From Octopus sinensis (taxonomy: Eukaryota): a stretch of 64,000 bases of DNA. Numbering within the stretch: position 1 is the first letter of the stretch; the number at the start of each line of letters is the position of its first letter. The position numbers and the translations under genes were made by a program. The DNA lies in NCBI RefSeq assembly GCF_006345805.1, contig NW_021835999.1, positions 62,001 to 126,000 of the forward strand, in the 5' to 3' direction. Positions 1 to 64,000 of the stretch are shown piece by piece. A model generated the notes under the pieces. The model worked only from the letters and a program-made list of their open reading frames with translations. It was not told the origin of the DNA and made no database searches.

Positions 1-660
1 AACCTTCCCCCAAAAAAATTAAAAAAAAATTTTCTGCATTTTGGTTAAAATGAACAACTACAATGTCCTCGACTTACATGATGAAGTCCTTAAAACCTTC
101 CCCCCAAAAAATTAAAAAAAATTTTCTGCATTTTGGTTAAAATGAACAACTACAATGTCCTCGACTTACATGATGAAGTCCTTAAAACCTTCCCCCCAAA
201 AAAAATTAAAAAAAAATTTTCTGCATTTTGGTTAAAATGAACAACTACAATGTCCTCGACTTACATGATGAAGTCCTTAAAACCTTCCCCCCAAACAAAT
301 TAAAAAAAAATTTTCTGCATTTTGGTTAAAATGAACAACTACAATGTCCTCGACTTACATGATGAAGTCCTTAAAACCTTCCCCCCAAAAAAAATTAAAA
401 AAAAATTTTCTGCATTTTGGTTAAAATGAACAACTACAATGTCCTCGACTTACAAGATGAAGTCCTTAAAACCTTCCCCCCAAAAAAAATTAAAAAAAAA
501 TTTTCTGCATTTTGGTTAAAATGAACAACTACAATGTCCTCGACTTACATGATGAAGTCCTTAAAACCTTTCCCCCAAAAATCAAAAATTATTTTCTGCA
601 TTTTGATTAAAATTAACAACGCGAATGTCCTCGACATTTATGATGAGGTCCATTAAAACC
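1..660. repeat. ~92-95 bp tandem minisatellite, ~6.5 units, inside Helitron copy 1
   Basis: Unit start AACCTT recurs at 1, 94, 186, 281, 375, 470, 565; differences mainly homopolymer length. Confidence 0.95.
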
Positions 661-944
661 TTCAAGGCAAAATCTCACGTATTAAGAATATCCTTGATGA
701 AAACGACAGCGAGAATATTAACAATGATGAACTCCCAATTATTCGCGATAAAGAAATTCAATTCATCCTATGTTTTTCTCTTTAAAATTAAATGCATATA
801 TCATTATCGACCATGAATCAAAATTAAAGCTATTATCATATTTGACTTTGACAGAAATTTTTTTTTATTTTTTTGGGGGGAAGGTTTTAAGGACCTCATC
901 ATGTAAGTCGAGGACATCGTATTGCCAATTTGAAGTTGGTGTGC

Positions 945-1011
945 ACACACAGACAGACAGACAGACAGACACACAGACAGACACACAGACAGACAGACAG
1001 ACAGACACACA
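945..1011. repeat. (CAGA/CACA)n microsatellite
   Basis: cacacacagacagacagac... seen directly; shorter counterpart at ~2659-2719. Confidence 0.9.
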
Positions 1012-1383
1012 CCATACCATTTTATTATTAAGATTTACTTGAGTTTTTCGTAAAGATAGAATTTATTTTCGGTATGCCTCTTTTCCTAAACTTTTTTATT
1101 ATTCAAAAATAATTTTTTAAATAGATAACCGAAGGAGGAAAAACGAAGCTGAAGAAAAAACGGTCAGCTTAATAAGGTAATTAATTAAATCTTTTTTGTG
1201 TGTCGCTTTTTTGTGTGTCGCTTTCTTGCCTGCCGAATTTCCGCCTGCCGCATCTCCCCCTGCCCCATTTCCGCCAGTAAAAAACAAAAAAATAAAAAAA
1301 GAAAAAAAGGAAATTACAAAGGAAAAATGAAAAAATTAAATATAAAAAAAATAAACCACAAAAAATGAAAAAAAAAGTTTGCA

Positions 1384-1569
1384 ATGACAATAAACAAGGC
1401 CCAGGGACAGTCATTAAAGGTAGTTGGGTTATTTTTAGAGAGTGAGTGCTTTTCACATGGACAGCTGTATGTGGGATGCTCGAGGGTAGGCAGAAGAGAA
1501 AATTTATTCATATATGCCACGGACGACAAACATCGTTTATCAACAGCCGATAGAATAGGGTTACATTAA
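1384..1569 (+). pseudogene. Helitron RepHel Pif1-family helicase C-terminal remnant
   Basis: [14 protein letters not shown]...[14 protein letters not shown] = Pif1/Helitron helicase motifs V-VI. Confidence 0.9.
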
Positions 1570-2119
1570 ACCAGGTAGTTTTATACATCTACATAAACTT
1601 ATAGTTGTTTGATGAAACAGGCCCTCCGCAGGAGCTAGGTCGCGGTGAGCGAAGCGAGCTGCCGAGCTAGTAGTTAATATTTTTACGCAAATTCTTCTGA
1701 TTGCGCTGTCAATTGGTGGTAAATTGTGTTAATGGTTGTGCTAATGTGGTTTCAACTATCAAAGTGTTTTTCAAAATCTGTTAATTGCACACTCTATTCA
1801 AGGTCGTGCGTCAATTGGTGGTAAATTGTGTTAATGATTGTGCTAATGTGGTTTCAACTATCAAAGTGGTTTTTCAAAATCTGTTAATTGCACACTCTAT
1901 TCAAAGTCGTGCAATCTGTGATTGCACATTCTGTCAAAGTCAAATATGATAATAGCTTTAATTTTGATTCATGGTCGATAATGATATATGCATTTAATTT
2001 TAAAGAGAAAAACATAGGATGAATTGAATTTCTTTATCGCGAATAATTGGGAGTTCATCATTGTTAATATTCTCGCTGTCGTTTTCATCAAGGATATTCT
2101 TAATACGTGAGATTTTTGC

Positions 2120-2632
2120 CTTGAAGGTTTTAATGGACCTCATCATGAATGTCGAGGACATTCGCGTTGTTAATTTTAATCAAAATGCAGAAAATAATTT
2201 TTTGATTTTTTGGGGGAAAGGTTTTAAGGACTTCATCATGTAAGTCGAGGACATTGTAGTTGTTCATTTTAACCAAAATGCAGAAAATTTTTTTTAATTT
2301 TTTTTGGGGGGAAGGTTTTAAGGACTTCATCTTGTAAGTCGAGGACATTGTAGTTGTTCATTTTAACCAAAATGCAGAAAATTTTTTTTTAATTTTTTTG
2401 GGGGGGAAGATTTTAAGGACTTCATCATGTAAGTCGAGGACATTGTAGTTGTTCATTTTAACCAAAATGCAGAAAATTTTTTTTTAATTTTTTTTGGGGG
2501 GGAAGGTTTTAAGGACTTCATCATGTAAGTCGAGGACATTGTAGTTGTTCATTTTAACCAAAATGCAGAAAATTTTTTTTTTATTTTTTTGGGGGAAGGT
2601 TTTAAGGACCTCATCATGTAAGTCGAGGACAT
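2120..2632. repeat. ~94 bp minisatellite, reverse complement of the 1-660 array (~5 units)
   Basis: Repeated GGAAGGTTTTAAGGACTTCATCATGTAAGTCGAGGACATTGTAG. Confidence 0.95.
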
Positions 2633-3090
2633 CGTATTGCCAATTTGAAGTTGGTGTGCACACACAGACAGACAGACAGACAGACACACAGACAGACACA
2701 CAGACAGACAGACACACACCATACCATTTTATTATTAAGATTTACTTGAGTTTTTCGTAAAGATAGAATTTATTTTCGGTATGCCTCTTTTCCTAAACTT
2801 TTTTATTATTCAAAAATAATTTTTTAAATAGATAACCGAAGGAGGAAAAACGAAGCTGAAGAAAAAACGGTCAGCTTAATAAGGTAATTAATTAAATCTT
2901 TTTTGTGTGTCGCTTTTTTGTGTGTCGCTTTCTTGCCTGCCGAATTTCCGCCTGCCGCATCTCCCCCTGCCCCATTTCCGCCAGTAAAAAACAAAAAAAT
3001 AAAAAAGAAAAAAAAGGAAATTACAAAGGAAAAATGAAAAAATTAAATATAAAAAAAATAAACCACAAAAAATGAAAAAAAAAGTTTGCA

Positions 3091-3276
3091 ATGACAATAA
3101 ACAAGGCCCAGGGACAGTCATTAAAGGTAGTTGGGTTATTTTTAGAGAGTGAGTGCTTTTCACATGGACAGCTGTATGTGGGATGCTCGAGGGTAGGCAG
3201 AAGAGAAAATTTATTCATATATGCCACGGACGACAAACATCGTTTATCAACAGCCGATAGAATAGGGTTACATTAA
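3091..3276 (+). pseudogene. Helitron helicase C-terminal remnant, copy 2
   Basis: Same translation as 1384-1569. Confidence 0.9.
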
Positions 3277-3657
3277 ACCAGGTAGTTTTATACATCTACA
3301 TAAACTTATAGTTGTTTGATGAAACAGGCCCTCCGCAGGAGCTAGGTCGCGGTGAGCGAAGCGAGCTGCCGAGCTAGTTACTTAATATACATTCAAAATA
3401 CGCTATTTTGACATGAACAAATCAATTAAATACATTAAATGACGTAATAAAGTTTGAAAATCCTATTTTTTACTCCATGAAAGATAACACCTTTGTCATC
3501 ATCGGCCCGAATTATGCGATTGAGATAAACCTGAATAGCTGAATGTACTTTTTATACGATTTGTCCAAAAACCTTCAATGTGAGCAAAAAATTTTAAAAA
3601 ATGCGCTTATTTGTGTAATTAAAGAAATTACAAAACAACTCAATAAATTATAAAATA

Positions 3658-6600
3658 TCACTCGTATGAGTTCAAATAAGTAACAAATCTTCTGACGCAT
3701 TTACGCTTCCCCCAATGCTTCACATTTTTCTCTGGGAGAAGAACTGGCTCGCTATTTCTACACAGCTGACCTTTCAGATACGCAAGTCCTGCATTAACAA
3801 ATCCAAACAAATTCTACAATTTCTCACAAAAAATAACCTTTCTCTCCTCCAAAACAGATTGGACATTTTTAATCAGACTGTAAACAAGACTCTGTGCAGA
3901 GACATCGACAGTCATCCTCAAATGATGCACCCGCAACAAAAAGAATATACAGGAACACTCAAATTCGACTCTGAGTGACCGCTCCTTGATACTCCCCAAC
4001 AAAACAGTCATCAACTCAATAGCGTAAGAATAGGGGAGTAGAACGAGGCACCGATCTAACTCTGACGGCCTCACTGAAGAGAGGACCGTCATCAAATACT
4101 CCTCCGCTGTTTCGACACCATATGACATCATCCACTCACTCAGACGGTAATCCTCCAATCCTCGTCTCCCAACCTCGGCACGATATCGCTCAATTGCATC
4201 ATTCAACTTCTCGCTCTCATCCAACGTAGAACACGTCATTTTCCCCGCGATTTCAACATCTCCGGGAACATTTCCAGGCACAACTCGGTCGTCGTCCTCG
4301 TAATCTATTTTCCCCAATTCATCTTGTTCGTCTTCCTTCGGAATGTGGATATCCTGTGTTCGACTCCACAACCGGAGAGAACTGTCCGAGGATGCAGTGA
4401 AGACATATCCCCCACAATTGCTCACAGAAAACGACCAAATTGATCCAAAGTGTCTCTACAACACTGAAAACGTACTTTTACCTCCAATGAAAGAATTCGC
4501 TCAAAATTGTCAGCATTCCACTGTTTGAGTGTACCGTCCTTCGAAGCCGAGAAAAAGTAATGAGTATTGGACACAAATTTCAAACAAGTAATGCTAAAAT
4601 AGTAAATAAACATTTCACCTGTCAGTATGGCCCACCATCCTCTTGACACAATCCCCAAAATCAACCCCCCAAATCCGAATCAGTTTCTCAGCCCCACCCG
4701 ACACAATAAATCGTGAATCATCAGACATGTCAATAGCCAATTCGGGCAGAGAATAACCATACAACTTGTGTAGTAACTACAATTCATATAATCACACACA
4801 CCTTAAGGGTATCAACAAAACATATCCTGACTGTATTATTGAGTAAAGAAATAGCAATGTATTTGCCATCCTTGCTCAATTTTACTGCTAAAACTTCGTC
4901 CTCCTGGTCGAATGTCCTTCCCAACTTTATTGTCAGTTTACTCCTAAAAGTCATATTTATATACAAACCCAGAATTGTCCTCCATCATAACCAAATCCCA
5001 AAACTTGACTGTTTTGTCTCCACTTCCGGTTGCTACTGACCTCTTTTAAAATGAAAAGAAAAACCAACTAAATCGGAGGAAATGTCAATCGACCAGACCG
5101 GTCCTTGATGGATTTGAACAACCTCCTTTGACTGATCACCCAACACATCAAATATCTCAATATGTCCCCTCTTTGTCCCAACAAGGACATATCTGTTACC
5201 TGGGGCCACCATCATACAAGTGGACTCCCCGCATGGAAGTGTCCTCGTGCAAGTCCGACTTGGCCTGTGCCACACTTTGAGGGAATCAGAACTGGCCGAG
5301 ACCAGACTCATATTGTCCTCAGAAATGGCAACTGCCCGCACAATGGAACGGTGAGACAGTCCATCCAGTGCTGTCCTCACTTCCATTTGAATCACTCCTC
5401 CATCCACAGTCACGTGATATACTTCCAATGTGTTGCACGTGTAGCTGACACACAAGAGATATCCATTTGTGTGTGCTGATATATCACAACTGCTTATTTT
5501 GCCCTTCATTTGGAATGTTTTGTTACGACGGATTATATCCAACTGAGGACTCTCGTCAGTTTTTTGTCTATTCTGATTATATGACTACAAAACCTTTTTG
5601 CTTTGTGCTTTTTTGCTCTTTTTTTTATTAAACTTTTTAATTCCTTCTCCGACCCCACCACCAATAATAATTGCAATTTTTTTCCTCCATTCTAAATAAT
5701 TATTTAGTAACAACATGGCAGGCAATGAGCGTATTGGTCGTGTCTACGGCCATGTCTGTTGTCCCTTTCTCAAAACCCCTTTCAATGTCTCCAAGTTCTT
5801 CTAACGTCAACAAATTATTTAAATCTGACGACAATGACTCATTTTCTTTTGGAAAATAAACGATTGGTTTATCCAAATAGTAATCATCATTAAACTAATT
5901 AATATTAATAAATCAATTAAATTTTTGTTAATTAATAAAATAAATACTTTAATTTTAAAACACTTGATGTGGGGCACACTCCTTGAGGCAACAAAAAGGC
6001 AATTTAAAGACTGCAGAAATACAATTCCGCTACAATGAGAGCAGTTCTGAATAACTTGAGTCTTAAAACAATGTTTGCTGCTCAATTCCCAGAACTTGAG
6101 AACCCCTTCATTAGAACTACACCTCATTAGATTGGAAAACCAAGTCACGACCACATTTTCCGACAAAAAAGCCAACCCAGTGACTGGATTTCGATGCCCT
6201 CTGAGTTTATACAGCCCCGACTGTGCCACAACGTCCCACACAGCCACAGTGCAGTCCTAAAGTCCATTTATTAGTCCAAACATACAAGAGAAATCGAGAC
6301 AAACTTAAGACCGTCATTTTCGAACAAAATATCAGTTATTGATGACTTATGGGCGGGAAAAATCATCAAAAGATCGCCTTTTGAAATTTCGTACAGTTTT
6401 AGTGTGCCGTCGTCGTATCCCCCACATAGGTGGAGGGGATTTGTGCTCTGCCTTACTAAGACGACTTGGGATTGGTCTCCTTCGAGTTTTAATTCCTTAA
6501 ATTAATATTTTTTATTTACTTTTTCTCTTTTTCTGAGATTCCATATGATAATGTTTTCACATGACCCACAAGCGATGTATTCGTGATTTGTGCCTTTGTA

Positions 6601-6690
6601 TTTTATGAATATTGCATTGGATTTGGATGAACAGACTGTTCCGAATGAGTCGCTGTGTTCGTATTTTAAATATTGTTTTAATAATGGCAT
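3658..6690 (-). CDS. WDR3: WD repeat protein 3 / UTP12-DIP2 (SSU processome), multi-exon, copy 1
   Basis: MPLLKQYLKY N-terminus, WDVVAQSGLYKLRGH, HRSIVRAVAISED, ASKDGTLKQW, Utp12 C-terminal VRPSELDRCLVLLPYS; GT-AG introns e.g. 6496-6519 and 6117-6140 (24 nt each). Confidence 0.9.
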
Positions 6691-6829
6691 TTTGTGTTGT
6701 TTTTATATTAAATATAAATATTGATTTAAAACAGACGTTATTCACACACGAGAACGGAGGTCACGTTTAAGTATTTAAATTGATTATTTTTATTTTCCGT
6801 ATAACTCGATATTGATTTAGAAATTAATT

Positions 6830-7858
6830 ATATTATTATATTATACTTTCGGTATTGACTCTGCCATACAAAAAGGCGATTCTACTTTTAACATAATTTT
6901 CACCCTTTGCTAAATTGGACTGGAACAAGTACGTGTTTATAAATATATCTTTTTCGCTCAAAAAGTTTGGCTTCGCATCTGACAACCACACGCATTGATG
7001 ATGTTCTTTTCCTGGAAGCCAACTCGCCAAAGCCAACTCAATAAGGCTCTATCTGAGAAATCCAAATGGGTTAGTCCTCCATACCGGTGTTTGCCGGTGC
7101 CTTCAAATCCTCCACCAGGATGTTGTAATTTCGAGAAAAAAATAAGGTTGCTAAGTTCTGGTATAAACCGTCTTATTGCTGAGCCTTTTATGTTATTTGG
7201 AGGCTAGATTACGTCGAAGTTGGTCTGTATAGAACAATTCTAGATTGAAATTATACGTATCAACAAATCCGCACGTGCCTCCTTGTAGAGAAAAATAGAA
7301 TAAAAATTATATAATGTATCTGTACGCTTTAGCTACTTTTCCTTAGGCTACGTAGTGCGCTTTTTGCATGCATTTTTTGCATAATTGCGTCTTGTTCATT
7401 TCCCAATAGAGATCCAAATTTCTCAACTTTTTTTGATTGTTTATCCAACTTAGACATTTGTCTTACAAGTTCAATAAATTCTGTTTTATTCACATTCTGA
7501 ATGACTTAGAAAGTTTATTTAGCATTACCTCCAATAGACTTTCCATAGCATTCCTGTCTGAGGAAATAAAATCCACGTCATTTCTGCATACCACATCTTT
7601 TCTTAATAGTATGGTTTTAATTCTTTTAATTTAGTTTCCAGACAAACAGCATAGGAGATAACGGATCCTCTTGAGGTGTTCCGATGTTGTTTCGAGTGGC
7701 TTAGACCACTTGTCTCGTACCCTGACCAATAGATAAGTTTTTGATAAGAGTGCCCTGATCTTTTGTGTAAAAGATTTGTCAATCAATTCTGTAATTACAT
7801 CCATCAATTTCTGACGATTGATCGAGTCAAAGCTCTTGACTATCGATTCCGACAATGT
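6830..7858 (-). mobile_element. Degenerate RTE-like LINE reverse transcriptase 3' fragment
   Basis: SFDSINRQKL..., DPLSP-like and NDVDF (YADD-like) motifs broken by stops and frameshifts; resembles 61928-62400. Confidence 0.6.
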
Positions 7859-7859
7859 T

Positions 7860-8245
7860 TATTGTAAAGACATTTTATTGACCAAAGGACCAGGGTAAGC
7901 CAGTTAATTATAATCCCCCGTGATCCCCGATTCATACAAGCGAATTAGATCCTTCTGAAAGGTTCGATCCTGCCCACAATGATCGGACTGAGACGACAAT
8001 GTCCCAGGGTCAGAGTTCTAGAAGTCCTTTTTGGTAGGCATTAAGTGCCTCCTGAGCGTTTCCATATCCGATTGGAAGTTCCAACTGACATGGTGGACCC
8101 CTAAGACCGGAAGGAAGGTAAGAGATCCCCATTTTTCAACTGTGTCGTGCCAGAAGGACTCATTGGCAAGGGAACAATAACGAGAATTGACCCCAGCTGG
8201 AAAACTAGCCTCTTTCGGATTCGAACCCACGACTGTCCAGATCCA
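7860..8245 (-). mobile_element. tRNA-derived SINE-like element (5' truncated)
   Basis: Minus strand has B-box GTGGGTTCGAATCC near the 5' end; body homologous to 45764-45981, which has a (TAA)n tail and TSD. Confidence 0.65.
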
Positions 8246-9467
8246 TTATAAAAACAAAAAAGAATAATTATTACTGATGGTCTTTTTTGGACAAAATTTG
8301 CTATTTTCAGGCTGTCCTAGTTATAGGGTTTTCCGAGCTTTAACGTCGAAGACGCAACGATTAGTTTTGACGTATCAAATTTTAGTGTTAATGTATTAAG
8401 CGGAAAACTCTATATTAATATATTTCGAAATTTTTTGTCATCTATTTATAATTCATTTCATTCGTTCCCGACGCGGAGAGTCACTGTCTCTCATCCAGCA
8501 TAAATTATGGTAGAATCTCTTGACACGATGTCGTACAAAAGAGATCAGTGGAATGGTTCCAAAACTTACGGTTTATATTATTTTATATGTTAGATTTTTC
8601 TAAAATGCAATCGGACAATTTATAACACTCAATTTTTCATTTATAACGGAAATTGCTTAATTTGAAATAACAAAAGATGTGGACTTTTAAAATCGCATAA
8701 CTTCGTTCTTAATCACTCCATACGTGCACTGTCTTCCATTTTTTGTCAGATAAAAAACTCTTATAAAATAACAATTTCTATTAATCAACTTTACAATAAA
8801 TAAAATATTATAAACTTGATAATTTCTAGTGCTTCTATGGGCGTGGAGGTTTTGTTTCAACTTAAATTATTAGGATATAATCAGAACAAAGTTAAATAAT
8901 GAATTTAATGTTTTTTGTTAAGTTGACCATTTTTTAGCCTGTCGTTTTGGAGGTCATAAACGAAAGTGAGTTATTTGGCCAACCAAAATGTACTTAATCC
9001 TTATTTATTTAAGCTTCCGAAAGAAATTTCAAAGTCGTTGTAGTCTCGGACAAATTTGTGGGACTCCAATTAGTTGAGGTGACCTCGTGAATATTTAGGC
9101 TGCAGAGACATCGGGCTATAAATAACTTACTTGAGGAAGAATTGTCCACATCAGTTCACTCTCTGTCCATCACTGTATTGACTTTTACTGATATTCCATT
9201 AGGCACGAACAGTGGAGCAGTGGAATAGATCATCACAAGTCAAACAAACCCCAACTTGCAATCCGTAAATCTTACTGTCTGTTTTGTCCAATTATTTGTG
9301 TCACTTTTTCCATCAATTTTTATTAAAGTCACTTATTTAATAAAATTAGTCTGAAATAAGAATAAAGTCATTGTAGGCATTATATTTTGAGGAAACAGGA
9401 TTGAATAGATTAATACAATTTATATTTTTAGAGTATTTAGAATATTAGTAAATGTATTATGTAATAT

Positions 9468-10065
9468 CTATGTTTTATGGCAATTTGAGCTTTTGATTAA
9501 ACGTCTTAATTTTGTATGAAATGTTGTGATTATTTCATCAGGAGTAATGAACCCGTCGTCTAAAAATGAGTTTATTTATTTCACGATTTTTATCCTGGGT
9601 TTTGTGCCACCGAAATAACTCTTGTTGAGTCACTGACCCGTCCCGGTTCTTGTCGAGGGGGTTACTTGCAGACATGCTTCATATTTAGGGATTCCAGCTT
9701 CGATGTAACATTTTTTAATTTCGTCGGAGTTGACTTTGTGATCACCGACTTTAGCTTATAATGAATATTAAACTAGAAATAGGGATTTCGAATTTCTGTG
9801 GACATTTTACAAAAAATAATTCCAAATGTTCCCCTAAAGATAGTTTATTGTCATTATTTTCATCAGCGAGAGCAAAAATTTTCATGTTTATTTCTCTGTT
9901 GTCGACAAAATTTTCTTGCAAGTTAATAATATCCAAAATCCGTTTTAGTTGCTTTATATCCCGCTCACTTTTGTAGTTTGGTTGATTTTCACTCAAAAAT
10001 GTATCAAAACTGATCTACCTTAAAAAGACTAAAAAAAATAAAAATAATATTTCTTTATGATTCAT
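9468..10065 (-). CDS. Small multi-EF-hand calcium-binding protein with hydrophobic signal-like N-terminus, copy 1
   Basis: EF loops ADENNDNKLSLGE and DKN(H)DGFITPDE across short introns; MNHKEILFLFFLVFL N-terminus; exon structure partly inferred. Confidence 0.55.
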
Positions 10066-10680
10066 ATAATGACGATTCTAGAAAGAAAATTTATACTTTA
10101 TCATTAACACATGTTTTTAAACATATGTTTGACCCTAATTTGCATAAATGATTATTGAGTCAATTATTGAAAAATATCTGATTTCATCTAATTTTTTATT
10201 TCATAATCACGGCAGTCCGATTCAAAAAAAAGTATTGACGCAAGTTGAAGTATTTCAAATTTATGAATAAATATTGATTATCTTGTCAACTTAACAAAAT
10301 TTATCTTATAACTAAGGTCCTTGAATATTGTGATTTTGTATTTTTTATCAAATAAATTAAATTTATCTACGCCTATAAACAAACCACATTAATTTTAATG
10401 TAGAATTCAAAAATTCGTACATTAGGTACTGCCACTGAATCATAATTTTTTACTATATCTTCCAAAATAGAAAAAACAAAATATCGAAGAAACTTAGAGA
10501 AATAACCACATTTTATTACATAAATTGAATTCGGAATGTTTATCGATTACTCATTGATTAAAAAATAAGATACAATATAAAAACTAAGAAATTCTATATT
10601 TTCCAAAAGAAACGTTTTTATTTGAGTTGTTACGGATATAGAAGAACAGAATTAGAACAGGAAATGTCACAAAAAACATC

Positions 10681-11544
10681 ATGGATAAAAAAAAAATGTC
10701 AGTTGATCACGTGGCCGCTTTGGACCTGTGGGATTCATTGTACAACAAAAGACCCAGTGACCCGTGTATCCAAGCTCAATGGGATGCCATTTCTTGTGAA
10801 GCTCTTGACGTACATCTACGCAAAAATTTCGATCAGCACAGACTTGCATGTCTCCGCGCAGGCTGCTGCACAGGGAGTGGGGCCTGGCTGGATGCTCTCC
10901 CTGTCCCTTCCACCGGTAACTTACTAGACAAAGATTGCCTACGAATTGGTTTATCATTGCGTCTTGGATTGGAAATCTGCGAAATACACAAATGTCGTTG
11001 TGGTGCTGTCATTGACCGTTTTGGTCTACATCCCCTTTCCTGTCGTCGCAGTGCAGGGCGCGCACCACGCCATGCAGCACTTAACGACGTTATTCAGAGG
11101 GGGCTCACGGCCGCTGGGATTCCATCAATCCTCGAACCCGTCGGGCTTGCGAGGGGAGACGGAAAAAGACCCGACGGCCTATCGACTTTCCCGTTTGAGT
11201 TCGGCAAGTCTCTGTTATGGGATGCGACGTGTTCAGACACTTTCTCGGAGCTCAACCTTCCTTCTTCAGCTGTCGAGCCTGGCTCAGTCTCTCGCAAAAC
11301 CGAGAAGATGAAGATTGGAAAGTACAAGGAGCTCTCTGAACGGTATCTGTTCACTCCCATCGCCGTCGAGACTTCCGGCGTCATCGGCGAAAAGTCTCTT
11401 TCCTTTCTAAAAAAGCTTGGCCGCATGATCTCCCATAAACGGGGAGACCCACGCGAGTCCAAGTGGCTTTTCGAAAGGATTTCCTTGGCCATAGTACGTG
11501 GAAACTGTGTTTCCATTTACGAGGCCGGAAATTTAGTTAGTTAA
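10681..11544 (+). CDS. Zinc knuckle plus RLE (PD-(D/E)xK) endonuclease C-terminal ORF of CRE-like element
   Basis: CRCG..ID.FGLHPLSC, RH..LND, GKRPDG, WDATC, PIAVETSG motifs; open for 287 aa. Confidence 0.8.
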   Translation: MDKKKMSVDHVAALDLWDSLYNKRPSDPCIQAQWDAISCEALDVHLRKNFDQHRLACLRAGCCTGSGAWLDALPVPSTGNLLDKDCLRIGLSLRLGLEICEIHKCRCGAVIDRFGLHPLSCRRSAGRAPRHAALNDVIQRGLTAAGIPSILEPVGLARGDGKRPDGLSTFPFEFGKSLLWDATCSDTFSELNLPSSAVEPGSVSRKTEKMKIGKYKELSERYLFTPIAVETSGVIGEKSLSFLKKLGRMISHKRGDPRESKWLFERISLAIVRGNCVSIYEAGNLVS

Positions 11545-11608
11545 TAACTATTTGTTAATTACATTTAACTTTTTGACAAAAAAAAAACTTTATTTCAAAA
11601 AAAAAAAA
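10687..11608 (+). mobile_element. 5'-truncated CRE-like non-LTR retrotransposon (restriction-like endonuclease)
   Basis: TSD ATCATGGAT at 10678-10686 and 11609-11617, poly(A) tail, absent at the paralogous site ~39714. Confidence 0.9.
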
Positions 11609-13278
11609 ATCATGGATTATATGGACAAAATGGTTGAGGAATATTTGATTTTCCACGGCCTTGAAGAAACTGCAGCAACATTTAAACATGAAAGGGAAAA
11701 GGTAAACTCGAAAAAAAAGGTTAAGCAAATATGAAATAACCTAAGAAGACAGATGCAGTAGTTGTCCAAATTTTAGACTTTATCGAAAAGTTAGAAATTG
11801 AAAATCTGGTTGAGTTCTGGAATTACTTGCGGATTCATTTTTTCAGCCAGTCTTTGAAATTGACCAAAAGATTTTGGAAATACAAAACTCAATATTCAGT
11901 TCATATCTTATCTCGGCTACAGTCAAAAAACGGCGTGATAAAATAATCGAATTTTTTGAGAAAATAATTCCTAAACTTCCTAACAGGTTTCACTGGTCAC
12001 CGTGGATAAATTGTATTTTGATTACGTAATATTCAGCACTGACTAACCCTACCGAAACAGAAATGCTAATCCGGAAATTTGATGAAAAATGGAAAATTAA
12101 ATTTGTCATTTCCCTTCGAAATCTGGTCTTTTTGACATTCTGCAAAGTCCGTAAGTATTTTTATTTAACTTTTACGTAGACTCTCCTGATCTGTTACGCT
12201 TGCTAAATGAGAGACTGACTATTAAGTTCTGAATGCCCAGATTGATTATTATGAGTTTATTTGTTTAAATAGCTATAAATCTAACAAGAATGTCCTGTAA
12301 ATGGACTAAGGAAGTTTGTAAGCACTATTTCCATTACAGCTCGTCTTTTTGTTGGAAAAGTCGTTTTTGAAAAATATATTTAAAGAAATTTTATTATTTT
12401 TAGTGTTCTGTTGTAGATATTTTTGGGCCATGGCACTTTATGAGATTGTTTTTATTTGTGGAAGAGTTTCTAACATTTTCTAGTTTTCCGAATTGAATTT
12501 AAAAGCAATTTTCAAGTCAGTTTAATCTGAAAGAATTTTATCGGTACATTCTGCAAGAGGCTCTCTGTTGTTATCAGGACATACAATATAATCAGTCTGA
12601 CAGGAATTAGTATTAATATTCTCGTCTGCTACCGAGAATGGGACTATTTTGCGTATGACTATTCGGCGTGGATAATATAGTATAATGGACTATAATGGAC
12701 TGCAGCAATAGTGACAGATAGGTCATTTAGTGAGATTTGTTTAACAAGCGCACCGCAAAATCAAAGACCGATAGGTTACTGAGGTTTTGCTTGCACCAGC
12801 CTCACAAACAGAACTTTTGGTACTTCTAGATTTCATGCTGCACGAAATAAGGCTCTAACTTAATCACGTTATAAAAGATCGTTACGTTCCATCCGGAAGT
12901 CCATATATGTTTGAAATGTCGCCACTCAGTATAGCGACATTTAGCTCTTTTTAAATTGATAAAAGATCTTGTTTGATATCTTACGTGGCAGTGGCAAAGC
13001 CATTCTGAATCCCAAAATCCACAAATTTCCTTTGGCCTACCAAAACTGATTAATTGATTTTGTTTTTTTCAAATTAATCATAAATATTTTTTTTAAATTT
13101 TCTACGCCGAATAGTCCAGTGAACATTATTCTTGCAAAGTTTTAAATTTGGCGTTCTTTCCCTATATGTTAATTATAACATATTTTGAAAGTGGAAATTT
13201 TGAAATATAAAAATTATTGAATAATAATAAAATAATCAAAATTGATACTTAATCGAGTTTGTTGCTGTTGTGTTTCTA

Positions 13279-15875
13279 ATGTATACATTAAAAAGTCCAT
13301 TCGGAGGATCATCATTAAAATTTAGTGATGAAAACACAGAATCAGTACCATTTTAGTCTAAATAAATTAAAATATAAATATATACCACTTATAGATATTA
13401 AATGAACTCATCGAAATCTTCAGGTAAACTTTTTAACTAAATTTCAAGCATTTTGGTCAAAAACGAAAATTCTTTCCAAAATCAAATCGACAACATCCTC
13501 TACAACTCCCAAAACGGGATCAAAAAAATATTTTCAATGTTCAACAAACAAATAAAAATTTTCAACGAATTTCACGGAATCCCGAAAGCTCAAAAGTGGC
13601 CCACGGAATCAATAATACACGTGCTTGAATACACATACAGTCAGACAATCGACAACCCACGGAGTCTAAAAAATTATAAACCGTTTTCCCCTCAAGTTTA
13701 CGGCGAGACTCTCCCAAAGATGGTCGAGGCCATTCTTGAAAATTTGGGAAACACGGAAAATGATATTTTCTTAGACCTTGGGAGCGGTTTAGGCGATTTT
13801 TTTATCATTTTTGTAGGGGTTGGACAGGTTGTGCTGCAAGTAGCCGCCTCCCGCCCCTTTCGGTGTTGTATTGGAATAGAATCAGCTCAGATTCCGTCAA
13901 AATATGCTACGGTTGAATTGAATTGTATACTTTTAGTGTTTATTAGACCGTTTTAGTACATTAATGTCGTTTTTCGGCCAATTCATGAGTCCTGTTGAAG
14001 TATTCATTTTTTTAGATAGTAGATAAAACATGGAGATTTTTTGGACGAAAGATTCAGAGAAATTATCCAATCTGCCAGGTATTTCTTAGTTTTTGCTGTG
14101 TTTGTTATATATATTGTTATTTCGTAATATTTTAGCATAATTTTTGTCAACAATTATTCGTTTGGGGCTGAACTAAACAATCGGGTAGTTTTGTATGTAT
14201 TAAAGTACTTTAGTTGGCCGATTTATTCTCCCAGTTGGCCGATGGGACGAGAATTATTTCGGTTATTCCTTTTTGCAGTAAAAACAGACGAATTTGCGAT
14301 AGAACACAGTCTGGTGATTACTTTTGTAATTTCAAAGATATTTCCGCGATGATGAGGGTAACGGAAATAGCCACGGTGGCAAACGGGGTCTCCTGGACAA
14401 TGGACCCCATAACCTACTATTTGCACACCGTTGATTTGACCATGGTGATTGTTTGTTCAGTATTAGTAGATTGAAGAGTACTATCAATCCAAAAGCCGAG
14501 AAAACCTCACAAACCTGGAAATGTGGATTTTTCCTTGACGTTTGAGGATTTTTTGTTGGGAATTGAAAGTCCGGAATTTGCTGACTCAGTCAAAAACGTG
14601 TTGGAACAGCTCAAGGTTAATTATAGACGTTAAGTGATGGCAGAGTGCTAACCAACAGCTTAAACTAAAGATAGAGGATTTAGAAAATGAGATCTCGTCA
14701 CTGGAAAGAATTATTATCGAGAAATATCAAAATAAATTCTCAAAAGTAATTTCCACGTCAAGATTTTGTAGTTTTCTTCAGTGGAATTCGGCATTGATAG
14801 TTTCATCGACTGCTACAATGCAAGTGTGGATGAGTATTTCTTTTTGTGTGATCAGCTGCGTCAAAAAACTGACCAAAGCACGAATCAAGTCAGTTTTGAA
14901 CAGTCTCGGCTACATCTCGACGGGCCGCAGAATTCATCACAGGAAAGTTTTGATTCGAGTTCTTCTGAGGAAGGAGAGCTTGCAAGTTCGTCGGAATTAG
15001 AAAGCATGTCCAATTCTATAGACAAGCCTGACATTGAGGAGTCTTTGAGCAATTTGAATTGTTCATCCTTGTTGAGATTGCGACGTAGAATTATGAGGAA
15101 GATTGAGGACTGTTCTGCAGTGTCCAGTTCTGTGGAAGATATGAGTTCGCCGACTTCAGCTCACTCAAGTCCAGTCAGTGAAGGAGTCAGTAGAACGTGT
15201 CCGGAAAATCAAAAAGGAGTGGTCAATACTGATTTAAAGTCTTTGGTTTATGGCAACTCTACTGTCAACAAACCGACAGTTCAGTGTGAAGAGAATAATG
15301 AATTGACAGAGGATAAGTCTGTGTTTAAAGATAAGTGCAGTCGACTGTCTTTCAAGATTAATCGACCACAGAAAAGGAAGTTTCCTGCTCAGTATTTTAC
15401 CGTGAATAAACTTCGTATGCCAAAGAAGAATGAGACAGTCGATGAGCAAGTTCCTCAGATGAAGACTTGTGTGAAGTCACCTCAGATGACTAACCAATCT
15501 CAGAATGTTTTAAATGAGTCAGAATATCGACAGCCATGCCCACGTGCCACTCATAATATGAGTACAGCACCACTTTTTTATGATAATTTGATTGATGGAA
15601 TGTACTACCAATATCCTCCGCATGAAGGTCGTTTTCCACACAATCCATATCGTCAGATTAGTTATGCTTCTTCTTATGTTCCGTGGGATCCTTTTCATTA
15701 TCGCCCGCGTTCAATTCCTGGCGAGTATTTTCCAGATTTTGGGAGAAATGTAGATTTGGGGCAATTTCGCAATCGTGCTAATTTTATGGGGGGTTTTCGG
15801 TTGCCAAATCGGTATCCTCCGCGACGAATAAGTTGTTCTAACCACTATTATCGATATTGGAGACCTGGTTTGTAA
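13279..15875 (+). CDS. DOT1L: Histone H3K79 methyltransferase DOT1L, copy 1 (apparent 1-bp deletion at ~14491)
   Basis: MYTLKSPFG, YKPFSPQVYGET, FLDLGSG|VGQVVLQVAA (30-nt intron 13787-13816), IFVNNYSFG, GVSWT motifs; long low-complexity last exon. Confidence 0.9.
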
Positions 15876-16224
15876 TTTATACTTTTTTCTACATGTAATG
15901 ATATTTACTTTTTGTATGATTTAATTTATGGTTTTTATTCACAAAGTATTAGATTAGTTGATTTTTACTGTAAAAGTATTTTAAATGAACTAGGTCAGAT
16001 ATTAAAGGAAGCATTGTTTATATAGGAAGCATTGAGTTGGGTCCCCACCAAATCAGGGTCTCTTTAGTCAGGGATCATCCTCACCCAATTCCACAGGTCT
16101 TTTGGCATTGAGGAGCAGGCCTACCAGCAAGTTCAAGCCCAGTCATATTCACAGTTTTTCGAATTTAATATATTAAAGAATGCATACACTCAGAAAGAAT
16201 ACATACACTTTCTTATAAAAGAAT

Positions 16225-18804
16225 AAGAAAGTCTTTTTTGATATCAAGTCAAAAATACAGTAAAACCTCTCGAATCCGCCGATTTTGGGACCCACCAAAT
16301 TTATAATTGAAACATGAACTTACCTGAATACATAAAATTATTTATATTCAAAAAATCAGAAATTTTATGTTTTTTAGTTAATTTTCTTAACATTTCCCTA
16401 GTTCGCATAATATTTTCATGATCATCTAAATCTGCATTTACATGAGAATAAATTTTAATAATCTTTAGAGCTCTGAAAGCTTCTGAAAGATTAACTCTTT
16501 TGTCATTTGATTCCTCTTCAATAATTGTTTCCTAAGTATAATTATTAAATAAAATCACTAACTGATTGAACTTTTTTGACTGTAATATATCAGCTTGTTC
16601 AGATTTTTCTAAAAATTCCATTAGCTCTTCATTTTCAGTATATCCATAATCAACAAATTCACTATAAAATATTGGATCGTCAATTTGAAATTTCTTAATT
16701 ATTTCTTCGTCATTGTTTTTGTAGTTCTTAGATTCACTCTTGATTTTGATTGTTTCACATTTTATCCATTGTGCATGACGGAAACAATTTTTGATGGTCG
16801 TAGGAGTAACTTTATTCCAAGCGAAGAGTTTTAATGTCGCAGCAGTTTTAAGGGTGATTGGATTAATTGCATTTTGACAATTTTCCCCTGCCTCAACCTT
16901 TTCGATTATATCATTTATTTTCAAATTGGTAAATTCGGCTTTAAAGCATTTTATAATTCTTTGATCCATTGGTTGCAAAACCGAGGAAGTTCTGGGCGGC
17001 AAAAAACGAATTTCAATTAACGTGACAATAATGAGATGGGCATTGATCTATTGCAAGTAAAATTTTTATTTTTTTCTTCACAAGTTCACAATCAAAATAA
17101 CTGAACCAGCCACTTGTTAAAAATTTCACGGTTCATCCATGCCTTATTGGAATGGGTGTAGGTAACATATTTTCCAGTGTTGAAATTTTTAAAACCCCTT
17201 GGACTTTTGAATCCTCGTATCATTACATGTCTTCTTTTATCGAAACAAGAACAATTTGCGCATAATAGTAAAGAAAATCGATCCTTCGACAACTTTATTC
17301 CAGACCTTGATTTAGTGCACACACTTTTAAAAAGAATCGCCTTGTAAAAAACACCAGTTTCATCTGCATTATAAACATTATCCAATCCATATTGTTCAAT
17401 TTTTAAACTGATTGTTTCATTAACTCCAGTAGATTCCATTAAGTCAATCCGTGTTATCATCGCTACATCAATTTCATTAAATTTGAGTTTTAGAATTCTC
17501 GTTATGTTTAATTTTTTGCTATCAGTCTTATTCAAAAGGTCCGATTTTGATTTAATGTCGTTTATAGTTCTCGGTGAAATTTTCTTTTTGAATCGTGAAG
17601 AAAAAATCCTAGAAATTTGAGGTGCAGAAACAAATGGGTTGTCAGAAATATAACGTAGTATAGAAATTTTTTCGTTGATAGAAAGTCTAACACAACAAAG
17701 CATCACAAAAATACAATTTAACGTGTAATAAAAATTTTTCATAATACTTGAGGAGCGGATTCGAGAAAAAAGCGGATTCGAGAATCATTCATAGGATATT
17801 TCAAATTTTTGATTAAAACAAGCGGATTCGAGAAGTGGCGGATTCGAGAGGTTTCACTGTACCTCCAAAAATCGTTCAAATGTTCGTGGAAGAGGAAAAC
17901 GTGGAGAACATTGAGTATCTCGATTTCTATGGGTATTGATAAATCATTAATTTTTAAGTACACATGAAAGTTCATTAAAACGAGAGAAAGCAGTAATAAT
18001 GCCCAACAAACACTTCAATTCATTCCAAAAACAAATAAAAAAAGCAGTGGAGAACACGCCGACTTGCTCGAGGCTGGAGGAAGCAGCCATCAATGAACTT
18101 ATGAACGGAATTTACCAAGATGTCCTGCCAAATGACCATAAAATAGTGGCAGTCTTCCCCGACCACTCGGAACCAAAGGACCCCGACTACAATCAAGTGT
18201 CAGTGGACAACTGTAACCCTTAGACCTCACTTGATGGGATTGGGCGTGAAGTCCGCCCTCAGGAGTGAGGGATTCAAGGTTGGGGATCACTGTGGAGTCA
18301 GTGAGGGACGGGAAAGTGAGGGTCACAATATCTCAAACAGGCAAGGTGGTTACGGTTGGGATGTCGGAGATCAGTTCGGTGACCGTGGACGAGTACAACT
18401 GGAAAAAAGGGGGTTCAGTGTTTTGGTATACTTGCAGATATCCTGGGAACGACTCGGATTGTTGACTGAAACCGAATCTGCTAATTCTGTGTGCAAATTT
18501 TCTCTACAGGATAGTGGGGAAATGATTTTTGGTAGTTTGGTTGTGTGATTCGCAGGACTCAAACAACGACATTTGCAGCCTGTGATTCCCTGCAACTCAG
18601 AGGATATGGTCTATCTCCTCCGGGGGTCCTGCGTCGGGAAGGATGGTTTGTAGTGTCAGTCAAATTGGCACAGTCGTCAAGAAAGATCGGTCAAGGAATA
18701 TGGCCAGTGTCAAACTCACTGCGGGCATGTTCTCTACTCCTGTTCTCCTCCCATATGACGATATTTGCTGCATAATCCCCGAACTCTTTTCCTGCATTAC
18801 TTGA
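16225..18804 (+). pseudogene. GPKOW: GPKOW (G-patch/KOW splicing factor) pseudogene split by the Tigger element, copy 1
   Basis: DPDYNQVSVD, RPHLMGLG, GLKQRHLQ.VIP, GTVVKKDRSRNMASVKL...LPYDDIC resemble GPKOW; the frame KKVFFDIKSKI|PPKIVQM continues across the Tigger TA site; frameshifts and deletions. Confidence 0.6.
16258..17859 (-). mobile_element. Tigger/pogo DNA transposon, degenerate DDE_1 transposase
   Basis: TIR CAGT(A/G)AAACCTCTCGAATCCGCC, TA flanks, subterminal GCGGATTCGAGA repeats, VYNADETG and PPRTSSVLQPMDQ motifs. Confidence 0.9.
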
Positions 18805-19213
18805 ATATTAAATATGTCTTATTTATTATGAGTGGGTAGGAGTAGGTCGATTTCGGTGTTGTATTAAACAAGGATAAATTAATAAACGTGGCTCACAAAT
18901 ATGATGATTATACTATTCAACACATTTTTGACAGGCATGTCAGTTTTGTACCTTCAACCAGCATAATAGTAGGTCCTCTATTTCGGCACTATGAATAATT
19001 TATGTATTTTCTCCATTTTGATTTGTTTCATGCGACTTTGACAAGTTAATTCAATCTGGATGAACACGATCATATTCTTCGTCTTTAGAAATATCCGGCT
19101 TGTTATTTTTGATTGTCGTACCAACTCCTATTTCAGAAAACAATTTCGCCACAACAAATTGGACTGACTACGTTTTGACTTCCTGATCTTCCAAATTTCC
19201 TGAAAAAGTGCAT

Positions 19214-19602
19214 TTAACAACTTTCCTGAACAAATGGGGCCTCATATTCTCCAAAATATGATTGTATGAGGTCGTCATAATTTATACCAGGAGGGGGCTC
19301 ATATGCATTCCAGCAGTAGTAAGTAGGTTTATATTCCTCATAAGATTGCCAAAGGACATCTTTTGCCCAAATTTCTTCATAAAAGATGTAGATATTTTTT
19401 TGCCCTTTTTCTCTTTTTAAGATTTTCGGGTTGTTATAATACAACCTTAAACCGCGGTTGAACTTGTCTCTCAACTCCCCCACATTCTTGCTAGTTCAGT
19501 TGGAATGGTAATGCGAAACGAATTCGACATCCCAATCCACGAAAGATAAGGGCACTTCTTGTTTAGATTTTCAATAAGAAATTGATATAAACAAATCTTC
19601 AT
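19214..19602 (-). pseudogene. ETS-domain transcription factor pseudogene, copy 1
   Basis: MKICLYQFLIENLNKKCPYLSWIG..FRIT.P.ELARMWG /frameshift/ DKFNRGLRLYY...IYIF follows the ETS consensus. Confidence 0.7.
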
Positions 19603-21084
19603 TTCAAAGTAGTATTCATCATTTACAGAACGCAAAACACGTATTTATATTGTTCGTGGAGACGTAAATTATGGCAATTTTTGTAAATTTACGCCTTTTT
19701 ATTAAAACGGCGTCAATTCCGGTTTGTTTTAAGGGTTAACTCGTAACTATTAAATATAAATGAATTTACACCTGCTCTCTGTGGTAATGACTTTATTTTC
19801 CTATCCATCCAAATCTATTTAGCTGTTTTAGACACGTAAAAATTTTAAACAGCCCTGCCGCTAAACGACATGTTGACATCTCGCTTAGGCAGCCACACTT
19901 TTTTAAACTTTGTAGACGAGTTGTCGCTAAACGGTTTAAAAGTTACAATATTAACCATCATTTTACAACATCTCAAATTGGACTTTTGTGAAAGTTTTTT
20001 GATTAAGAAAAATCTTCATGATTAAAATAAATGGATTATCAATGGACTTTCCAAAACAAATAAATATGGTTATCCAGGACATATTATAGAATCTCAAACT
20101 TCTATGAAGAGCTTCATTGTATTAAATTGATAAGACTAGTCGGAATAAGGTCCATTTGATCTTTTTTCTAAGCGGACAAGACCGCATCCACTTCTTCCTA
20201 GCATTCAAGAAAAAAAATGGCGTCATGGAGTCAGAAGAAGCCACAATTCAAGTATAAATTATCAAAAAACAGTTTTATTATTTGCAAAAACATTGCAGCC
20301 TCAGAATTGATTAAAACAAAGTCAAACAAATTTCACATTAACCAATCAAAAAAGAATCGGGAAAATTTTAGGCGAAGACTCGTAAAGCTTATAATGTTTT
20401 CATTGTACAACAATTATTAGGAAAAATGAAATACAAAACCAAGAAGACATTTCTTTCAGAAAAATTGATACTTTGGTTAGTCTGAATTGCACAACTTGAG
20501 AAATATACTACCACATAAACAACGGGATCGACACTCAGCACGTCGTATCATTGGACAGACAAGTTCTGGATACCGCCTTTTCGATGATTAGCCCGTCCTT
20601 CAAACACGTTTATTTCCTCAAGTTAGACTTAGAGCCAATCTAGTGATTTGATCGAGTCCCTTGTCGAGAATGTGCAGGAGGACTATTTGTTGGGTGTGAG
20701 GAAGGCAATAGGTGAGACACACGTTTGAACTTATAAGTGAACTTTGTGCTCGACAATGTCAAACCCCTCCAAATGCACGGAATAAACTCCCCTTTCACAC
20801 ACCAAAGTGACATTGGCGTTATTTCCAAGCCATGGGAAGCCGAGTTTAAAAGGAATCTGAAAAATGTAAACAGAATTATCAATATAATTAGACACTAATT
20901 GAATTATCGTACTGGCAATCTGAGGTTCATCGGCACAGAAAGACTTAATAGACCAATCGAACTAAAAGACTCTTACAGGCACTGTCTCTAGAGTGCGTCA
21001 AAGACACGTTGCTCAAAAAATATTGCATATCATTTTGCCAGGTGGAAACCGTCTCGTTTACGAAAACATCATAATAATTGGAAA

Positions 21085-21545
21085 AACTGGAATGTTCAAG
21101 CACCGATTTGTTTTACTATTTCGCCAACTTTTATGATCTAGAAAACTAATAACACAAAGCAATTTTATTTTGATTATCGTTTCAAATCATATTTTAGAAA
21201 AACCACTGACAATTAAATCATAACTACCAAGAATTTTGAAAATAAAAACACCTTATTGTAAATCTTTAATAAAAAAAGTTGCAGAGATAATCGCAAAAAC
21301 TGGTTGCATTATTATTTTAAATTGTTTGAATTTATTTATAAACGATATCTTACAAAAAATTCTCCAAATATTATGAAGACTATTCCATTAAGCAACGACA
21401 CTATACGAAGAAGAATTGATCAAATTTTTTATAAAATTGAAAAATCCTTAATTTTACTTTTTAGAGAACGCAAGTTTTCAGTCCAACTTGAGGAATCAGT
21501 TTTCGTTGATAACCAGTCAATTTTATGGCATATGTAAGATATTAC
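21085..21545 (+). mobile_element. hAT (Charlie/ZBED5-like) transposase remnant
   Basis: IPLSNDTIRRRID, FSVQLEES motifs; the 21085-21230 segment recurs at ~50910 and ~61131. Confidence 0.65.
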
Positions 21546-21676
21546 TCTTTATAAATACTTTGTCACATGCCTCAGGGATTACTATGCCCCACTCGTTACC
21601 TCCGAATTATTTCTGAGAAATAATTGATTAATGATTTTTCAATTTTTTAGAAAAATTAATAATCAATCACAACGAC

Positions 21677-21923
21677 TTGAATTGAATTGAATTGAAATGT
21701 TTATTTTCTATGTAACAAACTCGTCACTAGATTAAAAGGGGAGAGAAGAGCCAAACGAAACCAAGGAGACGGAAGAAACAAGTTTGTTTGCTGATTGGGG
21801 TCAATTCTAATGGGACACCAGATGTCCCTTCGATAAAAATAACGACCCCTTGCACCACTATTTATTTAAGTGATGCAACAGTTTTTCAATGGATCGTACC
21901 GATTCGTGTTTTTCATTTTTGAG
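21677..21923 (-). mobile_element. LINE 3' end with (TTCAA)n tail
   Basis: Flanked by AATCACAACGAC at 21665-76 and 21924-35; AATAAA then tandem tail on minus strand. Confidence 0.65.
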
Positions 21924-21935
21924 AATCACAACGAC

Positions 21936-23377
21936 GAACGAACGAAGAATTTTATTGTAAGAAAGAAGAGCGAGACAGAAAATTAGTGCGGAAAGTAATT
22001 TTGACGAGACGATTGCTTTGGGCATTCGAGCTCTTCCATGGTTCGTCCGCTTTGTCTGTCTATGAGCAGGGACACCTGCTATTCTCCACGATCGATGAAT
22101 AGGTCAGTTACTTTAGAGCGTTTCCGAAAAGTTCGGATAGAAGCCTCGATGGCCTGCCGTAGCTCTGGAGACTTGCTCTCCGCCCAGCTTGGGACAGGCT
22201 CCCATGGATTTAGCATATAGGCTAGTTTTAGAGCGTATCTCCGTATTTTTTCGCATTTTCGCAGAATTTTCTCATATTGTTTCGAGTAGAACCAAGCTTC
22301 CATACCATACAGTAGGCTGGGCAAAATTGTTGCATGGTATACAAATAGGAAGGTATTTGGATTCAAGTGCATGCTTCTTAGGAGTCGGAGAGCGGCGATG
22401 GCTTTCCCTTTTCTCCGTTTGAAATGCAAATGGTATCTCGAGTTTGCGTCGATTGTGAGCCCCAGGTAACGTATGCTCTCAGGGCGAGCAATTTCCACCA
22501 AAGAGCCGGGTTTGCGATCTTGCGACTTTCTTGGGTTAATTTGGAGATATGCAGATTTGTCCATGGCCAGCGAGAGTCGCTTACCAATGCACCAATTCTT
22601 TATCTCCTCAATGTAGCCGGCAAGTCGTTTCTCCGAGGCATTGGTGTCCATCGAGGTGTCCAGAACGAGAACATCGTCCGCGTAGAGGAGTAGGGATGTC
22701 CTGGGATCGGAGGGTGTGGGGAAACTGCTCATTACCAAATTGAAAAAGATTGGGCTGAGACAGGACCCCTGCGGAACCCCCCTTCGGAGCGAAATATATC
22801 TTGAGAAGAAGCCCGACTCAGAGATAAAAGAGTAGCGATTTGAGAGGAAGCAGCGCATCCAGAGGAAGACTTCCGCTGTTGGCTCACAGAGTTCGATCCT
22901 TTCCAGGAGGTCTCTGTGCCAGACGCTGTCAAAAGCCTTTGAGATGTCCAGACATACAAGAGATAAAGTTTCTTTAAACTCCGTTGCTCTCGAGATGGTG
23001 GACTGTACCGTAATGAAACAGTCACCGCAGCTACGTCCAGAGCGAAAACCCCATTGCTGCGGGAGCAGCACTTTCTTCTCTTCGGCGTGGAAGTCGAGGC
23101 GCTTGGCCATAATTTTCTCCATCAGCCTTGAGATAGTTGGGATTAGGCTTATGGGACGGTAGCTGCTAGCGAGATTCACCGGTTTCGCAGGCTTTTTGAT
23201 CATCCGGACCTCTGAGATTTTCCATTTTTCCGGCACATGGCCCCATTTGAGACTTGCCGTAAACAGATCCGCGAGGAACACATGTAGGTCTTCGGGTGCT
23301 TCCTTAAACAATCGCATCGGTATTTTGTCATGGCCCGGTGCGTTGCCTTTTGACGAACGGATGGCCCAGGTCACCAA
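21936..23377 (-). mobile_element. 5'-truncated Jockey/I-like LINE with open RT domain and (TTCG)n tail
   Basis: ORF 22079-23383: YRPISL, QWGFRSGRS, LDISKAFDSVWH, GVPQGSCLSP, YADD, YLG; TSD at 21924-35 and 23378-89. Confidence 0.9.
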
Positions 23378-23814
23378 AATCACAACGACATAAAATTCAA
23401 CCTATATATTAGGTTAATTAGAGTACAATTTAATGATATACTAAAAGATGCTTTAAAACAAATAAATTAAAATAATATTTTTATACAACAAACCATTTTG
23501 ACTGATAAGCACATTAAAACATATTTTAAAAATGTGAATTGTGTAAAACGCTTTAAAGGCACATAATTTGATAGTTTTATAATTAACTCTAACCAGTTTT
23601 TAGTTTTATTTAAAACATTTTTTGAAATGTAAAAGATAAAGGTTTAAAATCATCTGTAGATCTCTTATAAAAAACTCAAACTTTATCCAGTTTTTTAGTT
23701 TAAAATCATATATAGATCTGAAGTTTAAAACGAAAAATTAAATTTGTCCTTTTTGATTCTTTTCATGTGAACAATCTTTGTATCTCCATTCGAAAATTCT
23801 ACTTTAAATTTTTT

Positions 23815-23960
23815 CAAACCCTAAACCCAACCAATTCCCTAACCTTCACCCTAACCTTCACCCAAACCCTAACCTTCACCCAAACCCTAACCTTCACCCA
23901 AACCCTAAGCTTCACCCTAACCCTAACCTATACCCTAACCTATACCCTAACCATAACCAT
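23815..23960. repeat. Degenerate (CCCTAA)n telomere-like array inside the Ginger-like element
   Basis: ccctaaccttcaccctaacc... hexamer periodicity. Confidence 0.85.
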
Positions 23961-24162
23961 GAGATAAAACAGCATGCTTAATTTATTGTTTTTTAATGAT
24001 AATGGTTAAGCATTGAAAAAATAAAAATCCATAATATTATTAATTTTTAAATTAATAAGTAAATATATTTCAATCATTTAAATATTTTAAATTGAAATTT
24101 TAAAAATTTAGAGCAATGGTAACGAGCGGGGCATGGTAACGAACAGGGCATGTGACATACTT

Positions 24163-24590
24163 TTTATAAAAATATTTCGGTGATGATTTTATTTTGCAAG
24201 ATTTTTTAAGATTGCAGGAAAAATTTAAATTGCTTAATTCCTGCAAAATTCATATAAAAAATATTTTTTATTTAAATCGGATTTTTATGACCACACTTTT
24301 CATGACAACGATTTGAGAATTAAAACATCATTAAGATGATTATCCGTAATTCTTGTTCTATGATTGTTTTTCGTGTTTTTCATTTTAGAAAATAACTGTT
24401 CGCAAACGAAAGTATTTTTAAATAAAGATATCATTTTTTGGAATGGTTTACTAACAGCGAATATTTTCCACACGGTTGAACATATTTCTCATAAAATTCC
24501 ACAATTTTACAAAGATTTGAATACAAAATCGTTTTAAGAGCATGATCAGACTGCAAATCTATAAGTTTCAATTGATAGATTTCATTCGGG
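24163..24590 (-). mobile_element. hAT transposase C-terminal (dimerisation) remnant
   Basis: Paralog 52868-53056 reads FGSTFVFEQLFSKMK...RITDNHL. Confidence 0.65.
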
Positions 24591-25309
24591 AGATATTGTT
24601 TGATGTGATTGAGTATAAGTTTTTCCAGAACTTTGGATAGGACATAGAAGAAAAATATTTGCATATAAGACGCCGAATTGTCTTTTGGTCTCCCTGGTTT
24701 CAGAATAAGACGAATGTATGCCATTTTCCACAATGTGGGTATTAAGTTGTTGTTTATAGAAAAGTTGTAAACAAAGAGCTGATATTGCCACCTGTCCTAG
24801 GTTTTTCACCAGAATATTGAGAATTCCGTCAGGTCTACAAGAGCCAATACTTCTTAAATTTCTGATAGTCACCTCCTCATGTGTGAGGATTATCATGTCC
24901 CGAAATCTTCGAGGTTTCAATGACTTCAAGCATGATCCATCATATTTCCTGTGGGGGATGTTGCTGATCCCAGAACTTTATTAATTTGTAAGTGAAGGGA
25001 GCCGCATTATCCTCACCCGATTTAAATCTCTCCGGGTTTGTGAATCTTCTTAGAGATGCCCATACTTTTGTTAGAGGGACCTCCGGATTTAGTCCTCTGG
25101 TGAACTTTTCAGCCCTCCTGTACCGTTTGTTCTTTTCAGACTGTTCTATGACTTGATTCAGTAGTCTGATCTTACATCTCTTGTAGATGTAAGCACCTGT
25201 CAATGAATTCCGTTCCTCGATTAGAGGTAGAATCCTCGAAGGTAATTTTCTTACTGGTTTTGGATAAATTTTCCTCATTCTTAAGAGTGATTTTCGTCCA
25301 ATCAAAATT
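24590..25309 (-). mobile_element. Degenerate Jockey-like LINE fragment, truncated at the duplication boundary
   Basis: PDGILNILVKNL, WKMAYIRLILKPGRP..SY motifs; continues to an APE domain in copy 2. Confidence 0.7.
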
Positions 25310-26211
25310 TAGGCCTCCTGGAAAGGATCATCAGTATCCTTCCGGGCAAAGGACTGTCAAATGGCTAGAGAATTTCTTACACATGCGAAAGTCTTTTATC
25401 AGATGTGGTAACCGGACCTCGGATACAATCAATCTAAGGAGGGGAGTGCCTCAAGGGTCGGTCCTGAGCCCTCTACTTTCAACTTATACGTTGCCGACAT
25501 CCCGAAACCAGTAAATCCGGAGAGTCTACTAATCATCTATGCGGACGACATATTGGTTACGGATCTGTCGCGATCCAAGGACCTCTCTTGGAAAAGGCTG
25601 AGGGAATATATAGCGAGGGTTGAGTCTTGGGCTACGGAGAAAGCCCTCTCCTTAGCACGAGACAAGTCCACCATCACGTGGGTTTCTAAAACTCGGAAAG
25701 GAAGAGAACCACTTCTGGAGACAATGGGACTAAGAATCTCTGACGACCTACGCTACCTTGGGGTAACGATCGGGGCTGACGGATCGTTCCTTAAGTTCGT
25801 GGAATCTAGAAGAAGGAAATGTTCCGGGATCCTGAGAAGCCTTATACGCTTCCATCTCTCCCCAGACACCTTTCTCTTCATCTATAAGGCGACTGTAGAA
25901 CCAGTCCTTATCTATGGACATGAAGGTTGGTACCCTACAGACGAGAGAAATCGCATAATCACCAAACTGGAGAAAACAAGGCGCTTTGCGATTAAACTGG
26001 CGTATAAGCTACGGCTTGATCAGGATCTCCCCAGAGAGCTAGATGAACAAACTCAAAACATTCGGCAAGTCCTCTGCTCATTGCAAAGGGCATGAGAAGT
26101 GAAAAGGAAAGCAAGGAGGAGGCTTTCGGTGTCTCGATTTTAATAAAACCTTTTCATATAACTCTTCTCTTTCGGTTGCTAAGTCAATAAAATCTGTTCG
26201 TTCGTTCGTTC
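25310..26211 (+). mobile_element. Jockey/I-like LINE 3' fragment with (TTCG)n tail
   Basis: RGVPQGSVLSP, IYADD, YLGVTI; tail abuts GTCGTTGTGATT at 26212-26223. Confidence 0.85.
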
Positions 26212-26223
26212 GTCGTTGTGATT

Positions 26224-26689
26224 AGAGTATTTTGCATTTTGCCATCCAGCCCTACGTTAAATTTGGAGCCTGATACTTTCCTCTACGTTTTCAATACGGT
26301 GATCCTACCGGGACTACTATACGGAAAAGAGGGATGGTACTTCTCTAAAAAGAAGGACACCATCTTAACTAAATTTGAAAAGTCTCGCAGGCTCGCTTTG
26401 AAGCTTGCTTACCACCAAAAAGTTGAAGATCCAATCCCCCTGTGGCTTGAAAGTAAATCCTCCATGGTCGGTGAAACTGTCGAAAAAGCTATAAGTGGTT
26501 ATAAATCCAACTCAATTGTCACTGGGACGTACCTGCAGAGGTAGAAAAGAAAAAAAAAAAAATTTACTTGAGGGGGTCTCTTTTTTTTTTCTGGGAAGAA
26601 GTCGATAGGGTAGTCCTATTGTTTCATTATACAAACTCCCCCCTAACCTTTAACCCTTCTCTGTTTCCAATAAAACTTCCTATTCCTAT
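26224..26689 (+). mobile_element. Related LINE 3' fragment with (CCTATT)n tail
   Basis: PDTFLYVF..ILPGLLYG.EGW...RRLALKLAY; flanked by TCGTTGTGATT at 26213-23 and 26690-700. Confidence 0.8.
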
Positions 26690-26804
26690 TCGTTGTGATT
26701 GATTATTAATTTTTCTAAAAAATTGAAAAATCATTAATCAATTATTTCTCAGAAATAATTCGGAGGTAACGAGTGGGGCATAGTAATCCCTGAGGCATGT
26801 GACA
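26690..26804. mobile_element. Terminus of a second Ginger-like element (inverted relative to 21561)
   Basis: Reverse complement of 21561-21675, ending GGCATGTGACA. Confidence 0.85.
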
Positions 26805-27415
26805 CATTATTATTACGGACGAAGCAATCCTACCGACAACATCGTAAATGAAACTAAAAATCTACTAAGAGCAAATAAAACAGTGGATGGCATTAAAGTA
26901 CTTGACTCTGTCAATTGAAAAGTGCACGCTCACTCGAGTATCAGCAAGAAGTGCAAAAACATACACGATTGACGTTATTCAGAAGATCCAATCATTTTTA
27001 TACCTGGGAGTTCAATTTTCTGAAAATGGAAAGTGTGACGAAGACATACAAATGATCATATCCCTTATTAAATTTCGCTTACCTCCTGAGACGGTGCTAT
27101 TCATTTTCCGAGTTGCCATTCCTCCTGTGCTGATGTATGGGCTGGAAGAGTGGATCTTGTCCCCTTCTAAGGCAAGAATTGTTAAAATACTACAAAAAAC
27201 TAGAAGACTAGCGCTCAAGGTGGCCTTTGATGTAAATCTACCGAGCTTTCAGGAAACTTTTCCTATGATTGGTGACCTTGTTGAAAGTTAGTTCCGAAAG
27301 TATCTAGGGAAGAGAACGAAATAGCGATGGACGACTTTATGAGTAAGGCCTCCTACTGGCCGTTAACTTTATGTCCGATATCTTTTTTGTGAAAATAAAC
27401 CTGTCTTATCTTATT
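26805..27415 (+). mobile_element. Degenerate LINE 3' fragment of the same broad family, (CTTAT)n tail
   Basis: YLGVQF, PPVLMYGLEEW, RRLALKVAF; AATAAA then cttatcttatt. Confidence 0.7.
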
Positions 27416-27566
27416 AAATCTCGCAAAAATTGGTCTTTTCTCATGCTTTTGATAATCTATTTGGGTTTGCTTATTTTGCTAGTGTTTTTGAAATTTTTCC
27501 ACTAGCATCCTCAAAATCTTTTATTTTCAGAATCGTATTAATTATGATAACTGTTAATTTTGAAAA

Positions 27567-28715
27567 TCACAATTCGCCATTTGCCCCACTGCGAATAGCA
27601 AGCGAATTATCTCGCAAGATTGCTATCGATACTCTCTGATACATCCACCTAGTTTCCCGGGAGTCATTTGTCTTCCTTTCAATGGGCTTCCCGATCGACG
27701 AAAGAATTCTTATCTGGCAGAGACGTTTGTTTTCTTTGGCCCGGCGAGACGCAAAACCAGGACACAACACAGACTGAGTAACGGTATCTGGAGCAAAAGT
27801 TTCCGCACAGGTTACATCCCATATGAGACACTTTCCATCGCTAAATAGGAAGACCGTCATTCCGTCCGGACGTTTGCAGTCTCCGCGATCTAGACCAATG
27901 GGCTTCAGAACCGAAGGGAAGCCTGCGGCATTAAGGCCCCGTTTGACGACTTTTTTTAAACTGGAGTGTCTCGGGGTACGTCCAGCGCTTAACCGTGGAG
28001 GACATCAGAGTCTATCAACTGCGCACACTTGCACGAGTGGGGATGCCAAAGAGGGATTCATAGTCGAAGACAGGTGCCGAGTCGAACTGACTCATCATCC
28101 AAGAGTAAACCGGCTGAGGATAGTGGGACGACATTTAACTGAGTGTGATTGTGCGGCTGCGTTCATTGAGGCGAGTTCAATTTGATCGGCGCTTGTTTTC
28201 AGGGATTTCACGATTTCTTTACAAATCTGGATGGAATCCTAACTTTTTTGAAAATGATCCAGCTCGAGAATGACACAGTTCGAAATGTTTAGGAAAGGAA
28301 AAAAGAACAGAATTGACAAAATTTCTCGATTTCGAGAGCGAAGATAGGTAGCAAAACAGAGAAATGTCCATATACAAGCGGATACCAATATTACCGAATA
28401 GTAGAGGTAACATCACATGAGTAATTTTGTCTCCATAGAAGTTAACATTGAGTAATTTTTCGAAGACTTCCAGATAATAGAATCCAGGTCAGACAACAGG
28501 TTGAGTTCCCGGAAACATTGGGATAAACGAAATAAGTAGGTGAGACGCGGAATACAAAGTTAGTTTGTAATGAGGAATAGCCCCACGTGTGCATCGAGGT
28601 CGGAGATTTGTTCCAGGGTCAGAAATAGATCACGTTTCTTATCCGCGATAGCAGTAGATATCTCTCCACCGGAGATTGGCGAACCAAGGACAACCAGATC
28701 TTTCAGGATTGTTCT
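27567..28715 (-). mobile_element. Degenerate CRE-like retroelement
   Basis: KRPDG, IWDVTCAET, WMYQRVSIAILRDN, IPRLTYL motifs with frameshifts. Confidence 0.75.
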
Positions 28716-29149
28716 GTATAAAGGTAGGTATATTGAACAAGTTATTAAATTTACTTATAACGAAAATGTAAAGCAGTAAAATTAACAAAAATCTGTCAAT
28801 AAGGATTTCTTTGTATTTATCTTCATTTCAGCACTTGATTTTTTGTTCTGATAAATCGGTCTCCTAGCGAGATAAAATAATGCAGGGTCTTGAGTGGAAG
28901 CAGAGTTTTTGAACATTTGTGCACGTTAATTTATACCTTCGTTCCTATTACATAATCACCAAAATTGCACGTTTTGGGTACGAGTAGATAAGAATACCAA
29001 CTGTAGTCGACATGGTGTTCGTGATCTAATGAACTTTTGTAACATTTGCAACACTTCGAATAGTCAAAAACGTTGGATTTAGTGCGCAACTTGTTCAAAT
29101 CTATCCCACAGTGCTGTGCCAAAATGACCAAGAGAGACATGTCTGCTAT

Positions 29150-31514
29150 TCCCACCCCGAATTGTTCTTCATGGGCATAACCGAAGCAATCCAGTATGTC
29201 GTCCAAACCCTTCCGACCGGGCTCTGTCCGACTCTATTTCTCATATCGGAGAGACGCAAATGTCGCAACATCCATGTGAGGATCCCCAAGGCAGCACGAG
29301 CGGCTGCGGCCGATGCCTTATCAACTTGCATTCGACTTCTGAGCTTTGCTCCCTGGGTTCTCGGTGCCCTATAAAAGCTGATCGGGATACAACATCTCTA
29401 GCCACTCGAATGAATAAAAACATCCACTCCTTCATGGCTCAGGAATACTGCTCAGACTCGCCCCCACTCCAATCATCAAAGTCACACAAACAGACTCAAA
29501 GCCGCAAACATGAAATTCCAGAATACCGAGGGCGGAGTACGGGCATTCCTCAGGAGCCGACGGGCTCCGCCCTGGATATCTGAAGATACTAATTGTCCGC
29601 ACAGTTCCAGTCTGGTACACGTCTGCTCAAATCAATTACTTGTCTGATAAATCAAATGGTCTAAGGAAATCTGCCGGATACTATCCGTCACATACTCTTC
29701 TCAGCCAATCTCAGCGCTTTTGGCAAAAAATGCGGAGGGATTCGCCTAATTGCGGTCGGCTTTATCTTCCGTCGACTTACGTGCCTGGAGGATGTGAATC
29801 CGCACATTTTCAGATGCGTGCAGAAAATCCCCATGTCCAAAAATATTGATCAAGCTTGACATCAGAAATGCATTCAACAGTATTTGGCATGACCGAGTTT
29901 TGGATTCCTGCTCTGAATATTGTCTTTAATTATTTGACATAACTTTCCAATCATACGGCCAACCATCCTCTCTTATCTTCGAATCCTACACTATCCCGTC
30001 TGCTACGGAAGTTTAACAGGAAGACCTTCTGGGGCCACTCTTTTTCTGTCTTGAAATTTCTAAGGTGACTAAACTTATATCTTCCCCACTAAATTATTGG
30101 TATCTTTCCCTACATAATAAAAATTATTCCGGCTCTGGAGAAAATCAGCCTTAGTTTAAATTTCTCTAAATGTGAAATCTCTAACTTCGAGTGTTCGCAA
30201 TCTACCTTCAAAGACGCTGTTTGCTCATTTCGTGATCTTACCCCCCATTAACGAACTTTCTATCCTCGGAGCCCCGATGGCTGGCGATTCTATTGATGTG
30301 GGCCTACACAAAAAATTCTTTCTCAAGGCAGTTTTCGAAAGTATTAGACAGTTGTACTCACATACAGCATTATTCCTTCTACGAAATTGCTTTACAGTCC
30401 AAAAGCTCACTTATTTGCTACGCTTTTCTCCGTGTTTTGCTTTTCCAGAGAGGCTTTCCGCTATTGACCACCTTATCCGTACTTGTACTAAAAACATATG
30501 CAATTCCCCCTTCGACAATAGGGGTTGGAGACAAGCGACCCTCCCGTTAACCTTTGGCGGTCTCGGCATCCGCTCATGTTCCAACTTATCGTTCCCCTTT
30601 TTCTCTCGACCCTCTCCTTGAGCCACACACTTGTCATGAAAATTCTACGCTCCTTTTCTGAATATTCCTCGGACACAAATGTGACTCATATTAGCAAAGT
30701 CTGGAGGGAAAACAAGGTCTTGACTTTCTGGAAGATCGAATGTCTCAACGGGCTTGGGATCGAATAGGATGCAAGCAAATTTTCAATCTGCTGCTTTAGT
30801 CGTCCAACCAACATTGCTGCGCTTGCCTACTTTCGGCGGCATCCCCGGCTAGTGGAGCTTGGCTTTGCACATTCCCGAACGTCCCATCTGGCACTCTCCT
30901 CGATGATGAATCGGTAAGGATCGGAATCTCCCTGCGCCTTGGGCCAAAGCAGTGTATCCCGCACTTGTTTCGTTGTGGCTGCACTGTTGATTCTTTCGGT
31001 TTGCATCCTTTATCGTGCAGAAAAAGCGCCGGACGTTTTCCGAGGCACTCGACTATGAATAACGGAGGGCCCTCGACTCGGCGGGATTTCCTTCGGTCCT
31101 CAAACCACCGAGTCTTGTCCGCGGTGACGGGAAACGTCCTGACGGGATGATCCTTTTTGTTTTTGAGGGGGAAAAGGCCTCGTATGGGACGCAACCTGAT
31201 TGGATACATCTTCTGCTTCACACCTAACTTTGTGTGCTCTGGAGGCTAAATCTGCTGCTAAGAAAGCTGAAGATTTAAAGCTGACAGAATCTTCCGCCAT
31301 TTCGAATGAGTTTTTCGTGATGCCGATAGCAGTGGAGACGTCGGGTGCTCTTGGCCTAAAAACGGAAAACTTCCTCCGCAAGCTCGGAGCCAAAATCTCC
31401 ATGCACACTCACGATCCTCGGAAGGTGGACTGGCTTTTCCAAAGGTTCTCATTCGCCGTTCTCAGAGGGAACAGTTCGGCGATCCGTCAGGCCGCTGGAC
31501 CTCCCATCGATTAA
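29150..31514 (+). mobile_element. Degenerate long CRE-like retroelement (RT plus RLE)
   Basis: RIPKAAR, VPGGCE, KLDIRNAFNS, QATLPLTFGGLG, GKRPDG, PIAVETSG, FQRFSFAVLRGN. Confidence 0.8.
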
Positions 31515-31689
31515 TCTATTAACACGATTTCAAATTCAGGAAGTATTCGAGGAGTTCAAATGTTGTTTCTAATACCATTGCTGTTTGAAAGCATTAAAAT
31601 TCCAGTTTTCATCGTAAAAATAATTCTTCGGCAGGTTTCCTTTTAACTTAGTCAGCCTTTCCCGGAATGACAGTATAAATACTAAACAT

Positions 31690-32040
31690 GTACACTTTCT
31701 ACTTCAAATTTGTAACTGATAAAATGCTTATCGTTACGGTGGAAAATGAATTTAAACTTTTTGGATATAAAATTTTTTCATATCTTTTGATGTGCTGTTG
31801 AATTTTTACGATGGCTCCATCATCGAGCTCTATTACCAAAATTGTCAACACTGACGATGTTGATTTCGCTTCGGACAACAAAGATAGTTTAATTGATCTT
31901 TTAAAAAATTCTCCGAGAATATTTAATAGAAATTAGTGTTTGTGTTGTGGAGAAACATGGCTCTCTGTTCGAAACAACACCTAGCCCTCTACATTGAATT
32001 TACTGGTCATCTAAAAACAATAATCAATTGCTCTACAAGC
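31690..32040 (+). mobile_element. RTE-like RT remnant
   Basis: TDDVDFASDNK resembles the 7540-7600 remnant. Confidence 0.4.
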
Positions 32041-32683
32041 ACTATAACGCAGCGGTTCGCAACCTTGGTCCGAGAAAATTTATTTTAATAACAAACAAGA
32101 TCGGAAATATCACTGAGTTATTGTTAAATTGTTTGTTATTTTCATAATTTTCACGTTCTTTTATATAATAAATATTCGAACTTGTCTAAACCAGCTTTTG
32201 ACGAGGCCAAAAATTGTTCAAAAAATGTTTAAAATCACAAACTTTATGAATTTCTTCAAACAATGACGATGAAAACGCCAATTTAAACAGCACAATTACC
32301 GAAGTTTCTAAAAGAAACAGCAAATGCGATAAAAAGTGTTATGCAACTCGAAAAATATTGTTGGCATAAATACAGTTTTGATGTAAATATGCTAGAAAGT
32401 TTAATTACTTAATATACATTCAAAATACGTTATTTTGACATGAACAAATCAATTAATTACATTAAATGACGTAATAAAGTTTGAAAATTTTATTTTTACC
32501 CCATGAAGGATAACACCCTTGTCATCATCGGCCCGAAATATGCGATTGAGATAAACCTGAGTAGCTGAATGTACTTTTTATACGATTTGTCCAAAAACCT
32601 TCAATGTGAGCACAAAATTTTAACAAGTGCGCTTATTTGTGTAATTAAAGAAATTACAAAAAAACTCAATAAATTATAAAATA

Positions 32684-35600
32684 TCACTCGTATGAGTTCA
32701 AATAAGTAACAAATCTTCTGACGCATTTACGCTTCCCCCAATGCTTCACATTTTTCTCTGGGAGAAGAACTGGCTCGCTATTTCTACACAGCTGACCTTT
32801 CAGATACGCAAGTCCTGCATTAACAAATCCAAACAAATTCTACAATTTCTCACAAAAAATAACCTTTCTCTCCTCCAAAACAGATTGGACATTTTGAATC
32901 AGACTGTAAACAAGACTCTGTGCAGAGACATCGACAGTCATCCTCAAATGATGCACCCGCAACAAAAAGAATATACAGGAACACTCAAATTCGACTCTGA
33001 GTGACCTCTCCTTGATACTCCCCAACAAAACAGTCATCAACTCAATAGCGTAAGAATAGGGGAGTAGAACGAGGCATCGATCTAACTCTGACGGCCTCAC
33101 TGAAGAGAGGACCGTCATCAAATACTCCTCCGCTGTTTCGACGCCATATGACATCATCCACTCACTCAGACGGTAATCCTCCAATCCTCGTCTCCCAACC
33201 TCGGCACGATATCGCTCAATTGCGTCATTCAACTTCTCGCTCTCATCCAACGTAGAACACGTCATTTTCCCCGCGATTTCAACATCTCCAGGTACATTTC
33301 CAGGCACAACTCGGTCGTCGTCCTCGTAATCTATTTTCCCCAATTCATCTTGTTCGTCTTCCTTGGGAATGTGGATATCCTGTGTTCGACTCCACAACCG
33401 TAGAGAACTGTCTGAGGATGCAGTAAAGACATATCCCCCACAATTGCTCACAGAAAACGACCAAATTGATCCAAAGTGTCTCTACAACACTGAAAACGTA
33501 CTTTTACCTCCAATGAAAGAATTCGCTCAAAATTGTCAGCATTCCACTGTTTGAGTGTACCGTCCTTCGAAGCCGAGAAAAAATAATGAGTATTGGACAC
33601 AAACTTCAAACAAGTAATGCTAAAATAATCAAATAAACATTTCACCTGTCAGTATGGCCCACCATCCTCTTGACACAATCCCCAAAATCAACCCCCCAAA
33701 TCCGAATCAGTTTCTCAGCCCCACCCGACACAATAAATCGTGAATCATCAGACATGTCAATAGCCAATTCGGGCAGAGAATAACCATACAACTTGTGTAG
33801 TAACTACAATTCAATATAATCACACACCTTAAGGGTATCAACAAAACATATCCTGACTGTATTATTGAGTAGAGAAATAGCAATGTATTTGCCATCCTTG
33901 CTCAATTTTACTGCTAAAACTTCGTCCTCCTGGTCAAATGTCCTCCCCAACTTTATTGAGTTTACTCCTAAAAGTCATATTTATATACAAACCCAGAATT
34001 GTCCTCCATCATAACCAAATCCCAAAACTTGACTGTTTTGTCTCCACTTCCGGTTGCTACTGACCTCTTTTAAAATCAAAAGAAAAACCAACCAAATCGG
34101 AGGAAATGTCGATCGACCAGACCGGTCCTTCATGGACTTGAACAACCTCCTTTGACTGATCCCCCAACACATCAAATATCTCAATATGTCCCCTCTTTGT
34201 CCCAACAAGGACATATCTGTTACCTGGGGCCACCATCATACAAGTGGACTCCCCGCATGGAAGTGTCCTCGTGCAAGTCCGACTTGGCCTGTGCCACACT
34301 TTGAGGGAATCAGAACTGGCCGAGACCAGACTCATATTGTCCTCAGAAATGGCAACTGCCCGCACAATGGAACGGTGAGACAGTCCATCCAGTGCTGTCC
34401 TCACTTCCGTTTGAATCACTCCTCCATCCACAGTCACGTGATATACTTCCAATGTGTTGCACGTGTAGCTGACACACAAGAGATATCCATTTGTGTGTGC
34501 TGATATATCACAACTGCTTATTTTGCCCTTCATTTGGAATGTTTTGTTACGACGGATTATATCCAACTGAGGACTCTCGTCAGTTTTTTGTCTATTCTGA
34601 TTATATGACTACAAAACCTTTTTGCTTTGTGCTTTTTTGCTCTTTTTTTGATTAAACTTTTTAATTCCTTCTCCGACCCCACCACCAATAATAATTGCAA
34701 TTTTTTTCCTCCATTCTAAGTAATTATTTAGTAACAACATGGCAGGCAATGAGCGTATTGGTCGTGTCTACGGCCATGTCTGTTGTCCCTTTCTCAAAAC
34801 CCCTTTCAATGTCTCCAAGTTCTTCTAACGTCAACAAATTATTGAAATCTGAAGATAATGACTCATTTTCTTTTGGAAAATAAACGATTGGTTTATCCAA
34901 ATAGTAATCATCATTAAACTAATTAATATTAATAAATCAATTAATTTTTTTAATTGATAAAATAAATACTTTAATTTTAAAACACTTGATGTGGGGCACA
35001 CTCCTTGAGGCAACAAAAAGGCAATTTAGAGACTGCAGAAATACAATTCCGCTACAATGAGAGCAGTTCTGAATAACTTGAGTCTTAAAACAATGTTTGC
35101 TGCTCAATTCCCAGAACTTGAGAATCCCTTCATTAGAACTACACCTCATTAGATTGGAAAACCAAGTCACGACCACATTTTCCGACAAAAAAGCCAACCC
35201 AGTGACTGGATTTCTATGCCCTCTGAGTTTATACAGCCCCGACTGTGCCACAACGTCCCACACAGCCACAGTGCAGTCCTAAAATACATTTATTAGTCCA
35301 AAAATACGAGAGAAATCGAGACAAACTTAAGACCGTCATTTTCGAACAAAATATCAGTTATTGATGACTTGTGGGCGGGAAAAATCATTAAAAGATCGCC
35401 TTTTGAAATTTCGTACAGTTTTAGTGTGCCGTCATCGTATCCCCCACATAGGTGGAGGGGATTTGGGCTCTGCCTTACTAAGACGACTTGGGATTGGTCT
35501 CCTTCGAGTTTTAATTCCTTAAATTAATATTTTTTATTTACTTTTTCTCTTTTTCTGAGATTCCATATGATAATGTTTTCACATGACCCACAAGCGATGT

Positions 35601-35712
35601 ATTCGTGCTTTGTGTCTTTGTATTTTATGAATATTGCATTGGATTTGGATGAACAGACTGTTCCGAATGAGTCGCTGTGTTCGTATTTTAAATATTGTTT
35701 TAATAATGGCAT
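32684..35712 (-). CDS. WDR3: WDR3/UTP12 copy 2 (apparent 2-nt exonic deletion at ~33958)
   Basis: Near-identical translations to copy 1; AAACTCAATA versus AAACTGACAATA on the coding strand. Confidence 0.8.
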
Positions 35713-35854
35713 TTTGTGTTGTTTTTATATTAAATGCAGATATTGGTTTAAAACAAGCGTTATTTACACACGAGAACGGAGATCACGTTTAAGTATTTAA
35801 ATTGATTATTTTTTATTTTCCGTATAACTCGATATTGATTTAGAAATTAATTAT

Positions 35855-36881
35855 ATTATTATATTATACTTTCGGTATTGACTCTGCCATACAAAAAGGC
35901 GATTCTACTTTTAACATAATTTTCACCCTTTGCTAAATTGGACTGGAACAAGTACGTGTTTATAAATATATCTTTTTCGCTCAAAAAGTTTGGCTTCGCA
36001 TCTGACAACCACACGCATTGATGATGTTCTTTTCCTGGAAGCCAACTCGCCAAAGCCAACTCAATAAGGCTCTATCTGAGAAATCCAAATGGGTTAGTCC
36101 TCCATACCGGTGTTTGCCGGTGCCTTCAAATCCTCCACCAGGATGTTGTAATTTCGAGAAAAAAATAAGGTTGCTAAGTTCTGGTATAAATCGTCTTATT
36201 TCTGAGCCTTTTATGTTATTTGGAGACTAGATTGCGTCGAAGTTGGTCTGTATAGAACGATTCTAGATTGAAATTATACGTATCAACAAATCCGCACGTG
36301 TCTCTTTATAGAGAAAAATGGAATAGAAATTATATAATGTATCCGTAGGTTTTAGCTACTTTTCCTTAGGCTACGTAGTGCGCTTTTTGCATGCATTTTT
36401 TGCATAATTGCGTCTTGTTCATTTCCCAGTAGAGATCCAAATTTCTCAACTTTTTTTGATTGTTTATCCAACTTAGACATTTGTCTTACAAGTTCAATAA
36501 ATTCTGTTTTATTCACATTCTGAATCACTCAGAAAGTTTATTTGGCATCACCTCCAATAGGCTTTCCATAGCATTCCTGTCTGAGGAAATAAAATCCACG
36601 TCATTTGCGCATACGACATCTTTTCTTAATAGTATGGTTTCAATTCTTTCAATGTAGTTTCCAGACAAACAGCATAGGAGATAACGGATCCTCTTGAGGT
36701 GTTCCGATGTTGTTTCGAGTGGCTTAGACCACTTGTCTCGTACCCTGACCAATAGATAAGTTTTTAATAAGAGTGACCTGATCTTCGGTGTAAAAGATTC
36801 GTCAATGAATTTTGTAATTACATGCATCAATTTCTGACGATTGATCGAGTCAAAGCTCTTGACTATCGATTCCGACAATGT
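35855..36881 (-). mobile_element. RTE-like LINE remnant, copy 2
   Basis: Paralog of 6830-7858. Confidence 0.6.
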
Positions 36882-37282
36882 TTATTGTAAAGACATTTTA
36901 TTGACCAAAGGACCAGGGTAAGCCAGTTAATTATAATCTCCCGTGATCCCCGATTCATACAAGCGAATTAGATCCTTCTGAAAGGTTCGATCCTGCCCAC
37001 AATGATCGGACTGAGACGACAATGTCCCAGGGTCAGAGTTCTACAAGTCCTTTTTTTGGTAGGCATTAAGTGCCTCCTGAGCGTTTCCATATCCGATTGG
37101 AAGTTCCAAGTGACATGGTGGACCCCATAACGCCACGATAAGACCGGAAGGAAGGTAAGAGATCCCCATTTTTTAGCTGTGTCGTCCCAGAAGGACTCAT
37201 TGGCAAGGGAACAATAACGAGAATTGACCCCAGCTGGAAAACTAGCCTCTTTCGGATTCGAACCCACGACTGTCCAGATCCA
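36882..37282 (-). mobile_element. tRNA-derived SINE-like element, copy 2
   Basis: Paralog of 7860-8245 with an extra ~12 bp. Confidence 0.65.
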
Positions 37283-38505
37283 TTATAAAAACAAAAAAGA
37301 ATAATTATTACTGATGGTCTTTTTTGGACAAAATTTGCTATTTTCAGGCTGTCATAGTTATAGAGTTTTCCGAGCTTTAACGTCGAAAGCGCAACGATTA
37401 GTGTTGACGTATCAAATTTTAGTGTTAATGCATCAAGCGGAAAACTCTATATTAATATATTTCGAAATTTTTTGTCATCTATTTTTAATTCATTTCATTC
37501 GTTCCCGTCGCGGGGAGTCACTGTCTCTCATCCAGCATAAATTATGGTAGAATTTCTCGACACGATGTCGTACAAAAGAGATCAATGGAATGGTTCCAAA
37601 ACTTACGGTTTATATTATTTTATATGTTAGATTTTTCTAAAATGCAATCGGACAATTTATAACACTCAATTTTTCATTTATAACGGAAATTGCTTAATTT
37701 GAAATAACAAAAGACGTGGACTTTTAAAATCGCATAACTTCGTTCTTAATCACTCCATACGTGCACTGTCCTTCATTTTTTGTCAGATAAAAAACTCTTA
37801 TAAAATAACAATTTCTATTAATCGACTTTACAATAAATAAAATATTATAAACTTGACAATTTCTAGTGCTCCTATGGGCGTGGAGGTTTTGTTTCAACTT
37901 AAATTATTAGGATATAATCAGAACAAAGTTAAATAATGAATTTAATGTTTTTCGTTAAGTTGACCATTTTTTAGCCTGTCGTTTTGGAGGTCATAAACGA
38001 AAGTGAGTTATTTGGCCAACCAAAATGTACTTAATCCTTATTTATTTAAGCTTCCGAAAGAAATTTCAAGGTCGTTGTAGTCTCGGACAAATTTGTGGGA
38101 CTCCAATTAGTTGAGGTGACCTCGTGAATATTTAGGCTGCAGAGACATCGGGCTATAAATAACTTACTTGAGGAAGAATTGTCCACATCAGTTCACTCTC
38201 TGTCCATCACTGTATTGACTTTTTACTGATATTCCATTAGGCACGAACAGTGGAGCAGTGGAATAGATCATCACAAGTCAAACAAACCCCGACTTGCAAT
38301 CCGTAAATCTTACTGTCTGTTTTGTCCAATTATTTGTGCCACTTTTTCCATCAATTTTTATTAAAGTCACTTATTTAATAAAATTAGTCTGAAATAAGAA
38401 TAAAGTCATTGTAGGCATTATATTTTGAGGAAACAGGATTGAATAGATTAATACAATTTATATTTTTAGAGTATTTAGAATATTAGTAAATGTATTATGT
38501 AATAT

Positions 38506-39104
38506 CTATGTTTTATGGCAATTTGAGCTTTTGATTAAACGTCTTAATTTTGTATGAAATGTTGTGATTATTTCATCAGGAGTAATGAACCCGTCGTCTA
38601 AAAATGAGTTTATTTATTTCACGATTTTTATCCTGGGTTTTGTGCCACCGAAATAACTCTTGTTGAGTCACTGACCCGTCCCGGTTCTTGTCGAGGGGGG
38701 TTACTTGCAGACATGCTTCATATTTAGGGATTCCAGCTTCGATGTAACATTTTTTAATTTCGTCGGAGTTGACTTTGTGATCACCGACTTTAGCTTATAA
38801 TGAATATTAAACTAGAAATAGGGATTTCGAATTTCTGTGGACATTTTACAAAAAATAATTCCAAATGTTCCCCTAAAGATAGTTTATTGTCATTATTTTC
38901 ATCAGCAAGAGCAAAAATTTTCATGTTTATTTCTCTGTTGTCGACAAAATTTTCTTGCAAGTTAATAATATCCAAAATCCGTTTTAGTTGCTTTATATCC
39001 CGCTCACTTTTGTAGTTTGGTTGATTTTCACTCAAAAATGTATCAAAACTGATCTACCTTAAAAAGACTAAAAAAAATAAAAATAATATTTCTTTATGAT
39101 TCAT
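38506..39104 (-). CDS. EF-hand protein, copy 2
   Basis: Near-identical to 9468-10065. Confidence 0.55.
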
Positions 39105-39698
39105 ATAATGACGATTCTAGAAAGAAAATTTATACTTTATCATTAACACATGTTTTTAAACATATGTTTGACTCTAATTTGCATAAATGATTATTGAGTC
39201 AAATATTAAAAAATATCTGATTTCATCTAATTTTTTATTTCATAATCACGGCAGTCCGATTCAAAAAAAGTATTGACGTAAGTTGAACTATTTCAAATTT
39301 ATGAATAAATATTGATTATCTTGTCAACTTAACAAAACTTATCTTACAACTAAGGTCCTTGAATATTGTGATTTTGTATTTTTATCAAATAAATTAAATT
39401 TATCTACGCCTATAAACAAACCACATCAATATAATGTAGAATTCAAAAATTCGTACATTAGATACTGCCACTGAATCATAATTTTTTACTATATCTTCCA
39501 AAATAGAAAAAACAAAATATCGAAGAAACTTAGAGAAATAACCACATTTTATTACATAAATTGAATTCGGAATTTTTATCGATTACTCATTGATTAAAAA
39601 ATAAGATACAATATAAAAACTAAGAAATTCTATATTTTCCAAAAGAAACGTTTTATTTGAGTTGTTACGGATATAGAAGAACGGAATTAGAACAGGAA

Positions 39699-40338
39699 AT
39701 GTCACAAAAAACAATCATGGATTATATGGACAAAATGGTTGAGGAATATTTGATTTTCCACGGCCTTGAAGAAACTGCAGCAACATTTAAACATGAAAGG
39801 GAAAAGGTAAACTCGAAAAAAAAGGTTAAGCAAATATGAAATAACCTAAGAAGACAGATGCAGTAGTTGTCCAAATTCTAGACTTTATCGAAAAGTTAGA
39901 AATTGAAAATCTGGTTGAGTTCTGGAATTACTTGCGGATTCATTTTTTCAGCCAGTCTTTGGAAATTGACCAAAAGATTTTGGAAATACAAAACTCAATA
40001 TTCAGTTCATATCTTATCTCGGCTACAGTCAAAAAACGGCGTGATAAAATAATCGAATTTTTTGAGAAAATAATTCCTAAACTTCCTAACAGGTTTCACT
40101 GGTCACCGTGGATAAATTGTATTTTGATTACGTAATATTCAGCACTGACTAACCCTACCGAAACAGAAATGCTAATCCGGAAATTTGATGAAAAATGGAA
40201 AATTAAATTTGTCATTTCCCTTCGAAATCTGGTCTTTTCGACATTCTGCAAAGTCCGTAAGTATTTTTATTTAACTTTTACGTAGACTCTCCTGATCTGT
40301 TACGCTTGCTAAATGAGAGACTGACTATTAAGTTCTGA
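39699..40338 (+). CDS. WDR91: WDR91-like N-terminal domain protein, copy 2 (uninterrupted; 3' end inferred)
   Basis: MSQKTIMDYMDKMVEEYLIFHG...; short introns; frame appears to stop at ...RLTIKF*. Confidence 0.6.
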
Positions 40339-41429
40339 ATGCCCAGATTGATTATTATGAGTTTATTTGTTTAAATAGCTATAAATCTAACAAGAATGTC
40401 CTGTAAATGGACTAAGGCAGTTTGTAAGCACTATTTCCATTACAGCTCGTCTTTTTGTTGGCAAAGTCGTTTTTGAAAAATATATTTAAAGAAATTTTAT
40501 TATTTTTAGTGTTCTGTTGTAGATATTTTTGGGCCATGGCACTTTATGAGATTGTTTTTATTTGTGGAAGAGTTTCTAACATTTTCTAGTTTTCCGAATT
40601 GAATTTAAAAGCAATTTTCAAGTCAGTTTAATCTGAAAGAATTTTATCGGTACATTCTGCAAGAGGCTCTCTGTTGTTATCAGGACATACAATATAATCA
40701 GTCTGACAGGAATTAGTATTAATATTCTCGTCTGCTACCGAGAATGGGACTATTTTGCGTATGACTATTCGGCGTGGATAATATAGTATAATGGACTGCA
40801 GCAATAGTGACAGATAGGTCATTTAGTGAGATTTGTTTAACAAGCGCACCGCAAAATCAGAGACCCATAGGTTACTGAGGTTTTGCTTGCACCAGCCTCA
40901 CAAACAGAACTTTTAAAAACAGAAGAAAAAAGATAATTATTTTAACTAATCCAGATTTATTGAGTCCTAGTTTCATCAGTTTTCTTTTCAGTTGTTGTCT
41001 GGCAGTAACCACGTTATAACGTTAAGAAGATCGTTACGTTCCATCCGGAAGTCCACATATGTTTGAAATGTCACCACTCAGTATAGCGACATTTAGCTTT
41101 TTTTAAATTGATAAAAGATCTTGTTTGATATCTTACGTGGCAGTGCCAAAGCCATTCTGAATCCCGAAATCCACAAATTTCCTTTGGCCTCCCAGAACTG
41201 ATTAATTGATTTTGTTTTTTTCAAATTAATCATAAATATTTTTTTTAATTTTCTACGCCGAATAGTCCAGTAAACATTATTCTTGCAAAGTTTTAAATTT
41301 GGCGTTCTTTCCCTATATGTTAACTATAACATATTTTGAAAGTAGAAATTTTGAAATATAAAAATTATTGAATAATAATAAAATAATCAAAATTGATACT
41401 TAATCGAGTTTGTTGCTGTTGTGTTTCTA

Positions 41430-44030
41430 ATGTATACATTAAAAAGTCCATTCGGAGGATCATCATTAAAATTTAGTGATGAAAACACAGAATCAGTACC
41501 ATTTTAGTCTAAATAAATTAAAATATAAATATATACCACTTATAGATATTAAATGAACTCATCGAAATCTTCAGGTAAAGCTTCTTAACTAAATTTCAAG
41601 CATTCTGGTCAAAAACGAAAATTCTTTCCAAAATCAAATCGACAACATCCTCTACAACTCCCAAAACGGGATCAAAAAAATATTTTCAATGTTCAACAAA
41701 CAAATAAAAATTTTCAACGAATTTCACGGAATCCCGAAAGCTCAAAAGTGGCCCACGGAATCCATAATACACGTGCTTGAATACACATACAGTCAAACAA
41801 TCGACAACCCACGGAGTCTAAAAAATTATAAACCGTTTTCCCCTCAAGTTTACGGCGAGACTCTCCCAAAGATGGTCGAGGCCATTCTTGAAAATTTGGG
41901 AAACACAGAAAATGATATTTTCTTAGACCTTGGGAGCGGTTTAGGCGATTTTTTAACCATTTTTGTAGGGGTTGGACAGGTTGTGCTGCAAGTAGCCGCC
42001 TCCCGCCCCTTTCGGTGTTGTATTGGAATAGAATCAGCTCAGATTCCGTCAAAATATGCTACGGTTGACTTGAATTGTATACTTTTAGTGTTTATTAGAC
42101 CGTTTTAGTACATTAATGTCGTTTTTCGGCCAATTCATGAGTCCTGTTGAAGTATTCTCTTTTTTTTACATAGTAGATAAAACATGGAGATTTTTTGGAC
42201 GAAAGATTCAGAGAAACTATTCAATCTGCCAGGTATTTCTTAGTTTTTGCTGTGTTTGTTATATATATTGTTATTTCGTAATATTTTAGCATAATTTTTG
42301 TCAACAATTATTCGTTTGGGGCTGAACTGAACAATCGGGTAGTTTTGTATGTATTAAAGTGTTTTAGTTGGCCGATTTATTTTCCCAGTTGGCCAATGGG
42401 ACGAGAATTATTTCGGTTATTCCTTTTTGCAGTAAAAACAGACGAATTTGCGATAGAACACAGTCTGGTGATTACTTTTGTAATTTTAAAGATATTTCCG
42501 CGATGATGCGGGTAACGGAAATAGCCACGGTGGCAAACGGGGTCTCCTGGACAATGGATCCCATAACCTACTATTTGCACACCGTTGATTTGACCATGGT
42601 GATTGTTTGTTCAGTATTAGTAGATTGAAGAGTACTATCAATCCAAAAAGCCGAGAAAACCTCACAAACCTGGAAATGTGGATTTTTCCTTGACGTTTGA
42701 GGATTTTTTGTTGGGAATTGAAAGTCCGGAATTTGCTGACTCAGTCAAAAACGTGTTGGAACAGCTCAAGGTTAATTATAGACGTTAAGAGATGGCAGAG
42801 TGCTAACCAACAGCTTAAACTAAAGATAGAGGATTTAGAAAATGAGATCTCGTCACTGGAAAGAATTATTATCGAGAAATATCGAAATAAATTCTCAAAA
42901 GTAATTTCCACGTTAAGATTTTGCAGTTTTCTTCAGTAGAATTTGGAATTGATAGTTTCATCGACTGCTACAATGCAAGTGTGGATGAGTATTTCTTTTT
43001 GTGTGATCAGCTGCGTCAAAAAACTGACCAAAGCACGAATCAAGTCAGTTTTGAACAGTCTCGGCTACATCTCGACGGGCCGCAGAATTCATCACAGGAG
43101 AGTTTTGATTCGAGTTCTTCTGAGGAAGGAGAGCTTGCAAGTTCGTCGGAATTAGAAAGCATGTCCAATTCTATAGACAAGCCTGACATTGAGGAGTCTT
43201 TGAGCAATTTGAATTGTTCATCCTTGTTGAGATTGCGACGTAGAATTATGAGGAAGATTGAGGACTGTTCTGCAGTGTCCAGTTCTGTGGAAGATATGAG
43301 TTCGCCGACTTCAGCTCACTCAAGTCCAGTCAGTGAAGGAGTCAGTAGAACGTGTCCGGAAAATCAAAAAGGAGTGGTCAATACTGATTTAAAGTCTTTG
43401 GTTTATGGCAACTCTACTGTCAACAAACCGACAGTTCAGTGTGAAGAGAATAATGAATTGACAGAGGATAAGTCTGTGTTTAAAGATAAGTGCAGTCGAC
43501 TGTCTTTCAAGATTAATCGACCACAGAAAAGGAAGTTTCCTGCTCAGTATTTTACCGTGAATAAACTTCGTATGCCAAAGAAGAATGAGACAGTCGATGA
43601 GCAAGTTCCTCAGATGAAGACTTGTGTGAAGTCACCTCAGATGACTAACCAATCTGAGAATGTTTTAAATGAGTCAGAATATCGACAGCCATGCCCACGT
43701 GCCACTCATAATATGAGTACAGCACCACTTTTTTATGATAATTTGATTGATGGAATGTACTACCAATATCCTCCGTATGAAGGTCGTTTTCCACACAATC
43801 CATATTGTCAGATTAGTTATGCTTCTTCTTATGTTCCGTGGGATCCTTTTCATTATCGCCCGCGTTCAATTCCTGGCGAGTATTTTTTAGATTTTGGGAG
43901 AAATGTAGATTTGGGGCAATTTCGTAATCGTGCTAATTTTATGGGGGGTTTTCGGTTGCCAAATCGGTATCCTCCGCGACGAATAAGTTGTTCTAACCAC
44001 TATTATCGATATTGGAGACCTGGTTTGTAA
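41430..44030 (+). CDS. DOT1L: DOT1L copy 2 (frame intact where copy 1 is shifted)
   Basis: Same motifs as copy 1; QSKKPRK in frame at ~42640. Confidence 0.9.
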
Positions 44031-44594
44031 TTTATACTTTTTTCTACATGTAATGATATTTACTTTTTGTATGATTTAATTTATGGTTTTTATTCACAAA
44101 GGTTCATTGCCTAGATTAGTTGATTTTTATTGTAAAAGCATTTTGAATGAACTAGGTCAGATATTAAAGGAAGCATTGTTTATATAGGAAGCATTGAGTT
44201 GGGTCCCCACTAAATCAGGGTCTCTTTAGTCCGGGATCATCCTCACCCAATTCCACAGGTCTTCTGGCATTGAGGAGCAGGCCTACCAGCAAGTTCAAGC
44301 CCAGTCATATTCACAGTTTCTCGTATTTAATATATTAAAGAATGCATACACTCAGAAAGAATACATACACTTTCTTATAAAAGAATAAGAAAGTCTTTTT
44401 TGATATCAAGTCAAAACTACAGTAAAACCTCTCGAATCCGCCGATTTTGGGAGCCACCAAATTTATAATTGAAACATAAACTTACTTGAATACATAAAAT
44501 TATTTATATTCAAAAAATCAGAAATTTTATGTTTTTTAGTTAATTTTCTTAACATTTCTCTAATTCGCATAATATTTTCGTAATCATCTATATA

Positions 44595-46214
44595 CAGTCC
44601 GACCTCTAAATGGGGCACTAAGTGCCTCAAATCAGAGGTTTCCCCAAAAAAGAGGTTTTTCAAAAAGCTCAATAAATAAAGAAAAAGAACATTATTTTTT
44701 AAAATAATCAGTTAATTTTTCTCCATATTTATATTTATTTTTAATTCCTAACGACACTTTCTTTCTGAATTCATAAAAATCATGAAGAGAATCTGGAATC
44801 AAATCAAAGATGTTTGTCTCTAAGTTTTCCATCAAACTTAAAATTTGTGATATTGATAGTTAGATATTTGGATCATTATCTTCTATTTCATCAAAACATT
44901 CATCAATAACATTATTAAATATTTCTTCAGATGATTCATTTATGCAACTCGAGTCTGATGGAGATTGTCGAAAAACCTTTTGCCAGCAGTTATAAATAAT
45001 ATCCGCAGATACATTATTCCAAGCATCTGAGATTATTGTTACCACTTGCCGCAAATTTAATTTGGATAAAGACTCTATAAACAAATCCTGGTCGTCTTGA
45101 AAACATAAAAAATCAATTAGACAATTCAAATAATTATCCTTGAAATTTTTAATGATTCCAGCATCCAATGGTTGAAGTATTGGTGTCGTACAGCATAGAT
45201 GAAGAGTAACTTTATCTTTACTCCTTTTAAAGCCCCGTGCCGAATCACCAGTTTTCACGAATGATTTACGTGGGGTAAGTTTGATAAAAAGAGAAGTTTC
45301 GTCACAATTAAAAATGTTCTCCTTTCCATATTGTTCAACTTTGATATTTAATTCTGATAAAAAATTCAAAATTATCGCATGATCAGCAGATGCGGATTCG
45401 CCTGACAATGTTCGGAATTTTAATTCATGCCTCTGCTCGAATTTTTCTAACCATCCATTTGAAGCTTTAACCTTGTTTAAGCCCATTCTCAAAGAAACAG
45501 TTAGGGAAATTTTTTTAAAAGAGTTCCAGAAACTGGAACATTCTGATCCCTTAGACGCTGAAAAATATCAAGGACTTTTTCATCAAATCCGTTTTTATTT
45601 TCACTTAATGATGAGGAAAAGAAATCCTTTTTTGATAAATGGAAGAATATTCTTTTTTATACGAAAAATAGTTCCCTTGCTAGTATTGTACATTATGGAT
45701 AATCTCCTCTCAGAATGTTCTTTCTTTAAAAGATGATCAGCAATCTTCAACTTGGTTTCATTCCTCCGGATATGGCAACGCTCAGGAGGCACTTAATGCC
45801 TACCGAAAAAGGACTCTTAGCTTCTCAGACCCTGGGACATCGTCGTCTCAGGCCGATCTTGCGGGAAGGATTGAACCTTTCAGAAGGATCTCCCTCGTTT
45901 GGATCGGCGATCACGGGAATAACTATAATTAACTGGCTTTGCCTGTGTTTGGTCTTTAAATAATAATAATAATAAATAATAATTCAAAGGCATTACACAA
46001 GAAATTTGAAATGAAACGTGTCTTAAAATATTTATTTTTTAAATTGGTATAATTAATTTTATTTAATAAAAAATCAATGCCCCAAATAGAGATGTTAAAA
46101 TTAATTGATTTTTTATAATTTGGTTAAAAAAATTTATAATGCCCCAAAACAGAGTTTTCCCCAAAAAAGAGGTGCCCCACCCCTGGAGGTGCGCCCCAAT
46201 TAGAGGTCGGACTG
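44595..46214 (-). mobile_element. Second Tigger/pogo family element (nested)
   Basis: TIR CAGTCCGACCTCTAA.TGGGGC, TA TSD; ASNGWLEKF, IFNCDETSLF, ILQPLDAGII motifs; absent in copy 1. Confidence 0.9.
45764..45981 (+). mobile_element. 5'-truncated SINE in the start of the nested transposase
   Basis: ATTC TSD at 45760-63 and 45982-85, (TAA)n tail, homology to ~7890-8075; removal restores MPLNETKLKIADH. Confidence 0.75.
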
Positions 46215-47648
46215 TATCTGAATTTACCTGAGAAGCATAAGTTTTAATAATCTCTAGAGTTCTGAAAGCTTCTGAAAGATTAACTCTTTTCTCATTTGAT
46301 TCCTCTTCAATAATTGTTTCCTAAGTAAAATTATTAAATAAAATCACTAACTGATTGAACTTTTTTGACTGTATTATATCAGCTTGTTCAGATTTTTCTA
46401 AAAATTCCATTAGCTCTTCATTTTCAGTATATCCATAATCAACAAATTTACTATAAGATATTGGATCGTCAATTTGAAATTTCTTAATTATTTCCTCATC
46501 ATTATTTTCGTAGTTCTTAGATTCACTTTTAATTTTGATTGTTTCACATTTTATCCATTGTGCATGACGGAAACAATTTTTGATGGTCGTAGGAGTAACT
46601 TTATTCCAAGCGAAGAGTTTTAATGTCGCAGCAGTTTTAAGGGTGATTGGATTAATTGCATTTTGACAATTTTCCCCTGCCTCAACCTTTTCGATTATAT
46701 CATTTATTTTCAAATTGGTAAATTCGGCTTTAAAGCATTTTATAATTCTTTGATCCATTGGTTGCAAAACCGAGGAAGTTCTGGGCGGCAAAAAACGAAT
46801 TTCAATTAACGTGACAATAATGAGATGGGCATTGATCTATTGCAAGTAAAATTTTTATTTTTTTCTTCACAAGTTCACAATCAAAATAACTGAACCAGCC
46901 ACTTGTTAAAAATTTCACGGTTCATCCATGCCTTATTGGAATGGGTGTAGGTAACATATTTTCCAGTGTTGAAATTTTTAAAACCCCTTGGACTTTTGAA
47001 TCCTCGTATCATTACATGTCTTCTTTTATCGAAACAAGAACAATTTGCGCATAATAGTAAAGAAAATCGATCCTTCGACAACTTTATTCCAGGCCTTGAT
47101 TTAGTGCACACACTTTTAAAAAGAATCGCCTTGTAAAAAACACCAGTTTCATCTGCATTATAAACATTATCCAATCCATATTGTTCAATTTTTAAACTGA
47201 CTGTTTCATTAACTCCAGTAGATTCCATTAAGTCAATCCGTGTTATCATCGCTACATCAATTTCATTAAATTTGAGTTTTAGGATTCTCGTTATGTTTAA
47301 TTTTTTGATATCAGTCCTATTCAAAAGGTCCGATTTTGATTTAATATCGTTTATAGTTCTCGGAGAAATTTTATTTTTTAATCATGAAGAAAAAATCCTG
47401 GAAATTTGAGGTGCAGAAACAAATGGGTTGCCAGAAATATAACGTAGTATAGAAATTTTTTCGTTGATAGAAAGTCTAACACAACAAAGCATCACAAAAA
47501 TACAATTTAACGTGTAATAAAAATTTTTCATAATACTTGAGGAGCGGATTCGAGAAAAAAGCGGATTCGAGAATCATTCATAGGATATTTCAAATTTTTG
47601 ATTAAAACAAGCGGATTCGAGAAGTGGCGGATTCGAGAGGTTTCACTG

Positions 47649-48594
47649 TACCTCCAAAAATCGTTCAAATGTTCGTGGAAGAGGAAAACGTGGAGAACAT
47701 TGAGTATCTCGATTTCTATGGGTATTGATAAATCATTAATTTCCAATTACACATGAAAGTTCATTAAAACGAGAGAAAGCCGTAATAATGCCCAACAAAC
47801 ACTTCAATTCATTCCAAAAACAAATAAAAAAAGCAGTGGAGAACACGCCGACTCGCTCGAGGCTGGAGGAAGCAGCCATCAATGAACTTATGAACGGAAT
47901 TTACTAAGATGTCCTGCCAAATGACCATAAAATAGTGGCAGTCTTCCCCGACCACTCGGAACCAAAGGACCCCGACTACAATCAAGTGTCAGTGGACAAC
48001 TGTAACCCTTAGACCTCACTTGATGGGATTGGGCGTGGAGTCCGCCCTCAGGAGTGAGGGATTCAAGGTTGGGGATCACTGTGGAGTCAGTGAGGGACGG
48101 GAAAGTGAGGGTCAGAATATCTCAAACAGGCAAGGTGGTTACGGTTGGGATGTCGGAGATCAGTTCGGTGACCGTGGACGAGTACAACCGGAAAAAAGGG
48201 GGTTCAGTGTTTTGGTATACTTGCAGATATCCTGGGAACGACTCGGATTGTTGACTGAAACCGAATCTGCTAATTCTGTGTGCAAATTTTCTCTACAGGA
48301 TAGTGGGGAAATGATTTTCGGTAGTTTGGTTGTGTGATTCGCAGGACTCAAACAACGACATTTGCAGACTGTGATTCCCTGCAACTCAGAGGATATGGTC
48401 TATCTCCTCCGGGGATCCTGCGTCGGGAAGGATGGTTTGTAGTGTCAGTCCAGGTTGGCACAGTTGTCAAGAAAGATCGGTCAAGGAATATGGCCAGTGT
48501 CAAACTCACTGCGGGCATGTCCTCTACTCCTGTTCTCCTCCCATATGACGATATTTGCTGCATATCCCCCGAACCCTTTTCCTGCATTACTTGA
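47649..48594 (+). pseudogene. GPKOW: GPKOW pseudogene, copy 2 (part downstream of Tigger)
   Basis: Paralog of 17860-18804 with an extra TAA at ~47905. Confidence 0.6.
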
Positions 48595-49053
48595 ATATTA
48601 AATATTGTCTTATTTATTTTGTGTGGGTAGGAGTAGGTCGATTTCGGTGTTGTATTAAACAGTAAAAACATTTTCTTACACGTCGAATGTCCTCGGGGTG
48701 GATTCCACAAGGATACTGTTAATAAACTTGGCTCACAAATATGATGATTATACTATTCAACACATTTTTGACAGGCATGCCAGTTTTGTACCCTCAACCA
48801 GCATAATAGTAGGCCTTCTATTTCGGCACTATAAATGATTTATGTATTTTCTCCATTTGGATTTGTTTGATGCGACTTTGACAAGTTAATTCAATCTGGA
48901 TGAGCACGGTCGTATTCCTCGTCTTTAGAAATATCCGGCTTGTTATTTTTGATTGTCGTACCAACTCCTATTCCAGAAATCAATTTCGCCACAACAAATT
49001 GGACTGACTACGTTTTGACTTGCTGATCTTCCAAATTTCCTGAAAAAGTGCAT

Positions 49054-49446
49054 TTAACAACTTTCCTGAACAAGTGGGGCCTCATATTCTCCAAAATATG
49101 ATTGTATGAGGTCGTCATAATTTATACCAAGAGGGGGCTCATATGCATTCCAGCAGTAGTAAGTAGGTTTATATTCCTCATAAGATCTTTTGCCAAAGGA
49201 CATCTTTTGCCCAAATTTCTTCATAAAATGTGTAGATATTTTTTTGCCCTTTTTCTCTTTCTAGGATTCTCGGGTTGTTGTAATACAACCTTAAGACGCG
49301 GTTGAACTTATCTCTCAACTCCCCCACATTTTTGCTAGTTCAGTTGGAATGGTAATGCGAAACAAATTCGACATCCCAATCCACAAAAGATAAGGGCACT
49401 TCTTGTTTAGATTTTCAATAAGAAATTGATATAAACAAATCTTCAT
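49054..49446 (-). pseudogene. ETS-domain pseudogene, copy 2
   Basis: Paralog of 19214-19602. Confidence 0.65.
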
Positions 49447-51237
49447 TTCAAAGTAGTATTTATCATTTGCAGAACGCAAAACACGTATTTATATTGTTCG
49501 TGGAGAGGTAAATTATGGCAATTTTTGTAAATTTACGTCTTTTTATTAAAACGGCGTCAATTCCGGTTTGTTTTAAGGGTTAAATCGCAACTATTAAATA
49601 TAAATGAATTTACACCTGCTCTCTGTGGTAATGACTTTATTTTCCTATCCATCCAAATCTATTTAGTTGTTTTGGACACGTAAAAATTTTAAACAGCCCT
49701 GCCGCTAAACGACATATTGACATCTCGCTTAGGCCAGCCACACTTTTTTTAACGTAGACGAGTTATCGCTTAACGGTTTAAAAGTTACAATATTAACCAT
49801 CATTTTACAACATCTCAAATTGGACTTTTGTGAGAGTTTTTTGATTAAGAAAAATCTTTTTTGATTAAAATAAATGGATTATCAATGGACTCGCCAAAAC
49901 AAATAAATTATTAGGATCTCAAACTTCTATGAAGAGCTTCATTGTATTAAATTGATAAGACTAGTTGGAATAAGGTCCATTTGATCTTAAGCAGGCGAAA
50001 AAGCAGACAAGACCGGATCCACTTCTTCCTAGTATTCAAGAAAAAAAATGCCTTCATGGAGTCAGAAGAAGCCACAATTTACGTACAAATTATCAAAAAA
50101 CAGTTTTGTTATTTGCAAAAACATTGCAGTTTCAGAATTGACCAAAACTAAGTCAAAAAATTTCACATTAACCAATCAAAAAAGAATCGGGAAAATTTTA
50201 GGCGAAGACTCGTAAAGCTTATAATGTTTTCATTGTAAAACAAATATTAGGAAAAATGAAATACAAAACCAAGAAGACATTTCTTTCAGAAAAATTGATA
50301 CTTTGGTTAGTCTGAATTGCACAACTTGAGAAATATACTACCACATAAACAACGGGATCGACACTCAGCACGTCGCATCATTGGACAGACAAGTCCTGGA
50401 TACCGCCTTTTCGATGATTAGCCCGTCCCTCAAACACGTTTATTTCCTCAAGTTAGACTTAGAGCCAATCTAGTGATTTGATCGAGTCCCTTGTCGAGAA
50501 TGTGCAGGAGGACTATTTGTTGGGTGTGAGGAAGGCAATAGGTGAGACACACGTCTGAACTTATAAACCCCTCCAAATGCACGGAATAAACTCCCCGTTC
50601 ACACACCGAAGTGACATTGGCGTTATTTCCAAGCCATGAGAAGCCGACTTTAAAAGGAATCTTAAAAATGTGAACAGAATTATCAATATAATTAGACACT
50701 AAGACACTAATTGGATTATCGTACTGGCAATCTGAGGTTCATCGGCACAGAAGGACTTAATAGACCAATCGAACTAAAAGACTCTTACAGGCACTGTCTC
50801 TAGAGTGCGTCAAAGACACGTTGCTCAAAAAATATTGCATATCATTTCACCAGGTGGAAACCGTCTCGTTTGATTGAACATTTAATACGAAAACATCATA
50901 ATTCAATTGGAAAAACTGGAATGTTCAAGCACCGATTTGTTTTACTATTTCGCCAACTTTTATGATCTAGAAAACAAATAACACAAAACAACTTTATTTT
51001 GATTATCGTTTCTAATCATATTTTAGAAAAACCACTGACAATTAAATCATAACTACCAAGAATTTTGAAAATAAAAACACCTTATTATCAATCTTTAATA
51101 AAAAAAGTTGCAGAGATAATCGCAAAAACTGGTTGCATTATTATTTTAAATTGTTTAAATTTATTTATAAACGATATCTCACAAAAAATTCTCCAAATAT
51201 TATGAAGACTATTCCATTAAGCAACGACACTATACGA

Positions 51238-52334
51238 CGGGGGTGTCAAAGATACGGCCCACGGGCCAGAGCTGGCCCGCGAACGATCTCAAATGGCCCG
51301 CGGTAAAAGTTTAAAAGTGTATTTAAAATCTAAAATTATTATTTAACACCAAATAAAAAAACTGGCGTGTCTTAATTATTTGCCTCACTTTATTTTTTTA
51401 TCTTAATTGGATTCAGAAGGAATAAATCAAGATGTATTTTCTTTTAATGATTTAATTATCTGAAAGTTCATCATTTTGGTGATATTTTTTGATTTTATTC
51501 CTTTAATCTCCTTTTTTACTTATTTATACTTTTTGTGATATTTTTGCGACGCCGGACGTGAGTCACTTTTCAAAAATTTATAGTACTTTTTCAATAATTT
51601 CCCCCTCTTAATTTTCTAAAACTAATGTGCCTCCGTCCTGTTTTATCACTCTGTATGCAGATGTGACAGTGGGAAACACTGAGCATTTTTATTGTTTAAA
51701 AAGTGTAATTTCCACCACATCGAATGTTGATATGAGTCATTATAAAGTGAAAATAACAGGATTACTTCAACAGTTTGAGACACGTTTTGAAATTTTTCGT
51801 GAACATGAAAAAGAATTTACTGTTTTTCGATCACCTCATCTTGCAGCTAACTTACAATTGGAAATTATTGATTTGAAATGTGACTCAGATCTGAAGAATA
51901 AATTTACCATGGTGGGCTTAGACACCTTTTATAAATATCTCTTGCCGAAGTATCCCAACTTAACAGCCTTAGCTGCAAAAATCTTGTCAATGTTTGGAAG
52001 TACATATCTATGTGGACAACTTTTCTCTTTAATGAACATAAACAAAACAAAATTTCGATCAAGACTCACCCACACTCATCTAAGTGAGATTCCAAGATTG
52101 ACGGTAACTCAGGATTTCACTCCAGATATTGACGCTATTATGAAGAAAAAAAGATGTCAAGTTTCTGGAACATATTTTAATTATAAAAATTAATAAATGT
52201 GTTGTTAAATGATTTTAAATTATAAATTAAAAATCATAGTATGAGTTTTGTTAAATCAAAAATAAATAGTCTGGCCCGCGGAGCCTAAAATTTTTTCAAT
52301 CCGGCCCGCGGAAGAAATGAGTTTGACACCCCTG
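51238..52334 (+). mobile_element. Internally deleted SPIN/GTF2IRD2-like hAT transposon
   Basis: TIR C(A/G)GGGGTGTCAAA, GGCCCGCG subterminal repeats, 8-bp TSD CTATACGA, MFGSTYLC.QLFS motif; absent in copy 1. Confidence 0.9.
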
Positions 52335-52430
52335 CTATACGAAGAAGAATTGATCAAATTTTTTATGAAATTGAAAAATCCTTAATTTTACTTTTTAGAG
52401 AAAGCAAGTTTTCAGTCCAATTTGAGGAAT

Positions 52431-52692
52431 TTTTTTCAGTTCGAGTGGTAATTAAGTGAATTTATGATGTTAATTCTTTGATTCAGAGGACGCGCGAATA
52501 GATAGGCAGTTTCCGCGCAATATCGCGAGCGAAATGCGCTGAAAAAGCCAGCTAGACTCACGTCTCCCGTGGCTTTTCCTCGAGATCATCACACCGATTT
52601 CTGAAAGGAACTCCAGGGCTTTCGGGCCGATTATCCCACTCGTCTCGAAAGCCAGGGGGACGAAAAGGCAGGTGTTCTCCAATGAGGCGTAC
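52431..52692 (-). mobile_element. Short 3' fragment of CRE-like retroelement
   Basis: FVPLAFETSG...WLFQRISLAILRGN; TSD TTGAGGAAT at 52422-30 and 52693-701; absent in copy 1. Confidence 0.85.
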
Positions 52693-53159
52693 TTGAGGAA
52701 TCAGTTTTCGTTGATAACCAGTCAATTTTATGGCATATGTAAGATATTACTTTTTATAAAAATATTTCGGTGATGATTTTAAGATTTTTTAAGATTGCAG
52801 GAAAAATTTAAATTGCTTAATTCCTGCAAAATTCATAGAAAAAATATTTTTTATTTAAATCGGATTTTTATGACCACACTTTTAATGACAACGATTCGAA
52901 AATTAAAACATCATTAAGATGATTATCCGTAATTCTTGTTCTATGATTGTTTTTCGTGTTTTTCATTTTAGAAAATAACTGTTCGAAAACAAAAGTACTT
53001 CCAAATAAAGATATCATTTTTTGGAATGGTTTACTAACAGCGAATATTTTCCACACGGTTGAACATATTCCTCATAAAATTCCACAATGTTACAAAGATT
53101 TGAATACAAAATTGTTTTAAGAGCATGATCAGACTGCAAATCTATAAGTTTCAATTAAA

Positions 53160-54250
53160 AGATTTCATTCGGGAGATATTTTTTGATGTGATTGAGTATA
53201 AGTTTTTCCAGAACTTTGGATAGGACATAAAAGAAAGATATTTGCCTATAAGACGTCGAATTGTCTTTTGGTCTCCCTGGTTTCAGAATAGGACGAATGT
53301 ATGTCATTTTCCACAATGTGGGTATTAAGTTGTTGTTTATAGAGAAATTGTAAATTTGACAGAGCTGATATTGCCACCTGTCCTAGGTTTTTCACCAGAA
53401 TAGTGAGAATTCCGTCAGGTCTACAAGAGCCAATGCTTCTTAAATTTCTGATAGTCACCTCCTCATAGGTGAGGATTATAATGTCCTGACATCTTCGAGG
53501 TTTCAATGACTTCAAGCATGATCCATCATATTTCCTCTGGGGGATGTTGCTGATCCCAGCGTAGAACTTTATCAATTTGTAAGTGAAGGGAGCCGCATTA
53601 TCCTCACCCGATTTAAATCTCTCCGGGTTTGTGAATCTTCTTAAAGATGGCCATACTTTTGTTAAAGAGACCTCCGCATTTAGTCCTCTGGTAAACTTTT
53701 CAGCCCTCCTGTACCGTTTGTTCTTTTCAGACTGTTCTGACTTGATTCAGTAGTCTGATCTTACATCTCTTGTAAATGTAAGCACCTTTCAATGAATTCC
53801 GTTCCTCGATTAGAGGTAGAATCCTCGAAGGTAATTTTCTTACTGGTTTTGGATAAATTTTCCTCATTCTTAAGAGTGATTTTCGTCCAATCAAAATTGT
53901 TCGGTTGAAATGACAAAATGTTTTTGTGGAATGTACATATTGCAAATCATTATGTTTCCAACTGATGTAGGGATGGTAATTGCAGAAGACTCCAAACTTG
54001 AATTTTTGCTTCCTTTAGAGCTGAGAAAAAGGGAGCCCTCCTGGTAAAGAATTCCCTTCTTAATAAGTGTCATTAGACCCCCTCCACGACCCGAGGGTCT
54101 GTCCAGGCTATCCATGTGGTAGTTAGGGAAATATGGGGCCCTCGAAGATGGATTGAGTTTTGTTTCCTGGAGTAGACATACGTCAATATCATGCTTGATC
54201 AAAAAAGGAGTTTTGTTCTATTGATTTTCCAATAACTCCGTTGATGAGCG
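53160..54250 (-). mobile_element. Degenerate Jockey-like LINE with APE endonuclease
   Basis: DVCLLQETKL, DRPSGRGGGLMTLIK, NMYIP. Confidence 0.8.
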
Positions 54251-54619
54251 AATGATTCTTTTTTCATTAATCCAATAACTGGATTTTTGCGCCACCACAA
54301 AAGGCGAATCACACGACGCATAGGCGAATCATTAGCGTGAATCAAATGTTAATTCATTAAGCATAAGTACAAATTAAATATTTTATCTAATAATTTATTT
54401 TATTGTTAATATATAAAAATCTATACAGCATAGAGAGAGGATTCAGTACTCTGAATAGCATGATCGGAAAAAAGAAACAAACTAAACATAGAAGAAAAAA
54501 AAGACATTAGAATTACACTTACGAAAAGAAGACAAATTTTGTTAATCTTTATTAAGCGCAAGGATCTCATTATAAATCTTATATTTTAAATGAAAAATAT
54601 TTCCAATAAGTTCTTTAAT

Positions 54620-55766
54620 GACAAATACTGACTAAGTAAAGTCAACAAACTAATAAATTCTCCCAGCGAGACGGAGGGAACAGCTGTTGCCACGCATGAC
54701 AGCCAGCAGGATCCTCTGAATGAGGAAAGTAAATTCCCTAGGGTCCTTGGACCGCGAAGAACAAAGATGTCCCAATTTCTTTAGGGAAGTGAGGGTCCCG
54801 GAGCCAAAGACGCCGGAAGTCTCGACAACGATTGGCCAAAACCAAAAGTCATCCATCAAAGACTGATATTTCCGGCACTTCGAAAGCTCAGCCTTATTAG
54901 CACGAGACCCAGCAAGAGAGGCCGATTCGTTGATGAAAGACTTTGAGAAGGTATCCACACAAGTGGAATCCCAGACCAAAGGTCTCCCAGAATAAAACGA
55001 GAACAACGTAGAGCCGTCCGGCCTTTTCCCGTCACCACGGTCGAGACCCTTAGGCTCAAGGACAGAAGGGTAGCCGGCCTTTTCGAGTGAGTCGAGAATG
55101 ATTCTGTTAATCGCCGAATGGCGTGGAATACGACCCGCGCTTTTCTTGCAGGAGAGGGCATGGAGCCCGTATACGTCCATAGTAGATCCGCACCGGCAGG
55201 GGTGGGGACTACAGATCGGAAGTCCAAGGCGGAGGCAAATGCCAAAACGGAGGGCGTCGGAGTCAAGACAGGTGTCCAAATGGGTCGAAGGAAGGCAGTT
55301 AAGCCAAGAGCCAGAATGCGGTTGGCGGCTGGCACGGTAACAAGCCAGTCTGTGCTGGTTCAGGAGAGCCTCCAACGAGTCCGCATGATGCTTACTAAGA
55401 ATTTTATCCCATTCACGTTGGAGGGACCTATCAGAAGGGAACTCAAGCCCTTTTTCCTTCCAAAGCAAAAGTGCAGAATTAATATCAGAGTCCAAACGAG
55501 ATCCGGCGATTTTTCAAGAATCTTATGGACAAGAAGATACAATCCTGAAGACGATGAAAGGAAAGCGGGAAGAGAAATGTCGAGAGCCGAGCGGAGCCCA
55601 AGCCCACCAAAAGGAACAGGAAGTTTGGCCTGACGCCAACCGACATCATCGAACTTGACGTTAAAAATAATCTCGGCTGAAGAACGCACCAGAGCGTCAA
55701 AAGACTCCAAAGCAGAGGGAACAGAAAAGCAACAGGAACTCCTTAGGACATAATTGATCCTCGGAA
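54620..55766 (-). mobile_element. 5'-truncated CRE-like retroelement
   Basis: QAKLPVPFGGLG, CRCG..HALSC, GKRPDG, WDSTC, VETSG; possible TSD TCTTTAAT. Confidence 0.85.
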
Positions 55767-56175
55767 TCTTTAATTGCGTTTCATTTTGAGTTTCAATTCT
55801 TATAATTAAATATTCCCAAACAGAGAAAATATTTTGATGGAATTGAGGAAGAGCGAATAAAGGCGGAAGAAAAAAAACAAATTAAAATCATTAGAACTGA
55901 TAAATTCCTTTGCATCCAAATAATGATGTATTCGTGCATTATCATCTATGAAAACTGGAGATTTTATGTTTTTCAGTTCACCTCACTTGATCATAAATTT
56001 TATGAAAAATCATTCTATATTTATTCATAGCTGCCAAAACAGAAATAAGACTGCTATCCTAACATGAGGTGAAGTCCCTCTTTTAGCTACCCTAACATGA
56101 GGTGAACAATGTCAGATAGTTTCAAAATGCAATTTTGATTAACCCAAGATGAAATTGAGTTTTTTTGATCTACGT

Positions 56176-56310
56176 TTAGCTTTGATTTTTTGTCTCCACT
56201 TTTTTTTGTGGAGAAACCTGGCCAGTTTTATTGAACTTGTCAATAATCGTCCAAACGGTCTTATAGTTCAGACCTAAAAGAGTAGAAATATCTTTTACAA
56301 ATATTCTTTC
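56176..56310 (-). mobile_element. Tc1/IS630-like transposase HTH remnant
   Basis: ISTLLGLNYKTVWTIIDKFNKTG. Confidence 0.45.
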
Positions 56311-56580
56311 TAAGCTTTTCTCAATGATTCGAAATAGATCGAGAAACCCTATAAAATTATCTTTGAAAACTGGTTTTATGACTAGAATAAGATTCCATTT
56401 AAGAATAAATTTTGAAATAACATTTCGGATGATTAGGTTGAAATCACTTTCGAATAAAATGATTTTTCTCAAGTTTAAGTAAAAAAAGCTTCTTATGGCA
56501 GATATTCGAAATACTTTCCGTGTACATGTGGAAATCATGTTATTGAGAAATAAAAATTGGCAGCAATAAAAACTATAAAC

Positions 56581-57824
56581 TTAAACTAATTTATTTGTGT
56601 TATGCTCTCTCAATTTAATCTCCATCACTGTCCGCTTTGATTCCGTTCCACGATCGTCCGCAGTCATGTCAATTCGCTTCCGGACACACCTCATCAACTC
56701 CTCAGTCCCACGTCTGTCCTTTCCAGATATTTCCACCACATCCATAAAGCCACTCTCTAAAAATAAAATCACCATCTCTTTAACCCGAAGAATTCCTGAT
56801 AAACTCCAGTAAAGGCTCTCTCAAGGCATAATCCTTGTCCTTGTCAATTTTATTAACCACCAGAATTCGAGGTTTGAGACTGAAGGAATCGTCGAACTCA
56901 CAAACAACCTAAAATAGAAGACAAAGGAAACCTTAGTGATTAAACGGACCGCTTCAATCGAGTCATATTCCGGAGAATCAGGACCCAATTGGAAGCCAGT
57001 AACATCGATAACAAAAAGAAGGACTCTAACCCGTGCCAAATGTTTAAGAAATGTCATTTTGGGAGTCATTCCTATAAGAGAGGCCGATTTGTCATCCCCG
57101 ACAATCCCTGGAAGATCCGCTACTGAAATTTGTCTCCCATCGACAAACTCTGCCACCCCAATCTGAGGCGTGATTGTCGTGACTGTCAAATTATGCAATA
57201 AATTACAAGGATAGTCCCCTATTCTGGGTAAAGCACTGGTTATTGCCGACAGAAGTGTCGATTTGCCTGCATTGGGAAGACTAGGGTTAATCCCGGACGT
57301 ACCCCACTAGTCCAACGTCAGCAACCAGTTTGTAGTCCAACGTAATTGACTTGGTTTCCCCACTCCTCCCCACAAATCCGTTGGATTGATTTCCGCCTTC
57401 TCCTCCCGAAGACACGAGAAGTTTCTGTCCGTGAAAGTTGATTTCCCCTTATTGTCAATTTGAAGTAAGAAACCAATTATTTGGTTGGTCCCCGTCTTGA
57501 CAATAACCCCCAAAGGTGACCGAATGTAGGAGGACTTCCCTGGGAGTCCTACCAGAGCACGGTAACTTGATATGTCAAAAAATATACTTGCTGTGTCCCC
57601 CAGGGTCTCCAAACACGGTTTTGGACTGAAGGGAATAAAGATTGCTGTCCCCGATAACAAATACGTCTCCCCCTCTTCCTCCAATCCCGCCGTTGAATTT
57701 GTTTCCGTTGCCCCCTTTGGCTCCCTTTACGCGAATACGACAAAAGTCGGTTAAAATGGGTTGAAGCTTAGAGTTGGATATTTTTATTTACTTGTTTGTT
57801 CAGTATGGATAAGTATCTTTTCAT
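56581..57824 (-). CDS. GTPBP10: Obg-family GTPase GTPBP10 (ObgH2), multi-exon
   Basis: Gly-rich GAKGGNG...GGRGGDV, PNAGKSTL, SVADLPG, FLKHL, FVIDVTGFQL, NKID. Confidence 0.85.
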
Positions 57825-58049
57825 ATCTTCACAAGAAAATATTTTAATATATTTTTAAATGTGACAATAACTTTATTAGCTAAACCCAAAACTGAAAATG
57901 ATAAGAAATTAACCAATTAACCAGTCACTATTTGCACTTTCATGTTAATAATCATTTATAATTTGCGCATTTGTTTCATTCGGGGTATCTTTGTAAAATT
58001 GGTTTGTCATTTCAACCAACTTGCTGGTTTCCTTAATGAATTCTTCTAG

Positions 58050-58460
58050 TGTCTTCTTCATTACAATACACCACCCTGTTCCATGTCAGCACAATTGGAA
58101 TAATCTTCACAGATGCCCCGTAAAGTATTTAATTCTCCAGCCGAAAAATTGTATTTATTGAATTTTTCCACTTCAGTTTGCTTGAGTCTTTCTTGAGATG
58201 TAATTTCCAATACAATTATGATAATCTTAATCTTCGACTTGTCGTATATAACTATATCTGGCTTATTGAACTGAACTTGGGTATCTATCAATATTGATCT
58301 ATCCATCTATATCTCTACATTTTGGGTCGATAAACTAAACTTTAACTTCCCAGTTTTCTTTACTCCAAACTGTATCAAAAAGTGCAAATGGATGAATTTC
58401 AAAACCTCGTTGTGTCTTCTCACATAGTCACTTTTTAGCATTTTATTGCACTGTGTATTC
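58050..58460 (-). mobile_element. R4/Dong-like RLE retroelement C-terminal remnant
   Basis: YVRRHNEV, NKPDIVIYDK, E.EKFNKY. Confidence 0.65.
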
Positions 58461-58797
58461 ACGTGGTCTTCTTAGTTTTCTTGTAATGATCACACAGTGT
58501 AGAAAAAAACAAATTTCTATCTTGCAAAAGGCAATACAAAGCAATATCTTTTTTGAGTCGGACTGGGATGATTATGAAATAAAAATGAAATCAGATATTT
58601 CTAATAGTTTAAATATTTTTCAAATCCAGATTTTTAGTAAAAACAAATATTTTGGCGAGTCCTTATTCAACACATGTGACTATTTCAATCAATGAAATGA
58701 ATTACTAACATTACTGAATGAATGACGATTACAAGCTGTGTTAAGCCCTGCTGTTCAAACATTACATTTGTTTTATGCGCAATTTACATGAGGAGAT

Positions 58798-59286
58798 ATG
58801 CACGGTCTGAAGAAAATTCTACTTCGATACCACCCCTTCTATTTTCCTCTTAATTTTATTAATTTGCTTGGAATTTCGTTTATCACGTTGGGGGTTGTTT
58901 TTATTCTGATCTATTTTGGACTCGAAAAAAGCTTTTCCACAGAAATGACTATTAAAAAAATATTAGAAATGTTTGGAATTTGTCTCCTCATTGCCGGTAG
59001 CTTGGCAATTTTTGTCGTATTTGTGACCATTATATATAAATCTGAGAAAAGTCATATCTCTCAAATGGCCAATCCAAAAATGTTGGAAAATGAAAAAGAG
59101 TTGACTAACAACATGAAACTAAAAATGTATCAAAGTTTTGTTCATTTTGCTTCTCGGTGGCTTGTGGCAGTCCCTAAAGAACCAAACTGGCATCTCAAAA
59201 TTAAAATAAGAGAGGCAAATGAAAAGATCAAAAATCTCCACGAAAACCCCGAATATGTCGTGGAAACAGTTCAACTCCTACGTTAA
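58798..59286 (+). CDS. Hypothetical two-TM membrane protein
   Basis: 162-aa ATG-initiated open frame with two hydrophobic segments in AT-rich DNA. Confidence 0.5.
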   Translation: MHGLKKILLRYHPFYFPLNFINLLGISFITLGVVFILIYFGLEKSFSTEMTIKKILEMFGICLLIAGSLAIFVVFVTIIYKSEKSHISQMANPKMLENEKELTNNMKLKMYQSFVHFASRWLVAVPKEPNWHLKIKIREANEKIKNLHENPEYVVETVQLLR

Positions 59287-61340
59287 GACAATTTTTATAA
59301 CTAAATTGAGTCTTTTGTTTACTAATGCGAATATTAAGTATTTTCGTTGGTTTTTTTTGCTGAAAGAAATGATATTTTTTTAATATTAAATATTTAAATT
59401 CATGGACGAAAATGACGTGGTAAGGATCATTTATAAAATATAATTTAAGTTCAAAGTATATACTCAATCATTCTACCTACAATATCCACTGCATAATAAA
59501 GCAGAGATAGAATATCAGGTAAACTGAATATTTGACGTAGTAGATCTCACTTATAAGTAAATAATGTATTTTACTATTTAAGAGCTACAAAAATGTACTT
59601 CTCTTATGAATGATACAAGACTAAAGACTAGTAATATTTATTGTTTATTAATAAGTAATTTCACACATCAAACAAATTGCATTGCAAACTGCCCAACAAA
59701 TGAGTCAAATTGAATATCTATTGTCAAGCATTAATTGTTTTCAATGCAGCTGACTCTAATAAATTTTGTACTCTAACTCTATATTTGTTAATTATTTCTT
59801 CATTTGTTGGTTACTTGGCTTACATAAAGAGGGTAGTGGAGACCTTCATTTTTTGAGCAATTAGGAAATGACTCTACCCACATTAGAAATTTTAGATATC
59901 GGAAAATGAAAAAAGTTCGTTAAAGACGGCTGTATCACCCATAATTGACTTAAATACGCTTCTCGTGGGAATGCATTTTCTCCTGACTTTTTGACTGCAA
60001 AAGGATAAGGAAAAATTGTGTCAAATCGAAGGTAAATCTTATATAACTTGTTGATATAAATCTCTTGTTTCCATTGTTAATCGTCGTGAAAAAGCGTTTG
60101 TACCACGTTTTAAGATTTTCTAGATTATGCACTATTTAGAATATTTCATAGTGATTCCCAATTCGTTTTGATTTGGTACCCGTAAATATTAGATTTAACA
60201 GAATTCGAATTTTATTCAAACAAATGTTATTTTTTTATTATTAACATTTGATTGAATATCACAGGGCTATTCACTTTCATAGTCCTATTTGAAATTTTGC
60301 CTTGTCTATCACACTTGTCAATTTATAATTATTTGTGCTTAGCTTATATTTAGGGAATTCAGTCAAATTGAGAAAAAATACATCGAGGCGGAATACACTA
60401 AAGAACTCCTTTATTCGTTAGTATGTATAAAAAACCGTTTTTCTGTCCACAATTACTATTTCGAATTTGAAAGCGGCAGTTCTAATCGGAAAATAGCCAA
60501 GTGAACTTTGAGTGTGTCGATTAAAGTCACAATCATCCAGAAAAATCGAAATATAATTAAAAGCGAGAAGTGGAGCACTCAATCAGTGCTTGAGATTAAA
60601 AAGATGTTTCTACTTGTGCTGAGAAAAGGTAGAAAGGGATTAGTGGTATAAGATTCAGCAAGCTCGAGTCAAGATAATAAATGAAGCAGTATTTGGCTAG
60701 ACGGCGGGTAGACTAAGTAATGATTACTTGTAAATGACTACATATTTACAATATCTTGATATAGTTATTAAAACCTTTTTAAGACTAATTTATTGATTTT
60801 TGAAGTCTTTCTCATCTTTTCTCTTGGATTTCAAAGCCGTAATTGTTTAAACCGAGAATTTTATTATCCAAAGTTTAAAAAATGTAGTCAGTTTTTGTTT
60901 TTGCATGAAAATTTTAAATATTATTTGCACGAGTTATGTACTGAATAATCGTTTTTTATTCGAGCTATTGTGTGATGTGTTCGTTTCATATTTACAATTA
61001 AGTGCTCTGTATGAATAATTTTTCAGTAGTCTAGGAATTTCTACTTTTTTAAAAGCAATAAATTTAGTTCAAAATCTAGATTTTCATTTAAAAAATATTT
61101 ATTTTTAATGGAGATATTACAAGATGTTTCAAAAACTGGAATGTTCAAGCACCGATTTGTTTTACTATTTCGCCAACTTTTATGATCTAAAAAAGTAATA
61201 ACACAAAACAATTTTATTTTGATTATCGTTTCTAATTATATTTTAGAAAAATCATTGACAATTAAATCATATATACCAAAAACTACTGACATTGTACAAA
61301 ATATCGTTTTTGATTTTGAAACCAAATAGAATCAATCAAG

Positions 61341-61873
61341 TTAAGCATTATTAAGGAAAGGCCGAACAGGTCTGGACATGGCATAGGCATCTTCCCCGTC
61401 TGCGTAGTATTTGGGCTCCACATTGGTCACACTAAAACCAAGACTGTTGTTATAGAGATTGTAGGCAGGACGATTGGATATGCGGACATGCAAGGTCACC
61501 TTCTCTGCTCCAAAACACTCGTCCATTGCCTGGCAGGCCAATTCCATCAGTTTCCTGGCAATTCCGTACTTTCGGTATGTCCGCTTTACAGCCTGGGAAT
61601 GTTTAAATGCACTACCAGGGAGGTGATATGTCCGTGGGGTGCCTGGACAGCCTCCTCTTCCATTTTGGCCAAGACATATCCCACGATTTGATTCCCTGAT
61701 TCAGCAACGTAGGAGATTTGTGGCCATGAAAGAAGATGGTAGGAGTAGTATTTAAGTTGGTAGTTCTCGGGGAGGCACAAAAGATTACAATGCTGCATTT
61801 TTATTAAATCTTCCACCTTTTTTCTATGTGTTTATGACAAGGTTCAAACCTTAGCTCGCCGGATTGCAATCAT
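61341..61873 (-). CDS. NAA10: N-alpha-acetyltransferase 10 (NatA catalytic subunit)
   Basis: [21 protein letters not shown]|[21 protein letters not shown]; introns 61817-61849 (33 nt) and 61593-61615 (23 nt). Confidence 0.95.
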
Positions 61874-61927
61874 AACAAAAACACACCTGCAACGTTTATT
61901 TATTTATATTATTATCCTTTTAATTTT

Positions 61928-62450
61928 TTATAACCAAAATGTCCCTCGGTCTAACCTCAGGATGTGTCCAAAAAGTCTCCAGCAAGAGCTAATAATCTCG
62001 CAACTTATTGGCGTACAGTCACACTTATTGTATAGTCTACTCTGTGAGATCCTGGATGGCCAGGAAATTCCAGATATGTTTTTTAGATGATTCATGTAAA
62101 ACGAGTCGAGCCTCCCCAATTCCTCATTTGTTGTTCTCCATGTCCCAGAGTTGTATAAGAGGATTGGTTTGATAAATGTGTTGTATAGCATTATTCTTTG
62201 TTTTTTGTTATTCCCTTTCCGTTATGGCCATAGGTTTTTCAGCCTGTTTAATGCCGCGTTTGGCAACATTTTTCCTCATATGATATCCCCACTGTCTCCT
62301 AATAGAGAGCCGAGTTTATTAGTGTTTCTCTATTTCTCTTCGACTGGGTTATTCATTCATATTATTTCTGTCCATTCTGTTTTTTCCCTGTTCACGTAGA
62401 GAAATTATTACCAAATATATCTGGTGAATTCTTTTGGTTGGGGTCATTCT
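61928..62450 (-). mobile_element. RTE-like LINE RT C-terminal remnant
   Basis: LYNTFIKPILLYNSGTW, WRLFGHILRL. Confidence 0.75.
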
Positions 62451-62499
62451 GAGTGGGAAATCATGCCGATTTTAGAACACATAAGTTAATTATGTCTAG

Positions 62500-64000
62500 T
62501 TTGAAATCTCATTGTTGATTAAACTTTATTTCGTTGTCTCTACAAAATAAAATCATTACATGTGTGATACATTAGTTTGATCTATTGATTAGCGTCGACT
62601 TTATTTATTTTATTTATTTATTAGGACCAAAAACACTGTCATACTCATAATTAACTATTTCAGGTGATCCCAGTCTCTTTTAAAAACCTTCGCATCTTTT
62701 CTCTGTATTCTACAGCGCATTGTCTAGGACAGGGGTGAAATTCCAATAATTTCAATAATTCAATTTGAAATTCCAATGGCGCATTCTCAATCGAAACAGT
62801 ATGTGGTACTGCAGTTAATTGAAGTTTGAGTTCAATTTTTTTAGTTTCGTTAAATCGCTCTTCAAATTGTTTCAAAATATAATCGAATATAGTATTAAAT
62901 GTATTTGGTGTAAGATCGTCATAATTAATTATTTTGTCATCAATGAGATTTTTGACTTTTTGAAAATGAAATAATTCATTTTTTTATGTGAATCTTCAGT
63001 AGGCGGCATTTATCCATAAAATCGTTAATTTTTTTATACATTCGGCAAATTGTTTGGTCTTCACCTTGCAAAGATATATTCAAATTATTGATATATGTGA
63101 GTACATCAACCGGAAATGCTAAGTCAATTAAGAATTTTTTTTTAATCCAAAAGACACTCTTTTTGCTTTGATGAGTAAAAGTTTGATATTTCTTTTCGTA
63201 AATCAAGCACACGACATGTTGTTTCACCTTGTGAAGCCATCGAACTTGTGCATGGTATAAAATGTCTTCAGCAGATATTTCGAAACTGTCTATGTCTCAA
63301 TGCATTGTTTCGGATATATATAATAATCTGTTTTACTTCATTAAGTGTATCTTCAAATTTTTTCATTTGTGAACAAAGTGCTTGTTGGTGAATAATACAA
63401 TGTACACCAATAACTGATTTATTGTTATACTCTTCTGAGACATATTCAGTTAGGCGTGCAACAAATCCTTGTTTTCTACCCAACATTGCTGGTGCGCCAT
63501 CTGTGCATATTCCTCTTAGACATGTCATGTCCAATTTGAATTCCAAACAACATTGTTTAACTATTTAAAATATATCTTGACCCCGTACATTTCCAGGTAG
63601 TGACTTCATGGATAGAAAATTCTCATGTATTTCAAAATCGAAGGATAGAGTACGAATAAATATGATCAGCTGAGCAGAATCACATATATCATTCGACTCA
63701 TCAATGGCAAGTGAAAATAATGTAGTTTGAGAATTTAATTTTTGTAGGAGTGATAGATTAAGATGCTCGGCAATATGAAACTGTCGGCGCTGAATTGTGT
63801 CACGTGAAAGTGGAATTGCTTCAAAGTTATGCTCCTTGTCGGGATCAATGCATTTAACTGATTCCATGATACATCTTTTCACAAGTTTGCAGTCTAAAAA
63901 AGGTTTTCCAGCAGATCCAAGGATATGAGCAACTCGAAAGGATGCTTCAACTCTTGCATTTGCCACATTTAAAAGTTTTTAAACATTTTTTTTGTTGTCT
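62500..64000 (-). mobile_element. hAT (SPIN/GTF2IRD2-like) transposase pseudogene, continuing past window end
   Basis: PLSRDT, FSLAIDES.D, TDGAPAM.G, HCIIHQ, VRWL, DLAF motifs with frameshifts. Confidence 0.85.

Follow-up and report, generated by a model that had tools for sequence, protein, structure and literature searches.

Why do the ends of several LINEs meet at one short motif within a DNA transposon? In the window (the whole 64 kb stretch of DNA that was analysed), an initial annotation had counted this motif five times, always at the boundary of a LINE, and the count is correct: AATCACAACGA has five exact matches, three on the plus strand (21665, 21924 and 23378) and two on the minus strand (26213 and 26690), with a LINE junction at all five; the 26212 of the annotation is the start of the 12-mer. 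In shuffled versions of the window (n=100) the motif was found 0.04 times on average and once at most. The features of the locus are listed in Table 1.

Table 1. Coordinates of the host transposon, the target copies and the LINE inserts, as positions of the window
Feature	Position	Strand	Basis or comment
Left TSD TACTT, copy 1	21556..21560	.	5-mer recurs at 24158-24162
Left arm, copy 1; imperfect TIR 21561-21600, imperfect palindrome ~21623-21667	21561..21664	+	TIR comparison
Target/TSD copy 1 (AATCACAACGAC)	21665..21676	+	Transposon positions 105-116
Insert A: 247-bp retroposon 3' end, AATAAA + (TTCAA)4, 12-bp TSD	21677..21923	-	
Target/TSD copy 2, separating A from B	21924..21935	+	Motif match
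Insert B: 1442-bp 5'-truncated LINE, (TTCG)n tail, 12-bp TSD	21936..23377	-	
Target/TSD copy 3, linking truncated 5' end of B to transposon interior	23378..23389	+	
Interior and right end, copy 1; AT-rich, non-coding; right TIR 24118-24157	23390..24157	+	
Right TSD TACTT, copy 1	24158..24162	.	
Insert D: LINE RT and C-terminus, (GTTC)4 tail	25310..26211	+	RVT_1 match
Target/TSD copy 4, separating D from C; first G possibly tail	26212..26223	-	
Insert C: 466 bp, 3' UTR with (TTCCTA)2 tail, 11-bp TSD	26224..26689	+	
Target copy 5 (11 bp) and left arm of transposon copy 2	26690..26804	-	115/115 identical to copy 1
LINE E: degenerate, of the same lineage; no target behind its (TCTTA)2 tail	26805..27416	+	

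The host transposon and its target site

Copy 1 of the host element (21561-24157) is a non-autonomous DNA transposon: it is an 884-bp non-coding element with TGT..ACA termini (TGTCACATGCC, with TGTCA at both ends), TIRs that are identical at 31 of 40 positions between the left and the right end, and a 5-bp TSD. A loose end of the sequencing contigs before 24157 corresponds to an empty allele with a single TACTT, and a paralogue within the window, at ~52748, is without the transposon. The interior of copy 1 contains a telomere-like CCCTAA-type array (~23815-23958). Both TIRs of copy 1 are retained, and its TSD is clean. Copy 2 is present only as the 115-bp left arm, which has no mismatch to the arm of copy 1, lies in a different flank and ends within LINE E at the equivalent of the RT motif YADD. 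As the two left arms are identical, we call the host element young; that it is young and multicopy is probable as part of the targeting explanation as a whole.

Two other readings of the element were rejected. A 4-bp TSD for copy 1 does not fit, as the flanks agree over 5 bp. The stretch 21561-26804 is not a single element: a left arm stands at each end, and the flanking TACTT and CATTA form no TSD. A set of 120 metagenome loci with the TIR pattern was dismissed as chance similarity, with the target motif in none of the 120 and a blastn match in four that covered only 44 bp of TIR pattern.

The element had been called Ginger-like. Its TGTNR termini, TIRs of ~40 bp and AT-rich flanks resemble those of Ginger2/Tdd elements, and a TSD within 4-5 bp would be compatible (PMC2836005; PMC10045372). 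The TSD is 4 bp in animal Ginger2 and reported as 5 bp for Dictyostelium TDD-4/5, and IS481EU also ends in TGT..ACA (Bao 2010, PMC2836005; PMC10045372). The element described here differs from animal Ginger2 in its 5-bp TSD (paired at one locus, with the other flanks seen being unpaired) and in being non-coding, without a transposase.

As had been proposed, the motif AATCACAACGA is transposon sequence and not a LINE terminus: the RT-profile match of B begins 3 bp from the upstream TSD, in the middle of ORF2 (profile position 458 of about 890), and the stack of A and B is flanked on both sides by transposon. An Rfam search of 21400-27500 returned no match at E<=1; the target was therefore not captured from a known rRNA, snRNA or tRNA family. 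The 22-mer of arm and target had no match in viral and prokaryote genome contigs. The AT-rich imperfect palindrome of the left arm adjoins the target and the putative second nick; its DNA fold has a z of about -2.2 to -2.4, and 6 of 200 shuffles folded equally well.

Four retroelement ends at one base

The 3' ends of all four inserts (A-D) adjoin TCGTTGTGATT, in one orientation relative to the transposon arm, and AATAAA precedes the repeat tail in each. Were insertion uniform, the chance that four independent insertions coincide in base and strand within 884 bp of transposon would be ~2e-10; the sample consists of four insertions in two transposon copies, both of them occupied at the site. At the other side, the 5' boundary of the TSD is identical for A, B and C, and the base that follows differs from the arm in each of the three. 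The pentamer TCGTT is common to the target and the tails of B and D; A has no tail-target homology.

The inserts are preserved to different extents. Insert A has no recognisable ORF and no profile match, and is a LINE end by architecture alone. Insert B has an ORF that is open for 432 aa, covers the RT and the C-terminus (RVT_1, E 2.6e-34) and stops at 22079. Insert D has one frameshift near 25476, where contigs have one additional base behind 25476, and is joined at 25309/25310 to a LINE fragment (F) that is unrelated and runs in the opposite orientation; the 5' part of D and most of transposon copy 2 are lost at this fusion. In insert C, 26256-26544 is the end of ORF2, and 26224-26255 is not colinear with the ORF: contigs from three runs match C from 26256 and have other letters upstream, and one other contig joins 26224-26252 to 26483. 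Two C contigs, of 2048 nt (run X2) and 564 nt, show no differences from the copy in the window.

The orientation and the tails of the four inserts had been described correctly. The earlier claim of two transposon copies with two different LINE ends each stands for the four ends, but copy 2 is reduced to its arm and A lacks coding evidence of being a LINE. Likewise, a TSD of 11-12 bp, proposed for every insertion, is two-sided in three of the four (Table 1), but D has no 5' TSD because of its fusion to F.

A nucleotide comparison of A-E found no match except 19 bp shared by B and D, and judged by sequence A-D are different families. As they are four different families, each would have needed a separate insertion at the same base. 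LINE E, which the annotation did not mention, lies off target, being the one exception among five LINE ends examined. A scan for AATAAA followed by a tandem tail gave 15 matches: A, C, D and E were among them, B with its short tail was not, and the other 11 matches have no RT homology nearby.

Relationship of the inserts to known LINE lineages

The ORFs had been called related but clearly diverged and Jockey/I-like. The first part is borne out by protein identities of 38-49% among B, C and D (27-35 of 72 shared columns), with at most 37% identity to any relative found; as for the second, the sequences of the B, C and D RTs fit loosely among Jockey/I-group RTs. B and D match RVT_1, and C and E align to the C-termini of B and D. 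A group of B, C and D that leaves out E has support of 88/80, below the threshold for starring, but in a FastTree of 356 sequences D pairs with E instead. In three trees neither B nor D falls within the R1-like group; a forced clade of R1, B and D was not rejected (p-AU 0.365, with R1 labels by motif, not from curated references). B and D form a long branch of their own outside the arthropod Jockey-like group, with neighbours that are unstable across trees. The coverage filter left 223 of 240 and 128 of 141 hits as tree input; the 43-row trees come from quick searches of a randomly drawn subsample.

R1-clade LINEs typically have a C-terminal CCHC zinc knuckle after the RT and an RT motif of the AFN.A.W/AFDNAWW type, and Tx1-clade LINEs have a long C-terminal region with CCHC/zf-RVT; ORF2 of the strict Jockey clade is ~900 aa long and has no RNase H. 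No CCHC pattern or zf-RVT was found in B, C, D or E, while the R1-like protein P0135 has a C-terminal zf-RVT/CCHC. The RT motif of B is KAFDSVWH, in contrast to the A.W type of P0135, and is not preserved in C, D and E; B ends 201 aa after YADD. Absence of RNase H, the short C-terminus and the VWH motif agree with the strict Jockey clade. The nearest full-length relatives are mostly APE+RT proteins of 880-905 aa with PF14529/PF03372. Human L1 ORF2p scored ~60 bits, like R2, versus 140-200 bits for Jockey/I/CR1-group hits (from different databases, with no Tx1 reference), and of 435 motif matches in 381 hit proteins only two fit an L1/Tx1 pattern, both CR1-like in appearance. A C-terminal restriction-like nuclease would not fit into any ORF at the site. 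A-D lack their 5' parts, and the window holds no endonuclease domain of these inserts; its only APE match (53909-54214) belongs to the paralogue of LINE fragment F. For the C-terminus of B, ESM Atlas gave unnamed clusters and a sub-0.9 lead to PF09004; Pfam found no PF09004 in B-E. Elsewhere in the window, a fragment at 61991-62260 has no match to the B-E profile and is, going by its motif, presumably RTE-like.

Sequencing contigs and local rearrangement

Sequencing contigs were compared over 23965-27450, which covers the side of C, D and E. Of the loose ends (14 of 160) and pieces (21 of 643) listed for this interval, none lies at the 3' junction of C or D. None of the nine contig joints listed runs from the tail of D straight into the arm, as would be expected if D were often alone at the site; this is weak evidence, as contigs break at such branch points. 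Depth, which is not copy number, was 3846 for the C contig and 4852 for the arm at 26723, and 18-43 for the locus-specific joints in run X1 except one at 304, suggesting that C and D are abundant. Among the contigs listed none spans all of 23965-27450, and the window contains a segmental duplicate of ~22 kb. The host is a eukaryote with introns of ~30 nt and, going by its set of transposons, probably an animal.

Proposed site specificity and its alternatives

We consider it likely that a LINE lineage of the Jockey/I group with a short ORF2 evolved specificity for one site, positions 105-116 of a young, multicopy TGT..ACA transposon. Insertion would proceed by target-primed reverse transcription: a putative N-terminal APE would nick the strand ...AATCACAACGAC^ATAAAA (C^A), for C 1 nt earlier, the tandem-repeat tail would serve for priming by the 3'-OH, and a second cut would follow at GTGATT^ on the opposite strand. 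The TSD would rebuild the core target, allowing another family to insert and a tandem stack to form. Annealing between tail and target is known from R1-clade LINEs, and the shared TCGTT may aid priming for B and D; since A has no such homology, the choice of site would lie mainly with the protein. Insertion into the transposon would do no harm, the site would multiply with it, and truncated inserts may travel along when it moves.

It is unlikely, but worth weighing, that the site is a hot spot, the preferred substrate of fairly promiscuous LINEs that have most of their copies elsewhere; a pyrimidine-purine step before an A-tract, a palindrome that may extrude and tail annealing could all contribute. 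The palindrome does abut the second nick, TCGTT is found in two tails and the target, E is off target, contig depths, high for C and the arm beside most of the locus-specific joints, suggest that C and D are abundant, and SINEU-1/-2 are reported to have weak preferences of 13-23% (Kojima 2015, PMC4494074, where the threshold is 20%). Such promiscuity is difficult to reconcile with nick positions that are both kept within 1 nt across families, with the presence of A, which has no tail homology, and with all four A-D ends at the site, an improbable outcome if few copies were there.

Mobilisation in trans is decidedly less probable. One autonomous site-specific LINE would supply the enzyme and the other "families" would be passengers, as proposed for Tx1-Mar/SINEU; the missing ORF of A, the non-colinear 32-bp 5' segment of C, which another contig attaches to C at a different position, as in an internally deleted non-autonomous form, and the AATAAA with short tandem tail common to all would fit. 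The ORF of B is open throughout its 432 aa, however, C is represented by contigs of 2048 and 564 nt without differences from the window copy, and the 3' UTRs share nothing beyond the 19-bp B-D match. An origin of the motif in the LINEs, as terminal repeat or 3' transduction, or of the stacks in assembly or recombination, is very improbable. The region is indeed rearranged, with the F/D fusion that removed most of copy 2, the segmental duplicate and the lack of a spanning contig among those listed, but the motif is also found at 5' truncation points (B is cut in mid-ORF) and, within a TIR element that has a TSD of its own, between arm and interior; it is also where four unrelated 3' UTRs end. 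A stack could arise by recombination between TSDs, yet each family would still have had to insert at the site beforehand.

Implications and comparison with known systems

If site-specific insertion is correct, APE specificity would have a further, independent origin in a Jockey/I-group lineage, to be compared with a close sister that is off target; two sister endonucleases of one genome, one specific and the other not, would lend themselves to mapping the gain of specificity for a non-repetitive 12-bp site, and the short ORF2 would be of interest for RNA-based targeted insertion. More tentatively, and with slightly more doubt than confidence, this may be a third independent origin of strict APE-LINE specificity, outside R1 and Tx1: a single gain following the split from E, maintained during the divergence of B, C and D and tracking a still-active transposon that keeps supplying new targets. 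It is a puzzle how diverged protein families track a site in a non-coding transposon with fast turnover.

The published literature, with subscription journals and Repbase reports thinly covered, yielded no Jockey/I-group LINE that targets a DNA transposon. NLRCth1 of Chironomus may be a precedent as a site-specific Jockey element, although the published text found does not support this. What may be new is the LINE lineage; the hiding strategy, the several families and the tandem stacks have been described before.

Targeting by APE LINEs has precedent (PMC4494074; PMC1950540). With R1Bm, TRAS and SART of the R1 clade, the inserts would share APE-type specificity, a fixed TSD and multiple families per target, but the R1-clade targets are rDNA, telomeres or microsatellites and not a DNA transposon (PMC1950540; PMC4640811). 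The annotation named only Xenopus Tx1L in Tx1D as precedent, which holds in that an APE LINE with a sequence-specific endonuclease inserts at a single position in a non-autonomous DNA transposon; Tx1D is a piggyBac family, Tx1L belongs to the Tx1 clade and its specificity was determined in vitro, while ours is inferred (PMC1950540; PMC4494074; PMC6719617). The precedent is wider, however: crocodilian Tx1-Mar families and SINEU target Mariner-N4_AMi near position 240, with tandem insertions that sandwich the TSD, and Tx1-9_AMi targets Harbinger elements ~300 bp from the end (PMC4494074). The idea of a multi-family hyperparasite is therefore already known from the Tx1-Mar/SINEU case (PMC4494074). 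As there, several families share one transposon site, a few hundred bp or less from the end and opposite to the direction of the host (PMC4494074). The crocodilian elements are of the Tx1 clade and inserted into ancient Mariner and Harbinger elements (86-89% identical to the consensus); the inserts studied here have Jockey/I-group RTs, tandem-repeat tails and no C-terminal CCHC, and occupy a TGT..ACA host with a 5-bp TSD and identical arms.

LINE insertions at one site of a DNA transposon

The window contains a real, well-defined site-specific arrangement of LINEs in a DNA transposon: inserts A and B are stacked in transposon copy 1, inserts C and D lie beside copy 2. The 11-mer AATCACAACGA has five exact matches in the window versus 0.04 expected from 100 shuffles (with one mismatch allowed, seven versus 1.8) and all five, read in LINE sense, are junctions, in agreement with the initial annotation, which had also described the LINE tails and their common orientation correctly. 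In copy 1, the motif sits between the left arm and the interior of the transposon, and alignment of the B ORF to an ORF2 profile starts just 3 bp into the insert, at profile position 458 of ~890. As this match begins mid-ORF at the junction, the upstream motif copy is a target site duplication (TSD) at a truncation; as initially proposed, the motif is thus transposon sequence and not a LINE terminus. No Rfam family matches the target.

A TSD of 11-12 bp had been proposed for each insertion and is present for A, B and C (12, 12 and 11 bp), with the identical base at the 5' boundary; D has no TSD left. Site, orientation, TSD lengths and TSD boundaries are established. Apart from 19 bp common to B and D, there is no nucleotide similarity among A, B, C, D and the sibling LINE E, indicating at least four separate insertions at one base and in one orientation. 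The chance of such a coincidence is ~2e-10 if insertion is uniform over 884 bp, a figure that rejects randomness and is no measure of the strength of specificity.

Positions of target matches, junctions and other features in the window
Feature	Position (strand)	Remark
AATCACAACGA, exact	21665, 21924, 23378 (+); 26213, 26690 (-)	window scan
Junction 1, LINE sense		transposon interior / target / B 5'
Junction 2, LINE sense		B tail / target / A 5'
Junction 3, LINE sense		A tail / target / arm
Junction 4, LINE sense		D tail / target / C 5'
Junction 5, LINE sense		C tail / target / arm
Transposon copy 1	21561-24157	including A and B
Telomere-like array	23815-23958	degenerate, CCCTAA-type
13-bp tandem duplication	21543-21560	beside transposon TSD
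~22-kb duplicates	3375-25309; 32402-53898	94-98% identical
KRPDG...WD.TC ORF fragments	10642-11544 (+), 27567-28004 (-), 30160-31245 (+), 54650-55881 (-)	
95-bp tandem repeat arrays	1-663, 2123-2636	inverted to each other
Duplications flanking the arrays	852-1680 / 2566-3388	
pogo/Tc5-type (DDE_1) and hAT transposase fragments	17092-17784, 44860-45567, 51612-52193, 63565-63978	decayed; no Pfam match for the last

The host transposon

Without A and B, copy 1 is an AT-rich, non-coding element of 884 bp with TGTCACATGCC ends and an imperfect 40-bp terminal inverted repeat (TIR; 31/40 identical), flanked on either side by TACTT. The segmental duplicate in the window lacks the transposon at this locus, together with 13 adjacent bases; an empty allele in a public contig carries one TACTT, and the transposon TSD is thus 5 bp. 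The filled allele and the empty contig allele share the tandem duplication beside this TSD, whereas the paralogue (52748-52760) lacks it. A telomere-like array lies inside this non-autonomous transposon.

The ends match the TGTNR termini of Ginger elements; the TSD is 5 bp as in Dictyostelium TDD-4/5, whereas that of animal Ginger2 is 4 bp (PMC2836005). IS481EU ends are also TGT..ACA (PMC10045372). Since the element has no transposase, the Ginger-like identity first assigned can be taken no further than Ginger2-like.

Of copy 2, a left arm of 115 bp remains, which does not differ from the copy 1 arm and is inserted into E (26805-27416) at the RT catalytic motif. The rest of copy 2 and the 5' part of D are gone at a fusion (25309/25310) with F, an unrelated, oppositely oriented LINE fragment; at the matching position the paralogue runs on into the APE domain of F. 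A contig of sequencing run X2 has another transposon end with a third flank; in X2, behind window position 26766, a transposon-end variant has a different flank and lacks the TIR interior between two GAGG words.

The ~22-kb duplicates are segmental or represent a second haplotype; they carry UTP12/WDR3 and DOT1-like genes and differ in transposon insertions. Host introns are ~30 nt (DOT1 gene near 13790).

The LINE lineage

B has an open frame of 432 amino acids (RVT_1, E 2.6e-34) with a KAFDSVWH motif and a stop 201 amino acids past YADD. The ORFs had been described as related but diverged, which is true for B, C and D (27-35 of 72 common columns identical with one another; 24-28 between these and E); A has no ORF. 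B-E form one lineage (support 0.999 in FastTree, 99/96 in a small careful tree). The small tree separates B, C and D from E (88/80), but the large FastTree pairs D with E instead, so that a single origin of targeting in B, C and D is only suggested.

No relative of more than 37% identity was found by word search in 5.8 billion proteins or by HMMER in 1.84 billion representatives. The closest full-length matches are mostly APE and RT proteins of 880-905 amino acids without RNase H; CCHC or zf-RVT domains, present in the R1-like match P0135, were found in none of B, C, D and E. In three trees, B and D fall outside the groups that, from their motifs, we take to be R1-like, arthropod Jockey-like and CR1/L2-like. 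Constraining B and D to a clade with R1 gives a tree that the AU test does not reject (p-AU 0.365), and human L1 ORF2p reaches ~60 bits, no higher than R2, in a comparison without Tx1 sequences. A fair statement from these sequences is that B-E appear to be an unplaced long branch of the Jockey/I group with an architecture unlike R1 and Tx1, in loose agreement with the initial Jockey/I-like assignment.

The KRPDG...WD.TC fragments presumably derive from LINEs of HERO/NeSL type, in which these motifs belong to the restriction-like endonuclease. Neither of the two that were scanned, at 10642 and 54653, has a Pfam match. The 3' flanks of the fragments show no obvious common target.

Contig comparison and insert C

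Contigs were compared across 23965-27450, and in this stretch none was seen to read through the target of a transposon copy free of LINEs. The comparison listed 14 loose ends out of 160 and 21 pieces out of 643; among these, none ends at the C or D tail. D is joined straight to the arm in 0 of 9 contig joints, which is weak either way as contigs break at such branches. Judged by contig depth, which is not copy number, C and D seem to be multicopy, as does the transposon. The four runs are one sample, possibly the very source of the window, and thus no independent support. Scans of metagenome, viral and prokaryote genome contigs revealed no further copies. C has 0 differences between contig and window and D 1-2 per few hundred bases, a weak hint that C inserted later.

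The first 32 bp of C (26224-26255) are not colinear with its ORF in contigs of three runs, and a second contig links them to a later point of C; they may be the true 5' end of C, in internally deleted copies. A 2048-nt contig of X2 omits exactly 35 nt (26533-26567), where the minus strand reads GT...polypyrimidine...AG. The omission points to splicing of a transcript that is antisense to C and directed inward from the transposon end, a reading that depends on run type (X2 is assumed, as a guess, to be DNA); the alternative is a deletion at a 3-bp microhomology.

Mechanism and specificity

By established TPRT, the first nick would fall at ...CAACGAC^ATAAAA, cDNA would be primed on the tandem-repeat tail, and the second nick would fall at GTGATT^, 11-12 bp from the first; two such nicks would re-create the target core and allow stacks to grow. 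As the ORFs stop soon after the RT, the endonuclease would have to be N-terminal, and would be of APE type as in relatives. Among APEs, those of Tx1L and R1Bm are known to be sequence-specific (PMC1950540).

We consider it probable that these LINEs are sequence-specific at the family level. The main rival is a structure-based hot spot, kept alive by an AT-rich palindrome that adjoins the second nick (z ~ -2.2). One of five 3' ends, that of sibling E, is off target. TCGTT is common to the target and the tails of B and D, but the tail of A lacks it, and tail annealing is therefore not the sole cause of site choice.

Comparison with known targeting systems

Target-specific families are mostly early-branching, Tx1 or R1 (PMC4640811). 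A Jockey/I-group LINE targeting a DNA transposon was not found in the literature searched, largely outside subscription papers and Repbase, nor in the accessible parts of PMC5035012, PMC2861651, PMC8869645, PMC13708176, PMC3072357 and bioRxiv 10.1101/080721. Tx1 in Tx1D, initially named as precedent for targeting a DNA transposon, is indeed cited in PMC4494074 and PMC6719617. According to the former, Tx1-9_AMi targets Harbingers ~300 bp in, and Mariner-N4_AMi hosts several Tx1-Mar families and SINEUs, all near position 240 and in opposite orientation, including tandem insertions with the TSD sandwiched between. With several families at one site and TSD-sandwiching tandems, the octopus arrangement works like this known system.
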